This document shows positions 1 to 64,000 of a stretch of DNA of 64,000 bases, in pieces. This stretch comes from Lachnospiraceae bacterium (GTDB lineage: Bacteria; Bacillota; Clostridia; Lachnospirales; Lachnospiraceae), in assembly GCA_045616485.1 (NCBI GenBank), contig JAZLGU010000044.1, forward strand, positions 897 through 64,896, read 5' to 3'. A program made the translations under genes and the position numbers. How positions within the stretch are numbered: the stretch's first letter is position 1; each line of letters starts with the position of its first letter. Below the pieces are notes generated by a model. It did not search any database. It was not told the DNA's origin and worked only from the letters and a program-made list of their open reading frames with translations.

Positions 1-964
1 TATCATTAATTGCAGTAAACTTATAGTAAAGATTCTCCACAGGTGTCTCTGTAGTATAAGCTCCTTTTGCTTTGCTAAAGTCTACCTTCTTCCAAAAGTC
101 ATTGATAAAGCAATCTGCCATCTTTACCTGGCCATCATAATTGGGGTGAAAGTCTACAAATTTACCATCTGCACCATACTGCAGATACTGAGAATTAAAT
201 AAGCTGTCAAGATTTACATAGTAAACATTACTATCGCTTGAAGCTAATGCTTTATAATACTGTTGAATCTCATTTATTGCGGTTTTTACAGATCTGGTAA
301 AAAGGTAAGAGGTTATTATATCCATATTGACTATACTTGATAAAGTGGAAACACCATAATTATCATTATAACCTACATTAGTAAGAGCGATTTTACAATT
401 TGGATTATAACTCTCAATAACAGAAATAGTTTGTTTTACTTTTTCATTTATTGAAGCAATATATTTTATATGAAGCTCATTTTTAGAGTTCCCTAAAGCA
501 TCGGTAACTGCTTTATATACAGGGCTACTAGTTGTGATTCTGTTCTTACTTCCAATCAAATCAGGAGTGTCATAGCCTGCTCTGTATAAAGCTTCACCCA
601 GCATATGAATTATATCATTACCACCAATGCAAATTGTTATAAAATCAGCCTTTTTGATATCATCGATAACTTTTGCATCGTTAATAATCTGATAAAAAAC
701 ATCATCCGTAGTATAGCCACCTTTAGCATCATTACGAATAATGATTTCAACATTCTTGGATTTTTCCAGCTTTTCCTTTACATATACAGGATAAGTAGTC
801 CAATCTTTACCATCATATGTTGCATAGTCTGTCAAACTATCCCCCAGCGCCAGATAAGCGACCTTAGTTCTTCCGGCTGCATCAGCATATCTTAACGGTA
901 AAAGAGTAATGCAACATGCAAGCATAACAACAAGTGCCAGTGCTTTTTTTGTAAATCTTTTCAT
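1..964 (-). CDS. secreted SGNH/GDSL-family hydrolase (3' end runs off the window)
   Basis: Absent from the ORF track because it is open at the window edge. Hand translation from the ATG (complement of 962-964), preceded by GGAGGG, gives MKRFTKKALALVVMLACCITLL (signal peptide). Then come LALGDSLTD (block I GDS), CIGGNDI (block III GxND) and DFHPN (block V DxxH). Confidence 0.8.
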   Translation of the reverse strand, partial: MKRFTKKALALVVMLACCITLLPLRYADAAGRTKVAYLALGDSLTDYATYDGKDWTTYPVYVKEKLEKSKNVEIIIRNDAKGGYTTDDVFYQIINDAKVIDDIKKADFITICIGGNDIIHMLGEALYRAGYDTPDLIGSKNRITTSSPVYKAVTDALGNSKNELHIKYIASINEKVKQTISVIESYNPNCKIALTNVGYNDNYGVSTLSSIVNMDIITSYLFTRSVKTAINEIQQYYKALASSDSNVYYVNLDSLFNSQYLQYGADGKFVDFHPNYDGQVKMADCFINDFWKKVDFSKAKGAYTTETPVENLYYKFTAIND

Positions 965-1014
965 TATATCGCCCTCCAAAAGTTAGTATATATAGTATAT
1001 ACTTTTTGTCCCCA

Positions 1015-1087
1015 AGGTGGTGTAAACTTAGTATAAATATACACTTAATTAATTATATTTATTGTGTCTTCTGTTTTTACACCACCT
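1015..1087. repeat. 12-bp inverted repeat AGGTGGTGTAAA / TTTACACCACCT separated by 49 nt of AT-rich DNA
   Basis: Read directly: arms at 1015-1026 and 1076-1087. It lies 50-120 nt upstream of the minus-strand GDSL gene start, so it may be an operator or 5'-UTR stem. Confidence 0.55.
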
Positions 1088-1239
1088 CTTAATAATATAT
1101 AGTGAAGTAAGCAATGTAAATAGGCAATGTGGTTCAAATGTTTATATATTTGCAAAAGAAGACTCGACATAAACGAACTATACTCCAGATGATAGTGTAA
1201 AATACTAATTTTATCCTCAGGATATTTCCCTTATTAGGG

Positions 1240-1269
1240 TTGACTTAGATTTATTCTTTTTTGTATAAT
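1240..1269 (+). promoter_or_regulatory. candidate sigma-A promoter (TTGACT - 18 nt - TATAAT) upstream of the DUF2971/MTase/AsnB-like operon
   Basis: -35 TTGACT at 1240-1245 and -10 TATAAT at 1264-1269. This would give a 5' UTR of roughly 270 nt before the ATG at 1546. Confidence 0.35.
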
Positions 1270-1545
1270 GACAAATAATGACAGACAATATGAATGCTTG
1301 CATCTGCCCGTGTGCCCTCACTGTCAAATTGCTAATGATGTTAATGATTTCAACGCCAGCTTGAAAAGACACTTGAAGATAGCCCCAAGTTTTATAACGA
1401 AGATTTAGTGAATTTCGTAAAAAAGCCATTTTAATTGGGATGATGTCACATCAAAAACATTAGATTTATACAAAAAGTAATAGTTATTCTTCCATGGATA
1501 TATAATAGTAATTTTTAAATATATAAAGCATAAGGTAAACATCCA

Positions 1546-2382
1546 ATGTCGACTATTAATTATCAAAAGTTTCCAAGTCTTCAGACCTTTGAGGATCTGG
1601 ATGACTATTATGAAAACAAATATGCACACCATACTGAATACAATCATTATGCAGGCAAGAATGCTATCAAATCTATTGTCAAAAATAATGAATTCTGGAT
1701 TTCTTCTGTAAAAGGATTTAATGATTGTGAAGATACCGCGCAGTTTACAGATAATCTAAATGCTTATTATTCATTATGCTTTAGCACAGGAACGGAAGAA
1801 AATCTGGCTTTATGGTTTATTTATTCCAATAAAGATGGCGGCCGCATCAGATTCAACAAATTTAATCAAATATCTAAAATTATTGATAATTCTACTTTTA
1901 CACTTGCAATTAAAAATGCAAATAATACTACCACAAATCTTATGACACTCCAAAAAGGAAAAGATTTTGATTTGATTATTGGAGATATTATTTATAAAGG
2001 GCAAGAGAAGAAAGGTAAAGTAGCATTAAGATATAATACATTTATAAACTATCATATAGCCTGTAAAGAAATTAAAAAATTCAAAGAAGAGCATGTTGGA
2101 TTTATTAAAGATAATATATGGTACTACGAAAAAGAAACTCGTGTCCTTATAAAATTAAAGGATAATGTACTAAAATCCATCACTTTTAATGAAAACAAAG
2201 AATACATAATAAAAATGAATTTTTCCAATGTTAAGCTATATAAACTTAATGTTGATTTATCACCTGGAATTACAGAAAATGAATTCTACGATTTATCAAA
2301 AGAATTGATCAGTTCAAAATATCAGGTGGCTATTAAACCAAGCTGTTTTTTCGGTAAAATTAGAAAATGGCCCAATAACTAG
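1546..2382 (+). CDS. hypothetical protein, DUF2971-like
   Basis: 278-aa ORF. The N-terminal HYAGKNAIKSIVKNNEFWISSVKGFNDCEDTAQF resembles the DUF2971 signature (YHYT...l..il....l..s....lNDp.E), recalled from memory. It is the first gene of a tightly spaced three-gene unit. Confidence 0.5.
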   Translation: MSTINYQKFPSLQTFEDLDDYYENKYAHHTEYNHYAGKNAIKSIVKNNEFWISSVKGFNDCEDTAQFTDNLNAYYSLCFSTGTEENLALWFIYSNKDGGRIRFNKFNQISKIIDNSTFTLAIKNANNTTTNLMTLQKGKDFDLIIGDIIYKGQEKKGKVALRYNTFINYHIACKEIKKFKEEHVGFIKDNIWYYEKETRVLIKLKDNVLKSITFNENKEYIIKMNFSNVKLYKLNVDLSPGITENEFYDLSKELISSKYQVAIKPSCFFGKIRKWPNN

Positions 2383-2402
2383 TTCTCCCCAGGGTACCCA
2401 TC

Positions 2403-3167
2403 ATGCTTACTAATCTTAAAACAAAAATAAAACAACAGGAAAAACATAACATAATTGCAAAAATAGTTATGAAGATATACAGACTATTTAAGAAGATTCT
2501 TCGATTTATTACCAGCAGAAAGTACAGATCTCTGGTGAAGATGAAGTTCTTTCATTCCAAAAGGGCTCAGCAGACCACCTGTTATACTGCTATGGATCGT
2601 TATCCCAATGAATTTGCTGCTGCAAAGGAATACTTTGATTCTATCAATAAAACGGATATTAGAATCCTTTCCTATGGCTGTTGCACCGGCGAAGAAGTAG
2701 TGACACTTAGGCAGTATTTTCCGGAGGCTACCATTGTAGGGGCTGAGATTAATGCTGACAGCTTGCGTATATGTAAAAAGCGAAAGCTGGATAATAAGAT
2801 TGTTTTTATCAAGTCCATTCCTAAAAAGATAGCAAAGTATGGTCCATACGATATGGTGCTGGCCATGGCAGTACTGGAACGTACACCACAGTATGTGCAA
2901 AATAACGGCATCACAGACCTTTCTAATATTTATCCTTATGAAAAGTATGACAAGCAGGTAATAGAGCTGGATTCATATCTTAAAAAGGATGGCTTGTTTT
3001 TATGTAGCTATACCCATTATTTCTTACCAGACTCTACTGTGGGGAAGAAATATAATGTATATGGCAACTGTGGCTTTAAGGGTCAGATTTTTGACACTCA
3101 TAGTAAGCTAAAAAGTAGTGATAAAGCATTTCCGGATATGTTTATAAAAAGTAAATTACAGGGGTAG
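2403..3167 (+). CDS. class I SAM-dependent methyltransferase, CheR-like motif set
   Basis: RILSYGCCTGEEVVTL matches CheR motif I (IWSaGCsTGEEpYS). IVGAEINADSL and YDMVLAMAVLE fit the post-I and motif II/III positions. It starts 20 nt after the preceding gene and ends 6 nt before the next. The exact start is uncertain because the RBS is weak. Confidence 0.7.
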   Translation: MLTNLKTKIKQQEKHNIIAKIVMKIYRLFKKILRFITSRKYRSLVKMKFFHSKRAQQTTCYTAMDRYPNEFAAAKEYFDSINKTDIRILSYGCCTGEEVVTLRQYFPEATIVGAEINADSLRICKKRKLDNKIVFIKSIPKKIAKYGPYDMVLAMAVLERTPQYVQNNGITDLSNIYPYEKYDKQVIELDSYLKKDGLFLCSYTHYFLPDSTVGKKYNVYGNCGFKGQIFDTHSKLKSSDKAFPDMFIKSKLQG

Positions 3168-3173
3168 TTTCTC

Positions 3174-5105
3174 ATGTCAGCGATATATGGAGCTGTAGAT
3201 CTAAAAAACACTAGTGACTTTTCAGTCCAGGCAGAAAAGTATAAAAAGGAATATTCAGCGTATGCAGTAGAGCATGTAGATAATATAATTTCCGGCTCTG
3301 CCTTTATGGGCTGTGCCCATCAGTATTTTACTCCTGAAGCAGAACGTGATGTGTTGCCTGTAGAAGAGCCCGAGCTGCTTTTCACAGCCGACTGTTTCCT
3401 GGACAATCATATAGAGCTTAAAGAGGCGATGCAGCTCCCCTCTGATACTCCGGACGGGGCAGTGATACTGGCAGCGTTTAAGAAGTGGAAAAAGGATGTT
3501 ATAAAGCATCTTCATGGCTCCTTTTCCTTTGCTATCTATGATAAAGAGGCCCGTGAAGTCATGCTGGCCAATGACCGTTTTGCCCAGCGTTGTTTATTCT
3601 ATACCGTAAGGGGCAGTCAGGTTCATTTTTCTACACTCTTTTATCCATTACTTCGTAATAGTGGTCTGGACTTTAAAAAGAATAATCGCTGGCTTTTGGA
3701 CAGTATTTCCATGCGTGGACCTGTTATGATGTCTGAATGCAGGGAGACTGCCGTAGACTCCGTATATAAGGTAGTAAGCGGCACTTTCGTTACCATTAGT
3801 CTCGGCAGCGACGACAATGCCATTATAGAAGAGCATGAGTATTACAGGCCAAAAGATGAGATCAAGGTAAATAGAAAAATCACTCCTAAAAAGAGTGAGG
3901 ATATGATAAAAGATGTGATGTACCATGCCGTGGGCAGGATACTTAGAAATAAAGATCATATAGGTGCTCAGCTTAGCCGCGGACTGGACAGTACTTCAGT
4001 CGCCTGTACAGCTGCCATTCTTATGGCAAGAGAAGGAAAGTCTATAAACAGCTATACATCTGTCCCTTTAAAGGAGGCCAATCTGGATAATAAGGGGTAT
4101 CTCGTATACGACGAGACCAGTGGCGTCATGAAAGTAGTAGAAGCTTACCCCAATATCAAGCCTCATTTTATCGATACTGCCGGTAGAAATTACCTGCAGG
4201 AAGCAGATAATATCATTCGTCTTTGGGAGCTGCCTTGCAAGTCCCAGCAAAATTCCATCTGGTCCGACGAGATATATAAGCAGGCTGCAGCAGATGGAGT
4301 AAAGATAATGCTGACCGGAGCTACGGGCAATTGCACCATATCCGCCGGTAGCATCGAAAATTCACTCTATGATCATTTAAAGCATCTGCGCTTTATAAAA
4401 GCTTACAAAAGCCTTGGAGTAGCAAAAAAAGTAGGGGTACCGCCTAAGCGTTATTTAAGAAATCTTTGGAATCTCTACAAGAATTATAGAAAATGGGTAA
4501 AAGAGAATCATAGCTTCTACGAAGAAAATTTCACCAGAAGCGATATAGGAGAAGCATACAAGCTCTCTACCCGTATGGTGGAAAATAATGGTCATTATCT
4601 GCCCTTTGAAGATCTTAAGGCCATGCGTAAAGTCATGTTTTTCCAGAAGGCTAATGCCCAGATAGGCGAAGTAGATACCAAGACCAGTCTTACATATGGT
4701 GTACTGCCCAGAGACCCCATGCGTACCCACGATATGATGCAGCTCTGCTATTCCCTGCCTATAGAATGTTTCTCCTGGGATGATTATGACAGACGTCTGG
4801 TAAGAGAGGGTATGGCAGGTATTGTACCTGAATTTATACGTCACGACGTGCGCCATCGTGGCCGTCAGAGTGGTGATATCTACTATAGACTGAGTCTGGT
4901 ATGGGATGATGTATTACCTGTCATAAAAAATCAGCTATATAGTCCATCTACTTTAGACTATCTGGATAAAAAGAAAATAGCAGAGTGGCTGGATACTCTG
5001 ACCCGGGACAATCTCGAAGAGAATAGCAATAAAACCCTGATGGTAGTAGATGCTTATTCATTTTCACTTTATGTAAATCAGCTTGATAAACTCATATCAA
5101 AATAG
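3174..5105 (+). CDS. asparagine synthetase (AsnB)-family enzyme lacking the glutaminase Cys; lasso-peptide macrolactam synthetase-like
   Basis: 643 aa. It starts MSAIYG instead of MCGI (Cys2 nucleophile replaced by Ser). FTADCFLDNHIELKEAM sits at the position of NGEIYN..EL. LSRGLDSTSVACTAA matches the SGGLDSS PP-loop. The RBS AGGGG is upstream. Confidence 0.75.
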   Translation: MSAIYGAVDLKNTSDFSVQAEKYKKEYSAYAVEHVDNIISGSAFMGCAHQYFTPEAERDVLPVEEPELLFTADCFLDNHIELKEAMQLPSDTPDGAVILAAFKKWKKDVIKHLHGSFSFAIYDKEAREVMLANDRFAQRCLFYTVRGSQVHFSTLFYPLLRNSGLDFKKNNRWLLDSISMRGPVMMSECRETAVDSVYKVVSGTFVTISLGSDDNAIIEEHEYYRPKDEIKVNRKITPKKSEDMIKDVMYHAVGRILRNKDHIGAQLSRGLDSTSVACTAAILMAREGKSINSYTSVPLKEANLDNKGYLVYDETSGVMKVVEAYPNIKPHFIDTAGRNYLQEADNIIRLWELPCKSQQNSIWSDEIYKQAAADGVKIMLTGATGNCTISAGSIENSLYDHLKHLRFIKAYKSLGVAKKVGVPPKRYLRNLWNLYKNYRKWVKENHSFYEENFTRSDIGEAYKLSTRMVENNGHYLPFEDLKAMRKVMFFQKANAQIGEVDTKTSLTYGVLPRDPMRTHDMMQLCYSLPIECFSWDDYDRRLVREGMAGIVPEFIRHDVRHRGRQSGDIYYRLSLVWDDVLPVIKNQLYSPSTLDYLDKKKIAEWLDTLTRDNLEENSNKTLMVVDAYSFSLYVNQLDKLISK

Positions 5106-5120
5106 ACGTGATAAAAAATT

Positions 5121-5134
5121 ACAATATTGTTACA
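5121..5134. promoter_or_regulatory. perfect 10-bp palindrome ACAATATTGT overlapping an ATATTGTTACA motif; candidate operator
   Basis: Palindrome at 5121-5130 and motif at 5124-5134, just upstream of the putative -35 at 5139. Related motifs occur at 5515-5525 and 5596-5607. Confidence 0.3.
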
Positions 5135-5138
5135 TCTC

Positions 5139-5167
5139 TTGCAATATATATAGCCTGGTGGTAAGAT
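5139..5167 (+). promoter_or_regulatory. candidate promoter for alpha1/beta1 (TTGCAA - 17 nt - TAAGAT, with TGG immediately upstream of the -10)
   Basis: Hand-counted spacing: -35 at 5139-5144 and -10 at 5162-5167. Confidence 0.35.
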
Positions 5168-5212
5168 GGCAAAGGTTCAAAATGAATTAGTAAATTGTAG
5201 GAGGATTATACA

Positions 5213-5350
5213 ATGAAGAATTGGAATACACCCGCAGTAGAAGAAGTAAAGGTTAGCAATACACAGTACGGTGGTGCTACTGTTACAGAGCCTGATGACG
5301 TTTTTGTAAACGCTGATGGTAAGTGGGAAGCTACTTTCGTAGCATCATAA
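5213..5350 (+). CDS. RiPP precursor-like peptide alpha1 (45 aa): MKNWNTPAVEEVKVSNTQYGGATVTEPDDVFVNADGKWEATFVAS
   Basis: The ATG lies 7 nt after AGGAGGA (5199-5205) and the stop TAA is at 5348-5350. Its paralog alpha2 differs mostly by synonymous changes. The leader-like N-terminus is shared with three neighbouring short ORFs. Confidence 0.8.
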   Translation: MKNWNTPAVEEVKVSNTQYGGATVTEPDDVFVNADGKWEATFVAS

Positions 5351-5369
5351 TTTGAGGGAGGACATAAAG

Positions 5370-5504
5370 ATGAAGAATTGGAATATGCCTGCAGTAGAAG
5401 TAGTTGAGATCTCAGCTACACAGAATGGTGGTATGCCTAGCAAGAATTTCGACCAGTCATGGTACGATGAGAATGGCGCTCTTCACGTAAATTTCGAGAG
5501 CTAA
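5370..5504 (+). CDS. RiPP precursor-like peptide beta1 (44 aa): MKNWNMPAVEVVEISATQNGGMPSKNFDQSWYDENGALHVNFES
   Basis: The ATG is preceded by GAGGGAGGA (5354-5362), 19 nt after the alpha1 stop. The stop TAA is at 5502-5504. It aligns without gaps to alpha1. Confidence 0.8.
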   Translation: MKNWNMPAVEVVEISATQNGGMPSKNFDQSWYDENGALHVNFES

Positions 5505-5527
5505 TTATTTAAACATATTGTAACAGA

Positions 5528-5581
5528 GGGGGACGTTTCCAGCTGACAAGATTTAAATGTTGTCAGTTGGAAACGTCCCCC
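5528..5581 (+). terminator. 22-bp stem hairpin (one G-U pair, 10-nt loop) between the two alpha/beta cassettes; terminator, attenuator or RNA-stability element
   Basis: GGGGGACGTTTCCAGCTGACAA (5528-5549) pairs with TTGTCAGTTGGAAACGTCCCCC (5560-5581). There is no clean U-tract. Outer arms CATATTGTAACA (5514-5525) and TGTTACAAATATG (5596-5608) extend the structure. Confidence 0.6.
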
Positions 5582-5617
5582 TGTCATATATTAATTGTTA
5601 CAAATATGAAATATTTC

Positions 5618-5646
5618 TTGATATAAAAATAACATAGTGATATTAT
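5618..5646 (+). promoter_or_regulatory. candidate promoter for alpha2/beta2 (TTGATA - 17 nt - TATTAT with TGA extended -10)
   Basis: -35 at 5618-5623 and -10 at 5641-5646, with TG at 5638-5639. Confidence 0.45.
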
Positions 5647-5688
5647 CTAAAATATCTTATAAGAAGTAATTTTTGGGAGGAAAAAATT

Positions 5689-5829
5689 ATGAAGAACAAT
5701 TGGAATACACCAGCTGTAGAGGAAGTAAAGGTTAGCAATACTCAGTACGGCGGCGCTACTGTTACAGAGCCTGATGACATTTTTGTAAATGCTGATGGTA
5801 AGTGGGAAGCTACATTCGTAGAGTCATAA
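5689..5829 (+). CDS. RiPP precursor-like peptide alpha2 (46 aa): MKNNWNTPAVEEVKVSNTQYGGATVTEPDDIFVNADGKWEATFVES
   Basis: The ATG is preceded by GGGAGG (5675-5680) and the stop TAA is at 5827-5829. Relative to alpha1 there are 8 synonymous codon changes, 2 replacements (V->I, A->E) and one extra Asn codon. Confidence 0.8.
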   Translation: MKNNWNTPAVEEVKVSNTQYGGATVTEPDDIFVNADGKWEATFVES

Positions 5830-5848
5830 TTATAGGGAGGACATAAAA

Positions 5849-5998
5849 ATGAAGACTTGGACAGATCCAGATGTAAAGGTACTTGATATCGAAGAGACAG
5901 CAAATGGCGGTATGCCTAGCAAAAATTTCGACCAGCAGTGGTACGATGAGAATGGCGCTCTTCACGTAAATTTCGTTGATCCTAACGCTAATAGCTGA
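5849..5998 (+). CDS. RiPP precursor-like peptide beta2 (49 aa): MKTWTDPDVKVLDIEETANGGMPSKNFDQQWYDENGALHVNFVDPNANS
   Basis: The ATG is preceded by AGGGAGGA, 19 nt after the alpha2 stop, and the stop TGA is at 5996-5998. The core is nearly identical to beta1, including a 37-nt identical stretch, while the leader has diverged. Confidence 0.8.
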   Translation: MKTWTDPDVKVLDIEETANGGMPSKNFDQQWYDENGALHVNFVDPNANS

Positions 5999-6016
5999 TT
6001 CTATCAGGTTATTACT

Positions 6017-6046
6017 CCGCACATGTAAATGTGCGGTCTTTTTTTG
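6017..6046 (+). terminator. Rho-independent terminator closing the peptide locus
   Basis: CCGCACAT (6017-6024), loop GTAA, ATGTGCGG (6029-6036), followed by TCTTTTTTT. Confidence 0.8.
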
Positions 6047-6218
6047 TTCATTTCTTATATCACATAATATCATTATATTTATAAGTAATTTTCAAGTGAT
6101 TATTCATTATTATTTTTATAATTTGCTTGCTTTTTCTTCTATAATAGGATATCATATCGTCTTGTACAAATGTATACAATTATACCATGATTATGAAATA
6201 CAGGAATATTTCATAGTA

Positions 6219-6304
6219 GGAGATAAAGAGTTCTCCATTTATTCCACTTCGTTTCATAAAAGGAGATAAAGAGTTTCCCATTTATTCCACTTCGTTTCAT
6301 AAAA
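6219..6304 (+). repeat. 43-bp tandem direct repeat (2 full copies plus a partial third that supplies the aminotransferase RBS)
   Basis: GGAGATAAAGAGTTCTCCATTTATTCCACTTCGTTTCATAAAA (6219-6261) is repeated at 6262-6304, with TTCTCC changed to TTTCCC. GGAGATAACATG then follows at 6305. Confidence 0.85.
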
Positions 6305-6313
6305 GGAGATAAC

Positions 6314-7513
6314 ATGTCACTTGAACTTTCTAAAAAAGCACTAGCAGTAAAGCCTTCATCTACCCTGGCTATCACAGCCAAGGCTAAGAAAATGAAAGCT
6401 GAGGGTATCGATGTAGTAGGATTTGGTGCAGGTGAGCCGGATTTTAATACACCTCAGAATATTTGTGATGCAGCCAAAAAAGCTATTGACGATGGCTTTA
6501 CCAAGTATACACCTGCTTCAGGTACAGTAGAGCTGCGACAGGCTATTGCCCAGAAGTTTAAAAGATTTAATAATCTTTCCTACGATATAAGTCAGATAGT
6601 AGTATCTAACGGTGGTAAGCATTCTCTTACCAATGTTTTTGAGGCTATTATTAATCCCGGTGATGAGGTCATCATCCCTGCACCTTTCTGGCTCAGCTAT
6701 CCTGAGATAGTAAAGCTTTGTGGCGGTGTACCTGTTATCGTTGACTGTCCTGCCAGCCAGAGCTATAAAATGACAGCTGCTCAGCTGCAGGCTGCTATTA
6801 CAGAGAGGACAAAGGCAGTTGTACTCAATACTCCTTCCAATCCCACAGGTATGATATATACCAAGGATGAGCTACTTGAGCTGGCTCAGGTCATTGTAAA
6901 GAATGATATCTACTGTGTATCCGACGAGATGTACGAGAATCTCGTATATACAGATGATGAGGTCGTATCTATAGCTTCCCTGGGTCAGGATATCTATGAC
7001 CGTACCATTACCTGCTCCGGCGTATCAAAGGCCTATGCCATGACCGGCTGGAGAATAGGCTATGTAGGCGCTCCTCGTGAGATTGCTGCTCTTATGGGCT
7101 CCATCCAGTCTCATCAGACTTCCAATCCCGGCTCTATCGCTCAGGCTGCTTCTTTAGAGGCTCTTTGCGGCCCTCAGGACACTATTGAGGATATGAGAAA
7201 AGAATTTGACAGAAGAAGAGTATATATGTATGACAGACTGTCCTCCATGCCTCTTATTTCCTGTCTGAAGCCTCAGGGTGCTTTCTATGTATTTGTAGAT
7301 ATGACCAATGTTTTTGGCAAAAAGTATCAGGAGCAGACTATTGAAAATATCGGCGATGTAGCTCGTATCCTTATCGACGATTACAAGACAGCAGTTATTC
7401 CTTGTGCTGATTTTGGTGCCCCCAATCATATGCGTCTTTCCTATGCCATCTCCATGGAAAACATCGAGAAGGGTCTGGATAGAATAGAAGGCTTCCTCAA
7501 TACTATCTGCTAA
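6314..7513 (+). CDS. pyridoxal-phosphate-dependent aspartate aminotransferase (class I)
   Basis: 399 aa. It has the SKAYAMTGWRIGY PLP-lysine motif, NPSNPTG-like TPSNPTG, and typical AspAT length. Confidence 0.85.
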   Translation: MSLELSKKALAVKPSSTLAITAKAKKMKAEGIDVVGFGAGEPDFNTPQNICDAAKKAIDDGFTKYTPASGTVELRQAIAQKFKRFNNLSYDISQIVVSNGGKHSLTNVFEAIINPGDEVIIPAPFWLSYPEIVKLCGGVPVIVDCPASQSYKMTAAQLQAAITERTKAVVLNTPSNPTGMIYTKDELLELAQVIVKNDIYCVSDEMYENLVYTDDEVVSIASLGQDIYDRTITCSGVSKAYAMTGWRIGYVGAPREIAALMGSIQSHQTSNPGSIAQAASLEALCGPQDTIEDMRKEFDRRRVYMYDRLSSMPLISCLKPQGAFYVFVDMTNVFGKKYQEQTIENIGDVARILIDDYKTAVIPCADFGAPNHMRLSYAISMENIEKGLDRIEGFLNTIC

Positions 7514-7550
7514 AATAAAATTAAAAGAGAATAGGAAAATCCTTGTTTTT

Positions 7551-7591
7551 AGGCCAGTTTTATTATACAATAAAGACTGGCCTATTTTTTT
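7551..7591 (+). terminator. Rho-independent terminator after the aminotransferase gene
   Basis: AGGCCAGT ... ACTGGCCT stem followed by a T7 run. Confidence 0.7.
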
Positions 7592-7614
7592 ATTATACTT
7601 AAAGAGGAGATTTT

Positions 7615-8412
7615 ATGATCGGATTTATCGGTACCGGCAATATGGGTATGCCACTTATAAGTGGTGCCATAGAGGCTTTTGGCCATGATAATGTTATTAT
7701 CCATGGTAAGAATGAAAGAAAAAATGATGAGATATCCTGTAAATCTCATATAGTCTGCGGCTCCTCCAATAAAGAGGTAGTAAAGCTGTCCGAGCTTATT
7801 ATACTGGCTATAAAGCCCCAGGTATATGACGAGGTATTTGCTGAGATAAAAGAGACTGTACTTACATCCACCGGTAAAAAGACCTTTGTGTCTCTGGCTC
7901 CCGGTCGTACCTGCGCCTCCATTGAAGAATACTTTGAAGGCAAGGTAAATGTAGTACGCGCCATGCCCAATACTCCTGCCCAGATAAAGCAGGGTATGAC
8001 AGCCATATCTTTTTCCGATTCCTTTGACGGAAAAAAGGATGATGTGCTTAAGCTTTTTTCCTGCGTAGGTAAAAGCGTATGCATGCCGGAGAGACTTATT
8101 GATTCCAGTATAGTAGCTTCCGGATCATCACCTGCTTTCGTATATATGTTTATAGAAGCGCTGGCTGATGGAGCCGTAAAGTATGGTATTCCTCGTGAGC
8201 AGGCTATCCAGATGGCCGCTCAGACTGTTCTGGGCTCAGCCCGTATGGTGCTGGAGTCTAAAGAGCATCCTGCCATTCTTAAAGATAAAGTATGTTCTCC
8301 CGGCGGTACCACTATTTGCGGTGTAGCTGCCCTGGAGGAGTACGGCTTTAGAAATGCCATTATAAAGGCCTGTGATGCCACCTATGAAAAGGCATCTGCT
8401 TTAAAGAAATGA
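7615..8412 (+). CDS. proC: pyrroline-5-carboxylate reductase
   Basis: GFIGTGNMG Rossmann motif, MPNTPA, SPGGTT signature, 265 aa. Confidence 0.85.
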   Translation: MIGFIGTGNMGMPLISGAIEAFGHDNVIIHGKNERKNDEISCKSHIVCGSSNKEVVKLSELIILAIKPQVYDEVFAEIKETVLTSTGKKTFVSLAPGRTCASIEEYFEGKVNVVRAMPNTPAQIKQGMTAISFSDSFDGKKDDVLKLFSCVGKSVCMPERLIDSSIVASGSSPAFVYMFIEALADGAVKYGIPREQAIQMAAQTVLGSARMVLESKEHPAILKDKVCSPGGTTICGVAALEEYGFRNAIIKACDATYEKASALKK

Positions 8413-8957
8413 TTATGGATACACCAAAAATAAAATCAAAAGAATTAATTAAAAAAGGCTCTATAGTAGAATTTTACAGTCTGGATATGGAGATGCCCGG
8501 TGGCCATACCGCCAGATGGGATTTTGTGAGCCATAGAGGAGCTGCTGCCATTATTTGTCCTGATGGGACAGGACGTATATATATGGTCAGACAGTATCGT
8601 CCCGGCACTGATTCCATTACTTTAGAGATACCTGCAGGCTGTGTGGATGCAGGTGAAGATAAAAAGACTGCAGCTATGCGTGAGCTGGAGGAAGAGGTAG
8701 GTGTAAAGTGCGAGACAGCAGAGCATCTTATTACCTACTATGGCATCCCGGCCTACAACAATGAATGTGTAGAGATATACATAGCAAAAAATATCAGCGC
8801 CGGCCATCAGCATCTGGATGCGGACGAGCAGATTACAGTAGAATCTTACTCTTTATCTGAGCTTACGGACATGATTTTATCCGGTGTTATAGTCGATGGG
8901 AAGACTATCGCAGGCATTCTGGCTTATAAAGAGAAGTTAAATAAAAAGGAAATATAA
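8409..8957 (+). CDS. NUDIX hydrolase (ADP-ribose pyrophosphatase-like)
   Basis: Nudix box GCVDAGEDKKTAAMRELEEEVG. It overlaps the proC stop by 4 nt. Confidence 0.8.
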   Translation: MIMDTPKIKSKELIKKGSIVEFYSLDMEMPGGHTARWDFVSHRGAAAIICPDGTGRIYMVRQYRPGTDSITLEIPAGCVDAGEDKKTAAMRELEEEVGVKCETAEHLITYYGIPAYNNECVEIYIAKNISAGHQHLDADEQITVESYSLSELTDMILSGVIVDGKTIAGILAYKEKLNKKEI

Positions 8958-8975
8958 TAAAGGAGATACTTTCTT

Positions 8976-10301
8976 ATGAGAATGTATGATTTAATTACCA
9001 AAAAGAAACATGGTGAAGAATTAACAAAAGAAGAGATAACATTTATTATTAACGGCTATACAGAGGGTACTATCCCTGATTATCAGATGTCTTCCTTCCT
9101 CATGGCAGTATACTTTAAGGGTATGACAGACCGTGAGACAGTAGATATGACCAATGCCATGATAGATACCGGCGACAGACTTGATCTGTCCGCTATTAAG
9201 GGCGTAAAAGCCGATAAGCATTCCACAGGCGGTGTAGGCGATAAGACCAGTCTTATTATCGGACCTATGGTAGCTGCCCTTGGTGTTCCTGTAGCCAAGA
9301 TGAGCGGACGTGGTCTGGGTCATACCGGCGGCACCATCGACAAGCTGGAGAGCTTTAAAGGCTTTTCCGTTTCTCTTACCGATCAGCAGTTTATAGATAA
9401 TGTAAATCAGATTGGTCTTGCCATTATGGGTCAGACAGCCAATCTGGTACCTGCAGATAAGAAGATCTATGCCCTTCGTGACGTTACAGCTACAGTAGAC
9501 AATATGTCTCTTATTGCAGCTTCCATCATGAGTAAAAAGATAGCTGCAGGCTCTGACGTTATTGTTCTTGATGTTAAGGTAGGCTCCGGCGCCTTTATGA
9601 AGACTCTGGAAGACGCCAAAGACCTGGCTGAGACTATGGTACGCTTAGGTGAGGGCTGTGGTCGTAAGACTTACGCAGTTCTTTCCGATATGAGCCAGCC
9701 TTTAGGTGAGTACGTAGGTAATGCCCTGGAGGCCTATGAGGCTATTGAAGCCCTTAAGGGACGCGGTCCTGAGGACTTAATGGAGGCCTGCATGACTCTT
9801 GCTTCCTATATGCTTATCGGTGCCGGTAAGGCTCGTGATGCAGCAGAAGCCCAGAGACTTTTACAGGGTACTATTGATAGCGGCGCAGCTCTTAAAAAGC
9901 TTAGCGAGTTTGTGGCAGCTCAGGGCGGCGATGCGTCTGTTATCGAGAAAAACGGCAAATTCTCCCACACAGAATTTTGCGAAGATATTATTTCTACCAC
10001 AGAGGGCTATGTATCTGAGATCATCACTGATGAGATTGGTATGACCAGCCTTATCCTGGGTGGTGGCCGTGAGACTAAGGAGTCAGATATTGACCTGTCA
10101 GTAGGTATCAAGATACTTAAAAAGGTAGGCGACTACGTATCCAAGGGCGATCCTATTGCCAGACTTTATGCCAATGATGTAGAAAAGCTTAAAGTGGCAT
10201 CTGCCCGCCTGCAGGCTGCTTATATCTACTCAGATAAGAAAGTAGAAAAGCCCAAGCATGTTCTTGGCATTATTACAAAGGACGAGACGATTATTTTCTA
10301 G
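8976..10301 (+). CDS. pdp: pyrimidine-nucleoside (thymidine) phosphorylase
   Basis: DKHSTGGVGDK and SGRGLGHTGGTIDKLE motifs, 441 aa. Confidence 0.9.
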   Translation: MRMYDLITKKKHGEELTKEEITFIINGYTEGTIPDYQMSSFLMAVYFKGMTDRETVDMTNAMIDTGDRLDLSAIKGVKADKHSTGGVGDKTSLIIGPMVAALGVPVAKMSGRGLGHTGGTIDKLESFKGFSVSLTDQQFIDNVNQIGLAIMGQTANLVPADKKIYALRDVTATVDNMSLIAASIMSKKIAAGSDVIVLDVKVGSGAFMKTLEDAKDLAETMVRLGEGCGRKTYAVLSDMSQPLGEYVGNALEAYEAIEALKGRGPEDLMEACMTLASYMLIGAGKARDAAEAQRLLQGTIDSGAALKKLSEFVAAQGGDASVIEKNGKFSHTEFCEDIISTTEGYVSEIITDEIGMTSLILGGGRETKESDIDLSVGIKILKKVGDYVSKGDPIARLYANDVEKLKVASARLQAAYIYSDKKVEKPKHVLGIITKDETIIF

Positions 10302-10303
10302 TT

Positions 10304-11113
10304 ATGGGATGGTATTATATAGTTTTAATAGTATTACTGGCATTATTCATACTTTTTACTTTGTATGAGATATACGAGCACAAAGTTATTGATTTTCATC
10401 ACGAGGATATAGCCCTGGGTCTCCAAAAAAGAGCAGTGGTTATATCCGATGTGCATGATTGCCCTGTTTCCGAAAGGACTTATAAAAAAATAGCGGCAGA
10501 AAAGCCTGACTATATTTTTGTAGCAGGGGATGTTATAAATAAAAGGACTAAGAATTATGAAAAGGGTCTTTCAGTACTGCATAGGCTGGCAGAAATAGCA
10601 GATATTTACTACTGTCTGGGCAATCATGAAATGACCTTCAGAAGGGAGTTTCCCGTATCCTGGCAGGAGTACATAAGGAGTCTTCCTGACAATTGTTTTA
10701 TCCTGGACAATGAAGAAGTCACACGTGACGGCTTTATTATCCACGGTCTTACACTTGACAGACGTTTTTACAAAAAATTCCATTTTTACAATACGGAGCA
10801 TGAGGATTTGTCCTTCTATAAAGACAAGCAAACGGATCTTCCCAGGATAGTGCTGGCTCACAATCCTGACTATGTGGATATGTATATTCGTGCTATGCAT
10901 CCTAGCCTTATCATATCCGGCCATTGTCATGGTGGACTTATCCGCCTTATGAATGGCGAGGGACTGATTTTTTCCAGTCCTACAGGGCCCAGAAGAGGCG
11001 CAGGTATGTATTCTGTAAAGGGTAGCCTGCTGCTGGTACATCGTGGCATGGGCTCCCACACCATCCCCCTTCGTATCCACAACAGATGCGAAGTCATAAC
11101 TATCGATTTTTAA
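10304..11113 (+). CDS. membrane-anchored metallophosphoesterase (YkuE-like)
   Basis: N-terminal TM helix, plus the ISDVHD, GDVIN, GNHE and GHCHGG calcineurin-like motifs. Confidence 0.8.
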   Translation: MGWYYIVLIVLLALFILFTLYEIYEHKVIDFHHEDIALGLQKRAVVISDVHDCPVSERTYKKIAAEKPDYIFVAGDVINKRTKNYEKGLSVLHRLAEIADIYYCLGNHEMTFRREFPVSWQEYIRSLPDNCFILDNEEVTRDGFIIHGLTLDRRFYKKFHFYNTEHEDLSFYKDKQTDLPRIVLAHNPDYVDMYIRAMHPSLIISGHCHGGLIRLMNGEGLIFSSPTGPRRGAGMYSVKGSLLLVHRGMGSHTIPLRIHNRCEVITIDF

Positions 11114-11137
11114 AAATAAAAGGCAAAAGGTTACAAA

Positions 11138-11929
11138 ATGGCAGCAATACCAGTAAAGCTTGAAGCATTCGAAGGTCCTCTTGACCTGCTTCTTCATCTG
11201 ATAGATGTAAACAAAGTAAATATTTATGATATTCCTATAGCAGAGATTACCGACCAGTATCTGGATGCCATAAAAGGCATCGAGGAAAAGGACATGGATA
11301 CCATGAGTGAATTTTTAGTAATGGCCTCCACCTTATTACGATTAAAGTCGGATATGCTGCTGCCCAAGGAGATCGATGAAGAGACCGGTGAAGAGATTGA
11401 TCCTAGAGCAGAGCTGGTAGAGCGACTCTTAGAGTATAAGATGTATAAGTATACCAGCCTGGAGCTTAAAGATATGCAGATGGATGCAGACAGAATGCTT
11501 TTCAGAAAGTCCAATCTGCCTCCTGAGATCCTTAATTATCACGAGGAAGTGCCTGTCTCAGAGCTCTTAAATGATATTACTCTTAAAAAGCTTAATGACA
11601 TCTTTGACGCAGTTATGAAAAAGCGTGAGGATAAGGTGGATCCTATCAGAAGTAAATTCGGTAAGATCGAGAAAGAAGAGATCAGCCTGTCCAGAAAGAT
11701 GTATCATGTCCAGGAGTATGGCATCCTCCATCGCAAGTTTTCTTTTAAGACTTTACTGGAGTCCCAGCATGATAAAATGGATGTTATAGTTACCTTCCTT
11801 TGTATACTGGAGCTTATGAAAATGGGCAGGATGAATATTACTCAGCAGGATATTTTTGAGGATATCGAAATAGAGTACACAGCTACAGATATTGTAGACT
11901 TTGATGAAACTAATTCTTTTGGGTTATAA
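11138..11929 (+). CDS. scpA: segregation and condensation protein A
   Basis: FEGPLDLLLHLI signature; followed by scpB. Confidence 0.9.
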   Translation: MAAIPVKLEAFEGPLDLLLHLIDVNKVNIYDIPIAEITDQYLDAIKGIEEKDMDTMSEFLVMASTLLRLKSDMLLPKEIDEETGEEIDPRAELVERLLEYKMYKYTSLELKDMQMDADRMLFRKSNLPPEILNYHEEVPVSELLNDITLKKLNDIFDAVMKKREDKVDPIRSKFGKIEKEEISLSRKMYHVQEYGILHRKFSFKTLLESQHDKMDVIVTFLCILELMKMGRMNITQQDIFEDIEIEYTATDIVDFDETNSFGL

Positions 11930-11945
11930 GGGGATTTTGAATTAA

Positions 11946-12518
11946 ATGGATGAAATAAAAGCATTAGAAGCAAAAATTGAAGCTATTCTTTTTACCATGG
12001 GTGAGGCAGTAGAGGCTGACCGTATCGCTATAGCTCTGGAGCAGGATACTGATGCCGTAAGAAATATTATTCGTGATATGGCACTTAAATACAAAGAGGC
12101 TGATCGCGGTATCCAGATCATAGAGCTCAATGATTCCTTCCAGCTCTGCACCAAGCCTGACATGTATGAGTACATTATCAAGGTGGCTCATGCCCCTAAA
12201 AAGCCTGTACTTACAGATGTTTTACTGGAGACCCTGTCCATCATAGCTTATAAGCAGCCCATTACCAGGACTGAGATATCCGCTATTCGCGGTGTCAATT
12301 GCGATCATGCGGTAAGCAAGCTGGTAGAGTACAATCTGGCTACTGAGCTGGGCCGTATGGATGCTCCCGGACGTCCTATAGCCTTTGGTACCACAGAAGA
12401 ATTTCTTCGTCACTTTGGCCTTAGCAGCCTGTCCGATCTGCCTATCGTCAATCCCGAAAAGCTGGAAGACTTCAAGATAGAAGTCCAGCAGGAACTGCAG
12501 TTAACATTAGATATCTAA
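11946..12518 (+). CDS. scpB: segregation and condensation protein B
   Basis: EAILFTMGE... and LETLSIIAYKQPITRTEISAIRGV winged-helix signature; synteny with scpA. Confidence 0.9.
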   Translation: MDEIKALEAKIEAILFTMGEAVEADRIAIALEQDTDAVRNIIRDMALKYKEADRGIQIIELNDSFQLCTKPDMYEYIIKVAHAPKKPVLTDVLLETLSIIAYKQPITRTEISAIRGVNCDHAVSKLVEYNLATELGRMDAPGRPIAFGTTEEFLRHFGLSSLSDLPIVNPEKLEDFKIEVQQELQLTLDI

Positions 12519-12536
12519 TTTTTTAAAGGAAGAAAA

Positions 12537-15500
12537 ATGATACATCTTTCAAAGCAAAAAATCAGAGATTTAGCAGCAGATGAGATGTCCTATAATAAGG
12601 GCGTCACATATTTTAACAATGGCCACATTCAGTCAGCATCCTACTCAAAGCAGAGCAACAAATACCGCTTTGTCATAAAGGGAGCCAGCAGCTATGTGGT
12701 CAATATAAATGAGCTTTCCGACGGCATGTTTGACTATACCTGTACCTGTCCCGGCAGCAAGCTGGAGAAGGGCGCCTGCAAGCATGTTGTATGCTCATTA
12801 TGCATGCTTTTTAAGCATCAGGAGAAGCAGGAGGGCAATCTGCCCAAGACCTCTGAAGAAAAGCGCATATACAACGTTTTAGACTATTTTGACAATCAGA
12901 ACAGCCTGTCATTAACAGGCGATGTTTTCCATATAGAGCCAGTCATCACTTTGCCCGGTATGCTGAAAAATGCTTCCGGCAAGGCCATGATTTCCATTAA
13001 AGTAGGCTCCAATCGACTTTATAAAGTACAGAATCTAAAGAAGTTTCTGGACTCCTTTGTGCGTCAGGACCCTATAGTACTGGGTAAGGACTTTCATTTC
13101 ATCTATGGTGAGAGCGCCTTTGACAAAGATTCCAAAATGTTTTTAGACTATCTCTTAGGCATATTTGACGTGGCTGAGCTTACTGCCGGAAAAGACGGCA
13201 ATGAGATTTTTTCCAGAAGTCAGATGATTATCTCAAAGTTTCTTTTTATCAAGCTGCTTAAGCAGATAGGTAATCTTAGCTGTACTTTGGAGCTCTATGG
13301 TAATACATATACAGATGTAAAGTGTGTTACCCAGAATCCCAATATCGAATTTGATTTAATAGATTTTAATGACTCTGTTATTTTTGACTATAAGGACAAA
13401 GAGCCTGTTATTCCTGTGACGGAGAATGGCGAAGTCCTTTACAGAGATGGATTTTTATATACGCCTGACAAGGTATTTCTTCGTAATTTCCTTCCATTTT
13501 TCAACAATCTGGGAGGCGACAGGGCTTCTTTAGTATTTGAGGGCAAGTACAAGCAGCGTTTCCTGGAAAATGTACTGCCAAAGCTCCACGAGACTATGGA
13601 GATCAATATCCCGGAAGAGCTTTCCGACAAGTATATTTCTCCTGAGTTAAAAGCAGAGATTTATTTTGACAGATATAATAATTATATAAAGGCTGAGCTT
13701 ATTTTTACCTATGGTGATTATAAGTTTAATTCCTTTGAGAGTCCTAAAAGTGCTCCTTACATTATCTTAAGAGATAAGGAAAAGGAGCGGAGAATGGCTG
13801 AGATACTGGAGAGTCACGGCTTTGATGCTTTTTCCGGCTTCTATCTTTTAAGAGCTGATAACGGTATCTACGACTTTATTACAGTAGGTGTGGATGAGCT
13901 TAAAGAATATGCTGAACTTTTCTACTCAGAGGACTTTAAGAAGCTTAAGAACAACCAGAACAGAAGATTCAGTATAGGTCTTAATGTCTCCAAAGAAAGC
14001 GATCTGCTGGATCTCACTCTGTCCTACGGAGAGATCTCCAAAGAGGAAATGAAGCAGATTTTCCGCGCTTACAGACTGAAAAAGAAATTTTACCGTCTGT
14101 CAGATGGCTCCTTTATAGACCTGCAGTCTGAGGAGTTCCATGAGCTTAATGACATCCTGGATGATTTCTCCATATCTGCCAAGGATATTGAGAAAAAGGA
14201 TGATCTGCGTATCTCCAAGGGCCTTGCTATATTTGCCGACAGAGTATTCGACGAGGGTCGTTTTATCGTCAGCAAAAACGAAGAATTCAAGTCCCTGGTA
14301 TCCAATATACTGGAGGGTCAGAATGAGGATTATGCTATCCCTTCAGGTATTACTGCCGAGCTTCGTTCATATCAGGTCAATGGCTATAAATGGCTAATGA
14401 ATCTTGCAAGCAATGGTCTGGGCGGTATCCTGGCCGACGATATGGGTCTTGGTAAGACTCTGCAAAGTATCGTATATATCACAGAGATGAAGAGACGCTT
14501 CCCAGGCGAGCAGTTCTTAATAGTTTGTCCTACTTCAGTAGTATACAATTGGATGGATGAATTTGAGACATTCTCCCCGGATCTCAAATGTCGCATCATA
14601 GAAGGCCTTCCACAGGAGCGAGAGGCCCTCATAAAGGACAGCAAGGGCTTTGATGTGCTTATTACCTCATACCCGCTGGTAAGACGCGATTATACGGCAT
14701 ATGAAGGCAAGATGTTCAATACTATTTTCCTTGATGAAGCCCAGTTTATCAAAAATGCAGCTTCAGTAAATGCCAAGACAGTAAAGGCACTTGAATCCAA
14801 GCACAGATTTGCACTTACAGGTACTCCTATAGAAAACAGCCTGTCAGAGCTTTGGTCCATATTTGATTTTATCATGCCTTTTTACCTGCTTTCATATACA
14901 AAGTTCATTACCAAGTATGAAAAGCCTATTACCAAGGGTGACGAAGGCATAAAGGCCGTATTAAACAAGCGCATTCAGCCATTTGTAATGCGTCGTATGA
15001 AGTCAGATGTGCTGCTGGAATTACCTGAAAAGATAGAAGAAAAGATGACTGCGGAGCTGACACCAGAGCAGAAGAGTATCTATGTGTCATATTTGGAAAG
15101 TGTAAAGGGAGACCTGCGTGCCGAGCTTATGAGCGAGGGTATCAATGCCTCCAGATTCCAGATACTGGCAGCCCTTACCAGACTCCGTCAGATATGCTGT
15201 CATCCGGCTACCTTCCTGGAAAATTACGATGGTACCTCAGGTAAAATGGAGCTTTTCTTAGAGCTTTTACCAAATCTCATTGAGAATGGCCACAGAGTGC
15301 TGGTATTCTCCCAGTTTACCAGTATGCTGGACATCATAAAGAGTGAGCTGGATAAGAGAGGATATACCTATTTTTACTTGGATGGCGCCACCAAGAATAC
15401 CGAACGTGTAGAGTACGTAAAGGCCTTCAATAGCGGCGAGCGTCATATGTTCCTAATATCTCTTAAGGCAGGCGGTACAGGCCTCAATCTGACCGGTGCC

Positions 15501-15752
15501 GATACGGTCATTCACTTTGACCCCTGGTGGAATCCTGCTGTAGAAAATCAGGCGACAGACAGAGCCCACAGAATAGGCCAGCAAAATGTGGTAGAAGTCA
15601 TTAAGCTTATCACCAAGGGCACTATAGAAGAAAAGATATATAAGCTTCAGAATAAAAAGAAGGAGCTTTCAGATTCAGTAATCTCCACAAAAGAGGTATT
15701 TATCAATTCCCTTTCCAAAGAAGAGATTATGGAATTATTCTCATTAGATTAA
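12537..15752 (+). CDS. SNF2-family helicase with N-terminal SWIM zinc finger
   Basis: SWIM CTCPGSKLEKGACKHV; helicase motifs LADDMGLGKT, DEAQFIKN, LTGTPIEN and QATDRAHRIGQ; 1071 aa. Confidence 0.9.
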   Translation: MIHLSKQKIRDLAADEMSYNKGVTYFNNGHIQSASYSKQSNKYRFVIKGASSYVVNINELSDGMFDYTCTCPGSKLEKGACKHVVCSLCMLFKHQEKQEGNLPKTSEEKRIYNVLDYFDNQNSLSLTGDVFHIEPVITLPGMLKNASGKAMISIKVGSNRLYKVQNLKKFLDSFVRQDPIVLGKDFHFIYGESAFDKDSKMFLDYLLGIFDVAELTAGKDGNEIFSRSQMIISKFLFIKLLKQIGNLSCTLELYGNTYTDVKCVTQNPNIEFDLIDFNDSVIFDYKDKEPVIPVTENGEVLYRDGFLYTPDKVFLRNFLPFFNNLGGDRASLVFEGKYKQRFLENVLPKLHETMEINIPEELSDKYISPELKAEIYFDRYNNYIKAELIFTYGDYKFNSFESPKSAPYIILRDKEKERRMAEILESHGFDAFSGFYLLRADNGIYDFITVGVDELKEYAELFYSEDFKKLKNNQNRRFSIGLNVSKESDLLDLTLSYGEISKEEMKQIFRAYRLKKKFYRLSDGSFIDLQSEEFHELNDILDDFSISAKDIEKKDDLRISKGLAIFADRVFDEGRFIVSKNEEFKSLVSNILEGQNEDYAIPSGITAELRSYQVNGYKWLMNLASNGLGGILADDMGLGKTLQSIVYITEMKRRFPGEQFLIVCPTSVVYNWMDEFETFSPDLKCRIIEGLPQEREALIKDSKGFDVLITSYPLVRRDYTAYEGKMFNTIFLDEAQFIKNAASVNAKTVKALESKHRFALTGTPIENSLSELWSIFDFIMPFYLLSYTKFITKYEKPITKGDEGIKAVLNKRIQPFVMRRMKSDVLLELPEKIEEKMTAELTPEQKSIYVSYLESVKGDLRAELMSEGINASRFQILAALTRLRQICCHPATFLENYDGTSGKMELFLELLPNLIENGHRVLVFSQFTSMLDIIKSELDKRGYTYFYLDGATKNTERVEYVKAFNSGERHMFLISLKAGGTGLNLTGADTVIHFDPWWNPAVENQATDRAHRIGQQNVVEVIKLITKGTIEEKIYKLQNKKKELSDSVISTKEVFINSLSKEEIMELFSLD

Positions 15753-15758
15753 TACATT

Positions 15759-15797
15759 AAAAAAGTTGACAGAATGGATTTTCTGTCAACTTTTTTT
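15759..15797. terminator. bidirectional Rho-independent terminator between convergent genes
   Basis: A-run, GTTGACAG (15765-15772), loop, CTGTCAAC (15783-15790), then a T-run. Confidence 0.8.
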
Positions 15798-15800
15798 ATC

Positions 15801-18464
15801 TTATTTATTTCTCTTTTTTACAATTGCAGGAAGAAATGCAAATACCACAGCAATTACTATGATACATACCACAATAATAATGGTATTAAATAAGCCGGAG
15901 TTTTCAGGCTCCACAGCCCCGCCATCAGGTGCCGGTACTGTAGTAGGGCCATCGGTACCATTTGTAGGCGCCGGAGTAGCAGTAGGTACAGGAGTATCTG
16001 TAGGAGTAGGTGTCGGTAAAGGAAGGACTTCCAGTATCTCGTATACATCTGTGTCACAGTCTGCACAGTGTCCCTTTCCCAAGCCCTCTGTAGTATATGT
16101 AGGCTCAATGATATTTTCCCATTTTGTTACATTGTGCTTTTTAAGAGAATATACAGCATATGTGTAGGTCTTACATTCATCACACATGTATTCTGTTTTA
16201 ACAGGACCACAGGCAGCAGTGTCATTTTCATTAGCTACAGGAGAGAATTTGTTTCCACTGCACTCATGAGGCAGGAGATCTTTATCAAATTCCTTTACTT
16301 CTTCTGACTTAAAGCTGGTAGTGTTGCTCTCTACAGTAGTGTATTTCTTACTGAGATTTTCACCTATTGTATCCTTGCAGTAAGCTCTGCGGTCTTTATT
16401 ATCCTCGAAAAATCTGATAAAGCCGTTAACAGTATTGTTTTTAATAGTACCCTTGGTAGTAGATCCATCATAATTAAAGTACATACCAACGATACCGCCG
16501 TCATGAACATAGCCATGATCTGAAGTATAGCCTTTAATATTAACCTTGGTATTAGTTACATTGATATAGCCCGTAGCCAGGACACCGCCGGTAAACTGTT
16601 CGTCTTTATTGACTGCATCTTTGTCGATATTAACCAGAGTAACATCTATTTCACATCCGTCTACAGTAGTCTTATTGGCAAAGCCTATAAGACCTGCCAC
16701 ACCAAACATTTTACCTGTAACCTTAAGGGTAACATCGCCTGTAACAGTACAATTTGTAATAACTGTATCGGTAGCATAGCCGCAGAGACCTGCTGCAAAA
16801 ACATCAGCCTCCACATCCAGATCAACATTCACGCCAAGTAAAGACAAATCATGGATATTACCGTGTCTTACTGCTGCAAAAAGTCCTGCAAATCTTGTAT
16901 CATAAGACTTTTTATTGCCGTCGTATGTCAGGGCAGAAGTATCAGATATCTCTGTAATCTTAAGATTGATAAGGGCATGTCCGTTACCGTCTAAAGTACC
17001 GTAGAAGTCAAAGGGCTTCCAGTCTATGCCTGTCATATCGATATCACGCATAAGAATAAACTTGCCGTAGCAGTCTTTCTCCATAAGGCGAAGGTCATCA
17101 ACTGTATAAATAGGGGTATAGTCAGCTTCAGTGCCTGTTTTTGATACAGAAGCTTTTGCTCTTAATGCATCAATAGCTGTATAGTCAATGTTTTCCAGTA
17201 AATCATTGTGATTTTTATCCACGCCTACAGTAGAGTAGATAAGTCCGAATTTGGAATTGTTGTACTGACCGTAGTCATCTACTGAATAATAGCCCTGCTG
17301 GGACTGGTGGCAAAGGAAAGCCTGTCTGGCAATCTGAATAGCTGTTTTTCCATCACGGGAAGCTATAGGCTGACGTAAATCCAGAGTAAGCTCATTTTCC
17401 TTATCCAGATGTCTGTAAAGCTTCGGCACCTCCCAAGTACCGTAAAGCGCAGCGCTTTCAGGATTGATAGTAGCTATGGCTGTTTTTGTAACAGCTTCTA
17501 CGGTAGCTGCAGAAGAGAGTCTGTGCTGACCGTGACCATACTCACCATTTTTATCGTGAATAACTACAGCAAGAGGATGACACTGTCTTATGGTATCTAT
17601 CATAAAGGATACGGAGTCATCCATGGAAATACCGTTTGCTATGGCTTCATTTAAGGAAGTAGAGTATTTATCCTTAAAATTGCTGAGAATAGGGTAATTG
17701 GTCATGCCGGCTACCCACATACCATTCAGCTTTTCATGCTCACGCTGTCTGTTGCCCCAGTGCTGGATAAAATAAGCCAGCTGGACTTTTTTGCCCTGGT
17801 CTATGTAAATAGGGTAGATGCCACCAAAGAAAATATATTCGTCATCTGCATGGGTGGAAACTACCAGAATATCTGCATCAGTAAGAGGTGGCTGCCATAC
17901 CTGTACCCAGCCCGGAATATTCTCATCAGGGAAAGCGTATATATCTGCTATGCTCATGCCGCCTTTATAGATACCCCAGGTATCTGCTCCCAGAGAAGCA
18001 CTGTCAGGCATAATAAGAGTCAGCTCCGTAGCAGCTTCAGGCAATACTATATACTCGTGTAAAAAGCCGTTTTTACCGTAGGTGTAGGTATTATCACCTA
18101 TCTTCATGGTCCATTCAGCTACAGGGCAATCCCATAAAATATAAATGGAATACATGGGAGTCTCACTTTTTACCACGATTTCGGTACCTTTTTTAAGGCT
18201 TATGGCTGTCTTAAAATTCTCATCGTGAATCTTTTTGGCACTGGTACCATCAGAAATCTTTAAGTCAAGCGGCAAAACATTGTGGCAAAGAGAGCCTTCG
18301 TAGAGGTCACGGCCTGCATCTCTGTTTTCTTCCACATTTTTGTCGATAGGCCATGCCTCAGCCTGAGACTTTTCAGGTCTATTAAAAATCCCAAAAACAA
18401 ATGTGATGGATAGAAGAAGAGTAATAGAAATAAGAATCTTCTTTCTTAAACTGACTTTTTTCAT
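15801..18464 (-). CDS. cell-surface protein: PIG-L/LmbE-type deacetylase domain, GLUG-like repeats, Cys-pair module, Pro/Thr linker and C-terminal TM anchor
   Basis: Signal/TM helix at the N-terminus; VVSTHADDEYIFFGG (PIG-L HxDD); GLFAAV/GLCGYA/GLIGFA GLUG-like repeats; CDECK...CADCD pairs; PLPTPTPTDTPVPTATPAPT linker; hydrophobic tail followed by KKRNK. Confidence 0.65.
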   Translation of the reverse strand: MKKVSLRKKILISITLLLSITFVFGIFNRPEKSQAEAWPIDKNVEENRDAGRDLYEGSLCHNVLPLDLKISDGTSAKKIHDENFKTAISLKKGTEIVVKSETPMYSIYILWDCPVAEWTMKIGDNTYTYGKNGFLHEYIVLPEAATELTLIMPDSASLGADTWGIYKGGMSIADIYAFPDENIPGWVQVWQPPLTDADILVVSTHADDEYIFFGGIYPIYIDQGKKVQLAYFIQHWGNRQREHEKLNGMWVAGMTNYPILSNFKDKYSTSLNEAIANGISMDDSVSFMIDTIRQCHPLAVVIHDKNGEYGHGQHRLSSAATVEAVTKTAIATINPESAALYGTWEVPKLYRHLDKENELTLDLRQPIASRDGKTAIQIARQAFLCHQSQQGYYSVDDYGQYNNSKFGLIYSTVGVDKNHNDLLENIDYTAIDALRAKASVSKTGTEADYTPIYTVDDLRLMEKDCYGKFILMRDIDMTGIDWKPFDFYGTLDGNGHALINLKITEISDTSALTYDGNKKSYDTRFAGLFAAVRHGNIHDLSLLGVNVDLDVEADVFAAGLCGYATDTVITNCTVTGDVTLKVTGKMFGVAGLIGFANKTTVDGCEIDVTLVNIDKDAVNKDEQFTGGVLATGYINVTNTKVNIKGYTSDHGYVHDGGIVGMYFNYDGSTTKGTIKNNTVNGFIRFFEDNKDRRAYCKDTIGENLSKKYTTVESNTTSFKSEEVKEFDKDLLPHECSGNKFSPVANENDTAACGPVKTEYMCDECKTYTYAVYSLKKHNVTKWENIIEPTYTTEGLGKGHCADCDTDVYEILEVLPLPTPTPTDTPVPTATPAPTNGTDGPTTVPAPDGGAVEPENSGLFNTIIIVVCIIVIAVVFAFLPAIVKKRNK

Positions 18465-18473
18465 AAAAATCTC

Positions 18474-19313
18474 CTAATTAAACATGCTATCTGTATATTC
18501 CTCAATAAAGTCATCCAGCATCCTGGAGGAAGCTTCAGGGAAAACAGAGGCCATGTATTTTTTAATTTCTTCCTGCACCTGTATGTATCTAAGCTCAGGT
18601 GTAGTATCGCTATCCTCCATCATCTCTGCAAATGTGAGAGGAGGGTATTTTTCATTAAGCTCAGCCTTAATCTTATTGATAAGGTCCTCTTCGCCGGCTA
18701 CTTCTTTGGAAAGGGATCTGGACCTGATAACAGAAGCGATACCACCCACAACACAGGCGATACCCAGCACCAGCATAACTATCTGGGAAATACGGGCCGG
18801 GAAAATGTTAAGCTTTTCCATATAATTCAGAATACTAACCACTACCAGCACTATACCCATGATAATAAATAAAATACCGGAAGACTTATAGTCATTAGTC
18901 CTGTCTTTTACGCTGACATAAGCCTTCTCAGGCTCCTTGTAGGCTTCGACTTCTTCCTCCTCGGAATCTTCTGTAAAATCATCTTCAACAGTCTCATCAC
19001 TAGCCTCAACAGCCTGTGCCTTGTTATCATGGTAAACCTTAATAACAGTAGCAGCTTCCATTTTAGCCTTTTTAAGCTCTTTTTCAGCTACATTAAAAAT
19101 AAGCTCGGCAGTCTCTTCATCAGTCAGAATATCATACTTAAGACCGATATGCCGGAAGTACCTGCCTACTTCATTTACCATAGTCTCGTCTTCTGAGCGG
19201 AAAAGCTCAGTCCAGTCAATAAGCTCAGTCAGCTCAGCAACCAGCTCCACATGGCACTCCGGGCAAATCTCTATACCCTTACGGTATTCGTTTTTACAAT
19301 TTGGACAATACAT
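18474..19313 (-). CDS. hypothetical zinc-ribbon / acidic / two-TM protein
   Basis: N-terminal CPNC...CPEC zinc ribbon, an acidic stretch, and two hydrophobic helices. It lies 9 nt upstream of the surface-protein gene, so the two probably form an operon. Confidence 0.5.
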   Translation of the reverse strand: MYCPNCKNEYRKGIEICPECHVELVAELTELIDWTELFRSEDETMVNEVGRYFRHIGLKYDILTDEETAELIFNVAEKELKKAKMEAATVIKVYHDNKAQAVEASDETVEDDFTEDSEEEEVEAYKEPEKAYVSVKDRTNDYKSSGILFIIMGIVLVVVSILNYMEKLNIFPARISQIVMLVLGIACVVGGIASVIRSRSLSKEVAGEEDLINKIKAELNEKYPPLTFAEMMEDSDTTPELRYIQVQEEIKKYMASVFPEASSRMLDDFIEEYTDSMFN

Positions 19314-19468
19314 ACAAACCTCTACAAATTTATAGTTTATTAATTATTTATTATAGTGAAATTTCACAGTCTTTTCAACAACTACTTTTTCTTTAGAAAG
19401 GGATATGATACAATAATTCTGTTAGGCATTTATGTTGAAAAATGAGTTATATGGGAGAAAAATATTAC

Positions 19469-21358
19469 ATGAGACATACAGCATTATCTGATGAGATTCT
19501 TTTAAATATCGAGAAGCCGGTGCGTTATATCGGTGGCGAGGTCAATTCCATCATGAAGGACAAGAGCCAGGTAGACGTACGTTTTTGTATGTGTTTCCCT
19601 GATGTCTACGAGATAGGCATGAGTCATCTGGGCATTCAGATTCTCTATGATATGTTTAATAAATTTGAGGGCGTATGGTGCGAAAGAGTGTATTCACCAT
19701 GGCCCGACCTGGACAAAATCATGCGTGAAAAGCACATTCCGCTTTTTGCCCTGGAGTCCCAGGAGCCTATTAAAAATTTCGACTTTTTAGGTATAACACT
19801 TCAGTATGAAATGTGTTACACCAACATTTTACAGGTGCTGGAGCTGTCCGGCATACCTCTTTTTGCTGTGGACAGAACAGAAGACGACCCTATTGTTATT
19901 GGCGGTGGTCCCTGCTCCTACAATCCTGAGCCTATAGCGCCATTCTTTGACTTTTTCTATATGGGTGAGGGCGAGACTGTATATCAGGACATTATTAATG
20001 AATATCGCAGAAATTGTGCTAATGGCGGCAGCAGAAAAGAATTTCTGGAGATGGTAGCTGATATCCCGGGCATGTATGTTCCTCAGTTCTACGATGCTGC
20101 CTACAATGAGGACGGTACTTTAAAGAGCTTTACCCCCAACAATCCTCATGCCAAGCCAAAGATCCGTAAGCAGGTAGAGATGCAGCTGGATAATACCTAC
20201 TATCCTGATGCCCCTGTAGTGCCTTATCTGCAGGTAGTTCAGGATAAGGTTACTCTGGAGATCCAGCGCGGCTGTATCAGAGGCTGTCGTTTCTGTCAGG
20301 CCGGTATGCTTTATCGTCCTATAAGAGAGAGAGACATTGATTTCCTCAAGGAACAGGCAGTAAAAATGATTAAAAATACCGGTCATGAGGAGATCACCCT
20401 TTCTTCCCTGTCCTCCAGTGACTATCGTCATCTTCAGGAGCTGGTATACTTTTTAATAGAAAAATTCGGTCCTAAGTATGTTAATATTTCCCTGCCTTCC
20501 TTACGTATTGATGCTTTTGCTCTGGATGTTATGAGCAAGGTCCAGGATATCAATAAGTCTTCCCTTACCTTTGCTCCTGAGGCCGGTTCCCAGCGTCTTC
20601 GTAATGTTATCAATAAGGGACTTACCGAGGAAAACATATTAAATGGTGCCATGGAAGCATTCCGTGGCGGCTGGAACAAGGTAAAGCTTTATTTCATGCT
20701 GGGTCAGCCTACTGAAACAGAAGAAGATATCGAGGCTATTGCCACCCTTTCTGACAAGATTGCCAGAGAGTACTACACTTTATCCAAGGAAGAGCGTAAC
20801 GGAAAAATTGCTATTACCACATCTACCAGCTTTTTTGTACCAAAGCCATTTACTCCTTTCCAGTGGGTCCGCATGAATACTGCTGAGGAATTTGAGGGTA
20901 AGGCCCGTTTCTTAAGCGGCAAGGTAAGAGAGCAGCTGAACGCCCGTTCCATCAAGTACAAATGGCACGATTCCGATCTGACTATACTGGAGGGTATTTT
21001 TGCCCGTGGTGACAGAAGAGTAGCGGATTTACTTTTAAACGTATACAGAAAAGGCTGTATTTTCGACTCCTGGACAGATTATTTTAATCGCGATATCTGG
21101 TATGATACCATTAAAGAAATGAATTTTGATCTGGATTTCTACTGCTTCCGTGAAAGAGGCGAGGATGAGCTTTTCCCATGGGACTTCATCGATGTGGGTG
21201 TTACCCGTAAATTCCTGTGGAGAGAATACCAGAACGGTATTAAGGAAGTGGTTACTCCCAACTGTCGTAAGAAATGTGCAGGCTGTGGAGCATATTCTTT
21301 CCACGGTGGCGTTTGCTATGAGAGCGCTGAAGCAAGTCACGGAGAGGGAGAGGAATAG
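19469..21358 (+). CDS. B12-binding-domain radical SAM protein, TIGR03960-like
   Basis: EIQRGCIRGCRFCQAG radical SAM cluster motif and EKPVRYIGGEVNS N-terminus. The ORF opens at 19442, but the ATG at 19469, preceded by GGGAGA, is the likelier start. Paired with a TIGR03936-like gene. Confidence 0.8.
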   Translation: MRHTALSDEILLNIEKPVRYIGGEVNSIMKDKSQVDVRFCMCFPDVYEIGMSHLGIQILYDMFNKFEGVWCERVYSPWPDLDKIMREKHIPLFALESQEPIKNFDFLGITLQYEMCYTNILQVLELSGIPLFAVDRTEDDPIVIGGGPCSYNPEPIAPFFDFFYMGEGETVYQDIINEYRRNCANGGSRKEFLEMVADIPGMYVPQFYDAAYNEDGTLKSFTPNNPHAKPKIRKQVEMQLDNTYYPDAPVVPYLQVVQDKVTLEIQRGCIRGCRFCQAGMLYRPIRERDIDFLKEQAVKMIKNTGHEEITLSSLSSSDYRHLQELVYFLIEKFGPKYVNISLPSLRIDAFALDVMSKVQDINKSSLTFAPEAGSQRLRNVINKGLTEENILNGAMEAFRGGWNKVKLYFMLGQPTETEEDIEAIATLSDKIAREYYTLSKEERNGKIAITTSTSFFVPKPFTPFQWVRMNTAEEFEGKARFLSGKVREQLNARSIKYKWHDSDLTILEGIFARGDRRVADLLLNVYRKGCIFDSWTDYFNRDIWYDTIKEMNFDLDFYCFRERGEDELFPWDFIDVGVTRKFLWREYQNGIKEVVTPNCRKKCAGCGAYSFHGGVCYESAEASHGEGEE

Positions 21359-21360
21359 AC

Positions 21361-22125
21361 ATGACAATTAGAATTAAATTTGCCAAATATGGCTCCTTAA
21401 AATTTTTATCCCATCTGGATACCATGAGATTTTTCCAGAAGGCTATAAGACGTGCTGAGCTGGATGTAGCATATTCCAGCGGTTTCCATCCCCATCAGAT
21501 TATGTCCTTTGCTGCTCCTCTTGGCGTAGGTCAGACCAGCGAAGGAGAGTATTTTGACGTAGATCTCAACTCCTACGAGAGTTTAGACCAGGTGTTTTCC
21601 GCTTTGGATAAAGAGATGACTGACGGCTTTAAGATTCTTGGTGTATATCTTATGCCACCTACACCCCCTCAGACCAGAAAAGAGTCTGTTATGGCCCTGG
21701 TGCGCCAGTCGGACTACCTGGTACTGCGTAAGGATCCCCAGGCCGGCTCTGAATTTTCCAAGTATACCAACGAAGAAGTATACGAAGCCATTCGTGAATT
21801 CGTAAAGCTGCCTGAGATTATTACCAGCAAGACCTCCAAAGCCGGAGAAATTGATGTAAATATCGCCCCACTCATTCTGGACTTTAAGGAAAATGCTCCT
21901 ACTACAGAGTATTCCGGTCAGTACGAAAATGGCATGTGTTTTTATCTGATGCTGTCAGCAGGTCTGGAACACCTGCGCCCTGAGCTTTTCATGAAGGCTC
22001 TTTATGACTGGAAGGGCTGGGATTTTTCCCCTTATGAGTATCAGGTCCACAGACTGGAAGTATACACGGAAAAAAATGATGAAATGATTCCTATATGCGA
22101 TTTCCATAAGGATTATTTAGGATAA
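21361..22125 (+). CDS. TIGR03936/DUF2344-family radical-SAM-associated protein
   Basis: KFAKYGSLKFLSHLDTMRFFQKAIRRA signature; conserved pairing with the upstream radical SAM gene and downstream RNase G. Confidence 0.75.
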   Translation: MTIRIKFAKYGSLKFLSHLDTMRFFQKAIRRAELDVAYSSGFHPHQIMSFAAPLGVGQTSEGEYFDVDLNSYESLDQVFSALDKEMTDGFKILGVYLMPPTPPQTRKESVMALVRQSDYLVLRKDPQAGSEFSKYTNEEVYEAIREFVKLPEIITSKTSKAGEIDVNIAPLILDFKENAPTTEYSGQYENGMCFYLMLSAGLEHLRPELFMKALYDWKGWDFSPYEYQVHRLEVYTEKNDEMIPICDFHKDYLG

Positions 22126-22127
22126 TA

Positions 22128-23300
22128 ATGGCTGATTTTATTATAACCCGAAAAAAGAATAAACTTCTGACCGGGGCTTTTATTGAGGACCGTCTCACAG
22201 ACCTTAGGGCTTACGATGAGGCCTCCGGCTACAGAGTAGGCGACATTTACGTAGGCCGCATATCCAATATTGTTAAAAATATCAATGCGGCTTTTGTAAA
22301 TATCAGTAAGGATCTGGAATGCTATCTTGATCTTTCCGCTTGCTCCAATGCTGTTTTTGTAAAAAAGCAGAGCCCTAAAAAAATCTCCATGGGAGACGAG
22401 CTTATAGTAGCTATCGAAAAGGAAGGCATTAAGACTAAGGCTCCCGTAGTTACCACAAGCTTTTCTCTCTCTGGCAAGTATGTGAGCATCTGTCACGGAA
22501 GTAAGGGTGTTCATGTATCCAAGAAAATAACTGGTAAAGCAGAAAAAGACAGGCTTACGGATATTTTTGCAGATTACGACTTATGTGACGCAGGTATTAT
22601 TATAAGGACCAATGCCAGTGGAATTGATGCAGAAATCATCAAAAAAGAAGCCGACACGCAGCTTGCTTTTTACAAGGAATTATGTGATAAAGCCCCTTAT
22701 TACACTCCGTTTACCCTTATTAAAAAGTCTGATCCTGAGTATATTCTGGCTATTAGAGACACCAATACCTATAAGATAGATAAAATAGTTACAGACTGCA
22801 AGGATATAAAAGAAGATCTTAAAGCATTTGATATCACTGACAAGCCTGAAATATCCTTTTTGTCGGAAGTAGAACTTAATACTATCTATAAAGTTGACAG
22901 GCATATCAATATGGCCCTTCGGAAAATTGTACTTTTAAAGTCCGGTGCCTCACTTTATATAGAGCAGACTGAAAGCCTGACAGCCATTGACGTAAATACA
23001 GGTAAGGCCATAGCCGGTAAAAACAATATCCAGGAGACCTTTTTCAAGATTAATATGGAAGCCTGCAAAGAAATTGCCTTTCAAATGAGAGCCAGAAATC
23101 TTTCGGGTATCATTATAGTGGATTTTATTAACATGGAAGATGACGCCATGAAAGATAAGCTGCTGCAGACTTTAAGAGAGGAATTTAAAAAGGATCCGGT
23201 AAAGGCTGAAGTAGTGGATATTACCAAGCTGGGCCTGGTGGAAATCACCAGAAAGAAGGTATTTAAGCCGCTTTCTCAGCAGTTAGGTGAGAATTTTTAA
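22128..23300 (+). CDS. rng: Rne/Rng-family ribonuclease (RNase G-like)
   Basis: S1-like GDIYVGRISNIV; TAIDVNTGK; IIIVDFINM catalytic-region motifs. Confidence 0.8.
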   Translation: MADFIITRKKNKLLTGAFIEDRLTDLRAYDEASGYRVGDIYVGRISNIVKNINAAFVNISKDLECYLDLSACSNAVFVKKQSPKKISMGDELIVAIEKEGIKTKAPVVTTSFSLSGKYVSICHGSKGVHVSKKITGKAEKDRLTDIFADYDLCDAGIIIRTNASGIDAEIIKKEADTQLAFYKELCDKAPYYTPFTLIKKSDPEYILAIRDTNTYKIDKIVTDCKDIKEDLKAFDITDKPEISFLSEVELNTIYKVDRHINMALRKIVLLKSGASLYIEQTESLTAIDVNTGKAIAGKNNIQETFFKINMEACKEIAFQMRARNLSGIIIVDFINMEDDAMKDKLLQTLREEFKKDPVKAEVVDITKLGLVEITRKKVFKPLSQQLGENF

Positions 23301-23317
23301 TATTTTTCAAAAATGTG

Positions 23318-23346
23318 TTGACAATAGACTTGATTTATGGTTTAAT
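23318..23346 (+). promoter_or_regulatory. sigma-A promoter of the rplU operon (TTGACA - 17 nt - TTTAAT with TGG extended -10)
   Basis: -35 at 23318-23323 and -10 at 23341-23346, hand counted. Confidence 0.6.
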
Positions 23347-23431
23347 ACCAAGGTATGCCGCACAACGAGGTCGAAGTCTGCCCAAAAGCAGCACCATAGT
23401 TGGCGAGTAATGATAAAATGGAGGTGCCAAT
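23347..23431 (+). ncRNA. candidate ribosomal-protein L21 leader (5' UTR regulatory RNA)
   Basis: A leader of about 85 nt lies between the promoter and rplU, at the position where Firmicutes carry the L21 leader. I could not verify the structure by hand. Confidence 0.4.
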
Positions 23432-23740
23432 ATGTACGCTATTATTGCAACAGGCGGTAAGCAGTACAAGGTCACAGAAGGCGATATCATTAATGTAGAA
23501 AAGCTCGGCGTTGAAGCTGGTGCTACTTTCACATTCGATCAGGTTCTTGCTATTAACGACGGAACCATGAAGGTTGGAAATCCTACTGTAGCCGGTGCAA
23601 CCGTTAACGCATCCGTAGTTGGAGACGTTAAGGGTAAGAAGGTTATTGTTTACAAGTATAAGAGAAAGTCCGGCTATCATAAGAAGAACGGCCACAGACA
23701 GAATTATACTCGCGTTAAGATTGAGAAGATCAACGCTTAA
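23432..23740 (+). CDS. rplU: 50S ribosomal protein L21
   Basis: [14 protein letters not shown]... canonical L21. Confidence 0.95.
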
Positions 23741-23742
23741 TC

Positions 23743-24069
23743 ATGATTAACGTAACAGCGATTTACAATGAAGCAGATGAGGCATGCGGCTTTCGTGTCG
23801 AGGGTCATGCAGGCTATGAGGACGCCGGTAGGGACATAGTATGTGCTGCAGTTTCCGTATTAGCTGAGAACACAGTCAATTCTGTAGAGACATTCACAGA
23901 GGATCACTTCTCCTGTAAGACTGATGAAAAGTCAGGTCTCTTGGAGTTCATCATCACTTCAGACGTATCGAAGGAGAGTAAACTTCTCCTACAATCCTTT
24001 TTCTTAGGGATCAGGACGATTTCCGAAGAATATAACAAGCATGTTAAATTCAAATTTCATGGGAGGTAA
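23743..24069 (+). CDS. prp: ribosomal-processing cysteine protease Prp
   Basis: [18 protein letters not shown] (His/Cys dyad); located between rplU and rpmA. Confidence 0.85.
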
Positions 24070-24359
24070 TGGCAATGTTAAAGATGAACCTTCAGTTATT
24101 TGCTCATAAAAAGGGCGTTGGTTCTACTAAGAACGGCAGAGATTCCGAGTCCAAGAGACTTGGTGCTAAGCGTGCAGATGGTCAGTTCGTTTTAGCCGGC
24201 AATATTCTTTACAGACAGCGTGGCACAAAGATCCATCCTGGTGTAAACGTTGGCCGTGGCGGTGACGATACATTATATGCACTTACTGATGGCGTTTTAA
24301 GATTTGAGAGACTTGGAAGAGACAAGAAGCAGGCTTCTGTTTATCCAGTTGAAGAGTAA
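24069..24359 (+). CDS. rpmA: 50S ribosomal protein L27 (with Prp-cleaved N-terminal extension)
   Basis: [26 protein letters not shown]: a Firmicute-type propeptide followed by the mature AHKKG start. Confidence 0.95.
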
Positions 24360-24372
24360 TCAGACGTTACGG

Positions 24373-24402
24373 AGCCCCGAATTGTAAAGTTCGGGGCTTT
24401 TT
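24373..24402 (+). terminator. Rho-independent terminator or attenuator after rpmA
   Basis: AGCCCCGAA / TTCGGGGCT stem followed by TTTTT. Confidence 0.75.
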
Positions 24403-24425
24403 ATTCTAAATCAGAGGAAATATTT

Positions 24426-25715
24426 ATGTTTGCAGATCGTGCAGAAATTTTTATAAAATCAGGCAAAGGCGGCGATGGCTGCGTAGCTTTCAGAAGAGAG
24501 CTTTTCGTAGCTGCAGGTGGTCCTAATGGCGGCGACGGTGGACGTGGCGGCGATGTTATTTTTGAAGTAGATAAGGGCTTAAATACCCTTACTGACTATC
24601 GTTTTGTACGTAAGTATGCGGCAGGTGATGGTGAGAAGGGCGGTCAGAATAACTGTACAGGCGCTGATGGCGCTGATGTTATCCTTAAAGTACCAGAGGG
24701 TACCGTAGTAAAGGATCTGGCCAGCGGTAAGGTTATTTGTGATATGTCCCATGGCAACATGCGTCAGGTAGTCTTAAAGGGCGGCCGCGGCGGTAAGGGC
24801 AATCGTCATTATGCTACAGCTACCATGCAGGTACCTAAATATGCTCAGCCCGGACAGGAAGCTCGTGAATTAAACGTTATTTTAGAGCTTAAGTGTATCG
24901 CTGACGTAGGTCTGGTAGGCTATCCCAATGTAGGTAAGTCCACATTCTTATCCCGTGTTACCAATGCCAAGCCCAAGATCGCAAACTATCATTTCACTAC
25001 ACTGAATCCCAATTTAGGTGTAGTAGACTTAAAGAACGGCGATGGTTTTGTTATCGCTGACATTCCGGGACTTATCGAAGGTGCATCCGAGGGCGTAGGT
25101 CTGGGTCACCAGTTCCTTCGTCATATCGAGAGATGCCGTGTACTTATCCATATTGTAGACGCAGCCTGCACAGAAGGCAGAGATGCAGTACAGGATATCT
25201 ACAATATTACAAAAGAGCTTTCAGAATACAATGATTCCATTAGTAAAAAGCCTTGGGTCATTGCCGCGAATAAGCTGGATGTTCTCTACGGAGAAGAGAA
25301 GGATATCGCTATGGAGCTTATTAAAAACGAATTCGAACCTCAGGGGATTAAGATTTTCCCTATATCTGCAGCTACAGGTGCAGGTATTGATGATCTCCTG
25401 ATGTATGTAAATAAAATGCTTAAAGAGACCAAGGAAGAGCCTATTGTCTTCAAGCAGGAATTCTTCCCTGAGAGCCTGGATCACGATCAGGAGCCTTACT
25501 TCGTAGAATACAATGAAGAAGATGACGTATACGTAGTAGAGGGTCCTCGTATCGAAAAGATGCTGGGTTATACCAATATCGACTCTGAAAAAGGCTTCGA
25601 ATTTTTCCAGAATTTCCTTCGTACCAATGGTATTATAGAAGAGCTGGAAGCCATCGGATGTAAAGACGGTGACACTGTACGTATGTACGGTTGGGACTTT
25701 GATTTTTATAAGTAA
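24426..25715 (+). CDS. obg: GTPase Obg/CgtA
   Basis: Gly-rich Obg fold (GGDGGRGGDV), G1 motif GYPNVGKST, DIPGLIEGA, and a C-terminal OCT-like domain. Confidence 0.95.
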   Translation: MFADRAEIFIKSGKGGDGCVAFRRELFVAAGGPNGGDGGRGGDVIFEVDKGLNTLTDYRFVRKYAAGDGEKGGQNNCTGADGADVILKVPEGTVVKDLASGKVICDMSHGNMRQVVLKGGRGGKGNRHYATATMQVPKYAQPGQEARELNVILELKCIADVGLVGYPNVGKSTFLSRVTNAKPKIANYHFTTLNPNLGVVDLKNGDGFVIADIPGLIEGASEGVGLGHQFLRHIERCRVLIHIVDAACTEGRDAVQDIYNITKELSEYNDSISKKPWVIAANKLDVLYGEEKDIAMELIKNEFEPQGIKIFPISAATGAGIDDLLMYVNKMLKETKEEPIVFKQEFFPESLDHDQEPYFVEYNEEDDVYVVEGPRIEKMLGYTNIDSEKGFEFFQNFLRTNGIIEELEAIGCKDGDTVRMYGWDFDFYK

Positions 25716-25736
25716 TATAAACAGGAGAAAATACAT

Positions 25737-26036
25737 ATGACTTCTAAACAGAGAGCTTATTTAAGAAGCTTATCAGCTACCCTTGTACCTGCTTTTCATA
25801 TCGGTAAGTCCAGTCTTACACCTGAATTTACTGAGGCCATGATAGAGCACCTTATAAAAAATGAGCTGGTAAAAATAGATGTTCTTAAGAATTGTGACGA
25901 CGAGCCTAAGGAAATCGCAGCTATTCTTGCTGACAGAACTCATTCCGAGGTAGTAGCAGTTACAGGTCGTAAGATCGTTCTCTACAAAGAGACAAAAGAT
26001 AAGGACAAGAAGAATAAAATAGAGCTTCCCAGATAA
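25737..26036 (+). CDS. yhbY: YhbY/CRS1-type RNA-binding protein
   Basis: MTSKQRAYLRSLS...IGKSSLT..ELVKI signature, 99 aa. Confidence 0.85.
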   Translation: MTSKQRAYLRSLSATLVPAFHIGKSSLTPEFTEAMIEHLIKNELVKIDVLKNCDDEPKEIAAILADRTHSEVVAVTGRKIVLYKETKDKDKKNKIELPR

Positions 26037-26082
26037 TTGCAGTGATAAGCATTCTTCATTTACTGTGTAAAAGGAGAGGAAA

Positions 26083-26697
26083 ATGGAAGAGAAGCAGATT
26101 GATTTTGAGCGCGTGTATGCCCTGATGGAAGAGATGAGAAATACCTTATCTACCTACAGATATGTGCATTCAGTAGGCGTAGCATTTATGTCAGCCGACT
26201 TAGCTTCAGTATACGGTGTAGATAAGGAAAAAGCTCTTATAGCCGGCATCCTGCATGACTGTGCCAAAGAAGCAGCTAAAGGTCCTGATATCGTCCGTAT
26301 TTGCGATGATTACGGTATAGCCTTATCAGACATCGAGCGCAGGGCCACCAGCCTGGTACATGCCCGTTTAGGCGCTTATTACGTAAAACACAAATACGGC
26401 ATAGACGATCAGGACATCATAAATGCTGTAGATAATCATACGGTAGGACGGCCTGCCATGAGCCGACTGGAACAGATTGTATTTTGTGCAGACTTTCTGG
26501 ATCCTTCCAGAAATTATGCCTGTGAGCCCAGTCTGGACGAGCTGAGACGCTTGATTTTCGCAGATATCGATATGGCTACCTACCTTATCCTGGACAATCA
26601 GATTTCATTTTTCAGAGAAAAGCCCAGGGATATTGATACAAAAACTATAGAGACTTACCAGTTTTACAAGAAGATAATAGAAGACAGAGAAAAGTAG
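26083..26697 (+). CDS. yqeK: HD-domain bis(5'-nucleosyl)-tetraphosphatase YqeK
   Basis: HSVGVA and LHDCAKE HD motifs; position upstream of rsfS. Confidence 0.8.
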   Translation: MEEKQIDFERVYALMEEMRNTLSTYRYVHSVGVAFMSADLASVYGVDKEKALIAGILHDCAKEAAKGPDIVRICDDYGIALSDIERRATSLVHARLGAYYVKHKYGIDDQDIINAVDNHTVGRPAMSRLEQIVFCADFLDPSRNYACEPSLDELRRLIFADIDMATYLILDNQISFFREKPRDIDTKTIETYQFYKKIIEDREK

Positions 26698-26712
26698 AAG
26701 GAGACAAATAAT

Positions 26713-27051
26713 ATGGCAGATCTTGCACTTTTAAAAGAGATTTATGACGCATTAGACGATAAAAAAGCTGAAAAGACAATGATTATCGACATTTCCGAGA
26801 TAAGCGTTATGGCTGATGCATTCGTTATTACCAATGGTTCCAATACCTCACAGGTAGATACACTGGTAGATGCAGTCAGCAAGGTAATGGACAAATACCC
26901 GGATATAAATGTTATGCCTGAAGGCAATGCTGCATCCGGCTGGATCCTCCTTGACTGCGGAGATGTTATTGTTCATATCTTTACCCGCGAAGCCAGAGAA
27001 TTCTACAACCTTGAAAAGATATGGAAAGACGGCAAGCTCGTAGAAATCTAA
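26713..27051 (+). CDS. rsfS: ribosome silencing factor RsfS
   Basis: DALDDKKAE..IDI..S.MADAFVI..G.S..Q; WILLDCGDVIVHIF signature. Confidence 0.9.
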   Translation: MADLALLKEIYDALDDKKAEKTMIIDISEISVMADAFVITNGSNTSQVDTLVDAVSKVMDKYPDINVMPEGNAASGWILLDCGDVIVHIFTREAREFYNLEKIWKDGKLVEI

Positions 27052-27089
27052 AAAGTTGACACAGGGACGTTTCTAATTGACAACTTTTT
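27051..27089 (+). terminator. terminator hairpin 1 after rsfS
   Basis: AAAAGTTGACA ... TTGACAACTTTT imperfect stem flanked by A and T runs. Its loop carries the GGGACGTTTC...TGACAA motif also present at 5530-5549. Confidence 0.55.
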
Positions 27090-27097
27090 ATAAATTT

Positions 27098-27141
27098 AAA
27101 AGGGCATTCCCCACAAAACAGTGGGAGAATTGCCCTTTTTT
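27098..27141 (+). terminator. terminator hairpin 2 after rsfS
   Basis: AAGGGCATTCCCCAC ... GTGGGAGAATTGCCCTT imperfect stem followed by TTTTT. Confidence 0.6.
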
Positions 27142-27196
27142 ATGTATTTGTTATTTTTATATCTTGCGGAAAAACTCCAGTTTTACTAAAAGTTAA

Positions 27197-27225
27197 TTGT
27201 ATATTTTTATTAATAGTGCTATAAT
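27197..27225 (+). promoter_or_regulatory. candidate promoter of the recombinase gene (TTGTAT - 17 nt - TATAAT with TGC extended -10)
   Basis: -35 at 27197-27202 and -10 at 27220-27225. It lies inside the 5' end of the long ORF, which argues for the downstream ATG at 27263. Confidence 0.45.
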
Positions 27226-27262
27226 ACATATATTAAATAATTTATTACGAGGAACAATTTAT

Positions 27263-28318
27263 ATGGCCAAATCATCAGCTTATTACAAGCAAATAATCGA
27301 TGAACAAAAAGAAATCTACAGGGACTTACAGCCGGAATTACCTTCATTTGCTGTACGTTTTTTAAATTCAAAGCATAAAGCTTTGCAGTCTACTAAAAAT
27401 CGTTATGGTATGCAGCTATTAACCTTTTTTAAATATATCTGTTCTACAGATCCAAAATTAAAAGGTAAAATGCCTCATGAGGTTACACTTACAGATATTT
27501 CAGATTATGATGAAGTTTTATTTGATGATTTCATGGATTATCTTATGTACCGTGAGGCTGGCAATCGAAATGGAGCCAATAAAGACTCTGCCTTTTCCTA
27601 CCTCAAAATCGTTCGTAATATGTACAGCAAATTAAGCCAGCTGGGTGAGCTCCCCCGCAATCCTCTGGCTCTTTATGAGCCATATAAAGAAGCTACAAAT
27701 AAGTCCATTATAAGGCTCACCAGCGAAGAAGTCGTTGATATAATGGATGCTGTGGAAAAAGGAGAAAATATCCCTCTGACAAAACGCGGAAAAGCTTTTT
27801 ATGAGAAAAATAAAAGCCGTGACACAGCAGTCATTACTCTCCTATTAAATACCGGAATCCGTGTTTCCGAACTTGTTGGTCTTGACCTAAAAGACGTGGA
27901 TTTTCGTAACAGCTGTATAAGTATTGTTCGTAAAGGCTTCCATGAAGATACAGTGTATTTTAATGATGACGTTGCCAATAGCCTTACAGACTATATTGAA
28001 GGCGAACGAAAGCTGAATAAAGGCGCTGATACAGAGCCTTTATTCCTGTCTATGCAAGGGACTCGTTTTTCTGTGGATTCTGTCGAGCGCATAGTAAAAA
28101 AATATTCTGCCGATATCGCCGGTAAAAAAATCACTCCTCACAAACTGAGATCTACCTTTGGGACCCATCTTTATCACGAAACTCACGATATAAATCTTGT
28201 TAAAGATGCTCTAGGCCACCAGGATCCGTCAACTACAACAAGATATTATGTTGACGATAGGGACGAAAATATGCAGCGGGCTGGTTCTGTTAATCTATTC
28301 AAACGAAAAAATAACTAA
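27263..28318 (+). CDS. tyrosine-type site-specific recombinase/integrase (XerC/D-like)
   Basis: C-terminal catalytic region RVSELVGL, HKLRSTFGTHLY, GHQDPSTTTRYY (R..H-x-x-R..H..Y). The start is chosen at MAKSSAYYKQ, preceded by GAGGA. The ORF track extends it to 27197. Confidence 0.8.
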   Translation: MAKSSAYYKQIIDEQKEIYRDLQPELPSFAVRFLNSKHKALQSTKNRYGMQLLTFFKYICSTDPKLKGKMPHEVTLTDISDYDEVLFDDFMDYLMYREAGNRNGANKDSAFSYLKIVRNMYSKLSQLGELPRNPLALYEPYKEATNKSIIRLTSEEVVDIMDAVEKGENIPLTKRGKAFYEKNKSRDTAVITLLLNTGIRVSELVGLDLKDVDFRNSCISIVRKGFHEDTVYFNDDVANSLTDYIEGERKLNKGADTEPLFLSMQGTRFSVDSVERIVKKYSADIAGKKITPHKLRSTFGTHLYHETHDINLVKDALGHQDPSTTTRYYVDDRDENMQRAGSVNLFKRKNN

Positions 28319-28368
28319 AATAAATAGATAAATTTTTGGGACTTCGATATAATAGCAAAAAAAAGAAA

Positions 28369-28398
28369 CAGCGAAGATGGCAAATGCAATCTTCGCTG
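28369..28398 (-). terminator. Rho-independent terminator for the minus-strand LRR gene
   Basis: 10-bp stem CAGCGAAGAT / ATCTTCGCTG with an A-run on the plus-strand side, which is a T-run on the minus strand. Confidence 0.5.
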
Positions 28399-28483
28399 AA
28401 GTGTCGATTTTGTCGACACACTGAACCGTTTTGAATTACTATTTCGTCCCAAAGCAAAATGTCATTGGGGCGAAAACAGCTGA

Positions 28484-29704
28484 TTATTCTTCATTTTTCT
28501 TCTCCGGAATGCCTGTAACACCTTCATCGAAAGCATTATCATCAACATTCTCGCAAGTCTCAGGTATAACGACACTACTAATATTAGTCATCGTAAATGA
28601 ATTCTGTGCTATATTAAGTAAACCTGCTCCAAAAGTAACATCAGATAAGCTTAGACATTCATTAAAGGTATACTCATTAATATCACTTAATTCATCAGAA
28701 AAAACAATCTCTTTTAAGCCATGACAGCCATTAAAAGCATAGGCTTCTATATTCGTTACAGTGTAAAGATATATCTCATATAAGGCTCTGCAGTTGTTAA
28801 ATGCCTTATATTTAATGGTAGTGATACCATCAGGTAAATAGACTCCTAAAAGACTGCTACAGCTTTCAAAAGTATATTCATTAATCTCTGTCATGTCATC
28901 GCCAAGAGTCACATATTTTAAGCTCGAGCAATTTTTGAATGCTGCACCACCTATCTGCTTAACATGAGATAAATCCAGAAAAGTAAGCGCATCACACTCA
29001 CAAAAAGCATATGAAGCAATCACTTCAATATTAGGTAAGATTTCTATATCTTTTAACAAATTACATCCGGCAAATGAACTATATCCAATAGTATCAAGAC
29101 TTTCTGACAGCTGAACTTTGGTCAGATTACTGCAGCCATAGAAAGTCCAGGAGCCCATATTTACAATAGTATCAGGCATATAAACTTCTTTAATTTCCTT
29201 ACAATTGTAAAATGCTTTGTCGGCAATAGCTGTAACAGGCAATCCATCAATACAAGAAGGAATATATAAGGCTTCAGGGAAAGTAAGCTCAATTTCGACT
29301 TCCTTCTCTTCCCCTGTCTCACTATCAATAATCTTCTCTTTTTCTTTTATAACCGCTCCGGTCTTAACGCCGGTAATAGTCACTTTTTCTCTCTTCTTAA
29401 CATAAGTGAAAAAACCTGCATTAGACCCGGGCCAACATGTAGGCTCAGGGGTCAAATTAGGCTCTATGGTAGGCTCTACGGTAGGCTCTACGGTAGGCTC
29501 CAAAGTAGGCTCTACAGTAGATGCCGGTGTATCAGCAGGCGCCTCTGAAGGAATAGCTGATATAATAGGTGTGGCTGACAGATCAGCTTCCATAGTAGGT
29601 GTATTGTTATTATCCGGTAATGCAGAAGGATCCACCTTTTTCTTACCACAGGCACACACATTAATTGTAAGAAGAAGCAACAATGCAAATAATAAACGCT
29701 TCAT
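28484..29704 (-). CDS. BspA-type leucine-rich-repeat lipoprotein with (EPTx) repeat linker
   Basis: Signal with Cys (LLLLLTINVCACGKK); EPTLEPTVEPTVEPTIEP linker; repeated ...IG..AF..C..L..I.LP... LRR_5-like units. Confidence 0.75.
   Translation of the reverse strand: MKRLLFALLLLLTINVCACGKKKVDPSALPDNNNTPTMEADLSATPIISAIPSEAPADTPASTVEPTLEPTVEPTVEPTIEPNLTPEPTCWPGSNAGFFTYVKKREKVTITGVKTGAVIKEKEKIIDSETGEEKEVEIELTFPEALYIPSCIDGLPVTAIADKAFYNCKEIKEVYMPDTIVNMGSWTFYGCSNLTKVQLSESLDTIGYSSFAGCNLLKDIEILPNIEVIASYAFCECDALTFLDLSHVKQIGGAAFKNCSSLKYVTLGDDMTEINEYTFESCSSLLGVYLPDGITTIKYKAFNNCRALYEIYLYTVTNIEAYAFNGCHGLKEIVFSDELSDINEYTFNECLSLSDVTFGAGLLNIAQNSFTMTNISSVVIPETCENVDDNAFDEGVTGIPEKKNEE
29457..29517 (-). repeat. 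12-nt in-frame tandem repeat (GGTAGGCTCTAC-like, about 5 copies) encoding the EPTV linker
   Basis: Read directly; it lies inside the LRR lipoprotein gene. Confidence 0.7.
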
Positions 29705-29722
29705 ATAACCTCATATATCCTG

Positions 29723-30106
29723 TTAGTCAACTCGAAAGCTTTTCTTCTGAATATCAAGAACTCTTTCAAGCTCAGATACATCAGCTGACTTCATGGGACA
29801 TGTACTCAAATATTCTGTAAAAAAGTTACTGAGAGAACCATTATATACTTTCTCCAATAAAGCTTTTGTTTCTATCTCCTGGACAGCCCTCTTAGTGATA
29901 ACAGCCTGACATATAAATCCTGGCTCCTCACGCCTAACGGCGCCCTTATCAATAAGTCTGTTAATAACTGTATATGTTGTATTTTTTTCCCAGCCAATAT
30001 ACTCTTTTATTATAGCAGCAATATCCTTGGCTGCCAACTGATCGTTGGACCAAAGTAGCTCCATAACATTTAATTCGCCTTCGTGAAGTCTGATTTCTTC
30101 GCTCAT
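29723..30106 (-). CDS. BlaI/MecI/CopY-family transcriptional repressor
   Basis: GELNVMELLW....AKDI..........WEKNTTYTVINRLIDKGAV winged helix. The start is chosen at MSEEIRL. The ORF track extends it to 30133. Confidence 0.8.
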   Translation of the reverse strand: MSEEIRLHEGELNVMELLWSNDQLAAKDIAAIIKEYIGWEKNTTYTVINRLIDKGAVRREEPGFICQAVITKRAVQEIETKALLEKVYNGSLSNFFTEYLSTCPMKSADVSELERVLDIQKKSFRVD

Positions 30107-30161
30107 GAGTAGTAACCCCCAAAAAATAAACATATAATACTCAAAAAAGAGTACAGAAGTT

Positions 30162-30191
30162 ATACTACCACAATAGAAAGGCTGTTGTCAA
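30162..30191 (-). promoter_or_regulatory. candidate promoter for the blaI-like/LRR operon (TTGACA - 18 nt - TAGTAT on the minus strand)
   Basis: The -35 is the complement of 30186-30191 and the -10 is the complement of 30162-30167. Confidence 0.4.
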
Positions 30192-30194
30192 TCA

Positions 30195-31385
30195 TTATAT
30201 TCCAAAGAGCATATAAACAGGTAAAACATATTCATTGTCTACAAAATTAGTATCGGCTATTTTCAAGGCTTCCGGGCACTTTTCTCTACTTCTGTAAGAT
30301 GCAATACTTCTTAAGTCATTTTTGCCATAAAACGACAAGTTTACCGGCCTCATAGCCCCTTCATAATCCATAATAAGATTAAGACTTGCTCTATTGCCTG
30401 ACTCCCAGTAATTATTCAATATCTTCTTTTGCAAAAGGGTCTGAATAATATAATTCTGAGTCCGCAAATAGTATTCATCTTGAGTAAGAGCATCGGTTCT
30501 GTCAGCTGAAAGGAAAGAAAATTCCGGATAAAACAGCTTAAAATTCCTATCAGACCCTATCTCTCTCTGTAAAAGTACTCTTTTCTCCTGCACCAAAGAA
30601 TTCAAGGCTCCTTCAAACATCTTTATGGAAGCCCCTTCTCTGATCTCACTGAATTTAAACTTTTGATTTTTATTCTTCAGCATCCTGTCCATTACTGAAA
30701 AAATCTGGATTTTCCTTATATTCCCCTCGTTAATGTCCTGTATGCCGGAAGCTAAATATTTTACATCCAGCTGGGCTCTTGCAATACTCATCTGGGATTT
30801 CATAGCCAGATATTCATTTACCACCTGGGGCATCCCACCCACATATAGATACTCATCAAAATCTGAAATCATTTCATTATGCAAAATATCCGGCAGTTTC
30901 TTTTTATTTATGAGATGTTCTTTTAATGCCCCTGCGTACCATTCAAATCCCAAAGCATTCAGATATTCATCAAATTGAAGGGGGAAAAGTTCCAATGACT
31001 CAGCACTGCCTGCTGCAATCCCATCATCATAATAATTATATTCACTTACAAAAATCCAATCGCAATGATTTACAGCAGCGAAATTAAAAAGCAGCTTTGA
31101 AAATTCAATATATTTTTCAGTATCATCAAATATCATGGAGGATGCAATAAGTATTTCAGGCGCTAAAGAAAAATATGCCGCTAAAAAGTCTACCGGCTCA
31201 GGACAGGCTGTAAATGCAGGATCCTGCAGCATAGACTCCGATGGTGTAAAATAAATAAAAGCATCCGGGTTGTCCTTAATATACTCATTGCAAAGGTAAG
31301 TCTTGCCTACTCCCTTCATTCCATATAAGAAAAACGGCTTGTGCCTGTCTCTGTTTTTTAATATATCATAGGAATTTCTTTTCAA
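30195..31385 (-). CDS. AAA-type ATPase (AAA_14/DUF4143-like architecture)
   Basis: Walker A FFLYGMKGVGKTYL near the N-terminus, 396 aa. The family assignment comes from general architecture only. Confidence 0.5.
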   Translation of the reverse strand: MKRNSYDILKNRDRHKPFFLYGMKGVGKTYLCNEYIKDNPDAFIYFTPSESMLQDPAFTACPEPVDFLAAYFSLAPEILIASSMIFDDTEKYIEFSKLLFNFAAVNHCDWIFVSEYNYYDDGIAAGSAESLELFPLQFDEYLNALGFEWYAGALKEHLINKKKLPDILHNEMISDFDEYLYVGGMPQVVNEYLAMKSQMSIARAQLDVKYLASGIQDINEGNIRKIQIFSVMDRMLKNKNQKFKFSEIREGASIKMFEGALNSLVQEKRVLLQREIGSDRNFKLFYPEFSFLSADRTDALTQDEYYLRTQNYIIQTLLQKKILNNYWESGNRASLNLIMDYEGAMRPVNLSFYGKNDLRSIASYRSREKCPEALKIADTNFVDNEYVLPVYMLFGI

Positions 31386-31398
31386 AATATGCCTCAGC

Positions 31399-32328
31399 TC
31401 AGCTTTCCGAAGAAAGGTTACTTTTATAAATATTTATCAGATTGTCAAAATATGATGGATTGGGAGCTATACACTCTATATATTCTCCTGTTCTTGGGTG
31501 CATGAAGCCTAAAACTTTAGCATGCAGGCACTGCCCCTGAAGATTTTTTCGGGTAAATCCACCATATATTTCATCCCCTAAAAGAGGATGTCCCAATGAA
31601 GACATATGGACCCTTATCTGATGGGTGCGTCCTGTTTCCAAGCGGCATTCAATAAGATTAACCTTTTTATCTAAATGATCCAGCACTGTGAAATTGGTAA
31701 TGGCGGGCTTTCCTTGAGGAGTTATTGCCATTTTTTTACGGTCCTTAGGGTCTCTGCCTATATTTCCCTCTACCCTGCCAAAATCCTCCTTAAAATTGCC
31801 ACAGGAAAGAGCCAGGTAACGCCTGTTTATACTATGGACCTTAAGCTGTTCTGCTATAGCATTATGAGCAAAATCATTTTTGCAGGCTATAATAGCACCG
31901 GTGGTATCTTTATCTATGCGATGCACTATCCCCGGCCTCATAATACCATTTATACCGGAAAGAGAATCTTTACAATGGTACATAAGAGCATTAACTAAAG
32001 TACCTGAATAATGGCCTGCAGCAGGATGTACTACCATATCCTTTGGCTTATTGACGACTATCACATCCATATCCTCATAAAGAATATCCAGTGGGATATT
32101 TTCAGGCAATATTTCAGGCACCATAGGCTCCGGAAAGATAATCTCCACTATGTCCCCGTCTTTACCCTTGAAGCTGCCCTTTACGGCCTTATTGTTAACG
32201 CAAACAAGACCGCTATCAATTAATTTTTTAATAGCGGTCCTGGACATGTCTTCCACCAGTTCCGATAAAAGCTTATCTATTCTGGTGTCTTCATTTTCTT
32301 CATTAATTGTTATTACTGCTTTCTCCAC
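31399..32328 (-). CDS. rluD: RluA-family 23S rRNA pseudouridine synthase (RluD-like)
   Basis: N-terminal S4 domain, HRIDKDTTG catalytic motif, GRTHQIRVH. Confidence 0.9.
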   Translation of the reverse strand: MEKAVITINEENEDTRIDKLLSELVEDMSRTAIKKLIDSGLVCVNNKAVKGSFKGKDGDIVEIIFPEPMVPEILPENIPLDILYEDMDVIVVNKPKDMVVHPAAGHYSGTLVNALMYHCKDSLSGINGIMRPGIVHRIDKDTTGAIIACKNDFAHNAIAEQLKVHSINRRYLALSCGNFKEDFGRVEGNIGRDPKDRKKMAITPQGKPAITNFTVLDHLDKKVNLIECRLETGRTHQIRVHMSSLGHPLLGDEIYGGFTRKNLQGQCLHAKVLGFMHPRTGEYIECIAPNPSYFDNLINIYKSNLSSES

Positions 32329-32863
32329 TTTCAGAAGGCTCCTCTGTCTGCTTCTTTTTAAAGCCTATAAATGCAAAATCATTATCTCTGTACTTGGTAA
32401 GCATAAGAATAATGGTAATAATGGCAGTACATGTGATATAAATATCAGCCACATTGAATATGGCAAAATTGATAAGCTCAAAATAAAAGAAATCAGTAAC
32501 ATGACCAAAAGCAATACGATCAATAGAATTGCCAATAGCTCCTGCCATCATAAAAATATCAATCCATAAAAGAGGCAGGTACTGCCTTTCTTTGGGCATC
32601 TTTATATATACCCACAAAAGTAATGCGAAAAGTACCAATGAGACTATCAAAAGGAAGCTAATCCTCCCAGATAACATCCCCCAGACACTGCCATCATTCT
32701 CAATATGCTCCAGGCAAAAAACACCGGGAATAAGATTGAATCTGTTATTATCAGCAGGTAGATAAATACGCACCAGTACTTTAGTCACCTGATCTAACGC
32801 TATTAAAAATACAAACAATACCCACTGTAAAATCATATTTACAGGCTTAACTTTTTTATTCAC
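32303..32863 (-). CDS. lspA: lipoprotein signal peptidase II
   Basis: DQVTK, N.G..WG, NSIDR and FNVAD motifs. Its acidic C-terminal tail overlaps the rluD start. Confidence 0.9.
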   Translation of the reverse strand: MNKKVKPVNMILQWVLFVFLIALDQVTKVLVRIYLPADNNRFNLIPGVFCLEHIENDGSVWGMLSGRISFLLIVSLVLFALLLWVYIKMPKERQYLPLLWIDIFMMAGAIGNSIDRIAFGHVTDFFYFELINFAIFNVADIYITCTAIITIILMLTKYRDNDFAFIGFKKKQTEEPSESGESSNNN

Positions 32864-32869
32864 TATAAT

Positions 32870-33436
32870 TTATTCCTTATCTATATCACTTATTTCAAAA
32901 TCCGGATCCGTCTCATCCTGAGCACTCTCCTCCTCATAATTTTTCTTAACTTCAAAAGAAAAATTGGAGATGGATGAACCAGATCCAACCAGATTAAAAA
33001 CATCTGAATTTAATAGTTCAATCTGGGAAGCTGCAAGATTTCTGCAATTTATTTTATAAGCCTCAAAAGTCTGTGTCATATTAATAATCTGCTTATTAAT
33101 ACTATCCAGCTCTCTCTTCGCATCAGATAAAATAATCTGAGCACGATTAGCCGCTTCATTTTCAATATTTCTGGCATTATCAATAGCCGCTTTTTTTGTA
33201 TCTTCTGCAGTCTTTTCTGCTAAAATCAAGGCCTTCTGCAGGGTCTTTTCTATATTTTTATAATAATCCAGCTCTTCAGTAAGATCATTAACCTGACTTT
33301 CCAGATCTGTCTTATCTCTATAAAGCTCCTCATAGCTTTCTATAATCTCCTGGATAAAGCCATCTACATCTTTTTTGTCGTAGCCAAGACCACCGGATTT
33401 AAATACTTTATTTTGAATCTCAACAGGTGTAAGCAT
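32870..33436 (-). CDS. divIVA: cell-division protein DivIVA
   Basis: MLTPVEIQNKVFKSGGLGYDKKDVDGFI signature followed by coiled coil. Confidence 0.9.
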   Translation of the reverse strand: MLTPVEIQNKVFKSGGLGYDKKDVDGFIQEIIESYEELYRDKTDLESQVNDLTEELDYYKNIEKTLQKALILAEKTAEDTKKAAIDNARNIENEAANRAQIILSDAKRELDSINKQIINMTQTFEAYKINCRNLAASQIELLNSDVFNLVGSGSSISNFSFEVKKNYEEESAQDETDPDFEISDIDKE

Positions 33437-33449
33437 ATACCCTCCCCAA

Positions 33450-34202
33450 TTATAAATATTTGATTATTGTAACAATAGTACGCCCCTTACGAGTAGTATT
33501 ATCAATAGACTTTAAAGAAAACCGTCCAAATCCCCTGACAGATACAATATCTCCCGGGCTCAGCTCTTTAGAATCCTTCTGAACCTCCCGTCCGTTAATA
33601 AAAACCTTTCTCTGAGTAATCAGCTCCTGAGATACGCCCCTGGCTACATTTATAGCAGCGGAAACCATAGCATCAATACGAAGTGAGGAAACACTGGGAT
33701 GAATCTCTTCGTTCAAAGGCTTATAATCAATGTCAAAATCCGAATCAATAACACTTACTCTGGTCTTTTTCACCTGGCAAAGATTGTCCTTAATGAAGCC
33801 GGCAATGGAATCCAAGCAAATAATATATGCTGTAGAATCATTTACATATATATCGCCCAAGGTCTCCCTCTTTATACCCAGCCCCATAAGGCTTCCCAAA
33901 AAATCTCTGTGACTAAGACTCTCAGTAAATTTTCCTGATAAAGGAATTATCTTAAGACAGCTGATGGGGTACAAGGGATACATATACCCGTCACTTCCAT
34001 CAAATACACAGATTTTTCTCTCTGAAAAATCAAAGCCTCCATATAAAACAGGATAATTAACTCCTGTTTCTTTAGGATGATTATATAAGAGGGTCTGCTC
34101 AGATAGGCCTAGGAATTCAGAATAGGTAATAATACCTTTATTAAAAGCTCTCTGCTGTAAATCCTTTATATGATTTAGAAAAATCTGATCATCTTTGTCC
34201 AT
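33450..34202 (-). CDS. ylmH: YlmH-type S4-domain RNA-binding protein
   Basis: C-terminal S4 domain (LRIDAMVSAA...SQELITQRKVFINGREV); synteny sepF-ylmH-divIVA. Confidence 0.8.
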   Translation of the reverse strand: MDKDDQIFLNHIKDLQQRAFNKGIITYSEFLGLSEQTLLYNHPKETGVNYPVLYGGFDFSERKICVFDGSDGYMYPLYPISCLKIIPLSGKFTESLSHRDFLGSLMGLGIKRETLGDIYVNDSTAYIICLDSIAGFIKDNLCQVKKTRVSVIDSDFDIDYKPLNEEIHPSVSSLRIDAMVSAAINVARGVSQELITQRKVFINGREVQKDSKELSPGDIVSVRGFGRFSLKSIDNTTRKGRTIVTIIKYL

Positions 34203-34875
34203 TGAAATCCATGCTGTTATTCCAGCTGCCTAAAGTAGACGCTGTTAATGAATTAATATATTCACCGGATATCTCTGCATCCTCAGGAGCAATAACAAAA
34301 TTGTTGCCTGAGAGCTGAATAATCTGAGCATCCAGAGCATAAACTGCTCCAAAGGAGAAATCCATAATGCGGTTGGCTATGGCAGGATTGGTACTGTCAA
34401 AAGTCAGGAAAATAACACGTCCGCTTTTAAGCACATCAATAATCTCCTGACACTCCTCGAATCTTTTCGGTCTCAGTATGCAGACATCCGCTACAGACAC
34501 CTGTGATCTCATAGGAGGAGCCTGACGGAGCTGCTGAGTACGCACTGCCGGCTGAGCAGAACGCTGAGGCTGAACAGGGCGCTGATTATAGTCTCTCTGA
34601 GGAGCCTCCTGGGCTCTCTCACGATACTGCTGCACTCTGCTGGCTCTCTTCTGCGCTACAGGATTCTCCTCTTCTTCATAGTCATCATCCTCGTCATCAT
34701 ATCTGGAAGAATCATAACGTCTCATGGATGGAGATTCCTTTTTGGAAAAAGCTGACTTTTTCTCTTCCTTCTGCTTCTGTTTTCTTTCCTTTAATTCAAT
34801 CTCGTCTTCTTCGAATTCATCGTCATCATCAGTCACCTTCAATGAATCCAAAATCATTTTGCTAAACTTCTTCAT
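34189..34875 (-). CDS. sepF: cell-division protein SepF
   Basis: A long acidic/Gln-rich linker, then the SepF core (ILRPKRFEECQEIIDVLKSGRVIFL...AQIIQLSGNNFVIAP). The start is chosen at MKKFSKM, preceded by GAGGTG. Confidence 0.85.
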   Translation of the reverse strand: MKKFSKMILDSLKVTDDDDEFEEDEIELKERKQKQKEEKKSAFSKKESPSMRRYDSSRYDDEDDDYEEEENPVAQKRASRVQQYRERAQEAPQRDYNQRPVQPQRSAQPAVRTQQLRQAPPMRSQVSVADVCILRPKRFEECQEIIDVLKSGRVIFLTFDSTNPAIANRIMDFSFGAVYALDAQIIQLSGNNFVIAPEDAEISGEYINSLTASTLGSWNNSMDFNGQR

Positions 34876-34897
34876 AAAACACCTCGCCCAAAAACAG

Positions 34898-35611
34898 CTA
34901 TATCGTATAATCCCTTTTACCAAAAATACCGGTGCCTACCCTTACATGAGTCGCCCCTTCTTCAATAGCTATTTCGTAATCATTAGTCATTCCCATTGAC
35001 AATATATTCATAGAAATATTATCCGCATTTTCCGAATTAATGTCAACCATTAATTGTTTTAATTGCCTAAATATAGGTCGATTTTGCTCAGCATCCTCTA
35101 CATATGGTGCTACAGTCATTAACCCTTTTATATTTAATCCCGGCAAAGCCAGGATATCCTTTATACTTTCTTTAATATTAGTAGCAGAAAAGCCGGACTT
35201 TGACTCTTCTTCACCAACATTCACTTCCAGAAGAATATCTACCGTTACTCCTTTTTTTGTAACGAAGTCTGAAACAGCTCTGGCCGTCTCGTAACTGTCA
35301 ATAGAATGTATAAGAACCGTAGTATCATATACATATTTAATCTTATTTTTCTGTAATTGCCCAATCATATGAAAATGGGCCTTATCCTTATAAGTAGTAT
35401 CTTGCAATAAAAGATACTTATCTCTGATTTCCTGAGGTCTGTTTTCGCCAAACTCCGTAAGTCCAAAAGCCGCAGCCTCGCATAAATCCTCAAAAGGCTT
35501 TGTTTTACTTACTGCAATCAAGGTGACTTCAGAAGGATTTCTGCCACTTTTTTCACAGGCAGTTTTTATTTTATCATAGACCTCTAAAATGTTGTCAGTA
35601 ATATAACTCAT
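34898..35611 (-). CDS. ylmE: YggS/YlmE-family PLP homeostasis protein
   Basis: LIAVSKTKP (PLP Lys), FGENRPQE, HMIGQLQKNK, SMGMTNDYEIAIEEGAT.VRVGT.IFG. Confidence 0.9.
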   Translation of the reverse strand: MSYITDNILEVYDKIKTACEKSGRNPSEVTLIAVSKTKPFEDLCEAAAFGLTEFGENRPQEIRDKYLLLQDTTYKDKAHFHMIGQLQKNKIKYVYDTTVLIHSIDSYETARAVSDFVTKKGVTVDILLEVNVGEEESKSGFSATNIKESIKDILALPGLNIKGLMTVAPYVEDAEQNRPIFRQLKQLMVDINSENADNISMNILSMGMTNDYEIAIEEGATHVRVGTGIFGKRDYTI

Positions 35612-36987
35612 TAGTAAATTACCATGCCTTCCGTAACTTCTTTGCCATTCACAGATATATGGTCATAAATCTCCAGACCGCCTACTGTACCGGTTTTGAT
35701 AATAACATAGCCGTCGTTCTCATCTACTTTTTCAATACGTCTGAAAATTGCATAGCCATTATTAACATTGTAGACACCCTCTACCAGCATCTTAAAGGCG
35801 CTGAGACTGGATTTATTACTTAAATCCTTATCAAAAATATACTTATTATCAGCTATCTGACTGGCATCTATGTATTTAAATTCATCCTGACTGTAAAATA
35901 CCTCCACTATGGTTGTATCATTTTGTACAGTACCGGTATCCTGATTATAATTTTCCACCTTGATAGTCCAGTTGCCTTCTTTGTCCCTGGTAAAATAAGA
36001 ATCAGGTATTCTGTAATATTCCCTGTAGCAAATACTGCTGGAAGGAATTTTAAGGCCTTCTACATCGTCTATATCAAAAATTATATCTAAGAATCTGTAA
36101 GCTGAATAGCGCATTACGTACTTATCCATATTGATATAACAATAATATTCAGAATTCTTAATCTGTGGATCTATATCCACCGTAAGCCTATCTTCATCAT
36201 TTATAATAATATCTGCTTTTTTAAGATTACGAAGACGCAGATACATTTTTTCATCTATTAAAATAGCGATAGTCCAATAAGGTGATGTCACCATCTTATA
36301 TGCAGGAGAATCAATGGTGGTCATCTCAGAGGTATACACATATTTACTTTCATAATCCTTTGAAAAATAGGATTTGTTTATATCTTCAAGCTTTAAAGTA
36401 CTATAGTCATCTACATAGTAGGAAACAAATCCCGCCTGCTTGGCTTTAACTACTTTAAAGCCGGTAATAGTACCATTATCTTTAATTATCTGATTAAGAT
36501 TTTCCAGCACTTCCTTATCCAATTGTCTGGAATATACAGTAGATATTTTGTCCTGAAGCCTTTTATAATCGTCCTGTGAATCACACTCTCTATATAAAGT
36601 GTTAATAGTCTTTTTAAGCTGTCCTAAAGCCTCATCAGAGAGGCGAATCTCAGCATTCTGGTCCTGTAGATAGCTGTATATATCTTTATTGGAGCCAATA
36701 GAATAAACAGCTCCTCCCTTCTGTACTCTGTCCCCTTCCAGAAAATAGTGATTAATATAGCCTGCTGTGGTAGTATATACTACCTCTTCTTCTCTAAAAA
36801 TATATCCTTTAAAAGTCTGCTTGGTATAAACCTTACCGGCCGGGACTTCATAGATTGAAATCTCATCCTTGCTATAGTAAATAACAATTTTAATAACAAG
36901 ATACAACAAAATAAAGGCAAAGATAACTATGCCGATGTTGATATCTCTATATGTTCTATTCTTACTTTTAGCATTTCTGACTGCCAA
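35611..36987 (-). CDS. membrane-anchored protein, HlyD/barrel-sandwich-like (tentative)
   Basis: Single N-terminal TM helix. GDRVQKGGAVYSI and a C-terminal GKEVTEGMVIY resemble lipoyl-like hybrid motifs. The assignment is weak. Confidence 0.35.
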   Translation of the reverse strand: MAVRNAKSKNRTYRDINIGIVIFAFILLYLVIKIVIYYSKDEISIYEVPAGKVYTKQTFKGYIFREEEVVYTTTAGYINHYFLEGDRVQKGGAVYSIGSNKDIYSYLQDQNAEIRLSDEALGQLKKTINTLYRECDSQDDYKRLQDKISTVYSRQLDKEVLENLNQIIKDNGTITGFKVVKAKQAGFVSYYVDDYSTLKLEDINKSYFSKDYESKYVYTSEMTTIDSPAYKMVTSPYWTIAILIDEKMYLRLRNLKKADIIINDEDRLTVDIDPQIKNSEYYCYINMDKYVMRYSAYRFLDIIFDIDDVEGLKIPSSSICYREYYRIPDSYFTRDKEGNWTIKVENYNQDTGTVQNDTTIVEVFYSQDEFKYIDASQIADNKYIFDKDLSNKSSLSAFKMLVEGVYNVNNGYAIFRRIEKVDENDGYVIIKTGTVGGLEIYDHISVNGKEVTEGMVIY

Positions 36988-37019
36988 ATTTAAACCTCAA
37001 ACAGAAACAAAACCATATA

Positions 37020-37047
37020 ACGGCCCGATAAATTAATACCGGGCCGT
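37020..37047 (-). terminator. GC-rich hairpin after the small P-loop gene
   Basis: ACGGCCCG / CGGGCCGT 8-bp stem with a 12-nt loop. The sequence downstream on the minus strand is T-rich. Confidence 0.5.
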
Positions 37048-37055
37048 CAAACTCC

Positions 37056-37475
37056 TTACAGTGAAACTGTTACAAATCCCTTTGCATCTTCAGGAAGTGC
37101 TGAAGCATTTGCAGATACACTTAACACAAAATCTACATTGAATGAGCCGGAAAGAACATCCAATTTCTTCAATATAGCACTAATATCAGTAACAGGAACA
37201 TTGGCACAAGTTAGGAAAGAATCCAAATAAATGGAAGTGATATCGTGGTTCTGAGAAAGCATACCGCTTATAAAACCAACAAACTCTGAAGCTTCTGAAA
37301 TGAAATAATCCATAGCGTTGATAAGACGAATCTTTTTATCCAGCTCATACATGTGTTTTGTGTTCTTATCAATGTAAATGACAGAACCTCTGGATGTAAG
37401 TACATCTGAATTGGCCTTATCAAGAATAATCTTGGTCTTGCCTTTTCCCTTTTCGCCTGCAATGATTGAAATCAT
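37056..37475 (-). CDS. small (139 aa) P-loop protein of unknown function
   Basis: Walker A GEKGKGKT at residues 7-14 and a hydrophobic-Asp stretch SIYLDSF (Walker B-like). Confidence 0.5.
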   Translation of the reverse strand: MISIIAGEKGKGKTKIILDKANSDVLTSRGSVIYIDKNTKHMYELDKKIRLINAMDYFISEASEFVGFISGMLSQNHDITSIYLDSFLTCANVPVTDISAILKKLDVLSGSFNVDFVLSVSANASALPEDAKGFVTVSL

Positions 37476-37530
37476 AATAGTGCCCTCCTGATTATATGTT
37501 TTGTATTATAAATGCTTTCGCATAAATAAA

Positions 37531-37929
37531 CTAATTTTTATATAACTCTCTCCAGTCAAGATCACCACGGTCTAAAGCTTTTATTAAAAGCTCTGCAGTC
37601 GCAATATTGGTGGCAAAAGGAATATTATGCACATCACAAAGACTGATTATATCGAAAACATTGGGCTCGTGAGCCTTCATAGTCAAAGGATCACGAAATA
37701 AAATAACCAAATCGATTTCGTTATTTTCAATCTGCGCACCTATCTGCTGCTGGCCACCTAAACGTCCAGCCAGATACTTGTGTACAGGAAGTCCTGAAGC
37801 TTCTTCTATCATACGTCCTGTAGTACCTGTTGCATACAGACTGTGCTTGGATAAAATTCCTTTATATGCTACGCAGAAAGACTGCATAAGATTTTTCTTG
37901 GCATCATGTGCAACCAAGCCGATATTCAT
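37531..37929 (-). CDS. mgsA: methylglyoxal synthase
   Basis: MNIGLVAHDAKK..., ATGTTG, GPLGGD-like RLGGQQQIG, 132 aa. Confidence 0.9.
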   Translation of the reverse strand: MNIGLVAHDAKKNLMQSFCVAYKGILSKHSLYATGTTGRMIEEASGLPVHKYLAGRLGGQQQIGAQIENNEIDLVILFRDPLTMKAHEPNVFDIISLCDVHNIPFATNIATAELLIKALDRGDLDWRELYKN

Positions 37930-39104
37930 CCGAGGTAATCCTCACTTTCCTCTTTAATTTCCGTAACATGATTTATGGCTATGTTTTCCACCATCCCCAG
38001 CATTACATAACTGGAAAAAACCGAGCTGAGACCTGATGATACAAAAGGAAGCGGTATACCGGTATTGGGTAAAAGACTGGTAACTACTCCAATATTAACA
38101 AAGGCCTGGCTCATAAATATGGTGGCACAGCCAATGGCAATTAGCTTGCCCAATTTATCTACTGCTTTATAGCCGATACGCACGATGTAAAAAGTAAGCA
38201 ATAAATATAAGCCTACCATAACTATAGCTCCCAAAAAGCCAAACTCTTCGCCTATACCGGCAAAAATAAAGTCTGACTCAACAACAGGAACTGTGGTAGA
38301 AAGTCTGGGACCTGTATCACCTGTCAAAGTCTTACCTAAAAGACCTCCGGACCTGATACTGGCCATGGAATTAAGCTGCTGGTACATCTCTGCAGGGTAA
38401 TCCTCAGGATGGAGCCAGGACAGAATTCTTTTCTGCTGAGTCTCTGTAATAATCTTACAGCCCGGCTGCTGGACATACCAAAATCCAACAATAGCCGTAG
38501 GGATGGCAAATAATGCGCATCCGGAAAAAATCTTTATATTATAGCCTGAAGCAAAGAGCATTACTATAAATAAGGACACAAGTACAATACTTGTGGAAAG
38601 ATCAGGCTGTTTTAATACAAGGAATGTAGGTATTGCAAAAACAATACCAACTATAAATATAGTATACCACTTTTCTGCTCTTTCTTTAAGCATAAAATAT
38701 ATTTTTGCAAGAGCAATTATAAGTGCGAGCTTGGTAATCTCTGATGGCTGAAAGGAAACAATAATCTTATCTCCGGAAGTCAGTCCCAGCCAACGGGTAG
38801 CACCATATCTGTTAATACCAAATTTGGTAAACTTTACAGCTAATAATAAAAGTATATTTATAATATACAGAATTATCCAGCATTTTGCAATAAAACGATA
38901 ATCAAATAATGAAACAAATACACATAAAGCTACGCCAAAAGCTACACCAAGAATCTGCTTAATATATAGAGATTCATCCAGTACTCCCGGCATCAGATAT
39001 AAAGTAGCAGCTCCAATACCTCCAAGAATAATTGCTGCAACCACTATAACCAGGCTGTAGGATTTAAAATTGTAGGATTGGAGTCTGTACCATATCTTTT
39101 TCAT
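37926..39104 (-). CDS. rodA: SEDS-family peptidoglycan glycosyltransferase RodA
   Basis: Multi-TM FtsW/RodA fold with the QPSE(ITK) motif and ESDFIFAGIGEEFG; located within the mre/min cluster. Confidence 0.85.
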   Translation of the reverse strand: MKKIWYRLQSYNFKSYSLVIVVAAIILGGIGAATLYLMPGVLDESLYIKQILGVAFGVALCVFVSLFDYRFIAKCWIILYIINILLLLAVKFTKFGINRYGATRWLGLTSGDKIIVSFQPSEITKLALIIALAKIYFMLKERAEKWYTIFIVGIVFAIPTFLVLKQPDLSTSIVLVSLFIVMLFASGYNIKIFSGCALFAIPTAIVGFWYVQQPGCKIITETQQKRILSWLHPEDYPAEMYQQLNSMASIRSGGLLGKTLTGDTGPRLSTTVPVVESDFIFAGIGEEFGFLGAIVMVGLYLLLTFYIVRIGYKAVDKLGKLIAIGCATIFMSQAFVNIGVVTSLLPNTGIPLPFVSSGLSSVFSSYVMLGMVENIAINHVTEIKEESEDYLG

Positions 39105-39107
39105 AAA

Positions 39108-39365
39108 TTATCTTCTATTGCCTTCTTTGATTGGAATATTAGTATAAAGAGAACCCATATTGACGTTGCCGTCACGATTAACCTTAAGATCGAAATTGTC
39201 TTCATCAATGTCAATATACTTTTTAACAACATCGATAATTTCCATCTTCATCTGCTCCATGGTCTCAGGAGAAAGACCCAGTCTTTCCATATAGAGAAGC
39301 ATTTCAAGTCTGTTCTTCGCACTGGAGCTGGACTTCTTCTGTTTATTAAATAATGTAAACGCCAT
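39108..39365 (-). CDS. minE: cell-division topological specificity factor MinE
   Basis: 85 aa with SSSAKNRLEMLL.. N-terminus; follows minD. Confidence 0.9.
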   Translation of the reverse strand: MAFTLFNKQKKSSSSAKNRLEMLLYMERLGLSPETMEQMKMEIIDVVKKYIDIDEDNFDLKVNRDGNVNMGSLYTNIPIKEGNRR

Positions 39366-39379
39366 TATATAGTCCTCCC

Positions 39380-40165
39380 CTATTTTTTCTTCTTAAAGAG
39401 ATTGGTGAAAATATTGCCCTTTTTCTTAAGGTCAAGATATTCAACTTCTTCCCCTGTAACACGACGACAAATATTCATAAATGCCTTACCTGCAAGAGAA
39501 TCATCTCCAACAAGAGGAGTGCCCTGATTGGTAGAAATAACAATATTTTCATCATCAGGAACTACGCCGATAAGGTCAACGGAGAGAATATCAAGTACAT
39601 CGTTAGCAGACATCATATCGCCTCTCTCCACCATATCTACTCTAAGACGATTTACAATAAGATCATGCTTCTTAATCTCATTAGCATCAAGGAGGCCAAT
39701 AATACGGTCAGCATCTCTTACTGCCGATACCTCAGGTGTAGTAACTACAAGAGCACGGTCAGCACCTGCTATGGCATTCTTAAAGCCCTGTTCAATACCT
39801 GCAGGACAGTCAAGAAGAACATAGTCAAATTCAGCTTTTAATGTATCAGTAAGAGCCTTCATCTGCTCTGGTGTAACAGATGTTTTATCTCTTGTCTGAG
39901 CACATGGTAAAAGATAAAAATTATTAAATCCCTTAACCTTGATAAAAGCCTGATTAATCTTACACTTCTGCTCGATAACGTCTACAAGATTGTAAACTAT
40001 TCTGTTTTCCAATCCCATAACCACATCAAGATTTCTAAGACCGATATCCATATCGATCAAAACAACGCTCTTGTTGAGCTTTGCAAGTCCGGTACCAACA
40101 TTGGCTGTAGTAGTAGTCTTACCTACACCACCTTTACCGGATGTTACAACGATAACCTCTCCCAT
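39380..40165 (-). CDS. minD: septum site-determining ATPase MinD
   Basis: Deviant Walker A SGKGGVGKTT and a C-terminal amphipathic helix. Confidence 0.95.
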   Translation of the reverse strand: MGEVIVVTSGKGGVGKTTTTANVGTGLAKLNKSVVLIDMDIGLRNLDVVMGLENRIVYNLVDVIEQKCKINQAFIKVKGFNNFYLLPCAQTRDKTSVTPEQMKALTDTLKAEFDYVLLDCPAGIEQGFKNAIAGADRALVVTTPEVSAVRDADRIIGLLDANEIKKHDLIVNRLRVDMVERGDMMSANDVLDILSVDLIGVVPDDENIVISTNQGTPLVGDDSLAGKAFMNICRRVTGEEVEYLDLKKKGNIFTNLFKKKK

Positions 40166-40179
40166 TTTGAAGCCTCCAA

Positions 40180-41016
40180 TTAAATATTAATATCATTAAG
40201 AACCGTTTTGGTTGCGAGCTCAATTGCAATGGAATCATTCCTAATAATTGCAATAGACGGTTCGTGACTCTCTTTTTTTGAAGTATTGTCCCCTGCTCTG
40301 GCTACAACATCAGCTATTGACACCTGCATAGGCTGCATATTAAGAGCAAAAACAAAGGCTTCAGTATTGCCCTTGGCTCCGGCTCTGGCACTGCCTCGTA
40401 AAGTACCAAGAATAATAATATTGCCACCTGATACCACCTCTGAACCGGCATTTACATCACCTACTATCACCAGGCTGCTTTCATCTTCAAGAACAAAGCC
40501 GGATCTTAAATTACCCTTGTAAAACTTGGCTATATTGGAAATATCAGCAGGGCCGCTTTCAGAAAGACTTGCAGACAGCTCAGACAGCTTTTCATCTCTT
40601 TCAGCCACTTTACTGCGAAGGCTTGTGATCTCGGCTAAAAGCTTGTCCACATCCTCCTGGTATTTTTTTACCACAGCACTGTCCATAATGGACTTCCGGC
40701 GCTCTTCTTCTTCAGCCTCAAGGCTTCTCTCAACAGCCGCTTTAAATCTTTCTTCCGTACCCAGAGAAAAATCCATAATACAAATACATTTAAAATTGCC
40801 GGCTGCAGCAATAGTCTTGGTCAGCTCCTCTTTCTCAAAATCAGAAAGAAGCTTGCCTTCAAAGCCAACCGCTATTTTTTGATTGGAAAACATTTTGGAG
40901 GAAGCAAAAAGCTCTCCGGCTTCAGCCCTGGCCTCTTCAAAAGAAGCACTGGGTGTAACAAAAACAGTGATTCCGTATTTATTTCCTTTTAGTGAAACAA
41001 GTCTACCCAAAATCAA
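40180..41016 (-). CDS. minC: septum site-determining protein MinC
   Basis: C-terminal beta-helix repeats (VIVGDVNAGSEVVSGGNIIILGTLRG.A.AG); synteny with minDE. Confidence 0.85.
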   Translation of the reverse strand: MILGRLVSLKGNKYGITVFVTPSASFEEARAEAGELFASSKMFSNQKIAVGFEGKLLSDFEKEELTKTIAAAGNFKCICIMDFSLGTEERFKAAVERSLEAEEEERRKSIMDSAVVKKYQEDVDKLLAEITSLRSKVAERDEKLSELSASLSESGPADISNIAKFYKGNLRSGFVLEDESSLVIVGDVNAGSEVVSGGNIIILGTLRGSARAGAKGNTEAFVFALNMQPMQVSIADVVARAGDNTSKKESHEPSIAIIRNDSIAIELATKTVLNDINI

Positions 41017-41036
41017 TGTCCTCTCTTAAATTATAT

Positions 41037-43856
41037 TTAGTCCGGAACCGCAATAATCTCTGACTCCGCACCATCATTACCTGTAGAAATATTATAATAT
41101 CTGCACATTACGCGACCTGCCAGTACACCGGAATTGGAGCCGGAATGGCCATTACCAATATAACATGCCAATGCTATCTCAGGATTATTCATAGGATAGA
41201 ATGATATATGAAGAGATGATGCAGGCTCGTAATTGGAAATCTCGGCTGTACCGGTCTTACCACATGCAACTCCCGGCAGGGCCTGGAAGGATTTTTTAAT
41301 ATTACTGTAGTACTGAATACTCCCCTTCATACCCTCATGAATCTGCTTCCATGCTGCAGAGCTAACAGAAGTAATCTTTCTGACTACCTGTGGCTCCTGG
41401 GTATAGACTACATTATCATCCTTATCAGTAATCTTTTTAATGATAGTCATATCATAGACTGTCCCCTTGGTAGCTATTGCCGTAACATACTTTGCCATGG
41501 AGACAATGGTAAATTTATTACCATATCCAATAACAGCTCGGATAATATCTACCTTTGCAGGCTCAGAAGAAGCTTCCGGTATCTCAATACCTGATCCTTC
41601 TGTAAAGCCAAACATTTTGGCACAGTCAGTAAAATAATCAATACCGCGCTGGTCAGAATAAGAAGACGCCCCCTTCATACCCAGTCTGTATCCTATTTCG
41701 AAAAAGTAATAGTTACAGGAATTGGTAATAGCCTGAGCCATATTCTGATACTTATGACCGTAGGATACCCAACAGCTGGGGCTGGGGTCAACCTTGGTAA
41801 AAGTAATCTCATCGTAGATACTTTCATTCGGGGTAACAACTTTATTCATGTCACCCAGACATGCTATCATAGGCTTTATTGTAGAGCCTGTAGGCGTTCT
41901 GACCTGAGTAGCACGACTGTACATAGGGCTGGAATAGTCATTTACCAATGACTGATAGTAGTCCCAGTCTATCTTATTGGCCAGATTATTATTATCAAAA
42001 GACGGGTAAGTAATAACAGCCAAGTACTCACCGGTCCTGGTATCTGTCTGTACTACAGCACCACTGCAGGGCTGAAGTGCCAGCTGTGCTGGTGTAATAT
42101 CCAGATTTTCAATTTTTTCTTTTATAAAATCACAGGGGTTCAAAACTCCTCTGTTCAAATTATAATATTCAGTACCGTTATATTCTAACACATTCTGATC
42201 AAATAATAAAAGACAAATTTGCTTAGCTGTAAGCCTAAATTCAAAGATCAGCGTTCTGTAAATCATAAGGTCATAGACACTGTTGTCATCCAGACACATA
42301 AAGGTCTTTTCCATGAGTATCTTATAAATCTCTTCTGTAGTCAGATACTGACCGGAAATACCTAAAGCTCCCAGATCGATCCATTCTGAATCAATAGCAT
42401 GGACTATATACTCATAAAACGAAATACGATTATTAAAATAGTCCAGATAAACCAAATCATTTTCATTAACATTGGCAGCAGGGAAATAACCCTTTTTATG
42501 CATACAGTCATAAAAATAATCCAGATAATCTCGCATCGTCTTGGTAAGTGTAGTGGCCTTTTTGGTATTGCCCCATGCCACGTACTGTGCCAGCATTTCT
42601 CTTACGTAATTATCATAATTTTCGTACTGCCTGTAAATACTTTTTTCCAGCTCTGTAGCTTCTGTACTGTAAAAATGGTTTATGTCCAGAGTATGATTTT
42701 TAAGGAGGGCATAATATACTTCATAAACAGGAAGAATAATATAGTCAGATGACTCACCTCTGGTACCATAATCCAGATTGGAAACAATACTGGATACAAG
42801 TACTTCAGCGATACGCTTTTCCAATAAATCGTAATAATCCTTTTGCAGCTCAGCGTCTAAAGTTAAGTAAATATTCTGTCCCGGAACAGGCTCAGAAATA
42901 ATCTCTGTAGAAATAATCTTGCCATTTCTCATAACAAGCTTTTCAACGCCTTTTTTACCGGCCAGTATTTCTTCCTGGGTAAGCTCGAGGCCCATTTTAC
43001 CCACATGGTCCGTAGATGTATATGTATTCTTGCCTGACTCCTTAAACTCTTCCAGCTCATTTTCATTAATGAGACCTGTATAGCCAAGAATATGCGAAAA
43101 ATACGTACTATAGTTGTAGACTCTTCTTGTCTGCTGGGAAATAGACACTCCCGGCATATCTCCTGAAGCCTCCATAATAGCAGCGATACATTTTTCATCT
43201 ACATTGGATGCCATGATATACTGCTGAGACTTATCAGTACTGGTAAAGTAGTAATATCTCACCATAACAATATCCAGCTTTTCCTCCAGGGAGTAGTCAT
43301 CTGAAACATTGAACATTGCCGTACTTTTATTACCATGACAAAGAAAATCGAACAATTCTTCAGCTGTAGAAGCCTTCTGAACTTCATCAAGATCCTTTAC
43401 GCTTCTGAGTCCATAGGCATTTTTCTTAAATCTAAGTAAGGCATTGCCCTCTATATTGTACTGAAGGCTGCCGTCTTCTGCTATTTCAATGGCAAAAGAA
43501 AGCTCAGGAGCAAAGCCACATTTTCTTAAGGTAGTACAAAGCCTGGAAATCATGGCATTTTTTTCTGTGGAATTTTCAAAGAGATCGGTATCCTGAAGGA
43601 AAACAGCATATCTAAGCTCATTGTAAGCAAGCAGTCTTCCCTTGGAATCATAAATAAGGCCTCTGGTAGCCGGGATATATCTTTCCATAACTGTAATAGT
43701 ATCATTAGACCCACTCTCACTGGAGCCTGCCTGTACTATCTGCATGGAGTAAAGTCTGTAAGAAAGTACAAATGCCAAACCTATAAAGACCAGATATATG
43801 TAGAAAATTCTTGAAGTAAGAACCCCTTTTATTGTTTTAATTATTTGTGAAATCAC
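41037..43856 (-). CDS. mrdA: penicillin-binding protein 2 (elongasome transpeptidase), unusually long at 939 aa
   Basis: SxxK (GSTIKP), SxN (NSCN) and KTG (GKTGTA) motifs; N-terminal TM helix; located between mreD and minC. Confidence 0.85.
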   Translation of the reverse strand: MISQIIKTIKGVLTSRIFYIYLVFIGLAFVLSYRLYSMQIVQAGSSESGSNDTITVMERYIPATRGLIYDSKGRLLAYNELRYAVFLQDTDLFENSTEKNAMISRLCTTLRKCGFAPELSFAIEIAEDGSLQYNIEGNALLRFKKNAYGLRSVKDLDEVQKASTAEELFDFLCHGNKSTAMFNVSDDYSLEEKLDIVMVRYYYFTSTDKSQQYIMASNVDEKCIAAIMEASGDMPGVSISQQTRRVYNYSTYFSHILGYTGLINENELEEFKESGKNTYTSTDHVGKMGLELTQEEILAGKKGVEKLVMRNGKIISTEIISEPVPGQNIYLTLDAELQKDYYDLLEKRIAEVLVSSIVSNLDYGTRGESSDYIILPVYEVYYALLKNHTLDINHFYSTEATELEKSIYRQYENYDNYVREMLAQYVAWGNTKKATTLTKTMRDYLDYFYDCMHKKGYFPAANVNENDLVYLDYFNNRISFYEYIVHAIDSEWIDLGALGISGQYLTTEEIYKILMEKTFMCLDDNSVYDLMIYRTLIFEFRLTAKQICLLLFDQNVLEYNGTEYYNLNRGVLNPCDFIKEKIENLDITPAQLALQPCSGAVVQTDTRTGEYLAVITYPSFDNNNLANKIDWDYYQSLVNDYSSPMYSRATQVRTPTGSTIKPMIACLGDMNKVVTPNESIYDEITFTKVDPSPSCWVSYGHKYQNMAQAITNSCNYYFFEIGYRLGMKGASSYSDQRGIDYFTDCAKMFGFTEGSGIEIPEASSEPAKVDIIRAVIGYGNKFTIVSMAKYVTAIATKGTVYDMTIIKKITDKDDNVVYTQEPQVVRKITSVSSAAWKQIHEGMKGSIQYYSNIKKSFQALPGVACGKTGTAEISNYEPASSLHISFYPMNNPEIALACYIGNGHSGSNSGVLAGRVMCRYYNISTGNDGAESEIIAVPD

Positions 43857-44361
43857 GATCTTCTACACCTTCAAATTTTAATAGCAGTCTGTGAATAATA
43901 TGAAAAACAGGATAAAGTACCAGTCCTACCACAATGGTATATACCGTCCTCGGCATCAGGGTATTGAAAAACAGCATGCCCAGCTCCAGCTTTCCCTGCA
44001 AAAAGAAACCTGTGAGATAGCTTAAAAAATTAAATAAAAGCTCTCCTGCACCTATGAGTAAATGAGGAATAATGTAATCCTGCTTGGCATATAGCTTGTG
44101 GGCATAGCCCGCAAGAAAAGCAATTATCATATAAAGAATAGATGTAATGCCAATATTACCTGAGGAAACTATATCCAGTAAAAATCCGGAGAAAAATCCC
44201 AGTATCACAGCCTGATTCTGTCCTTTAAAATAAGCCACGGAAATAACTAAAATAATAAGAATATCAGGCATAACGCCTGATATTACAAAATAGCTGAATA
44301 CACTTGTCTGTAAAAGCAGGCATATAAAAAGCTCAATTATTGTTACTATAATTCTTAGCAT
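43837..44361 (-). CDS. mreD: rod shape-determining protein MreD
   Basis: 174-aa polytopic membrane protein downstream of mreC. Confidence 0.8.
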   Translation of the reverse strand: MLRIIVTIIELFICLLLQTSVFSYFVISGVMPDILIILVISVAYFKGQNQAVILGFFSGFLLDIVSSGNIGITSILYMIIAFLAGYAHKLYAKQDYIIPHLLIGAGELLFNFLSYLTGFFLQGKLELGMLFFNTLMPRTVYTIVVGLVLYPVFHIIHRLLLKFEGVEDRDFTNN

Positions 44362-44385
44362 ATGCCCCCTAAATAATCATAAATA

Positions 44386-45276
44386 TTAATCTTCTGTATC
44401 ATTAAGCTGTGTAATGATAAGAACTGTCTTCAAATGCTCAAAATCTACTGCCGGAACCAGTGTGCCTTTCATGGAAAGATTACTGGAATCTATATGCACC
44501 TCAGTAACATAGCCTATAAGAATACCCGGAAGAAACTGGTCTGAAATATGTGAAGTCACCACTTCTTCGTTATTAACCACATTGGCTCCCAGAGAAATCT
44601 GTGACAGATTGATACTTCCATCATTTTTCATGGTATTCATATTGCCGGATACTATGCAGGTGTCACCGGAAGAAGAAAACATACCGGAAATATTACTGTT
44701 ATCGTCAATAACAGCTCTTACCACGCTGGTACTTTTTCTGACTTCAGTAACAATGCCTACAAGACCATTTCCTGCAATAACATTCATACCTGCTTTAATA
44801 CCGTTTTTTGAGCCCTTATTAACGGTAAAAGTATTGTACCAGCCATTACTTTCTCTGGCTATAATACGTGCCTCTTCCTTGGGATACTCATAGTATTTTT
44901 TATCAGCGCCGTAAAGAGCTCTAAGCTCTTCCAACTCCTTTTTATCCTGTGAAGTCATCTGGGCCTGATTCTTAAGACTCTCCACCTGTCTTCTTAAATC
45001 TTCATTCTCATCACGAAGTTTTTGCATGTCATCCAAATACTTCATTCTGTTTGTAATGGCATTGCCTACACTGCTGACCCCTATCTGCATAGGAGAAAAA
45101 ACCATGTCCATGGCATTTTTTACAGGATTCAGAACCGAAGGAAATCTGAAAGATATAAACAAAAGTACTATGGATAAGAATGAAAAAACAAAGAGGACAT
45201 GTTTGGGGAGTATCTGTATATTAATCTTTTTCTCCTCGTTGCCGCTACGTCTTCGCCTTCTTTTAGCCATAAACAC
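44386..45276 (-). CDS. mreC: rod shape-determining protein MreC
   Basis: TM helix, coiled coil (LRDENEDLRRQVESLK) and beta-barrel domains (GLVGIVTEV..., PGILIGYVTEV). Confidence 0.9.
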   Translation of the reverse strand: MFMAKRRRRRSGNEEKKINIQILPKHVLFVFSFLSIVLLFISFRFPSVLNPVKNAMDMVFSPMQIGVSSVGNAITNRMKYLDDMQKLRDENEDLRRQVESLKNQAQMTSQDKKELEELRALYGADKKYYEYPKEEARIIARESNGWYNTFTVNKGSKNGIKAGMNVIAGNGLVGIVTEVRKSTSVVRAVIDDNSNISGMFSSSGDTCIVSGNMNTMKNDGSINLSQISLGANVVNNEEVVTSHISDQFLPGILIGYVTEVHIDSSNLSMKGTLVPAVDFEHLKTVLIITQLNDTED

Positions 45277-45292
45277 TAATCCTTATTAATTA

Positions 45293-46318
45293 TTATCCGA
45301 GATGGGAAAGCTGAGCAGAATAGAAAGCAATCTCGTCATATCTGCCGCCCTCTTCTAAAATGATACCAAGACCTTTAACAACAGTATTGGCAGGATCTAC
45401 GCATACATGAGTAGTAAGCTCTGTATCCTGTGAAAAGAACTTGTCGAGATTTCTGATATAGGCAGAACCGCCTGCCAGGAATATACCGGTATCAATAATA
45501 TCTGCAGAAATCTCTGGCGGAGCATTCTCCAGGATAGCACGCACTGAATCAAGGATCTGATTGAGGGCGTCTTTAATAGTCTCAGTGATAAACTCTGAGT
45601 CAATCTCTACAACAATAGGAAGACCTGAAAGTACATCTTTACCACAGGCTGTAGCAGTAAGATGCTCAGGATTGCAGGCAAAAGCCAGCTGCTTTTTAAG
45701 ATTCTCTGCAGTAGCATGACCAATAATAAGATTGTACTTTTTACGTACATTATTGGTGATAGCTTCGTCTAAAGTATTGCCGCCAATAGGAATAAGTCTG
45801 GAAGAAACAATACCGCCTATGGACATAATGGAAATCTCTGTAGTATTGGCACCCATATCTACTACCATGACACCGGATGCATCCATAACTTCAAGACCTG
45901 ATCCGATAGCACATGCTACAGGCTTCTGAACGATTCTGACCTTTTTAGGCTTGGCGATACAGTTGGTAGCCAGATCAAAGTAAGCTCTCTGCTCTACTTC
46001 AGTAATATCAGTAGGTGTAGCTACTATAATCTCAGCTCCGGATACCTTGCCGTATTTTTTCTCAATCTTATAAAATGCCTCATTTAAGAGAAGAAGCATA
46101 TTCTTAATATCTGCAATAACACCATTTTTTACAGGATATGTGATATTGTAATTGTCAGGAGCCTTGCCGAACATCTCAAAAGCTTCATTACCTATAGCCA
46201 CTGCCTGTCCATTGCAGATAGCGATGAGATTCTTCTCGTCAAAAATAACTCCCTCATTTTTTTTGTATATCTTGATAGTACTGGTACCGAAATCTATGCC
46301 AAAAACCTTTGATGCCAT
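45293..46318 (-). CDS. mreB: actin-like rod shape-determining protein MreB
   Basis: GIDFGTS, VVDMGANTTE and LAGGSA actin-fold phosphate motifs; synteny with mreCD. Confidence 0.9.
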   Translation of the reverse strand: MASKVFGIDFGTSTIKIYKKNEGVIFDEKNLIAICNGQAVAIGNEAFEMFGKAPDNYNITYPVKNGVIADIKNMLLLLNEAFYKIEKKYGKVSGAEIIVATPTDITEVEQRAYFDLATNCIAKPKKVRIVQKPVACAIGSGLEVMDASGVMVVDMGANTTEISIMSIGGIVSSRLIPIGGNTLDEAITNNVRKKYNLIIGHATAENLKKQLAFACNPEHLTATACGKDVLSGLPIVVEIDSEFITETIKDALNQILDSVRAILENAPPEISADIIDTGIFLAGGSAYIRNLDKFFSQDTELTTHVCVDPANTVVKGLGIILEEGGRYDEIAFYSAQLSHLG

Positions 46319-46419
46319 ATATTAAAACCCTCCCTATAATTTCATAAAGATATCTACAAAATTATAGCATTTAACCCAAGGTATTTCAACTTAAAATCCT
46401 TAAAATAAGTGACGAAGAA

Positions 46420-47112
46420 TCAAAATTTCACCCTGTCGTTTTCCCTTAAAGAATAATAGGTATCGTACCCTAAAATAATATGGTCAAGTACAGGTATCCC
46501 CAGCATCTTTCCCAGATATACCAGCTCTGCAGTAACATCTATGTCCTTATCCGAAGGCTTGGCATCTCCGGAAGGGTGATTGTGTAAAATCACCATAGAT
46601 GCCGCTCCGGATCTTAAGGCCGCCATAAATATATCTCTAGGCTCGCATAAAGCCATCTTAACACTACCTATGGATATAATTTCTTCCTTTTTCACCTTAT
46701 TTTTCACATCTAAGAAAAGCAGCATTAAATGCTCTTTTGTCTGATATCTGAATCTTGGAAGATAGTACTCTGCTATCTCTCCCGGAGTCTTATAATGATT
46801 ACCAAAGGGCCTTTTTACATCTGTAATCCTTTTTGCTATCTCTGCTGCCGTCAGAAGCTGAATAGCCTTTACTTCGCCGATACCGGGAATTGCTTTAAGC
46901 TCCTCCTGACTACAGGATACCAGCCTTTTAAGGCCTTCTGCTCCGCAGAATTCTACTACTCTTTGAGCTATTTCATCTGCTCTGTCTTTTTTTCCTCCTG
47001 AGCGTATTAAAATAGTGAGAAGCTCCCTGTCAGACAGGGCTTGGCTTCCCACCTCTTTAAATTTGTCGAAAGGTCTGTCAGAAATCGGCAGATTTTTCAT
47101 AGTTTGTTTCAT
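46420..47112 (-). CDS. radC: RadC-family JAB-domain protein
   Basis: HhH (IPGIGEVKA) and the JAMM motif HNHPSGD. Confidence 0.9.
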   Translation of the reverse strand: MKQTMKNLPISDRPFDKFKEVGSQALSDRELLTILIRSGGKKDRADEIAQRVVEFCGAEGLKRLVSCSQEELKAIPGIGEVKAIQLLTAAEIAKRITDVKRPFGNHYKTPGEIAEYYLPRFRYQTKEHLMLLFLDVKNKVKKEEIISIGSVKMALCEPRDIFMAALRSGAASMVILHNHPSGDAKPSDKDIDVTAELVYLGKMLGIPVLDHIILGYDTYYSLRENDRVKF

Positions 47113-47164
47113 CTTTTCTCCTTCTACCCATTTCTCCCGAACAAGTTAAAGAAGAATCAATTAA

Positions 47165-48442
47165 TTAAAGTGTTACAAGGCCTTTTTCATACATTTTCTG
47201 TAATGACAGAATAACGCCAAGCTTGGCATGGTACCAGGTAAGACCTCCCTGGAAATATATAGCATAGGGCTCTTCAAGAGGGCCGTCAGCAGAAAGCTCA
47301 ATGGATGAGCCCTGAACAAAGGCACCTGCAGCCATAATAATGTCGCAGTGATAGCCGGGCATGGGTGCAGGCTCCGGCTTTACATAGCTGTCAACAGCTG
47401 CAGCAGCCTGGATACCTTCACAAAAAGCAATCATTTTCTCAGGGGATCCCAGAGTAATAGCCTGGATAATATCATGCCTGTCCTCTGTGGCATTGGGGAT
47501 ACAGGAGTATCCCAGACGCTCATAAATATTGGCTGCAAATATAGCACCCTTTTCAGCTGATGCTGCTACTGTAGGAGCTAAAAAGAGTCCCTGGAAAAAC
47601 TTTTCATTAACACCAAGTGTAGCTCCAACGTCCTTACCAACACCCGGAGCTGTAAGGCGGAAAGCGCATCTTTCTATAAGATCACGTCTGCCACAGATAT
47701 AGCCTCCAATAGGAGCAAGTCCGCCACCGGGATTCTTTATAAGAGAGCCTACTACCATATCAGCGCCTACATCAGAAGGCTCGATTTCCTCAATAAACTC
47801 GCCATAGCAGTTGTCTACCATAACGTCCACATCAGGCTTGATGCCCTTGATAAAAGCAATAAGCTCGCCTATCTGCGGCACGGAAAAGCTGGGTCTTGTA
47901 GCATAGCCTTTGGATCTTTGAATAGTCACAAGCTTTGTTTTTTCATTAATCGCTTTTCTTATATTTTCATAGTCAAAGCTGCCGTCCGGCAAAAGGTCTA
48001 CCTGTCTGTAGGAAACACCGTACTCTGCCAATGAGCCTGTCTGAGGTCTGATACCTATAACGCCTTCCAGAGTATCATAAGGCTTGCCTACAGGAGATAG
48101 GATCTCATCCCCCGGATGGGTAGCTGCAAAAAGAGCCAGGGCCAGGGCGTGGGTACCACAGGTAATCTGAGGACGTACCAGAGCATCCTCTGTATGGAAT
48201 ATGCTGGCATATACAGCTTCTAGCGCATCTCGTCCTGCATCATCATGTCCATATCCGGTAGAAGAACCAAAGTGCTCCGCAGCCACATAATTTTCCTGCA
48301 TGGCACGAATAACTTTAAGCTGATTATACTCAGCTATCTCATCAATTTTTTCAAATCTTTCCTTAAGTGAGTCCAATACTTCCAGACAGAAATCGGACAC
48401 CTTTTTGTCTATACCCATCTGGGCATATATACGGTCTAACAT
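47165..48442 (-). CDS. methionine gamma-lyase-family PLP protein (YnbB / aluminium-resistance-protein type)
   Basis: FGSSTGYGHDDAGRDALE..., TIQRSKGY (PLP Lys region), 425 aa; typical position after miaA. Confidence 0.75.
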   Translation of the reverse strand: MLDRIYAQMGIDKKVSDFCLEVLDSLKERFEKIDEIAEYNQLKVIRAMQENYVAAEHFGSSTGYGHDDAGRDALEAVYASIFHTEDALVRPQITCGTHALALALFAATHPGDEILSPVGKPYDTLEGVIGIRPQTGSLAEYGVSYRQVDLLPDGSFDYENIRKAINEKTKLVTIQRSKGYATRPSFSVPQIGELIAFIKGIKPDVDVMVDNCYGEFIEEIEPSDVGADMVVGSLIKNPGGGLAPIGGYICGRRDLIERCAFRLTAPGVGKDVGATLGVNEKFFQGLFLAPTVAASAEKGAIFAANIYERLGYSCIPNATEDRHDIIQAITLGSPEKMIAFCEGIQAAAAVDSYVKPEPAPMPGYHCDIIMAAGAFVQGSSIELSADGPLEEPYAIYFQGGLTWYHAKLGVILSLQKMYEKGLVTL

Positions 48443-48483
48443 TTCTTTCTCCTTAAAAGGCTTCTTATAAAAGCCAATCCTTA

Positions 48484-49404
48484 TTAAATAAAATCCTTGG
48501 AGATTATACCCGCAATTTCCTCATCTGACAAGAGGGATTTATCAAGCCAGATAACGTCATCCTCGTGACGCAGCCAGGTAAGCTGTCTTTTGGCAAAATG
48601 TCTGGTAGAAAGCTTAAGGGTGCAGACTGCTTCTTCGAGGCTGCATTTACCTAAAAGGAAATCTGCAATTTCTTTATATCCAAGCCCCTTCATGGCTACA
48701 CAGTCAACAGGTACCCCTCGGTCCAAAAGGCCTTTTACTTCTTCCACCAGGCCTTCCGAAAGCATAAGATCTATACGTTTTTCTATACGATCATACACTA
48801 CCTCTCTCTTATGAGTAAGGGCATAATATTTAAAATCGTAGGGTGACGATTTTTTCCTCTCCGTTTCATTATGAACAGACATTTTTTCACCGGTCTGGTA
48901 AAAATATTCCAGCGCTCTTATTACTCTTTTAATATTATTGGGATGTATGGCAAGGGCGCTATCCGGGTCAATCTCCTTGAGCTTTTCGTAATTGGAAAGG
49001 CCGCCGTCCTTTTCTGCATTTTTTTGCAGCTCATTACGAATAGTGTAGTCCTGCTCTTCCTCTTTAAAGTCTATATCATATAAAAGAGCCTGAATGTAAA
49101 AAGCAGTGCCGCCTACGATAATGGGCAGCTTCCCCCTGCTCCAGATATCATTGCAGGCAGCTTTGGCAAGATGTGCAAAAGTTGCCACATTAAACTCCTC
49201 TGTAGGCTCAAGTATATCAATAAGATGATGTTTAACGCCTTCCATTTCACATGGCTTAATCTTGGCAGTGCCGATATTCATCCCTTTGTAGACCTGCATG
49301 GAATCTGCAGATATTATTTCTCCGTTCAGTCTTTTAGCAAGCTCTATGGAAATTTGAGTTTTTCCAACAGCTGTAGGACCGGATAAAATAAGCATCCTAT
49401 TCAT
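48484..49404 (-). CDS. miaA: tRNA dimethylallyltransferase
   Basis: GPTAVGKT P-loop, DSMQVYKGMNIGTAK, VGGTAFY. Confidence 0.95.
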   Translation of the reverse strand: MNRMLILSGPTAVGKTQISIELAKRLNGEIISADSMQVYKGMNIGTAKIKPCEMEGVKHHLIDILEPTEEFNVATFAHLAKAACNDIWSRGKLPIIVGGTAFYIQALLYDIDFKEEEQDYTIRNELQKNAEKDGGLSNYEKLKEIDPDSALAIHPNNIKRVIRALEYFYQTGEKMSVHNETERKKSSPYDFKYYALTHKREVVYDRIEKRIDLMLSEGLVEEVKGLLDRGVPVDCVAMKGLGYKEIADFLLGKCSLEEAVCTLKLSTRHFAKRQLTWLRHEDDVIWLDKSLLSDEEIAGIISKDFI

Positions 49405-49406
49405 GA

Positions 49407-51371
49407 CTATACAATCCTCTTAAACATTTTATCCATCTGCTCCCTGGTATAGGAAATGGTAGTAGGTCTGCCATGAGGGCAGTGATACGGGTCCTCCAGA
49501 GTCAGCATATCTGCAATCAGCTTTCTGGCTTCAGCTTCCGGCAAAACGGTATTGCCTTTTACCGCAGCTTTACAGGATATGGTAGCTATACGGTCATTTA
49601 AAATATCAGGATTTTTATGGTCGCGATCTGACATAAGGCTGCCTATAACTTCCTTCATCATGGCATCCAGATCAATATCCACAAAATCAGCAGGAAGTCC
49701 TGTTACCTTTATATCAGAAAGACCAAATTCCTCTATTTCAAATCCCATTCGGTTAAATACCGAAATATTGTTCATAACGCACTCTGCCTCACGGATAGAA
49801 AGGCTGACAATTTTAGCCGGAAAAATGGCCTGTGTCGCAAATTCCTCTTTTTCCCGCAGTCTTTTCATAGTGCGTTCATATAATACTTTTTCATGGGCAG
49901 CATGCTGATCAATCATGAATACAGTATTGTCCATTTCTATAATCCAAAAAGTCCCCAGCACCTGTCCTACAATTCTAAATTCCTTTTCTCTCTCCTTATA
50001 CAGGTCAGAAATAAAAGACTCCTGCACCGGATTTTCTATAACAGGTGCATTTTTAAATGCCCCAAAAAGCTCAGTCTCAATTTCTTCTGCCAGTACTTTA
50101 GGCTCTGCCTGTTTAACAGGCTCTTCAATCTTTACAGGCTCTACAGGCTTAAGAGGCTCTGCAGGCTTTACTGGCTCTGCCTGTTTTACCGGCTCTTCAA
50201 CACTATATTTTTTAAGGCTGTCAGGTATGGCAACAGGTGTATTTTCAGGAGTTATAAGCTCTCTAATCGGTGTCTTCTTTACTTCAAAGGCTTCAGGCAG
50301 ATGCTTTGTATTTAATTCCTGTATCTTTTCTTTATGCTGCTCTACAGGGCTCTTGTCTTTTACTTCCTGATTGACAATCATGGTCTTACCTGCAAGAGCT
50401 TCTCTTACCGCATCATAAATAAGTCTGTAAACAGCTTCATTTTCAGTGAATCTAAGCTCCAGCTTGGAGGGATGAACATTTACATCAAGGGTATCTGACG
50501 GCATATCAAGAAAAAGAGCACATACGGGATAACAATGCCCCATCATATAGCCCTTATAGGCATCCTCTATGGCATTACGAAGAACTGCACATTTTACAAA
50601 TCTGCCATTGACAAAAAAGCCCTCCAGATTACGATTACCCCTGGAAACATAAGGCTTGGCTACAAGGCCTGTAAGCTGATAGGATCTAAGCTCATCTTTC
50701 ATCTCTACATTAAGGACTGATTTAGCCATATCCAGTCCGTAAAGCTCCATAAAAGTTTCTTTAAGCTTACCCTGACCGGCAGTATGAAGCTGTACTTTGC
50801 CGTTTACAATAAGCTTAAAAGAGATCTCCGGATGACACAGAGCCTGTTTTTCCACCATTTCGCAGACATAGCCTGCCTCAGTCCCCGGGCTCTTTAAGAA
50901 TTTTCTTCTTACAGGAGTATTGAAAAACAGGTCTTTAACAAGAAAAGTAGTGCCATCAGGGCAGCCTGCCTCTTCCATTATCTTTTCATCGCCGCCTTCA
51001 ATGACATATCTCTGCCCCATAAAAGCATCTTTTGTTTTGGTTAAAAGCTCTACTTTTGAGATGCTGGCTATGGATGATAAGGCTTCACCTCTAAAGCCCA
51101 GGCTGCTGATAGATAAAAGGTCTACAGCTGATTTAATCTTGGAAGTGGCATGCCTGTAAAAAGCTACTTTTATATCAGAAGCTTCAATACCGGATCCATT
51201 ATCTGTAACCCTTATTAAATCAATGCCACCGTTTTTTATCTCTACAGTAATGGCGCTGGCTCCTGCATCCACGGCATTCTCCACCAGCTCCTTTACTACA
51301 GACTGAGGTCTTTCTATAACCTCACCTGCGGCGATCTGATCTATTGTATTTTTATCTAGGATGTTAATCAT
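49407..51371 (-). CDS. mutL: DNA mismatch repair protein MutL
   Basis: GHKL ATPase motifs (VKELVENAVDAG, DNGSGI, GFRGEAL), a repetitive EPVK linker, and a C-terminal endonuclease region (DQHAAHEKV). Confidence 0.95.
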   Translation of the reverse strand: MINILDKNTIDQIAAGEVIERPQSVVKELVENAVDAGASAITVEIKNGGIDLIRVTDNGSGIEASDIKVAFYRHATSKIKSAVDLLSISSLGFRGEALSSIASISKVELLTKTKDAFMGQRYVIEGGDEKIMEEAGCPDGTTFLVKDLFFNTPVRRKFLKSPGTEAGYVCEMVEKQALCHPEISFKLIVNGKVQLHTAGQGKLKETFMELYGLDMAKSVLNVEMKDELRSYQLTGLVAKPYVSRGNRNLEGFFVNGRFVKCAVLRNAIEDAYKGYMMGHCYPVCALFLDMPSDTLDVNVHPSKLELRFTENEAVYRLIYDAVREALAGKTMIVNQEVKDKSPVEQHKEKIQELNTKHLPEAFEVKKTPIRELITPENTPVAIPDSLKKYSVEEPVKQAEPVKPAEPLKPVEPVKIEEPVKQAEPKVLAEEIETELFGAFKNAPVIENPVQESFISDLYKEREKEFRIVGQVLGTFWIIEMDNTVFMIDQHAAHEKVLYERTMKRLREKEEFATQAIFPAKIVSLSIREAECVMNNISVFNRMGFEIEEFGLSDIKVTGLPADFVDIDLDAMMKEVIGSLMSDRDHKNPDILNDRIATISCKAAVKGNTVLPEAEARKLIADMLTLEDPYHCPHGRPTTISYTREQMDKMFKRIV

Positions 51372-51382
51372 AAATTATCCTT

Positions 51383-54055
51383 TTATCTGCATTTCTCCTG
51401 TAATTTGTAAAGGGAATTAAGAGCATCCAAAGGAGTCATGGCCTGAACATTTATATGCAAAAGCTCATTAATGACCTGCATATATTTGGAATTATCAAAG
51501 TCTTTTGTATCCTCTATCTCTACTTCCTTAGGCTCTTCAAAAAGAGAAAGCTGTCCGTCAAAAACATCGTCCTTTTTAGGCTTTTTAGGCTCTTCAATAG
51601 TGCCCAGCTGATTGTCAAAAATCTCTCCGGCATTTATGTCATTTTTCACCAGCTCTTCTGATATTTCAGTAGCACGACGAAGCACTTCTTCAGGGAGTCC
51701 TGCCAGTCTTGCCACCTGGATACCATAGCTCTTGTCAGCTCCGCCTCTTATAATTTTTCTAAGGAATACTATAGAGTCTCCCTGCTCCTTAACGGCGATG
51801 CAGAAATTTACTACTCCTTTAAGTCGGCCCTCCAGCTCTGTAAGCTCATGATAATGTGTGGCAAAAAGGGCCTTGGCTCCCAGCTTTTTGGTATCTGCGA
51901 TGTGCTCTACTACAGCCCAGGCAATGGAAAGGCCATCATATGTGCTGGTGCCTCGTCCTATCTCGTCCAGGATAAGCAGGCTTTTCTTAGTGGCATTTTT
52001 TAGAATATTTGCCACTTCGTTCATTTCCACCATGAAAGTGGACTGACCACTGGCCAGATCATCAGATGCACCTACTCTGGTAAAAATACGATCTACTATA
52101 CCTATCTTGGCAGAGGTCGCAGGTACAAAGGATCCCAGCTGTGCCATCAGTACGATTAACGCTGTCTGTCTCATGTATGTAGACTTACCAGCCATATTGG
52201 GGCCTGTAATAACAGCTATTCTGCTATCATTGCCATCAAGGTAGGTATCATTATCAATAAAAAGGTCATTTACTATTAACTGCTCAACTACAGGATGTCT
52301 GCCGCCCTTTATGGATATAACTGAGTCATCCGTAATGGTGGGGCGTACATAATTGTTGGTGGTAGCTACTTTGGAAAGAGCGCATAAAAAGTCTGTAACA
52401 GCTATGGCTCTGGCTGAAGACTGAATACGAAGCACACATTTAGCCACTTCATCCCTAAGCTCTTCAAAAAGATTGTATTCCAATGAGAAAAGTCTGTCCT
52501 CAGAGCCTAAAATAGCTTCCTCAATTTTCTTAAGCTCTTCATTGGTATAACGCTCTGCTCCTGCCAGAGTCTGCTTTCTGATCCAGCTTTCAGGTACCAG
52601 GTCTTTAAAAGAATTTGTCACCTCAAAATAGTAGCCAAATACCCTGTTATACTTAATTTTAAGATTTTTTATGCCGGTAGCTTCCTTTTCCCTGACTTCC
52701 AGCTCCATAAGCCAGTTCTTGCCATCTGTTTTGGCCAGTCTCAGTCTGTCTACTTCTTCGTTGTAGCCGGTCTTTATTATGCCACCTTCTTTTATCTGAA
52801 TAGGCGGCTCTTCATTTACGGCATTTTCTATAAGCTCTGCCAGATCCTTAAGCTCATCTATTTCTCCGCAGGTCTTTTTTATAAGCCCGGACTTCATTTC
52901 AGATAAAAGACTCTTGATAAAGGGGAGCATTTTTAATGAAGTGGCCAGAGCTATCATATCTCTGGGATTGGCTGTGCGGTAGGAAATCTTACTCATAAGC
53001 CTTTCCAGATCATAAATGGCATCCAGATACTCTCTAAGCTCTTCCCTTATCATGGCATTATTATTAAGATTTTCAATGGCATCTAAACGCTCATTAATCT
53101 CGCTTTTCTTAATAAGCGGCTGCTCTATATAGTTCTTAAGGAGTCTGGCTCCCATAGCTGTTTTGGTTTTATCCAGGACTCCGAAAAGTGAACCTTTTTT
53201 CAGCTTTTCACGCATAGTCTCAGTAAGCTCCAGATTGCGTCTGGTAGATGCATCAATAATCATGAAGCGGCCTACAGAGTATGTCTCCACTCTTGTAATA
53301 TGTAAAAGTGAATTTTTCTGAGTATCAAAAAGGTACTTAAGTAAAGCACCTGATGCAAGCTTAGCCATGGAAGTCTTAATACCAAGATCCACTGAGCTTT
53401 GATTAAAGTGTCCGCTTATCTCCTGCTCACATATCTCGTCATCAAATATATAATCTTCCAAAACAGATATGAATATATTCATTTTGGACTTTAATTCGTC
53501 TAAATTAAGGCCGGATACTATACAGGATGAATTACATATTATCTCAGAGGGAGCAAATTTCACTATCTCATCCATACATAGGGGCAGGCTGTCTACTTCT
53601 GTTACCAGGAAATCACCTGTAGCCACATCTGTAGTAGCTATACCGAATTTGCCATCCACAAAAGCAATGCAGGTAAGATAATTGTGAGCACTTAAATCTT
53701 CGTTTTTTGAAGAAGTATTAGTACCCGGAGTTACGATTCTGGTAACTTCCCTTTTTACCAGGCCCTTTGCCTGCTTTGGATCCTCTACCTGTTCACATAT
53801 TGCCACTTTATATCCCAGTGATACCAGCTTGTCCAGGTAGGTATCTACTGCATGAAAAGGAATGCCACACATAGGGGCTCTTTCTTCCAGGCCACACATT
53901 TTACCTGTAAGAGTCAGCTCCAGCTCTCTGGAAGCCACCTTGGCATCTTCAAAAAACATTTCATAAAAGTCGCCCAGCCTGTAGAAAAGGATACAGTCCT
54001 TGTACTGTTCCTTTGTCTCCATATACTTTTCCATCATTGGCGATAATTCACCCAT
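51383..54055 (-). CDS. mutS: DNA mismatch repair protein MutS
   Basis: N-terminal mismatch-binding domain (TPMM.KY...K.....ILFYRLGDFYEMF); GPNMAGKSTYMRQ; DEIGRGTSTYDG. Confidence 0.95.
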   Translation of the reverse strand: MGELSPMMEKYMETKEQYKDCILFYRLGDFYEMFFEDAKVASRELELTLTGKMCGLEERAPMCGIPFHAVDTYLDKLVSLGYKVAICEQVEDPKQAKGLVKREVTRIVTPGTNTSSKNEDLSAHNYLTCIAFVDGKFGIATTDVATGDFLVTEVDSLPLCMDEIVKFAPSEIICNSSCIVSGLNLDELKSKMNIFISVLEDYIFDDEICEQEISGHFNQSSVDLGIKTSMAKLASGALLKYLFDTQKNSLLHITRVETYSVGRFMIIDASTRRNLELTETMREKLKKGSLFGVLDKTKTAMGARLLKNYIEQPLIKKSEINERLDAIENLNNNAMIREELREYLDAIYDLERLMSKISYRTANPRDMIALATSLKMLPFIKSLLSEMKSGLIKKTCGEIDELKDLAELIENAVNEEPPIQIKEGGIIKTGYNEEVDRLRLAKTDGKNWLMELEVREKEATGIKNLKIKYNRVFGYYFEVTNSFKDLVPESWIRKQTLAGAERYTNEELKKIEEAILGSEDRLFSLEYNLFEELRDEVAKCVLRIQSSARAIAVTDFLCALSKVATTNNYVRPTITDDSVISIKGGRHPVVEQLIVNDLFIDNDTYLDGNDSRIAVITGPNMAGKSTYMRQTALIVLMAQLGSFVPATSAKIGIVDRIFTRVGASDDLASGQSTFMVEMNEVANILKNATKKSLLILDEIGRGTSTYDGLSIAWAVVEHIADTKKLGAKALFATHYHELTELEGRLKGVVNFCIAVKEQGDSIVFLRKIIRGGADKSYGIQVARLAGLPEEVLRRATEISEELVKNDINAGEIFDNQLGTIEEPKKPKKDDVFDGQLSLFEEPKEVEIEDTKDFDNSKYMQVINELLHINVQAMTPLDALNSLYKLQEKCR

Positions 54056-54064
54056 TGTTAACTC

Positions 54065-55696
54065 CTACTTCCTCATGGCATTAGCTTCCGCATTTCTTGT
54101 AATTTCTTCGCTAAAGCCATATTTTTTCAAAAGTCTTATAGCATTACCGGAGTCTGAAGGACCTGGTAAAAGCTTATAAGTAAATACAATATCATCCCCG
54201 GATATATCTTCGGTAAAATGGTAATTGTCGTATAAATCTGCACATTTCTCGCAAAGCTCAATATCGTGAGATGCAGCAAAAATAAGCTTATTGCTGTCGG
54301 CAAAGGCTGATAAAACTGCTATGTTTGCTGCGATTCTTTCAACTGTGTTGGTCCCCTTAAACAGCTCGTCCGTAAAGCCTATAACAGGTATAGCTACATC
54401 CTCATCAAGGATACGCTTTACTGATTTAATTTCTGCAATGTAGTAGCTGTCACCTGTTATAATATTGTCCTTTACAGCCATGGAAGTAAGGACCTTACAG
54501 TAGGATGCTCTAAAGCTTTTTGCCGTACAGGTATGAATAGTCTGGGCATAATAGAGATTTATGGCTACTTCCTTAAGAAATGTGGACTTACCTGATGCGT
54601 TGGAGCCGGTAATAAGCATACCCTTATGAACATTAATGTCCTGACTTACAGGCTGCTCCAAAAGAGGATGATATAATTCATCTGCTTCCACAAAAGGCTT
54701 GTCAGACACTACAAGCTCAGGCTGACAGTAAAAGGGCAGATTCTCTCTATAGGCAGTAATGCTTATCATGGAATCAATATATCCTGCTGTCTCATAAAGC
54801 ATAAATATATCATCCAAACATTTTTTTGCATTATTCAGGGAAAGATTAAAGAGAATAAGGTCTATATGCAAAATCATATTAAAATAATCCAGCACCATCG
54901 TTAGCATATCTCCTGAAAAAGAGATACGTACAAAGCCCATACATTTTCTGAAGGTGGTAGTGGCCTTTAATGACTTTCTGATATCCTCATTTTCTTCCGA
55001 AAGAATATTCAGATTCATGGCCGCAATTTTTTCAGTAGCTTCGCACATGTTGGCCGCCTGGGAAAAGGCAGTCATATAGTCTCTCACCTGGCTTTTTCGC
55101 ATATAATAAGTAATTACGTTAACAAAAAGAAAGATGACGCTAAGGGCCACGCCATATTTAATGCTAAAAGGAATAAGCACTATAGATGCTATTATACCAA
55201 GAGCGCAGAAAACATGTAAAAAGGTGGAATCCTTCTTCATCTCGTCAATTTTTGAAAGAGATGCATACATGGAAGCATATTTATTCTTTTTTATATGCAT
55301 AAGCTGGTACTGAAGCTCGGTACGGATATCGGCCTTTTCCTTGAAGAAGCCAAAGAGACCTTCTCTTTTTTCCAGTTCAGTCTTATCAAAAACAGGCCTC
55401 CGAAGGAGGGAGTAAAGGTACTCTTCTCCGGGGGCCGAGGTAGTATGATTTATACGATTGTAAAGGTCGTAAAAATTAATATCATTGGCTGTAATATCAT
55501 CCATTAAAGCACCGCTTATGCTTTCGGAGAATATCGCCACTCTGTCCAGCTCTTCAGAAGTTTTTTTATACTCACAAGGCTTTGCGAAGTCCTGTAGGAG
55601 CTTCGCTTTCGCCTTTTTCTTGTCATTTACTCTGTCATAAACCGCTTTTATCAGCAGGAAAACCATTCCTGCGATTAAAAGGTATACTAACCACAT
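54065..55696 (-). CDS. membrane-anchored MutS-family ATPase (domain V only; no mismatch-binding or Smr domain)
   Basis: N-terminal and internal hydrophobic helices. ITGSNASGKSTFLK (Walker A) and FTDELFKGTNTVER (Walker B). It ends 9 nt upstream of mutS. Confidence 0.75.
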   Translation of the reverse strand: MWLVYLLIAGMVFLLIKAVYDRVNDKKKAKAKLLQDFAKPCEYKKTSEELDRVAIFSESISGALMDDITANDINFYDLYNRINHTTSAPGEEYLYSLLRRPVFDKTELEKREGLFGFFKEKADIRTELQYQLMHIKKNKYASMYASLSKIDEMKKDSTFLHVFCALGIIASIVLIPFSIKYGVALSVIFLFVNVITYYMRKSQVRDYMTAFSQAANMCEATEKIAAMNLNILSEENEDIRKSLKATTTFRKCMGFVRISFSGDMLTMVLDYFNMILHIDLILFNLSLNNAKKCLDDIFMLYETAGYIDSMISITAYRENLPFYCQPELVVSDKPFVEADELYHPLLEQPVSQDINVHKGMLITGSNASGKSTFLKEVAINLYYAQTIHTCTAKSFRASYCKVLTSMAVKDNIITGDSYYIAEIKSVKRILDEDVAIPVIGFTDELFKGTNTVERIAANIAVLSAFADSNKLIFAASHDIELCEKCADLYDNYHFTEDISGDDIVFTYKLLPGPSDSGNAIRLLKKYGFSEEITRNAEANAMRK

Positions 55697-55716
55697 ATCT
55701 AATCCCCTTTTATAAA

Positions 55717-56928
55717 TCAGTCGTTAATTATTCTACCGTAATACATCTTGTATGGCGAAATAAAATCAATATCGGAAATACCGATGCCCTGGGTATTGGT
55801 AGAAGAATGAATAATTCTGCCTACACCATCATCATCTTTTCCCAGATAAATTGCTACATGGAAAACCTTGGTCTTATTGGCATAAAATACCAGATCTCCC
55901 GGCTTTAAATCACTTCTGTTAATCTTTTTGAATGACTTCTGCATATCTGCAGATACTCTGGGCATTTTGTCCAATGGAGTAAGATACTTTCTATATCCCG
56001 AATTATTTTTATATACATTGTCAAAAACGTATCTCACAAAACCTGAACAGTCAACGCCCTTGCTGGGAATATTACCTCCCCACAAATATCCTGTAGGCTT
56101 TCCACTGCTGTCCTTAAGGCCTTTTACCTTAATACCCAGATATTTCATAGCTTCCTCGCAGATAGCTACTCTTACATCACTTACATTGGTACCGAATTTA
56201 TAATACTTTTCAGCCCACTGCAGCTCATATTGCAGAGCTACATAGTCAAGAGAAACATAGCCTACTTTTTCAGTGTCATTGGTATCGGATTCCAGGACTA
56301 CTTCTACCCACAATTTATGCTTATCTTCGCTTTTATTTACTACCAAAGCCCTTGAAACTGCCATCTTTTCTCCGGCTTTAACCTGAGTAATCATGTCTGA
56401 AGACACAGATGGCTCTTTTCTTACATTAAGCGCATTAACATTCTTCTTTACTACAGCATAAAGGCTCTTAAGCTCATCAGCTTTTTCCTGAGCATCAGCT
56501 CCTGTAAGCAGCCACTTGGCACTGACAAAGCCTGTAAGCTTACCGGACTGAACTTCGTACCACTCTTCATTTTCTCCTGAGCTTTTAACAATCACGGGAT
56601 TAGTATTTTTAATAATAACAGCAGCATTGGGATAGAGAATACCTACTTTGTTATTACTTGTACCTGCTTTGGCTCTGATATTTAAAAGGCTTGTAACATT
56701 GGCAATAGCCACATTTTCATTGTAATTATTGGTGGCCTCAACTAAAAAAGGTACTTGACCCTCTTTTTCTTCTTCACTGTAGTACTTTTCAATGCCTTCG
56801 GATATGCCAGCCAGTCCCAGAGAGCCCTTTATTTCCTCACCAAAAACAGCCCTCGTCTTATTCACGGAGAATAAAATGAAGGCTAACATACATCCTAAAA
56901 ATACTTTACCAAACAAATGCTTACTCAA
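55717..56928 (-). CDS. secreted NlpC/P60 peptidoglycan endopeptidase with SH3-like domains
   Basis: Signal peptide; two LNIRAKAG / LNVRKEPS SH3b-like modules; catalytic GVDCSGFVRYVF and HVAIYLG. Confidence 0.85.
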   Translation of the reverse strand: MSKHLFGKVFLGCMLAFILFSVNKTRAVFGEEIKGSLGLAGISEGIEKYYSEEEKEGQVPFLVEATNNYNENVAIANVTSLLNIRAKAGTSNNKVGILYPNAAVIIKNTNPVIVKSSGENEEWYEVQSGKLTGFVSAKWLLTGADAQEKADELKSLYAVVKKNVNALNVRKEPSVSSDMITQVKAGEKMAVSRALVVNKSEDKHKLWVEVVLESDTNDTEKVGYVSLDYVALQYELQWAEKYYKFGTNVSDVRVAICEEAMKYLGIKVKGLKDSSGKPTGYLWGGNIPSKGVDCSGFVRYVFDNVYKNNSGYRKYLTPLDKMPRVSADMQKSFKKINRSDLKPGDLVFYANKTKVFHVAIYLGKDDDGVGRIIHSSTNTQGIGISDIDFISPYKMYYGRIIND

Positions 56929-56973
56929 ACCCGATACCCCTTCCAGTGTTTGATTTTCTACTTTAGTAGTATT

Positions 56974-58110
56974 CTATTTTAATTTAAAGGACATGTATAC
57001 CGGCTCGTGATCAGAATACTTAAAGCCTTCGTACATGTTTTCGTATTTTAATATTTCCACATTGTCAGAAACTATAAAGCCATCCAGAATAAATACCTTT
57101 GTAATGCCCTCTGTATAAGGCGCATCATTATCACGCCCTGTAGGTGGCAGTTTCTTTTTGTCATATTTATCCATGGCAAAGGACAGAAACTTAGGTAATT
57201 CTTTCCTCGGGAAAGGATAGGCCCAGGTACTGTAAGGCTCTTCATCCTCATCTAAAGATAAGTCATGATTAAAATCTCCGCCGCAGATTATATAATTGCC
57301 GCAGAGATATTCATTAGTCATATCATCAATCAGCATTTTAAGCTGACCCTCACGCACAGAATCATCACTGCCATAGGCAGAAAGATGAATATTGTATAGG
57401 CATAAGCTCTTGCCGCCATCGACAGGAATCTTGGATACTGAATAGCATCTGTCCAGGTCAAAAAATTTGGTAATGGAGTCCATAATAGGCAGCTCCATTC
57501 TTTTGGCCTCGCTCATAGGCAGCTTGGAAAAAGTACCTATACCTGCAGTAATAGTGCCATGAGGCTGATAAATAGGGATAACGTAGTAAGGAGACTTGTA
57601 AAGATTATATGCAAAGCTGTAGTAATATCCCATCATCTTTGAATTCATATAATCCAGCTGATCTATATGATAAGATCTGGTACTATCCCTGTCTATCTCC
57701 TGAAATATAATAAAATCAGGATCTTTAGAAAGAACCTTGTCCAAAAGTCCGTCTATATTTTTATAGACATCCTTTCTGGAGAAAGCCCAGGACTCATGCC
57801 CGCCATCCATAAAGAAATCAAAATCATCAGAATATGCACCAAAGCCTAAATTGGCAGTCATTATACTATAAGTCTTACCTAAGCTAAGCCCGGCATCAGA
57901 AGCTACACCGCTCTGATACTCTAAAGAAAGCTCCCTGTCTCCCAAGCGGTTAAAGGTAAGGTAAGCATAGCCTACATAGCCGCCTGCCAAGCCTGTAAGT
58001 ACAGCAAGTACAATAAGTACAATCTTTAATGCAAGTAGAAATTTATTCTTTTTCTTATTAACTTTTTTCCTGTTAACCTTTTTCCTGCTTTTCTTATTCA
58101 TATACCCCAA
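56974..58110 (-). CDS. membrane-anchored endonuclease/exonuclease/phosphatase (EEP) family protein
   Basis: Basic N-terminus followed by a TM helix. It has the EEP motifs FQEID, GGDFNH and C-terminal SDHEPV. Confidence 0.75.
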   Translation of the reverse strand: MGYMNKKSRKKVNRKKVNKKKNKFLLALKIVLIVLAVLTGLAGGYVGYAYLTFNRLGDRELSLEYQSGVASDAGLSLGKTYSIMTANLGFGAYSDDFDFFMDGGHESWAFSRKDVYKNIDGLLDKVLSKDPDFIIFQEIDRDSTRSYHIDQLDYMNSKMMGYYYSFAYNLYKSPYYVIPIYQPHGTITAGIGTFSKLPMSEAKRMELPIMDSITKFFDLDRCYSVSKIPVDGGKSLCLYNIHLSAYGSDDSVREGQLKMLIDDMTNEYLCGNYIICGGDFNHDLSLDEDEEPYSTWAYPFPRKELPKFLSFAMDKYDKKKLPPTGRDNDAPYTEGITKVFILDGFIVSDNVEILKYENMYEGFKYSDHEPVYMSFKLK

Positions 58111-58145
58111 AGCCCTTATCGAGCCTTATTATCCCCATATTTATA

Positions 58146-59156
58146 TTAGTCCCAGGATAAGCTGTAATGCTCTATACGCTTATCTCTGGAGAACAGATCC
58201 TTAACTGCCTGTTTTGTATCTTTATTTTCAAAAAGAATCAGATTGATCTGCTCCACAATAGGCATTTCCACATCATACTTGTCTGCCAGCAGCTTGGCAG
58301 CCTTGGCGCAGTAAACACCCTCCACCACCTGACCTACTTCCTTTAAGGCTTCCTCACAGGTCATGCCCTGTCCCATCAGATAGCCTGCATTACGATTTCT
58401 GGAATGCTTACTGGTACAGGTAACAATAAGGTCTCCAATACCTGAGAGTCCGTTAAAGGACTCAGCTTTGCCGCCCATTTTTATACCCAGGCGGGATATC
58501 TCTACTATTCCTCTGGTCATAAGAGCAGCCTTGGCATTATCTCCAAATCCCATACCGTCAGTAATGCCGGCAGCCAGAGCAATAACATTTTTCAGAGAGC
58601 CACCAAGCTCAATACCTAAAACATCCGGGCTGGTATATACTCTGAAAAAATCATTCATAAAAGTGTCCTGAATAAGGCGGGCTGTTGCCTCCCTTTCAGC
58701 TCCTATTACTATAGTAGTAGGCATCTTTAATGACACTTCCTCAGCATGAGTAGGACCTGAAAGCACACATACCTGGGCATCACTAAGCTCATCCTTTATA
58801 ACATCGCAAAGTGTGAAAAGAGTACTCTCTTCAATACCCTTGGCCACATTGACAATAATCTGATCCTTGGGAATAAGTCCCTTAAGCCTGTTAGCTGTCT
58901 TACGAACAAAAATAGATGCTACCGCAAATACTATAATCTCCGGCTGTTCTGACAAAGCATCATCAATATCAGCAGTAAGCTTTACGGAATCAGGTAAAAC
59001 AGCACCGGGCAGATTCTTAATAGCAGCTCTGTCAGCCTTAAGTCCTTCTATTTCTTTTGCTACAGCACTCCAAAGTGTAACCTTGTGTCCATTTGTAGCC
59101 AGTAATATTGTAAGAGCTGTACCCCAGGTACCTGCTCCCAAAACAGTTATATTCAT
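58146..59156 (-). CDS. gpsA: NAD(P)H-dependent glycerol-3-phosphate dehydrogenase
   Basis: GAGTWGTAL Rossmann motif, KGIE, NRN.GY.LG. Confidence 0.95.
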   Translation of the reverse strand: MNITVLGAGTWGTALTILLATNGHKVTLWSAVAKEIEGLKADRAAIKNLPGAVLPDSVKLTADIDDALSEQPEIIVFAVASIFVRKTANRLKGLIPKDQIIVNVAKGIEESTLFTLCDVIKDELSDAQVCVLSGPTHAEEVSLKMPTTIVIGAEREATARLIQDTFMNDFFRVYTSPDVLGIELGGSLKNVIALAAGITDGMGFGDNAKAALMTRGIVEISRLGIKMGGKAESFNGLSGIGDLIVTCTSKHSRNRNAGYLMGQGMTCEEALKEVGQVVEGVYCAKAAKLLADKYDVEMPIVEQINLILFENKDTKQAVKDLFSRDKRIEHYSLSWD

Positions 59157-59178
59157 ATCTATAAACCAAAACCTTTAT

Positions 59179-59889
59179 TTATTTATTTTTCTTTGGACCA
59201 AAAGAAAATCTGTTCTCGTTATGATTTTTAAGTCTCTTAATATTGCTTCTGTGATTATATACACAAAGCACCGTAAATATCCAGGTAAAGCAGGACATGG
59301 CAATCCATATATTTTGATTAAAAGAGCCATAATCAAAAATATCACCATGACCGCCATAGCTAAAGTAGCCCTGAACAAGTACAAAAAGAGGGAAAAGTAA
59401 GGATGCTACCATGGAGGCAATACTCATATACTTTGTAATAAATATGGTAAGGGCAAAAATGGCAAATCCGCCTACTGCCAGCCTCCAGTCATATAAAAGC
59501 ATGCAGGCTCCCATACAGGCCACTCCCTTTCCACCTTTGAATTTAAGATAAAAAGGAAACATATGACCAAGTACAGCGCCAAAGCCTACCAAAAGTACCA
59601 GGAGCTGATTCATCTGAGACATGGCCGGATACTGCTGGAAGAATAAAAATCTAACCAGCAAAATAGGCAGCATAGTCTTAAACAGGTCAATAAACAGAGT
59701 AATAAATCCGGCTTTAGGCCCCATTACTCTAAGAACATTTGTTGCTCCTGTATTGCCACTTCCCTGATGCTTGATATCAACATTGCCTTTTTTGGCTACT
59801 ATCGTACCTGATGAAAAACATCCGCATATATAGCCTATAACAATACAGAAAATCACCTGTAAAGGAATCATATCAATAAACAACTGCAT
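59179..59889 (-). CDS. plsY: glycerol-3-phosphate acyltransferase PlsY
   Basis: GSGNTGATNVLR and FKGGKGVA motifs; polytopic; located between der and gpsA. Confidence 0.9.
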   Translation of the reverse strand: MQLFIDMIPLQVIFCIVIGYICGCFSSGTIVAKKGNVDIKHQGSGNTGATNVLRVMGPKAGFITLFIDLFKTMLPILLVRFLFFQQYPAMSQMNQLLVLLVGFGAVLGHMFPFYLKFKGGKGVACMGACMLLYDWRLAVGGFAIFALTIFITKYMSIASMVASLLFPLFVLVQGYFSYGGHGDIFDYGSFNQNIWIAMSCFTWIFTVLCVYNHRSNIKRLKNHNENRFSFGPKKNK

Positions 59890-61223
59890 TACTTCTTTTC
59901 CTCTTCGTTTCTTTCGCGAATAATAAACTTAATGGATGTGCCGGCAAAGCCAAAGGCCTCACGAATCTTATTTTCTATATAACGTACATAAGAGAAATGC
60001 ATGATTTTCTTATTATTAACGAAAATAACGAAAGTTGGCGGCTTAACTGCAACCTGAGTAATATAAAAGAGCTTAAGTCTTCTGCCCTTGTCTGAAGGTG
60101 GCTGCTGCAAAGCTACTGCCTGCATCATAACCTCATTCAGGACACCTGTACCTACGCGCTTATTCTGATTGTCAATAACAGTCTCGATATGTTCAAAGAT
60201 TTTATTGACTCTCTGACCTGTCTTAACTGAAATAAACAGGATATCAGCATAAGGAATAAAGGAAAGAACTTCCCTGATCTTTTCAGTCTGTTTATAGATG
60301 GTCTTATCGTCCTTATCCTCTACAGCGTCCCATTTGTTAACAGCGATGATAATACCCTTACCTGCATCATGGGCAATACCTGCGATCTTGGCGTCCTGCT
60401 CTGTGACACCTTCTGTCGCATCAATAAGAACGATGCAGACATCACATCTTTCTACGGCTGCAACAGTACGTACCATCATAAAATGCTCAATATCCGTATT
60501 GATTTTAGCATGTTTACGAAGACCTGCCGTATCTATAAATACATAATCTTTCTCATTGTAGGTAACCTGAGTATCAATGGCGTCTCTGGTAGTGCCTGCT
60601 ATATCAGATACAATAACTCTGTCTTCACCCAGAAGTCTGTTAACCAGTGAGCTCTTACCTACATTAGGCTTACCTACTATGGCAACACGAGGTCTGGTAT
60701 CCTCTTCTTCAGCATCCATGGAGCCCTGAGTCACTGAAAGTACCGCATCCAAAAGATCACCAAAGCCCAGTCTGTTAACTGATGAAACTGGAATAGGATC
60801 ACCTATACCCAGATTGTAGAACTCGTAAGTATCATTTATAAATTTATTGAAATCATCTACTTTGTTGGCACAAAGAACTACAGGCTTGCCGCTTCTTCTA
60901 AGAATATCTGCCACATTGTAGTCACTGTCTACCAGGCCCTGCTTGGTATCTACCACAAAAATGATACAGTCAGCAGTATCGATAGCCACCTGAGCCTGAG
61001 CTCTCATGTAAGAAAGCATCATATCTCCGTTGTCCGGCTCGATACCACCTGTATCTATAAGTGTGAACTGCTTATCCAGCCATGTGATATCTGCATATAT
61101 TCTATCCCTGGTAACACCAGGAGTGTCTTTTACTATTGAAATTCTTTCGCCTGCAAGAGCGTTAAACAATGTCGACTTACCAACATTAGGGCGTCCAACC
61201 ACAGCGATAATCGGTTTACTCAT
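59889..61223 (-). CDS. der: ribosome-biogenesis GTPase Der (EngA)
   Basis: Tandem G domains (GRPNVGKST and GKPNVGKSS) plus a KH-like C-terminus. Confidence 0.95.
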   Translation of the reverse strand: MSKPIIAVVGRPNVGKSTLFNALAGERISIVKDTPGVTRDRIYADITWLDKQFTLIDTGGIEPDNGDMMLSYMRAQAQVAIDTADCIIFVVDTKQGLVDSDYNVADILRRSGKPVVLCANKVDDFNKFINDTYEFYNLGIGDPIPVSSVNRLGFGDLLDAVLSVTQGSMDAEEEDTRPRVAIVGKPNVGKSSLVNRLLGEDRVIVSDIAGTTRDAIDTQVTYNEKDYVFIDTAGLRKHAKINTDIEHFMMVRTVAAVERCDVCIVLIDATEGVTEQDAKIAGIAHDAGKGIIIAVNKWDAVEDKDDKTIYKQTEKIREVLSFIPYADILFISVKTGQRVNKIFEHIETVIDNQNKRVGTGVLNEVMMQAVALQQPPSDKGRRLKLFYITQVAVKPPTFVIFVNNKKIMHFSYVRYIENKIREAFGFAGTSIKFIIRERNEEEKK

Positions 61224-62532
61224 TAATAATATCCTCCACTAATGAACTTCCTTGGGATTTTACAATACCTACCGGCTTTTGTAAAGATTTTTCAAGATCT
61301 GATACTGTATAGTCATCCAGAAAAACATCTTCACCGGTACGAAGACAAACACAGGGTAAAAGCAGCTTGTCTCCTATATCTTTTCCTTTTAGCTGTTCAT
61401 TTATATCTGTATAGGTAAGAAGACCTGCTACAGTAATACTGTCCCCAAAGAAATTGTTAATGATCTCGTATACATTAACATCTATATTGGGGAACTTGGC
61501 CTTTATTTTCTCTACCTGCTTTTTAATAATGGGATAGGCTAAAGCCCCTGTAGCTATGGAAAGATGACGCTTTCTGTCATCTCCTGAAAGTGACTCCAGG
61601 GCCTCATCCACTTCATACTCTAAAAGTCTCACCATGCCCACGCCATTGCCTATCTGAGGGTATTCCTCATAGGCTTCTGCAGGCGGTATGGGCAGCTCTG
61701 CTTTCAAATACCATTCATCACTGGCATATACGAATCTGGTGCCAAATGCAGCTAAGAATTTTTTCTGATATTTTTCTATCTGTTTTATAAGCTTTATGGA
61801 ATCTTCTTTGTCAAAAGGCTCCAGTGCCGTCAGCTTTTCTCTGTACTTTGTAAGTCCTACAGGTACTACAGATACGCTCTTCATGTACTTTATATACATG
61901 GAAAGATCTGTGATGGTACGGTCCAGCTCTTCACCGTCATTATAGCCTTTACATAGAACCACCTGGCCATTCATCTCAATGCCGGCCTCATAAAGCATGG
62001 TAAGATAATCCAGGATCTTGCCTGCAAAGCGATTTTTAAGCATCTTACAACGCAGCTCAGGATTGGTAGTATGAACAGATACATTGATAGGTGAAAGATT
62101 ATAAGATATAAGTCTTTTTATATCTTCTTCTTTCATATTGGTCAGCGTTACATAATTGCCCTGAAGGAAAGAAAGACGGGTATCATCATCTTTAAAATAA
62201 ATGGTCTCTCTCATCCCATCAGGATTCTGATCAATAAAGCAGAAAATGCAGCCATTACTGCATCTGGAGTACTTGTCCATAAGACCTTCCTCAAAAACAA
62301 GGCCCAGGTCTTCTTCAGCATCCTTTTCAATCTCCAGCTCCCACTCTTCACCGTCCGGCTTTCTGATAAGCACAACAATTTCTTCAGCATCAGTTAAAAA
62401 CTGATAGTCGAAAATGTCATTAACGGGCTTATCATTAATGGAAACCAGCTCATCTCCCGGCTCGATTTCCATTTCTTCAGCAATCGAGCCCTGAATTATG
62501 CTTTTTATAAATTGTGTTTTCTTACACTCCAT
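61216..62532 (-). CDS. DUF512-family protein with N-terminal PDZ domain (radical-SAM-like)
   Basis: PDZ-like GSIAEEMEIEPGDELVSIND; CSNGCIFCF Cys cluster; conserved position upstream of der in Clostridia. Confidence 0.7.
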   Translation of the reverse strand: MECKKTQFIKSIIQGSIAEEMEIEPGDELVSINDKPVNDIFDYQFLTDAEEIVVLIRKPDGEEWELEIEKDAEEDLGLVFEEGLMDKYSRCSNGCIFCFIDQNPDGMRETIYFKDDDTRLSFLQGNYVTLTNMKEEDIKRLISYNLSPINVSVHTTNPELRCKMLKNRFAGKILDYLTMLYEAGIEMNGQVVLCKGYNDGEELDRTITDLSMYIKYMKSVSVVPVGLTKYREKLTALEPFDKEDSIKLIKQIEKYQKKFLAAFGTRFVYASDEWYLKAELPIPPAEAYEEYPQIGNGVGMVRLLEYEVDEALESLSGDDRKRHLSIATGALAYPIIKKQVEKIKAKFPNIDVNVYEIINNFFGDSITVAGLLTYTDINEQLKGKDIGDKLLLPCVCLRTGEDVFLDDYTVSDLEKSLQKPVGIVKSQGSSLVEDIINE

Positions 62533-62545
62533 TACTTAAAAATCC

Positions 62546-62908
62546 TTAGTATAAACAAAATGCATTTTTTTCCCAGGTGATTTCATCTCCTAAAATGGAG
62601 ATTGCATCGAATCTCACATTCGTCTGGGGCGGGTATTTTTTATAGTTAAGGTAGACCTTGGCGCCTTTTATAATTTTGTTCCTTTTAGCCATGGTAATAG
62701 CCGAAAGAGGATGACCTGACGCCAGATCTTTTCTTGCCTTTACTTCTATAAAACAAAGATACTCTTCATTCATAAATTTATCTGTGGCTATAATATCTAT
62801 TTCGCCGCCTTTATAAAAGAAGTTCTTCTCGATTACATGACCTCCATGCTGAGCTATGTAATCAGAGGCTATATCTTCATATTTTCTCCCTTTTGCACGT
62901 GTATCCAC
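62546..62908 (-). CDS. yraN: YraN-family (UPF0102) endonuclease-like protein
   Basis: GEIDIIA....L.FIEVKAR PD-(D/E)xK motif, 120 aa. Confidence 0.85.
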   Translation of the reverse strand: MDTRAKGRKYEDIASDYIAQHGGHVIEKNFFYKGGEIDIIATDKFMNEEYLCFIEVKARKDLASGHPLSAITMAKRNKIIKGAKVYLNYKKYPPQTNVRFDAISILGDEITWEKNAFCLY

Positions 62909-63957
62909 TAAGCTGTACGACCTTTCATAACCAAATCTTTTAAATGCTGCCTGTCAGCTTCACATATGATTTTGATATCGGAATATGCAGGGTCGCTAAG
63001 GTCAATACAGTTGGTATTGGCCAGATCTGAAAGCCAGGGCCTTGCCAGATCGGAATTCTGACATACTACCCGTCTTATGGCATTATCAGAGCAGTATACC
63101 AGTGCTCCTGTTGGAAACATAACAAGAATCTGCTTAAAGGCCTCAAATATATCAGGGGCAAAGCATTCGCTCATCTGTAACATCTCGGACACGGCTTCTC
63201 TGGGAGTAATAGCATCTTTATATGCTCTTTTTGATACCAGTGCATCATATACATCGGCAATCATAAGAATCTGGGCAAATAACGGAATACTGTCACCTGA
63301 CAGATGATTTCTGTAGCCTGTACCATTAAATCTTTCATGATGGCATAATATCCCCATCTTTACATCCTGAGACAGATTTCTATCACCTTTTATAGCTTCA
63401 AAACTGTCTCTGGGATGCTTCTTCACAATATCAAATTCATATTTTGTAAGCTTTCCGGGCTTATTTAATATCTCAAAAGGCACCTTTTTTTTGCCAATGT
63501 CATGAAGCATACCGGCTATGGTAATGTCCTGAACAGCCTCTGTGGGCATATTTAACTTTTTAGCAAGAATACCTGCTAAATAGGCTACATCAAAAGAATG
63601 CTTGTAGATATATTCATCGGAGATCTTAATCTCATTCATGGCAACAAAGCCATTATTCTGGCTGTCATAGATAAGGGCAGAAATAATCTTGCTGGCATCT
63701 ATGCAGCAGTCTACCACATCCTTCTCGGTATCCTTGTCAAAGATATACTTCATGGATCTGAGAAGCTCTACTTTAATACGATCATCCACCTTGTAGGTCA
63801 TGTCGCCGGGAGCAGATGAGCCTTTAACAAAGCGCCCCTTTCCCTGCTGCTTAACTGTCTCTACATCACCGAAATTCTCCATATCTTCCGGCCGCATAAA
63901 CATAAGCGCAGCTTCCATGTCATCAATCTCTCGCACCACTCTGATACGACTAAACAT
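62908..63957 (-). CDS. HD-GYP domain protein (cyclic-di-GMP phosphodiesterase-like)
   Basis: H..VA, LHDIGKKKVP, HHERFNGTGY (GYP-like), ADVYDAL. Confidence 0.8.
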   Translation of the reverse strand: MFSRIRVVREIDDMEAALMFMRPEDMENFGDVETVKQQGKGRFVKGSSAPGDMTYKVDDRIKVELLRSMKYIFDKDTEKDVVDCCIDASKIISALIYDSQNNGFVAMNEIKISDEYIYKHSFDVAYLAGILAKKLNMPTEAVQDITIAGMLHDIGKKKVPFEILNKPGKLTKYEFDIVKKHPRDSFEAIKGDRNLSQDVKMGILCHHERFNGTGYRNHLSGDSIPLFAQILMIADVYDALVSKRAYKDAITPREAVSEMLQMSECFAPDIFEAFKQILVMFPTGALVYCSDNAIRRVVCQNSDLARPWLSDLANTNCIDLSDPAYSDIKIICEADRQHLKDLVMKGRTA

Positions 63958-64000
63958 ACGATTGATTTTACCTACTCTGTCTTCACTTACAGTCAGGCCT

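Follow-up and report, generated by a model that had tools for sequence, protein, structure and literature searches.

A predicted paeninodin-type lasso peptide locus with an associated methyltransferase gene and two precursor pairs in a Lachnospiraceae genome

A 64-kb stretch of Lachnospiraceae DNA (hereafter the window) was analyzed, in which positions 2403-6046 hold a lasso peptide cluster whose type had been predicted before in Lachnospiraceae from the rumen and gut. By its gene content, this locus would combine one class I SAM-dependent methyltransferase, one lasso cyclase, and two diverged alpha/beta pairs of precursor peptides, and we lean, with modest confidence, toward a 'satellite' paeninodin-type locus for which leader removal and export would be supplied in trans. 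An earlier note on this DNA had recognized a RiPP locus of lasso type, which was borne out by the matches of the cyclase and the precursors to lasso families. It had also held that the locus matched nothing described, which did not stand, as its cyclase and alpha/beta precursors fall within the paeninodin-like lasso family of Butyrivibrio and Pseudobutyrivibrio, which has already been described in silico (PMC7533575). The features that remain unusual are the natural absence of B1 and B2 and the associated methyltransferase family.

Cyclase and precursor genes

On the forward strand, three co-directional ORFs between positions 1546 and 5105 encode a DUF2971-family protein (1546-2382, 278 aa), a methyltransferase (2403-3167, 254 aa), and an AsnB homologue (3174-5105, 643 aa), with gaps of 20 nt and then 6 nt between them. 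Four short ORFs follow on the same strand, namely alpha-1 (5213-5350, 45 aa), beta-1 (5370-5504, 44 aa), alpha-2 (5689-5829, 46 aa), and beta-2 (5849-5998, 49 aa), each preceded by a GGAGG-type Shine-Dalgarno site. A forward-strand intrinsic terminator, composed of a hairpin and a U-tract (6017-6046, -13.2 kcal/mol, z = -4.1), closes the locus, which is flanked by genes for a GDSL-family hydrolase and a class I/II aminotransferase. The ORF positions, gaps, Shine-Dalgarno sites, and terminator were all as the earlier note had placed them, and both flanking genes were present. The ATG of beta-1 is preceded by GGGAGGA, and the program ORF list begins this ORF upstream, at a TTG at 5352. The description of the whole block as AT-rich fitted the DUF2971 segment (28% GC) and, to a mild degree, the methyltransferase gene (36%), but not the cyclase gene (43%) and the precursor genes (42-43%), which lie at or above the window mean of 40%.

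The AsnB homologue is, judged from its sequence, a paeninodin-type lasso cyclase (C protein). Its best NCBIfam match was NF033535, at 150 bits, and the Pfam families Asn_synthase and GATase_7 were both matched, as had been expected. The protein begins with MSAIYG, where Ser2 replaces the glutaminase Cys, in agreement with the earlier statement that this Cys is lacking. The protein keeps each of the 40 columns found invariant in 17 family members, including S268/G270/L271/D272/S273, and was 41-58% identical to cyclases within canonical B1-B2-K-C-A-A clusters. For example, it shares 47% identity with the cyclase of Pseudobutyrivibrio xylanivorans (locus L001), whose canonical NTP-transferase/ABC/B1/B2/kinase/C cluster is followed by alpha and beta precursors orthologous to those of the window.

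The proposal that the short ORFs encode precursor peptides in alpha/beta pairs was upheld. They constitute two diverged copies of one such pair, and they are not chance ORFs, since homologous precursors adjoin homologous cyclases in many other genomes; orthologous pairs were found in L001, L004, and L057. The precursors share a WxxP leader motif, which experiments have defined as the motif bound by the RRE in paeninodin-like leaders (PMC13381572), as well as a Thr three residues before GG and a C-terminal Ser. In alpha-1, the leader MKNWNTPAVEEVKVSNTQY is followed by the predicted core GGATVTEPDDVFVNADGKWEATFVAS, while the predicted core of beta-1 is GGMPSKNFDQSWYDENGALHVNFES, and that of beta-2 consists of the beta-1 core plus a C-terminal VDPNANS, an extended form also present in L058. 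A spacing of Gly1...Asp9 is common to all precursors of the alpha/beta subclade, and a Gly1-Asp9 ring is predicted; the conserved Thr lies at -3 relative to GG rather than at the canonical -2, which makes the true cleavage site and the ring size uncertain. The beta core was 68-84% conserved across loci whose cyclases are only 46-50% identical. For example, 20 of 25 residues match between the beta cores of beta-1 and L004, although the respective cyclases share only 46% identity.

The precursors are under purifying selection. Between alpha-1 and alpha-2, pN was 0.028 and pS was 0.31, and the duplicated precursor copies have diverged to a pS of ~0.31. Between the beta copies, replacements cluster in the leader yet spare the W, P, V, V, I, T, and GG residues, a pattern that continued recognition by an RRE and a peptidase predicts.

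The methyltransferase and the inserted DUF2971 gene

The DUF2971 gene, previously counted as a pathway component, is missing both where synteny would place it in the nearest relative (L003) and in all other cyclase loci that were retrieved. It resides in a low-GC indel segment (1152-2376, forward strand, GC 0.29), where 1225 bp of the window correspond to 145 bp in L003. A homologue (P0126) was found in an island of TIR, Hsp70/MZB, and Band_7 genes, and the family is known to be ADP-ribosyltransferase-like and defence-associated (PMC12522546; PMC11381338). The absence from the syntenic site, together with the homologue in a defence island, identifies the gene as an inserted ADP-ribosyltransferase-like gene rather than a RiPP enzyme, and it is probably a single-gene defence or toxin-type gene. 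Similar to the Aristaios/DUF2971 proteins (PMC11381338, PMC12522546), the window protein passes the PF11185 threshold (23.5 bits, cut-off 22), keeps the ExE motif (E195-K-E197) along with the family-conserved H29/H34 and Tyr residues, and is encoded by a stand-alone gene (278 aa here vs 316 aa). In contrast, a Foldseek search of the PDB returned no significant ART match for it, and its anti-phage role is putative. The inserted segment also contains a promoter-like site (1240-1269, forward strand; TTGACT-18-TATAAT, 11/12 matches), a consensus match only, which is likely the present-day promoter of the DUF2971, methyltransferase, and cyclase genes. L003 has its own TTGACA-17-TATACT 5' of the methyltransferase gene, a site missing from the window.

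The methyltransferase had been labeled CheR-type, an assignment that could not be sustained: no match to CheR (PF01739) was found, and the Pfam matches were to the generic class I families Methyltransf_31/23/25/12/11. Its AF2 model (pLDDT 89) has a Rossmann methyltransferase fold, for which the matches were generic, with a TM of about 0.4. The protein is 98% identical in L003, where the arrangement and the 6-nt gap to the cyclase gene are conserved. DNA identity to L003 was 96-100% over 2375-3224 and then 56-74% across the remaining L003-covered cyclase, and this drop marks an approximate recombination breakpoint at 3230-3280.

The methyltransferase gene lies directly 5' of the cyclase gene, in the position normally held by the kinase. 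Its homologues adjoin lasso cyclases in L061, L124, and L063 of Bacillota and in L040, L021, and L032 of Bacteroidota; B2 was verified in the three Bacteroidota loci, and a methyltransferase and B2 are combined in L063, L040, L021, and L032. The enzyme can be classified as a member of an uncharacterised class I SAM-dependent family that adjoins lasso cyclases in six independent contexts, and it is a putative lasso tailoring enzyme. SAM-dependent tailoring beside lasso genes is likewise found with the O-methyltransferases StspM/LasF, which act on the C-terminal carboxyl, and with the aspartimide-forming PIMT (PMC9266682). However, the window protein falls in neither family, with a PCMT score of 13 bits vs a cut-off of 20.3 and no O-MT (Methyltransf_2) match.

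Missing partner genes and known systems

The canonical partners were absent, as had been noted before: the 64-kb window contains no RRE (B1), leader peptidase (B2), HprK-type kinase, nucleotidyltransferase, or ABC exporter, and no exporter or immunity gene is near the locus. For B1, B2, and the kinase, tblastn and profile HMMs gave no match at E <= 10 in the window, while the positive controls reached 1e-40 to 1e-143. The full canonical gene set was found in 15 of the 20 related loci examined. B-less loci composed of cyclase and precursors recur in at least four genomic contexts within the window's own clade. For example, L004, L058, and L060 each lie in a different genomic context, and they share one subclade of the tree with the canonical L057. 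L061 and L124 are fully bounded between pflA and pflB in the arrangement A-C-A-C-MTase-esterase-A(-C-A), with 2-3 cyclases, 3-4 WxxP precursors, and B1, B2, and K absent.

Paeninodin/pseudomycoidin-type clusters of Bacillota include A, C, split B1/B2, an HprK kinase, an NTP transferase, and an ABC exporter. The window locus resembles them in its homologous cyclase, WxxP leader, Thr near the cleavage site, predicted Gly-to-Asp9 ring, and core ending in Ser, and orthologous cyclases in Pseudobutyrivibrio and Butyrivibrio carry the full gene set. It differs in having no B1, B2, kinase, NTP transferase, or exporter in 64 kb, as well as in the methyltransferase in the kinase position, the Thr at -3, and the four precursor genes. 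The lasso clusters predicted in rumen Butyrivibrio and Lachnospira (Sabino et al., 2020, PMC7533575; Hungate1000 survey, PMC13289728) have the same precursor family, with a leader MKxWNTPxxExLxINET.. followed by a core GG..., Thr at -3, a ring between G1 and D8/9, and a conserved C-terminal Ser. Several rumen genomes have two LasA genes (PMC7533575; PMC13289728), and L007 is Butyrivibrio sp. YAB3001, a genome from PMC7533575. In contrast to the window locus, these clusters were reported as complete after curation (PMC7533575, PMC13289728); neither source describes the B-less, methyltransferase-linked variant or the conserved orthology of alpha and beta, and the word 'methyltransferase' has zero occurrences in PMC7533575.

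A functional precedent for a locus of C plus A only is the psmCA(D) minimal system (Zyubko et al., 2019, PMC6993621), where a paeninodin-type cyclase and its precursor remain functional in the absence of B1/B2 and the leader is removed by host proteins. There, B1/B2 had been deleted by engineering and the hosts were heterologous, and native psm has B1/B2, whereas the absence here is natural and recurrent. Among natural lasso BGCs, the non-canonical triculamin cluster (PMC12070363) also lacks both an RRE and a leader peptidase. However, its precursors are leaderless with a follower, its cyclase, from a distant clade, is truncated at the N-terminus, and the cluster includes an acetyltransferase, while the window encodes a full-length cyclase (643 aa) and precursors with complete WxxP leaders.

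Proposed pathway and alternatives

Under the satellite reading, the four precursors would be translated with 19-20-residue leaders bearing the WxxP RRE-binding motif, and machinery encoded elsewhere would cut the leader before GG. The most likely source of leader removal would be the B1/B2 pair of another lasso locus in the same genome, with host proteases as an alternative. Within the window, 64 kb of an 89.7-kb contig of the source genome, no B1/B2 donor locus was seen, and cross-cluster service is not guaranteed, since PsmB1/B2 failed to cleave a related-cluster precursor with 14/19 identical leader residues (PMC6993621). Asp9 would then be adenylated by the cyclase and linked to the amine of Gly1, which would yield a macrolactam ring of 9 residues and a tail of 16-21 residues. 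The methyltransferase may add a methyl group, at a guess to a carboxylate, either that of the C-terminal Ser or one on an Asp/Glu side chain. The DUF2971 gene is an independent insertion, now within the transcription unit and without a role in the pathway.

A truly B-independent locus is possible but rather doubtful; there, non-dedicated or housekeeping proteases would trim the leaders, the cyclase alone would form the macrolactam, and the methyltransferase (plus the esterase in other loci) would be a hallmark accessory of a minimal architecture. Such a locus would fit the recurrence of B-less loci in the window's clade, the fully bounded L061 and L124, and the three methyltransferase-bearing lasso contexts that are B-less, and in both E. 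coli and B. subtilis, psmCAD without psmB1/B2 converted the full-length precursor to pseudomycoidin (PMC6993621). However, the yield was lower without B1/B2, the methyltransferase is not specific to B-less loci, given the four that have B2, and the WxxP and Thr selected in all four leaders are hard to explain without an RRE and a peptidase. Decay of a canonical cluster after loss of B1/B2/K/D, with no mature product, is unlikely: while five genes that 15/20 related loci have are missing, and a foreign gene inserted upstream has replaced the promoter seen in L003, the six ORFs are all intact and every invariant cyclase residue is kept. Additionally, the cyclase has a pN of 0.22 and a pS of 0.69 vs L003, the precursor duplicates were maintained to a pS of 0.31 with a pN of 0.03, and the locus has strong Shine-Dalgarno sites on 4/4 precursors and a closing terminator.

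Other ATP-dependent carboxylate chemistry on peptides by the AsnB homologue, e.g., amidation, is regarded as very improbable. The NF033535 score is far under the cut-off of 525 bits, and the rumen clade is without any chemically characterised member (PMC7533575, PMC13289728), but the TIGR01536 (AsnB) score of 110 bits is lower still than that of the lasso cyclase model, the Gly1...Asp9 spacing is kept throughout the alpha/beta subclade, and orthologues belong to classic lasso clusters that also encode B1, B2, and paeninodin-type accessories. Hardly any credence is given to the model of the earlier note, a new RiPP class with DUF2971, a CheR-like methyltransferase, and an AsnB-type enzyme as core machinery, which was largely refuted by the L003 comparison. 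The three genes are co-directional, closely spaced, and probably co-transcribed today. However, DUF2971 is missing from L003 and the other cyclase loci, its GC is 0.28 vs 0.43 for the cyclase, its homologue is part of a defence island, the methyltransferase does not belong to the CheR type, and the cyclase and precursors are orthologous to canonical lasso components.

Between the two precursor pairs lies a hairpin that had gone unmentioned (5519-5583, forward strand), with a near-perfect stem of ~25 bp (-49 kcal/mol, z = -9.6) and no U-tract, for which an Rfam search gave spurious miRNA-hairpin matches only. It is followed by a promoter-like site for the second precursor pair (5618-5646, forward strand; TTGATA-17-TATTAT with a TG extension), which is a consensus match only.

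Organization of the locus and its cyclase

Three co-directional open reading frames (ORFs) were found on the forward strand: a DUF2971 gene (1546-2382, 278 aa), a methyltransferase (MTase) gene (2403-3167, 254 aa) after a gap of 20 nt, and the gene of a predicted lasso cyclase (3174-5105, 643 aa) after a gap of 6 nt. These are followed on the same strand by four short ORFs (5213-5350, 5370-5504, 5689-5829, and 5849-5998), each preceded by a GGAGG-type Shine-Dalgarno site, and the block is closed by a U-tract hairpin at 6017-6046 (forward strand, -13.2 kcal/mol). On one side the block is flanked by a GDSL-family hydrolase gene, which lies on the minus strand and is truncated by the start of the window, and on the other by a class I/II aminotransferase gene starting at 6314. 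The gaps, strong Shine-Dalgarno sites, terminator, and flanks described in the earlier note were all present. The AT-richness ascribed there to the entire block was clear for the DUF2971 segment (GC 0.28) and visible in the MTase gene (0.36), but the GC content of the cyclase gene (0.43) and the precursor ORFs (0.42-0.43) is no lower than the window mean of 0.40.

Absent from that note was a near-perfect stem of about 25 bp with no U-tract at 5519-5583 (-49 kcal/mol, z = -9.6), located between the two precursor pairs. The stem splits the short ORFs into two units, and a promoter-like site lies ahead of the second unit (5618-5646). The stem may act in RNA processing or stability, or as a Rho-independent pause. 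An Rfam scan of positions 1-7000 returned just chance matches of miRNA hairpins to this stem.

A Pfam search identified the GATase_7 (PF13537) and Asn_synthase (PF00733) domains in the 643-aa protein. Its N-terminus, MSAIYG, has a Ser where the glutaminase Cys would be, in agreement with the earlier description of an AsnB homolog lacking this residue. The best NCBIfam match was the lasso isopeptide-bond-forming cyclase model NF033535, at 150 bits and below the cut-off of 525, while the genuine AsnB model TIGR01536 scored lower (110 bits). The protein keeps the residue of each of the 40 alignment columns that do not vary among 17 family members, including the S-x-G-L-D-S ATP-binding loop, and it has the length of canonical cyclases, indicating that it contains no fused extra domain such as an RRE. 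About 75 relatives were found in a search of 5.8 billion proteins, where the named ones belonged to Butyrivibrio or Pseudobutyrivibrio. A PDB sequence search gave no match, and no relatives were found in a scan of viral contigs, hence there was no sign of a phage-borne module. A homolog of 47% identity in Pseudobutyrivibrio xylanivorans (CP043028) is part of a textbook paeninodin-type cluster, in which genes for NTP_transf_5, an ABC exporter, the PqqD-like protein B1, the Transglut_core3 leader peptidase B2, and an HprK-like kinase precede the cyclase gene and two short genes follow it. B1 and B2 occupy positions 8253-8960 of this locus (L001).

Precursor peptides

The two short genes of P. 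xylanivorans encode MKTWNTPVVEEINFTATQYGGPQDNDFDNQWYNTETGKWEGTFKS and MKTWENAAVEEIEFTATKEGGVPSRRFDNHWFDENGAEHVNFES, to which the alpha (...GKWEATFVAS) and beta (...DENGALHVNFES) peptides of the window are clearly orthologous. Both types were also found in L004, a locus without B1 and B2 (hereafter B-less), and in the canonical relative L057; of two further B-less loci, L060 has the alpha type only and L058 the beta type only. All four window peptides contain a WxxP motif (W4-N-T-P, W4-N-M-P, W5-N-T-P, and W4-T-D-P) in leaders of 19-20 aa, a Thr three residues before GG, an Asp at the ninth position from the first Gly, and a C-terminal Ser. With the predicted cleavage site, all four cores would start with GG and carry Asp at position 9, which agrees with the rule for lasso cores (Gly, Ala, Ser, or Cys at position 1, and Asp or Glu at positions 7-9). 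The monoisotopic masses calculated for the predicted Gly1-Asp9 lactams are 2664.23 Da (alpha-1), 2736.26 Da (alpha-2), 2810.20 Da (beta-1), and 3332.46 Da (beta-2), and a methyl group would add 14.016 Da to each. The best-scoring model was NCBIfam NF033524, with 14-16 bits and thus under the cut-off of 27. The same precursor pattern was described in silico for rumen Butyrivibrio by Sabino et al. (PMC7533575), and in paeninodin-like leaders, WxxP has been defined by experiment as the motif that the RRE binds (PMC13381572). Based on the shared motif pattern and the orthology, the short ORFs are assigned as lasso precursors of a known family, which is itself predicted and not chemically characterized.

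The beta core retained 17-21 of its 25 residues (68-84%) across loci where the cyclases are just 46-50% identical, and this conservation against a background of diverged cyclases suggests that the molecular target is conserved in the rumen or gut ecosystem.

Two deviations from canonical precursors were observed. In the window (5213-5998) and related loci, the leader Thr is at position -3 relative to GG, compared to -2 in the canonical case (PMC7533575). Were cleavage to occur after T-x instead, the cores would begin with Y, N, or E and the conserved Asp would move to position 10, beyond the known ring sizes of 7-9 (PMC7533575). In addition, the beta-position precursor in most canonical loci (L001, which is the P. 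xylanivorans cluster, L057, and L064-L071) contains WxxA (e.g., MKTWENAAVEE), whereas both window betas contain WxxP; this difference may bear on RRE discrimination.

Judged by sequence, the locus belongs to a family of paeninodin-like lasso systems from rumen and gut Lachnospiraceae, of which it is an unusual but recurrent variant without leader-processing genes. The earlier claim of a RiPP locus with precursors in alpha/beta pairs is therefore upheld, as its cyclase and precursors are orthologous to parts of a canonical cluster and orthologous pairs adjoin canonical lasso cyclases. The accompanying claim that the locus matches nothing described is not, since it falls into this known family and is less exotic than proposed.

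Absence of leader-processing genes

A tblastn search with the P. xylanivorans proteins found no B1, B2, kinase, NTP transferase, or cluster-type ABC exporter in the 64-kb window. Profile HMMs of B1, B2, and the kinase, built from 9-14 sequences, had no match in the window at E <= 10, while their positive controls scored from 1e-40 to 1e-143. The absence of canonical partners reported in the earlier note was thus confirmed over 64 kb. A canonical cluster by definition includes both a transglutaminase-like leader peptidase (B or B2, PF13471) and a PqqD-like RRE (B1, PF05402, discrete or fused), and neither was present within this distance. Among the hallmarks of paeninodin-like systems, the kinase, NTP_transf_5, and MsbA-like exporter were missing from the window, and the C-terminal Ser was found in four of four precursors.

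The locus search was seeded with an alignment of nine cyclases, the 17-cyclase alignment being too diverse for seeding, and 20 loci were inspected whose cyclases share approximately 40% identity or more with that of the window. Fifteen were canonical, with the kinase directly upstream of the cyclase (L001, L005-L009, L057, and L064-L071). The remaining five were B-less (the window, its nearest relative L003, L004, L058, and L060) and were spread over four unrelated genomic contexts. In a neighbor-joining tree, the B-less cyclases clustered with that of the canonical L057 within the alpha/beta subclade. Within one cyclase clade, approximately one locus in four thus lacks B1 and B2, yet these loci are still under purifying selection.

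In the proposed pathway, the four precursors would be made, their leaders would be removed before GG, the cyclase would activate Asp9 and close a nine-residue ring, and the MTase would then methylate the peptide. There is a slightly better than even chance that B1, B2, and the exporter are supplied in trans by another, canonical locus of the genome; this reading is favored because the leaders are still under selection for the RRE-binding motif. A truly B-independent route is doubtful by comparison, although it has precedent in pseudomycoidin, a product of a paeninodin-type system that is still made from psmCAD without psmB1 and psmB2 through host proteases (PMC6993621), and it is consistent with two completely bounded B-less clusters, L061 and L124. 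Under such a route, the PF00756 esterase of these clusters might supply leader-cleaving or methyl-ester chemistry. The alternative of a decaying remnant is quite unlikely. The two precursor units represent an old duplication (pS of approximately 0.31), for which the alpha pN is only 0.028, and nearly all beta replacements since the duplication are in the leader, where the W, P, hydrophobic positions, and Thr were spared, as were GG and the core. The cyclase has a pN of 0.22 and a pS of 0.69 relative to that of L003. These substitution patterns of precursors and cyclase, like the conservation of the beta core across loci, are at odds with decay. Other chemistry by the AsnB homolog, for which the lasso cyclase model outscores that of genuine AsnB, is very unlikely, and a new class centered on DUF2971, as the earlier note had proposed, is the least probable, with no DUF2971 homolog in any other cyclase locus fetched.

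A broader possibility, which we regard as speculative and improbable, is that Lachnospiraceae and related Bacillota possess a natural B-independent lasso pathway with full WxxP leaders and a full-length cyclase, together with a previously unrecognized lasso-associated MTase family. Triculamin is the only proven B-less lasso system, with leaderless precursors that have a follower and with a truncated cyclase (PMC12070363). The window differs from it in both respects, as its precursors have leaders of 19-20 aa and its cyclase is not N-terminally truncated but full-length with a GATase-like domain. If true, a B-independent pathway would add a second type of non-canonical lasso gene cluster to that of triculamin, and it would be the first whose precursors bear leaders.

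The B-less loci leave two readings: lasso loci routinely draw on shared machinery in trans, or natural pathways can dispense with a dedicated leader peptidase, as the engineered psmCA system had suggested. Both outcomes affect the counting of lasso diversity and the design of minimal expression constructs. The lasso rules of antiSMASH and RODEO demand a B2 peptidase, hence loci such as that of the window are invisible or called "incomplete"; a genome-mining rule quoted in PMC13289728 reads "PF13471 and Asn_synthase".

Two of the B-less loci included further features. In L004, which belongs to assembly JAZUDH01, direct repeats of 156 nt with 98% identity (2480-2635 and 6678-6833), composed of GC-rich palindromic units of about 62 nt, flank a 4.07-kb segment that encodes a HAD protein, a metallophosphoesterase, the B-less cyclase, and the alpha and beta precursors; this segment may be a mobile or recombination-prone cassette. 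In L058 (12290-13565), a single beta-type precursor is followed by ORFs of 89 and 301 aa without Pfam matches, which are candidates for immunity or processing functions.

Methyltransferase, inserted DUF2971 gene, and mosaic structure

The genomic distribution of the MTase suggests that it belongs to the lasso system. In L003, a Lachnospiraceae MAG contig (JAZUFN010000169), the GDSL hydrolase, MTase, and cyclase genes occur in this order with the same 6-nt gap, and the two MTases share 98% identity. A search for this small family gave 40 matches. Members were found in L061 and L124, where an A-C-A-C-MTase-esterase-A(-C-A) array of precursor (A) and cyclase (C) genes without B1, B2, or kinase is inserted between pflA and pflB and hence completely bounded, and in the canonical cluster L063, which includes B1, B2, an NTP transferase, and an ABC exporter. 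Homologs of 31-39% identity were present in the Bacteroidota lasso clusters L040, L021, and L032, which were retrieved through the cyclase alone and in which B2 was verified by Pfam. The homologs in L062 and L123 have no lasso link. The MTase family is therefore a concrete, testable candidate for a new lasso tailoring enzyme in two phyla.

The Pfam matches of the MTase were limited to the generic class I families Methyltransf_31, 23, 25, 12, and 11. The CheR-type label given in the earlier note did not hold, as PF01739 had no match at E <= 1; a weak CheR signal was found in two of the relatives with Pfam data, namely P0120 (precomputed listing) and the L021 homolog (22.4 bits, cut-off 27). Scores against protein carboxyl methyltransferase models were also below their cut-offs (PF01135, 13.1 bits against 20.3; TIGR00080, 12.7 bits against 159), and in comparison to known lasso MTases the protein is neither PIMT-type nor StspM-type (PMC9266682). 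Its AF2 model (pLDDT 89) has the fold of a generic Rossmann methyltransferase, Foldseek returned generic Rossmann MTases only, and a PDB sequence search gave one weak, uninformative generic match. By analogy to known lasso MTases and from the esterase pairing in L061 and L124, we propose putative carboxyl O-methylation. Similarity to WbdD, which methylates phosphate, was dismissed at a TM-score of about 0.4, as was similarity to the N-terminal RiPP MTases BpumL and CypM (also about 0.4), since ring formation uses up the N-terminus of a lasso peptide. The GDSL hydrolase was rejected as a counterpart of the L061/L124 esterase because its GDSL and GH16-like domains are characteristic of carbohydrate esterases.

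Additional features were observed in the clusters with MTase homologs. The insertions of L061 (3373-9961) and L124 (3324-12465) lie exactly between pflA and pflB and contain three to four WxxP precursors, whose long acidic tails have Ser as the last residue, two to three divergent cyclases, the MTase, and the PF00756 esterase. The Bacteroidota lasso-type cluster of L040 includes three tandem paralogs of about 185 aa (7230-8998, MDxxxGEIRxF...) along with B2, the MTase homolog, the cyclase, a kinase-like gene, and a protein with the N-terminus SYPKSGNTWMR, by eye putatively sulfotransferase-like.

The DUF2971 gene, taken by the earlier note as a pathway component, is very probably not part of the lasso system. 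In an alignment with the syntenic L003, window positions 1152-2376 (GC 0.29) stand in place of 145 bp, the right-hand boundary falls at the DUF2971 stop codon, and the segment displaces a TTGACA-17-TATACT promoter found before the MTase gene in L003. The protein matched PF11185 over all 89 profile positions (1-89) with 23.5 bits (cut-off 22). Invariant residues include E195-K-E197 within WYYEKETR, Y150, and Y163, and H29 and H34 are at least 90% conserved; the conserved Tyr and ExE correspond to the modified H-Y-E motif defined in PMC12522546, which places DUF2971 in the ADP-ribosyltransferase superfamily near DarT and AbiGi. DUF2971 is also the single component of Aristaios, a lactococcal anti-phage system (PMC11381338), and a homolog of 39% identity is located amid TIR, Hsp70/MZB, and Band_7 genes, a typical defense island. 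Foldseek gave no meaningful match for the model, hence the ADP-ribosyltransferase assignment draws on Pfam, motifs, and literature. The PDB sequence search gave a chance-level match only (E 0.26), and a weak PADLOC match to PDC-S31 (33 residues, E 8e-4) was left out of the assignment. Searching the literature for DUF2971 in combination with lasso returned no papers. By homology, the inserted upstream gene is likely an unrelated defense-type gene.

DNA identity between the window and L003 was 89.6% in the GDSL gene, 96-100% from 2375 to approximately 3224, and 56-74% thereafter. The highly identical stretch comprises the MTase gene and the first 50 nt or so of the cyclase gene and ends at a sharp recombination breakpoint, as seen when window positions 2375-3280 are compared with L003 positions 2121-3020. 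The drop within the cyclase gene indicates that recombination at a conserved site has replaced the cyclase and presumably also the precursors, before which the L003 contig ends. Recombinational exchange is common for bacteriocin loci. At the other edge of the block, a 43-nt unit is repeated in tandem at 6209-6312 (2.4 copies, 93% match) directly upstream of the aminotransferase start, with a Shine-Dalgarno-like AAAGGAGATAA stretch in each copy.

Follow-up and report, generated by a model that had tools for sequence, protein, structure and literature searches.

A lasso peptide locus of methyltransferase, cyclase and four precursor genes without neighbouring B1 and B2 genes in a Lachnospiraceae bacterium

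The 64-kb stretch of DNA from a Lachnospiraceae bacterium analysed here (hereafter the window) contains a short lasso peptide locus near its left end, and the remainder is occupied by housekeeping genes. The lasso locus proper extends from 2403 to 6046 and consists of a methyltransferase (MT), an AsnB-like cyclase (C) and four precursor genes in the order MT-C-A1-A2-A3-A4 (Table 1). The open reading frames of 278 and 254 amino acids that the initial annotation had placed beside the AsnB-like gene are both present on the + strand, and the four precursor genes complete the series. The left border is formed by a divergently transcribed GDSL-like gene (GC 0.335), which lies outside of the lasso system and is separated by an intergenic region of 580 bp from a gene of the DUF2971 family.

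Table 1. Features of the lasso locus and its left flank (positions within the window).
Feature	Position	Strand	Evidence or details
GDSL-like lipase/acylhydrolase gene, 5' part, signal or lipoprotein-like N-terminus	1..964	-	PF13472 55.9 bits, PF00657 52.7 bits
DUF2971-family protein, 278 aa	1546..2382	+	PF11185 23.5 bits
Class-I SAM-dependent methyltransferase (MT), 254 aa	2403..3167	+	Methyltransf_31/23/25/12/11 matches
AsnB-like lasso macrolactam cyclase (C), 643 aa	3174..5105	+	NF033535 150 bits; PF00733, GATase_7
Precursor A1, 45 aa	5213..5350	+	leader MKNWNTPAVEEVKVSNTQY; core GGATVTEPD...VAS
Precursor A2, 44 aa	5370..5504	+	core GGMPSKNFD...NFES
Hairpin, long and near-perfect, between A2 and A3	5519..5590	+	read from sequence
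Precursor A3, 46 aa, A1 paralogue	5689..5829	+	
Precursor A4, 49 aa, A2 paralogue, C-terminal extension VDPNANS	5849..5998	+	
Intrinsic-terminator-like hairpin and T-run, operon end	6017..6046	+	8-bp stem, 5 GC pairs, then TCTTTTTTTG

The stop codon of the MT gene lies 6 nt 5' of the start of C. The DUF2971 gene precedes MT in the same orientation, with a gap of 20 nt and no predicted terminator in between, and its co-transcription with MT-C is plausible from this arrangement. A promoter scan found 29 sites compared with 26.7 expected from shuffled sequences; the count shows no excess and is therefore uninformative on co-transcription. The hairpin between A2 and A3 could be an attenuator, a terminator or an mRNA-stabilising stem. 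It attracted the only matches of an Rfam search of positions 900-6400, all of them spurious matches to miRNA hairpins, and a promoter-like sequence (TTGATA-17-TATTAT, 5618-5646) is located 3' of it.

The best family for the cyclase is NF033535, where its 150 bits lie under the cut-off of 525, as do the 160-200 bits of cyclases from canonical clusters with the gene order D-B1-B2-K-C-A-A, to which it is 42-52% identical. All 37 family-invariant columns are retained, including the PP-loop S268-x-G-L-D-S273 (SxGLDS). When a genome collection was scanned with the single cyclase sequence, the only match was a protein of Ruminiclostridium with 21% identity. The four precursors share the leader motif W-x2-P-x-V-x2-[VL]-x-[VI]-x2-T (W, +3 P, +5 V, +8 V/L, +10 V/I, +13 T), a Thr at position -3, Gly1, Asp9 and a C-terminal Ser, and this one register with a Ser at the end was found in all 16 precursors compared, including those of clusters with B1 and B2. 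A small first core residue and an Asp or Glu at core position 7-9 are typical of lasso precursors. The matches of the four to the paeninodin family NF033524, that of A1 among them, are weak. Similarity to the precursors of the canonical cluster L008 of Pseudobutyrivibrio xylanivorans CP043028 is more pronounced, with E=4e-10 in tblastn for the two A1 sequences and 61% identity (E=1e-16) for the two A2 sequences. Paeninodin has a nine-residue ring with Asp9, and we infer a ring between Gly1 and Asp9 for the products of the window.

The precursor pair has been duplicated, giving four genes, and the substitutions between the copies show purifying selection. A1 and A3 differ by nine synonymous and two non-synonymous codon changes. 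The cores of A2 and A4 differ at one of 23 positions, and in their leaders one of six motif positions has changed as against nine of the 12 others (one-sided Fisher p=0.03). The core of A4 is furthermore near-identical to the precursor of another locus, L014. By all these sequence features the cyclase is intact and the locus looks functional. A leader-independent chemistry of the AsnB-like enzyme, one of the options initially raised, is unlikely, as both the cyclase and the precursors have their orthologues in canonical lasso clusters.

In three of these canonical relatives (L008, L012 and L016) the genes are arranged as ABC-PqqD-Transglut_core3-HprK-C-A-A, that is, D-B1-B2-K are contiguous, co-directional and directly upstream of C; the neighbouring genes in L008 match NF033537 (lasso B2) and NF033536 (lasso PqqD). 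None of this half of the cluster could be recovered from the window. With the proteins of the three relatives as queries, tblastn for B1, B2, K, N and D gave a best E-value of 0.14 across the 64 kb, and iterated HMMs for B1, B2, N and D found no match even at E<=10 among the 585 ORF segments of the window. Specifically, the Transglut_core3 Cys protease B2 (PF13471 / NF033537) is absent from the window (tblastn E>0.3, no iterated HMM match), the PqqD-like RRE B1 (PF05402 / NF033536) was detected by neither method, and an ABC exporter (D), an HPr-kinase-like gene (K) and a nucleotidyltransferase (N) were found neither at 964-6313 nor elsewhere in the 64 kb. Remains of decayed B1, B2 or K genes can likewise not be recognised in the window by tblastn. 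The earlier observation that 964-6313 holds no leader peptidase, RRE or exporter is thus borne out and extends to the whole window.

One might suppose that the cluster is merely interrupted and that canonical B1 and B2 genes, perhaps accompanied by K and D, follow on the far side of the divergent GDSL gene, in the part of the contig shortly upstream of the window. Indeed, 1.5 kb are visible upstream of the DUF2971 gene, and the window represents 64 kb of an 89.7-kb source contig. We nevertheless regard this as very unlikely, as the genes are contiguous and co-directional in all relatives, whereas here they would be separated from the rest of the cluster by 580 bp of intergenic DNA and by a lipase gene that runs in the opposite direction.

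The initial annotation had further stated that the DUF2971-like protein and the methyltransferase occupy the positions of the missing genes. The identities of the two genes hold, but the wording is misleading, since in the relatives K is found directly upstream of C and MT genes of this family as a rule accompany B1 and B2. Neither of the genes at 1546-3167 replaces B1 or B2, and the two have no functional relation to each other.

For the 278-aa protein, the match to PF11185 (23.5 bits, cut-off 22) spans residues 89-200 instead of the N-terminus, where the DUF2971 similarity had previously been placed; the same family is matched by 29 of the 41 members of its subfamily. GC content is 0.281 and GC3 0.24, compared with 0.427 and 0.42 in C (28% vs ~43% for the lasso genes in general), and the GC3 difference marks the gene as foreign. 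Neighbours of its homologues include genes for TIR/TPR, Band-7, nSTAND and UvrD proteins, and a resemblance to defence islands was seen in two of three homologue contexts; matches to PADLOC PDC-S31 are weak (E=7e-5 to 1e-3). Within the subfamily the ExE motif E195-K-E197 and the tyrosines Y93, Y150 and Y163 are invariant, H34, D60 and C78 are nearly so, and a C-terminal LCxxCxK motif present in most members is missing from the protein of the window. An assignment as ADP-ribosyltransferase-like (ART-like) is predicted from the literature on the family (see below) and the ExE motif, with motifs I-III placed by analogy. The gene is best read, from sequence and context, as a stand-alone, horizontally acquired, putative defence-type gene, similar to Aristaios and with no role in lasso maturation.

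A role in lasso maturation had, however, been considered, with the protein binding or cleaving the leader as a new partner of the cyclase. The position of the gene, 20 nt from MT-C in the same orientation with no predicted terminator, would agree with such a partner, as would the near-invariant H34, D60 and C78, and a search of a predicted structure for an RRE or protease fold had been proposed. In Foldseek comparisons of the model (pLDDT 90) with the PDB, neither was found: there was no protease, transglutaminase, papain or winged-helix match, and hhalign against the B1 and B2 profiles gave a probability of 0.2%. Lasso genes occur at none of six homologue loci, no DUF2971 gene was seen at the other C- or MT-containing loci examined, the GC3 value marks a foreign gene, and the functions tied to the family are anti-phage and ART-like (PMC11381338, PMC12522546). 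The partner hypothesis is therefore close to refuted, and we accord it only a minimal residual chance. In the same protein, a Cys-His-Asp protease formed by H34, D60 and C78 was considered as well and rejected, because C78 falls midway along a beta-strand, the model matches neither a papain nor a transglutaminase fold and the genomic contexts are unrelated to lasso genes. The DUF2971 protein shows neither hydrolase nor RRE features and no co-conservation with the AsnB-like gene, the observations by which the initial annotation had proposed to judge a partner role. With the gene read as a passenger of the defence type, the attractive but mistaken idea of a 'new B protein' falls away.

The second gene is of a different nature. 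In Pfam the 254-aa protein matches generic class-I SAM methyltransferase models, its structural model (pLDDT 91) consists of three helices in residues 1-50 followed by a Rossmann core, and Foldseek likewise retrieves generic methyltransferases. The motif ILSYGCCTGEE (residues 88-98) had led to its description as CheR-like. This resemblance is confined to motif I (xxSxGCxTGEE) and to a precomputed PF01739 match in one of 40 homologues: PF01739 (CheR) is not matched by the protein itself, with the family profile CheR 5ftw scores no better than E=0.077 and is outranked by lysine methyltransferases of Rickettsia (E=7e-6), CheR is absent among the top 50 Foldseek matches, and the genomic context is that of a RiPP, not of chemotaxis. 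An RRE in the N-terminal part, for which a check had been suggested, was also rejected, as the first 50 residues are purely helical without a beta-sheet and hhalign against B1 gave 0.2%.

The distribution of the MT family is more informative. Lasso genes were found at 36 of 80 metagenomic loci of the family, and at 25 of 42 when only loci with flanks of 4 kb or more are counted; some 40% of the long-flank loci are non-lasso contexts, some of them polysaccharide loci. K is the closest neighbour, at a distance of no more than 106 nt in 12 of 26 cases, and is usually accompanied by B1 and B2. The MT family thus recurs as an accessory in kinase-type (paeninodin-like) lasso clusters. The MT of the window keeps all 33 invariant family columns (core QQTT...DRYP...ILSxGCxTGEEVxTLRxYFP), and it adjoins the cyclase in the absence of the kinase, its usual neighbour. 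Its closest homologue (64% identity, L017) is found on a 3-kb contig without a lasso gene, and no MT of this family is known in relatives within the cyclase clade of the window; MT and C may have been joined by recombination only recently, in an arrangement whose function is putative.

Since the family stands beside K and alongside B1 and B2 in lasso clusters, the MT is probably a tailoring enzyme for the precursors and no substitute for B1 or B2, an assignment that also draws on the 6-nt spacing to C. The HPr-kinase-like enzyme of kinase-type lasso clusters phosphorylates the C-terminal Ser. The tight linkage of the MT to this kinase points to the C-terminus, so that the C-terminal Ser region is the candidate target; of the proposal that the precursors are methylated, the enzyme's origin in a lasso-associated family speaks for the general idea, but the CheR-type modification of Glu side chains loses its basis. 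It is possible that the MT installs an undescribed modification, for example a methyl ester or methyl-phosphate at the invariant C-terminal Ser. The family, linked to the C-terminal-Ser kinase at many lasso loci and present at cyclase-less loci with lasso-type leaders, represents a candidate for a new lasso tailoring reaction.

Loci comprising only one part of a lasso cluster are not restricted to the window. Genes for B1 and B2 are missing from L014 (C and A) and from L018 (A-C-A-C-MT-esterase-A, flanked by a pflA-like and a PFL-like gene and lacking B1, B2 and K over 12 kb), and conversely K-MT-B1-B2 occur without C at L035, L036, L038, L045 and L023. Such loci could be taken to represent a real B-independent route, in which cyclase and MT act and the leader is removed by a non-dedicated protease or other hydrolase, such as the esterase of L018, making the window, L014 and L018 cases of a recurrent AsnB and MT type of RiPP locus. 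The MT of L018 is 50% identical to that of the window, and in vivo cyclisation without a leader peptidase has a precedent in the leaderless core of pseudomycoidin (PMC6993621). The leaders in the window, however, are full and carry the RRE-type motif and Thr(-3) exactly as in B1/B2 clusters, and its cyclase is of the same length as those of B-containing clusters, 46-52% identical to them and without an extra domain. The L018 cyclases are only ~22% identical to that of the window, so the loci do not form one lineage, and B genes may lie beyond the 8-10 kb flanks. A B-independent maturation appears quite improbable on this evidence.

Alternatively, the locus may be a recently orphaned remnant, in which a deletion or insertion tied to the low-GC block of GDSL and DUF2971 genes removed D-B1-B2-K, leaving MT, C and the precursors intact with no mature product formed. 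This would fit the position of D-B1-B2-K directly upstream of C in every canonical relative, the GC break at ~2500 within the 5' end of the MT gene and the lack of an exporter in the window; similarly, a rearrangement is suggested in L014, the other relative lacking B genes, by a NUDIX fragment of 38 aa immediately 5' of C. On the other hand, MT, C and the four precursors are free of frameshifts and stop codons, most of the codon changes between A1 and A3 are synonymous, A2 and A4 have kept the leader motif and core, the precursor pair is duplicated with a promoter-like site of its own, and no B1, B2 or K debris can be recognised. We therefore consider a dead remnant rather unlikely.

The reading that we favour, with moderate confidence, is that of a satellite locus MT-C-A1-A4, with the DUF2971 gene as an unrelated passenger and the B1 and B2 functions provided from elsewhere in the genome. 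Maturation in trans is the best reading because the precursors keep the hallmarks of B1/B2 recognition under purifying selection and the cyclase keeps its 37 invariant residues; B1 and B2, and also K and D, are most likely encoded outside the window. According to this proposal, the locus would have lost, or never have had, the D-B1-B2-K half of its closest relatives. A B1 RRE encoded elsewhere would bind the four precursors via the leader motif, and a B2 protease, likewise supplied in trans, would cut three residues past the Thr of the motif. The local cyclase would then link Gly1 to Asp9, the local MT, possibly together with a kinase in trans, would modify the C-terminal Ser region, and a transporter encoded elsewhere would export the product. 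If so, the locus would illustrate a split, modular lasso biosynthesis in Lachnospiraceae of the rumen type, and genome-mining tools that need B and C side by side would overlook it or label it wrongly.

Comparison with known systems places the components of the window at various distances from their counterparts. The DUF2971 family includes Aristaios, a single-gene abortive-infection anti-phage system on Lactococcus plasmids (PMC11381338), and has been predicted to represent an H-Y-E ART related to DarT/AbiGi (PMC12522546). The protein of the window shares with these the PF11185 membership, a stand-alone gene product of ~280-316 aa and the invariant ExE motif, and its homologues lie in neighbourhoods resembling defence islands. 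Yet it is only a distant, family-level relative of Aristaios, because tblastn against PLSDB plasmids and phage records gave nothing at E<=1e-3; a scan of viral contigs with the family profile was also negative, no sequence-profile match exists in the PDB and Foldseek did not recover an ADP-ribosyltransferase fold.

Lasso methyltransferases described so far comprise the C-terminal carboxyl O-methyltransferases StspM/LasF (lassomycin type) and the PIMT homologues LihM/TceM, which are involved in aspartimide formation (PMC9266682). Common to these and the window are a SAM-dependent methyltransferase in a lasso locus and the C-terminus of the precursor as a plausible shared target. The enzymes nevertheless belong to other families, as the MT of the window has no PF00891-type match and reaches only 13.1 bits for PCMT (PF01135, cut-off 20.3), and its family accompanies kinase-type clusters, in Firmicutes as well as in other phyla, unlike the actinobacterial lassomycin-type enzymes. 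A text search of reviews on lasso PTMs and of a 2026 review on interlocked peptides found no description of this MT family. A functional parallel may be seen in WbdD, the O-antigen terminating kinase and phosphate methyltransferase, to which the MT fold is similar (Foldseek rank 7, E=1.7e-7, TMq 0.44) and whose pairing of kinase and methyltransferase is mirrored by the adjacency of K and MT in lasso loci; this is an analogy, however, as the fold match is generic for class I and a kinase is missing from the window.

The pseudomycoidin system is likewise of the kinase type from Firmicutes and permits cyclisation without a leader peptidase, but this was achieved with a leaderless core and its native psm cluster encodes B proteins, whereas the precursors of the window keep full conserved leaders. 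Closest are the kinase-type lasso clusters of Firmicutes, i.e. the paeninodin type and the ruminal clusters of Butyrivibrio and Pseudobutyrivibrio identified in silico (PMC7533575, PMC8498205). From these the window differs by the lack of B1, B2, K and the exporter D across 64 kb, by an MT instead of K directly upstream of C and by the duplication of the precursor pair. Nevertheless, with a cyclase in the same range of identity (42-52%) and two precursor types located 3' of C that agree in leader register, in Gly1 and Asp9 and in the C-terminal Ser, the locus is a variant of this known lasso system.

The candidate lasso locus comprises a cyclase gene (C), four precursor genes (A1-A4) and a methyltransferase gene (MT), and upstream of it is a gene with a DUF2971 match; to the right of the locus follow an aminotransferase-like ORF and other ORFs that look like housekeeping genes from their translations. 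NF033535, the lasso cyclase family, is the top NCBIfam family for the 643-aa protein at 150 bits, a sub-threshold score that is normal for its clade, since cyclases from undoubted lasso clusters reach only 160-200 bits. The protein retains each of the 37 alignment columns found invariant in 44 relatives, the SxGLDS PP-loop among them. Its relatives with 42-50% identity belong to Butyrivibrio and Pseudobutyrivibrio. Three loci (L008, the canonical cluster of P. xylanivorans, L012 and L016) have the order ABC exporter (D), PqqD-like B1, Transglut_core3 leader peptidase B2, HprK-like K, C, A, A. The Butyrivibrio locus L010 reads N-B2-K-C-A-A, N being an NTP_transf_5 gene; no PqqD (B1) gene was detected in it by gene caller or HMM, and it is a further incomplete-looking lasso locus in the same group.

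Features of the window and of comparison loci, with the basis of assignment
Feature	Position	Strand	Basis or remark
GDSL-like lipase gene, left of lasso locus	start 964, continues past window edge	divergent	
Best promoter-like site of region	1240-1269		TTGACT-18-TATAAT, 11/12
46-aa Cys-containing ORF	1268-1408		directly after promoter-like site, in low-GC intergenic region upstream of DUF2971 gene; no Pfam match
278-aa ORF, DUF2971	1546-2382	+	Pfam
C-terminus of DUF2971 protein	2300-2382		KIRKWPNN
254-aa ORF, class-I SAM methyltransferase (MT)	2403-3167	+	generic Pfam models
643-aa ORF, lasso cyclase (C)	3174-5105	+	Asn_synthase + GATase_7 (Pfam), NF033535 (NCBIfam)
Four small precursor ORFs	5213-5350, 5370-5504, 5689-5829, 5849-5998	+	weak paeninodin precursor family matches (NCBIfam)
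Near-perfect hairpin between A2 and A3	5519-5590		stem ~22 bp
Promoter-like site between this hairpin and A3	5618-5646		TTGATA-17-TATTAT
Terminator-like hairpin, end of unit	6017-6036		
Full NUDIX-like gene	8409-8957		~3 kb downstream of lasso locus
444-aa ORF	59889-61223		Der/EngA-type GTPase by reading
L010, N-B2-K-C-A-A	1528-3267		
L014, 38-aa NUDIX fragment	7836-7952		directly upstream of B-less cyclase
L018, B-less compact cluster	3370-9970		GCA_024712465.1, JAMQYI011273947.1
L035, cyclase-less	8600-11800		
L036, L038, cyclase-less			same layout as L035
L045, cyclase-less	8900-13700		
L023, cyclase-less	400-6100		
L021, L022, cyclase-less			

The absence of B1, B2 and an exporter, which the initial annotation had reported for 964-6313, was confirmed and holds across all 64 kb. 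A tblastn search of the window with the relatives' B1, B2, K, N and D gave E=0.14 at best, while the precursors and the cyclase were strong matches in the same search, and when the window's 585 ORF segments were searched with profiles iterated over 97 loci, not one matched B1, B2, N or D at a threshold as loose as E<=10. The sole K "hit" is a P-loop match in the GTPase-like ORF of the table. The remaining ORFs read, from their translations, as core housekeeping genes (MreB-, MinD-, MutS- and MutL-type among others). That the B genes are located just outside the window appears highly unlikely.

As one possibility it had further been suggested that the DUF2971 protein is a new leader-binding or processing partner; by the criteria given with that suggestion, our comparisons refute it. 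The Pfam match covers residues 89-200 and scores 23.5 bits (cut-off 22). Within the subfamily PF11185 matches 29 of 41 members, and representatives number 154 at E<=1e-30, rising to 932 at E<=1e-10. Forty-three homologues share 33-42% identity with it. Six loci, obtained from three homologues on long contigs, contain no lasso genes near the DUF2971 gene; the neighbours are TPR/TIR-DUF6273 and Band-7 proteins (L002-L005), an nSTAND NTPase and a UvrD helicase (L006), and an LRR surface protein (L007). Conversely, a DUF2971 gene is absent from all the other C- or MT-containing loci that were compared. The family aligned with neither B2 nor B1 (0.2% probability, profile-profile), a sequence-profile search of the PDB was empty, and the structure model (pLDDT 90.2, pTM 0.89) matched nothing in the PDB at E<0.01 with Foldseek and only uncharacterised phage proteins, weakly, in BFVD. 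Its gene has a GC content of 0.281 (GC3 0.24), compared with 0.427 (0.42) for the cyclase and 0.42-0.46 for flanking genes, and belongs to a low-GC block that extends from the left edge of the window as far as about 2500. In Aristaios, an abortive-infection system consisting of one gene for a 316-aa protein, DUF2971 is the sole domain recognised (PMC11381338); bioinformatic work has placed DUF2971 among the ADP-ribosyltransferases of the H-Y-E clade, close to DarT and AbiGi (PMC12522546). In the subfamily the block W-Y-Y-E195-K-E197-T-R, with its ExE motif, is invariant and H34 nearly so; as Foldseek did not recover an ADP-ribosyltransferase fold for the model, this fold assignment follows the literature. 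The window copy keeps all 20 invariant core residues and lacks the C-terminal LCxxCxK motif present in at least 90% of the subfamily. The protein is not a lasso protein; in our reading its gene is a passenger of defence type that was gained by horizontal transfer.

The precursor genes are a tandemly duplicated pair, A1-A2 and A3-A4, with 87% nucleotide identity over 295 nt. A1 and A3 differ by nine synonymous and two non-synonymous codons, and the cores of A2 and A4 at one of 23 positions. In the leaders of the latter pair, 9 of 12 non-motif positions differ against 1 of 6 motif positions (one-sided Fisher p=0.03), the one motif change, V to L, being conservative. A single register (W, +3 P/A, +5 V/I, +8 V/I/L, +10 hydrophobic, +13 T, +16 Gly/Ser) is common to the 16 precursors compared, whether or not their loci hold B genes; those of the window type additionally have Asp at core position 9 and end in Ser. 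Selection falls on precisely the residues that would be read by a B1/B2 pair, which is our main argument for maturation in trans and speaks against a dead remnant; a recently orphaned locus seems unlikely. We consider it somewhat more probable than all other outcomes taken together that MT, C and A1-A4 form a satellite lasso locus beside an unrelated defence-type gene, in which B1 and B2, encoded elsewhere, would mature A1-A4, with K and D probably likewise supplied.

Incomplete loci occur elsewhere. L014 lacks B genes and has C and one precursor, with a core almost identical to that of A4; the NUDIX fragment beside its cyclase suggests a rearrangement scar. L018 has the order A (71 aa)-AsnB (636)-A (63)-AsnB (627)-MT (243)-PF00756 esterase (283)-A and is flanked by a pflA-like activase and a PFL-like ORF, with no B1, B2 or K within 12 kb. 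Its MT is 50% identical to that of the window and its cyclases about 22%; its precursors have the same leader and C-terminal Ser, with Glu instead of Asp9 near the ring position. Conversely, K-MT-B1-B2 loci with or without N and D (L035, L036, L038, L045, L023) have, like L021 and L022, no AsnB-like cyclase within up to 10 kb. The cyclase-less loci contain HprK-like kinase, MT, PqqD (B1), B2, NTP_transf_5 and ABC transporter genes, and precursors of 50-106 aa that have the lasso-type leader MKxxWxxPxLxxLxVxxT, end in Ser and have long cores rich in Cys; these loci may represent a RiPP type reusing the lasso leader and peptidase module. The leader/B1/B2 and cyclase modules can therefore exist apart, which makes a split arrangement plausible, yet keeps B-independent maturation alive, as does pseudomycoidin, where a core lacking its leader is cyclised by a related enzyme although the leader peptidase is absent (PMC6993621). 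Selection on the leader argues against a leader-independent reaction, and B-independent maturation is distinctly unlikely here; we retain maturation by B1/B2 in trans as the best reading.

The MT product, 254 aa long, is a methyltransferase of a lasso-associated family. Its forty homologues (39-64% identity) share the core QQTT..T..DRYP..F...IRILSYGCxTGEEVxTLRxYFP, and in its model (pLDDT 91.4) residues 1-50 form three helices that precede a Rossmann core. As an RRE it was rejected on account of these helices and a null hhalign comparison with B1; that with B2 was likewise null. Foldseek matches are generic class-I enzymes, including CysG, CmoA, WbdD, PrmC and TehB, with no CheR among the top 50, and the family profile matched Rickettsia lysine methyltransferases best in the PDB (E=7e-6), CheR only at E=0.077. 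The initial annotation, largely correct about the missing genes, erred in the label "CheR-like" and in letting the two genes occupy B positions. When metagenomes were scanned with the family alignment, 80 loci (L019-L098) were obtained, 36 of them with B1, B2, K, C or N. Where the flank reaches at least 4 kb such genes occur in 25 of 42 loci, and where both sides reach at least 3 kb, in 13 of 23. B1 (26 loci) and B2 (19 loci) are mostly there too, so that the family accompanies these proteins and does not replace them; more distant members have unrelated contexts, some in polysaccharide loci.

A text search of two lasso PTM reviews and a 2026 interlocked-peptide review, and a literature search on phosphate methylation, gave no description of this family. 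Every precursor of the lasso-type MT loci ends in Ser, the residue that is phosphorylated by the kinase in paeninodin-type systems (PMC8498205); the probable target of MT is therefore this C-terminal region, at the carboxylate or phosphate. K is the tightest neighbour of MT (at most 106 nt apart in 12 of 26 loci), and this adjacency, with WbdD among the best fold matches, suggests methylation of a C-terminal phospho-Ser or carboxylate. WbdD combines a kinase with a phosphate-methylating methyltransferase, and an MT acting on phosphate would parallel this kinase/methyltransferase logic.

Follow-up and report, generated by a model that had tools for sequence, protein, structure and literature searches.

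A duplicated pair of probable paeninodin-like lasso peptide precursor genes beside a cyclase gene in a Lachnospiraceae genome

Four short genes in a 64-kb stretch of Lachnospiraceae DNA (the window, analysed at its full length) are very probably the precursor (A) genes of a paeninodin-like lasso peptide of Lachnospiraceae type, an ancient alpha/beta pair that is present here in two copies. A first-pass annotation, which described a duplicated cassette of selected peptides, had left these open reading frames unlinked to the adjacent cyclase gene, so their invariant residues went unrecognised as the leader and ring positions of a lasso precursor.

Results

All four genes lie on the forward strand. 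The first, alpha1 (5213-5350; 45 aa), starts 107 nt past the end of the cyclase gene and is followed by beta1 (5370-5504; 44 aa when read from its ATG), which is enclosed by an open reading frame starting with TTG at 5352. The second cassette consists of alpha2 (5689-5829; 46 aa), a paralogue of alpha1, and beta2 (5849-5998; 49 aa), in which a beta core carries the C-terminal extension VDPNANS; similar extensions are found in L005/L006 (TDPDANKLS) and in a further family member (DDPNANS in peptide P0168). Each beta gene is separated from its alpha partner by exactly 19 nt on the same strand, TTTGAGGGAGGACATAAAG at 5351-5369 and TTATAGGGAGGACATAAAA at 5830-5848, and these spacers contain the Shine-Dalgarno sequences of beta1 (GAGGGAGGA) and beta2 (AGGGAGGA), the ATG codons of alpha1 and alpha2 being preceded by AGGAGGA and GGGAGG. 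All four peptides end in Ser. On re-examination, every coordinate and count in the first-pass annotation was reproduced.

The cyclase gene (3174-5105, +; Pfam Asn_synthase and GATase_7/6) encodes an intact asparagine-synthetase-like protein of 643 aa, the lasso peptide macrolactam cyclase or C protein, in which all 45 family-invariant positions are present. Its best NCBIfam match is the lasso peptide isopeptide bond-forming cyclase model NF033535 (E 7e-44), at a score below the cut-off of that model (150 versus 525 bits); the orthologue from a complete cluster in P. xylanivorans likewise falls below it. Homologues that are 35-52% identical are found in Butyrivibrio and Pseudobutyrivibrio contigs within canonical clusters of PqqD, Transglut_core3, HprK and cyclase genes, and an alpha-beta pair lies 3' of most of them. 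In P. xylanivorans (CP043028) and in metagenomic contigs the order is NTP_transf_5, ABC, PqqD, Transglut_core3, HprK and C, then alpha and beta. B1 and B2 adjoin the orthologous cyclases in six loci (L002, L004, L008, L011, L016 and L017), and a kinase and a nucleotidyltransferase are also found in homologous loci. Scanned against genome contigs, the cyclase gave a single distant match, in Ruminiclostridium, and look-up of the exact cyclase and alpha1 proteins gave no contig on record.

The proposal that the four frames genuinely encode proteins and are subject to purifying selection was borne out by their homologues. Alpha1 and alpha2 differ by 8 synonymous codon changes and 2 replacements (V30I and A44E), plus one extra Asn codon, giving a dN/dS of 0.10 (Nei-Gojobori), while the beta cores (codons 19-42) differ by 2 synonymous changes and 1 replacement (S30Q) and share an identical run of 37 nt (5460-5496). 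Among 22 homologous open reading frames, all were intact, with no frameshift or stop codon in any, and pN was lower than pS in all 110 pairs compared (55/55 alpha and 55/55 beta). Variation is also frame-dependent, at 0.54-0.56 in third codon positions versus 0.31-0.35 in the first two. Neither of the two outcomes that the first-pass annotation named as refuting it, disrupted frames in relatives and conservation independent of frame, was observed. In at least 10 independent loci an intact homologous frame lies 3' of a cyclase homologue, and a profile of the four peptides recovers a family (below), which argues that these frames did not arise by chance.

The two types are also kept as a pair, as first suggested from the window: alpha is followed by beta 3' of the cyclase in eight loci (L002, L004, L008, L009, L011, L012, L014 and L016), single peptides being found in others (L005/L006, L007, L018 and L019), and within the window the pair was copied together with its 19-nt spacer. 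The beta leaders of the window are only 8/18 identical, and the combination of conserved core and diverged leader had been described as opposite to what RiPPs usually show. As a selective signature this did not hold. The beta1 leader is alpha-like: it shares 13/18 residues with that of alpha1, against 5/18 with the beta leaders of most orthologous loci and 9/18 with that of L002, and it is joined to a beta-type core (GGMPSKNFD...HVNFES); the beta1 and beta2 cores are 93% identical in nucleotides, versus 68-79% to orthologues. Beta1 is therefore read, from its sequence, as a leader/core mosaic beside a homogenised or recently copied core. Across orthologues, alpha peptides follow the usual pattern (mean identity 0.55 in the leader and 0.38-0.42 in the core), and beta peptides are roughly flat (0.49 versus 0.51-0.54).

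A profile built from the four peptides and searched against 1.84 billion proteins (E <= 1e-3) matched 95 proteins, 90 of them 43-83 aa long, with E values down to 1e-13. The family register was present in 89 of the 90 representative peptides; within these 89, Trp and an Asp at T+11 are universal, Pro is found in 72, position T+3 is Gly in 85 and Ser in 2, and 53 have a terminal Ser. The four window peptides have M1, K2, W4, P7, V9, T17, G20, G21, D28, G36 and F42 in common. Their W4-x-x-P7-x-V9 matches the leader recognition motif [Y/W]xxPx[L/V/I/F/A] as defined in PMC13381572, and they have a small residue at core position 1 (G20) and an acidic one within core positions 7-9 (D28, position 9). 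In alpha1, residues 1-19 (W4xxP7xV9 ... T17) are the probable leader and G20-S45 the probable core, with a G20-D28 macrolactam. Several bulky residues occupy the tails, W/Y/F at core positions 11-13 and, towards the end, W/H/F. In this register the invariant T17 lies three residues before G20, at -3 versus the canonical -2. It would lie at -2 only if the core began at the hypervariable residue 19, giving a 10-residue ring, for which we know of no precedent.

The only family match of the peptides is NF033524, the paeninodin-family lasso peptide model, at 14.1-16.2 bits (E 0.0065-0.029; 0.0065 for beta1 and 0.016 for alpha1), which is below its curated cut-off of 27 bits. Since the alpha and beta peptides of the complete P. 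xylanivorans cluster do not match this model at all, it does not cover this Lachnospiraceae branch. Clustered at 90% identity, the alpha and beta sequences each stand alone; alpha1 retrieved nothing but itself in a word-indexed search, and the peptide profile matched nothing among PDB sequences.

The locus is unusual in what surrounds the cyclase and the peptides: genes for B1, B2, a kinase and an exporter are missing from the window, a methyltransferase gene stands in the position of the kinase gene, and the alpha/beta pair is duplicated. Searches of the 64-kb window with tblastn and profile HMMs found none of the four helper genes (the best E values for B1 and B2 HMMs, built from 16-19 family members, were 0.33 and 1.2), and a nucleotidyltransferase gene is likewise absent from it. 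The class I SAM-dependent methyltransferase (2403-3167, +; Pfam Methyltransf_31/23/25/11) ends 6 nt upstream of the cyclase gene, where homologous clusters have their HPr-kinase-like gene, and is a putative tailoring enzyme. With the helper genes missing and the methyltransferase in the kinase position, the locus is a satellite 'MT-C-A4' unit. In a relative (L010), a methyltransferase with 98% amino acid identity again adjoins a cyclase, which is 67% identical and uninterrupted in the 441 residues that the contig covers, so that the arrangement of methyltransferase and cyclase without B genes persists despite divergence of the cyclase. In L041, a 50%-identical methyltransferase lies beside a pair of lasso-type cyclases and three peptides with WxxP leaders. 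An AlphaFold 2 model of the window methyltransferase (pLDDT 88.6) matched only generic class I methyltransferases (TM about 0.4) and a search of PDB sequences gave one weak match, and these therefore give no clue to its substrate.

Orphan cyclases were considered as a distinct clade, but they are not monophyletic in a neighbour-joining tree. The DUF2971 gene upstream (1546-2382) was rejected as a cluster member because of its low GC and its absence from the close relative L010. The genes downstream show no synteny with complete clusters, the similarity being limited to a weak one to a metallophosphoesterase.

Between the cassettes lies a near-perfect stem-loop of about 24 bp (5526-5583, +) with no U-run after it, for which RNA folding gives -49 kcal/mol (z = -11.8). 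This hairpin probably ends, attenuates or stabilises the transcript; it was rejected as a dispersed repeat, since neither the rest of the window nor the homologous loci compared contain its arm sequence. Cassette 2 is preceded by a candidate sigma-70-like promoter (5618-5646, +; TTGATA, 17 nt, TG, TATTAT), a consensus match of 10/12 with an extended -10 TG, and beta2 is followed by an intrinsic terminator (6017-6046, +) consisting of an 8-bp GC-rich stem and a T-run (-16.3 kcal/mol, z = -5.3).

Discussion

By homology to characterised paeninodin-like systems, on which every step of the following scheme is modelled, W4-x-x-P7-x-V9 in the N-terminal leader of about 19 residues would be the docking motif for B1, a recognition protein of PqqD type, and T17 would aid cutting by a transglutaminase-like protease (B2). 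Cleavage would expose the invariant Gly20; the cyclase would then adenylate the Asp28 side chain and join it to the Gly20 amine, closing a 9-residue macrolactam through which a tail of 16-21 residues, rich in W/Y/F, would be threaded. The conserved C-terminal Ser would correspond to the residue phosphorylated by HPr-kinase-like enzymes in this subfamily. Because the window contains no B1, B2, kinase or exporter gene, maturation at this locus is put forward as a proposal, in which either B1 and B2 would have to be supplied from elsewhere in the genome or host proteases used, as shown for pseudomycoidin. Alpha1 and beta1 would probably be read through from the operon of methyltransferase and cyclase, ending at the 5526-5583 hairpin, and alpha2 and beta2 have a promoter-like site and a terminator of their own.

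It is rather unlikely that the pair forms a two-component system, in which one machinery produces alpha and beta lasso peptides that are active only, or much better, together. Such a partnership would account for a pair that is conserved and duplicated as a unit: the order alpha-then-beta recurs in at least eight divergent loci and in both window cassettes, purifying selection acts on both types, the duplication took the spacer with the pair, and one natural peptide (P0139) joins an alpha-type tail to a following beta-type tail. Single-peptide loci exist, however, and it is known that one lasso machinery can process several precursors, with independent products in the multi-precursor clusters of the caulosegnins and astexins. 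On the side of a partnership, the felipeptins, two lasso peptides of one cluster, are reported to act as a mixture (PMC7689547); on the other side, lasso clusters with several precursors and independent products are known (PMC7533575).

A silent or decaying satellite locus, with cyclase and precursors copied from a complete cluster and not matured here, is also a doubtful explanation. It would fit the lack of B1, B2, kinase and exporter genes in 64 kb, the 23 'incomplete' lasso clusters reported for rumen genomes (PMC7533575), and the dispersal of orphan cyclase loci over the cyclase tree, which suggests repeated break-up. Decay is hard to reconcile, however, with a dN/dS of 0.10 between alpha1 and alpha2 since their duplication, with four frames that retain strong Shine-Dalgarno sequences and every family-invariant residue, with an intact cyclase that has all 45 invariant positions, with the arrangement retained in L010 or with the intact peptides at three other independent orphan C-A loci; moreover, B1 and B2 may sit in the genome outside the window.

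Very unlikely, in our assessment, is a non-lasso macrolactam, a branched-cyclic peptide that is not threaded and that the neighbouring methyltransferase may methylate. The authors of PMC6993621 suggest that bulky C-terminal modifications may be the lock, and kinase and nucleotidyltransferase genes are both missing from the window, but the bulky residues at core positions 11-13 and near the end could serve as steric plugs, and in pseudomycoidin a bulky residue added to the tail is reported to have restored threading. Distinctly improbable, too, is an extended form of the lasso reading in which the pathway is independent of B1 and B2 and tailored by the methyltransferase, with the cyclase and a host protease acting on leaders in the Thr(-3) register and alpha and beta forming an obligate pair; if true, the recurrence of methyltransferase, cyclase(s) and WxxP peptides without B1, B2 or kinase in the unrelated L041 would mark it as a distinct and overlooked architecture. 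That the conservation stems from a structured RNA or other non-coding repeat has next to no probability, given frame-dependent substitutions, pN below pS in every pair, open frames in 22/22 homologues and protein-level profile matches down to 1e-13, and an Rfam scan of the whole window gave no match.

The preferred reading, a duplicated paeninodin-like precursor pair, agrees with characterised members of this subfamily in several respects. Paeninodin-like leaders are characterised by WxxP, which B1 binds (PMC13381572), and in paeninodin, pseudomycoidin and PbaA a discrete recognition protein of PqqD type binds the WxxPx[L/V] motif (PMC6993621, PMC13381572). Paeninodin-like peptides of Bacilli close a 9-residue ring on Asp or Glu, as predicted here, and their C-terminal Ser, also present here, is the phospho-acceptor; that of pseudomycoidin is phosphorylated, as in paeninodin (PMC6993621). 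The homologous Lachnospiraceae clusters share the paeninodin gene set (split B1/B2, HprK-like kinase, NTP_transf_5 and ABC exporter). The register differs by one residue: in characterised members, including the B. cereus KPR-7A sequence, W lies at -15 and the core starts with Ala two residues after Thr, whereas the window peptides, with Gly20 counted as +1, have an extra residue that puts W at -16 and T at -3. Unlike paeninodin-like clusters, the locus has no B1, B2, kinase, nucleotidyltransferase or exporter gene, and its peptides score below the NF033524 cut-off. In lacking B1 and B2 it resembles clusters without B genes, namely that proposed in Stanieria cyanosphaera PCC 7437 and psmCAD, which combine cyclase and precursor with no leader peptidase or recognition protein; psmCAD yields pseudomycoidin without B1 and B2, host proteases allowing a macrolactam to form (PMC6993621). 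The Stanieria proposal keeps a kinase, in contrast to the methyltransferase found here, and B1 and B2 elsewhere in the genome are possible. The LPP family, which has a YxxPxVLxHQxIxFETxxS leader and a SipW-like signal peptidase and lacks a cyclase (PMC13381572), came into consideration through its similar leader logic but was rejected, the window leaders having W in place of Y and no HQxIxFET, with a cyclase adjacent.

Two-peptide lantibiotics usually have one dedicated modifying enzyme for each peptide. Those lantibiotics (lacticin 3147, haloduracin) and the felipeptins A1/A2 also have paralogous modified peptides side by side as pairs; the lantibiotic chemistry is different, and the alpha/beta pair resembles these systems without belonging to them.

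Current understanding is not overturned by this locus; production without B proteins has experimental precedent, and multi-precursor clusters are common. The locus adds a further member to a family that was already predicted in silico in the rumen (Sabino 2020, PMC7533575); our literature search found no isolated or structurally characterised lasso peptide of this Lachnospiraceae branch. That study and the Hungate1000 survey of 2026 (PMC13289728) give the same leader form, MKxWxxPxhEEhxhxxT-x-x|G, and the precursors predicted for rumen Butyrivibrio and Lachnospira in the former have Thr at -3, Gly at +1, Asp at 8-9, frequently a C-terminal Ser, and a directly adjoining cyclase, as in the register preferred here. 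Some of the genomes covered there have at least two precursors, those of Butyrivibrio sp. YAB3001 being alpha-like (#2) and beta-like (#1), and incomplete lasso clusters are common. Unlike those rumen clusters, the window locus has a methyltransferase in place of the kinase and no B1, B2, kinase or exporter gene within 64 kb, and we found no description of alpha-then-beta pairing with tandem duplication in the sections of the two surveys that were consulted. The locus thereby poses whether a unit of cyclase and precursors can do without a leader peptidase and a recognition protein of its own, what role a methyltransferase replacing the kinase may have, and why the alpha/beta pair stays together across genera and was duplicated as a unit; its alpha and beta core sequences are new.

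A cyclase gene precedes four putative lasso peptide precursors

All four short ORFs described in the first-pass annotation as a duplicated alpha/beta cassette were recovered at the same positions: alpha1 (5213-5350), beta1 (5370-5504), alpha2 (5689-5829) and beta2 (5849-5998). Recomputation gave the same Shine-Dalgarno strings, the same two alpha-beta spacers of 19 nt and exactly the same substitution counts: alpha1 and alpha2 differ by eight synonymous and two replacement codons plus one Asn codon, while the beta cores differ by two synonymous changes and one replacement over 24 codons, share a 37-nt identical run (5460-5496) and follow leaders identical at 8/18 residues. W4, P7, V9, T17, G20, G21, D28, G36 and F42 are unchanged across all four peptides. 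The duplicated block extends only from alpha start to beta stop, and the sequences upstream of the two cassettes are unrelated. The observation is confirmed; its interpretation is partly supported.

The gene ending 107 nt upstream of alpha1 (3174-5105) codes for a 643-aa asparagine-synthetase-like protein, whose top curated family is NF033535 (lasso-peptide isopeptide-bond-forming cyclase; E 7e-44). It has about 80 homologues, the closer ones 35-52% identical and the named ones from Butyrivibrio or Pseudobutyrivibrio. The sole family touched by the window peptides, at sub-threshold E-values of 0.0065-0.029, was NF033524 (paeninodin-family lasso peptide). Judged from sequence, the ORFs are paeninodin-like lasso precursors of a rumen Lachnospiraceae family already known in silico. 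For such precursors, two earlier studies give Thr at -3, Gly at +1, Asp at 8-9 and a C-terminal Ser, and also describe genomes with several precursors and clusters that are often incomplete (PMC7533575; PMC13289728). The window peptides are new sequences. Relative to the sections of those studies that were consulted, other new details are the conservation of the alpha/beta pair, the duplication of that pair and a layout lacking B proteins, with a methyltransferase in place of the kinase; these do not amount to a new kind of system.

Homologous loci preserve both precursor types under purifying selection

In the orthologous region of P. xylanivorans (CP043028), genes for NTP_transf_5, an ABC exporter, PqqD (the recognition protein B1), Transglut_core3 (the leader protease B2), an HPr-kinase-like protein and the cyclase are followed by a 45-aa ORF, a 44-aa ORF, a response regulator and a histidine kinase. 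The B1/B2-kinase-cyclase core recurs at five further loci (L004, L008, L011, L016, L017), with precursor ORF(s) 3' of it wherever the contig is long enough. The small ORFs at homologous loci are plainly homologous to the window peptides and can be sorted into the same two types, alpha (..TQYGG......FD..YVN.EGNWEGTF..S) and beta (..T.[NE]GG.PS..FDQQWFDENGALHVNFES), alpha always coming first. Other loci (L005/L006, L007, L009) are 'orphans' comprising cyclase plus precursor, and their cyclases do not form a single clade in the cyclase tree.

The proposal that these ORFs are coding and under purifying selection was borne out. Across 11 alpha-type and 11 beta-type ORFs from independent loci, all 22 frames are open; mean pairwise nucleotide differences at codon positions 1/2/3 are 0.34/0.34/0.56 for alpha and 0.35/0.31/0.54 for beta; and pN is below pS in every comparison (55/55 pairs of each type), with dN/dS of 0.10 for alpha1/alpha2. 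Thus, of the counter-evidence named in the first-pass annotation, frameshifts in relatives were absent, and conservation proved frame-dependent. An Rfam search of the window gave no match.

When 1.84 billion representative proteins were searched with a profile built from the four peptides, 95 matched at E <= 1e-3, 90 of them 43-83 aa long. In 89 of these 90 the register from Trp to Thr (+13) to Asp (T+11) is fixed; among the 89, Gly occupies T+3 in 85, T+2 is hypervariable, Pro lies at W+3 in 72 and the C-terminal residue is Ser in 53. Ala replaces this Pro in 15/89 representatives. The beta leaders of L002, L004, L008, L009, L011, L012, L014 and L016 mostly read W-E-N-A; the Pro is kept in the alpha leaders of most loci (not L008) and in both window beta leaders. 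One 83-aa match, P0139, is a single precursor in which one leader and one GG...D ring segment precede first an alpha-type tail (YVNANGEWEGT) and next a beta-type tail (YHDENGAAHIVF); it is a natural fusion of alpha and beta tail modules.

The beta leader/core pattern reads as a mosaic

The conserved core and diverged leader of the beta peptides had been taken for a reversal of the usual RiPP pattern, a reading that did not survive comparison with orthologues. The beta1 leader matches that of alpha1 at 13/18 residues (76% nucleotide identity) and most orthologous beta leaders at 5/18 (9/18 for L002), while that of beta2 stands at roughly the same distance from every other leader. Between the two beta cores nucleotide identity is 93%, as against 68-79% with orthologues. 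The beta1 leader being alpha-like, the pattern is thus a mosaic of leader and core, the core homogenised or recently copied, and not selection in the opposite direction. Across species, alpha leaders are more conserved than alpha cores, and beta is about flat. The beta2 tail, DPNANS, has similar counterparts in L005 and in P0168, another profile match.

The locus carries a methyltransferase in the kinase position

Neither tblastn with P. xylanivorans proteins nor HMMs built from 9-21 family members and run against all 585 stop-to-stop window ORFs found B1, B2, the kinase, the nucleotidyltransferase or a lasso-type ABC exporter in the window. Given the orphan loci elsewhere, the production of pseudomycoidin from psmC, psmA and psmD alone and the earlier proposal of B-less lasso clusters (PMC6993621), the locus could be functional alone or served in trans.

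The exact kinase position of complete clusters is occupied by a class I SAM methyltransferase gene (2403-3167); PDB sequence search, an AF2 model and structure comparison gave no clue to its substrate. At L010, a methyltransferase 98% identical in amino acids again abuts a cyclase, which is open to the contig end and shares 67% identity with the window's beyond the first ~60 residues (L010:2147-4240 against window 2403-4500; lipase flank 90% identical in nucleotides). The pattern points to a maintained methyltransferase-cyclase locus whose cyclase has diversified or been replaced by another allele, presumably along with the precursors. At L041, a 50%-identical methyltransferase has two lasso-type cyclases and three peptides with WxxP leaders as neighbours, with B1, B2 and kinase not present at that locus. 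The L041 order (3379-9961) is peptide, cyclase, peptide, cyclase, methyltransferase, esterase, peptide; its three peptides share an MKKW..P leader, T-x-x-G and a Glu in core position 8, and we read its flanks, from a radical-SAM match and the sequences, as a pyruvate-formate-lyase activase and a PFL-like gene. Two further methyltransferase homologues have unrelated neighbours.

Upstream, the locus borders on a GDSL-type lipase gene on the minus strand and a DUF2971 gene of low GC; downstream lie housekeeping genes. The lipase ORF (1-982) is cut by the window start and has a hydrophobic N-terminus, signal-peptide-like by eye; its L010 counterpart (90% nucleotide identity) carries Lipase_GDSL and Glyco_hydro_16 domains. 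Since the DUF2971 gene (1546-2382; GC ~0.28 against ~0.42 in its neighbours) is missing from the otherwise collinear close relative L010, it has the look of a recent insertion separating the lipase gene from the methyltransferase-cyclase operon.

Proposed maturation and core register

In paeninodin-like systems, B1 binds the leader motif WxxPx[L/V], whose Trp is nearly invariant across the subfamily (PMC13381572). B2 next cleaves off the leader, the cyclase couples the new N-terminus to an Asp/Glu side chain, and the C-terminal Ser is phosphorylated by a kinase resembling HprK (PMC6993621). By analogy with these characterised relatives, B1 would bind the motif and B2 would then remove the leader (residues 1-19), leaving a core whose first residue is the invariant G20. 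An isopeptide bond from G20 to D28 would close a ring of nine residues, behind which comes a tail rich in aromatic residues with a terminal Ser. Whereas characterised members have Trp at -15 and Thr at -2 (PMC6993621, PMC13381572), this places Thr at the non-canonical -3, the position likewise assigned to rumen precursors by Sabino et al. (PMC7533575). A core starting at residue 19 would restore Thr to -2 and give a 10-residue ring, but is judged less likely, given that residue 19 varies widely and Gly20 hardly at all. The computed product masses differ between the two cores.

Predicted expression signals

A hairpin is predicted thermodynamically 3' of beta1 (5526-5583; -49 kcal/mol), a promoter-like site by consensus 5' of alpha2 (5618-5646) and a canonical terminator 3' of beta2 (6017-6046). 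Directly 5' of an aminotransferase start codon (6314) lies a 43-nt tandem repeat (6209-6312; 2.4 copies, 93% identical), which matched no Rfam family and each copy of which carries the Shine-Dalgarno-like string AAAGGAGATAA.
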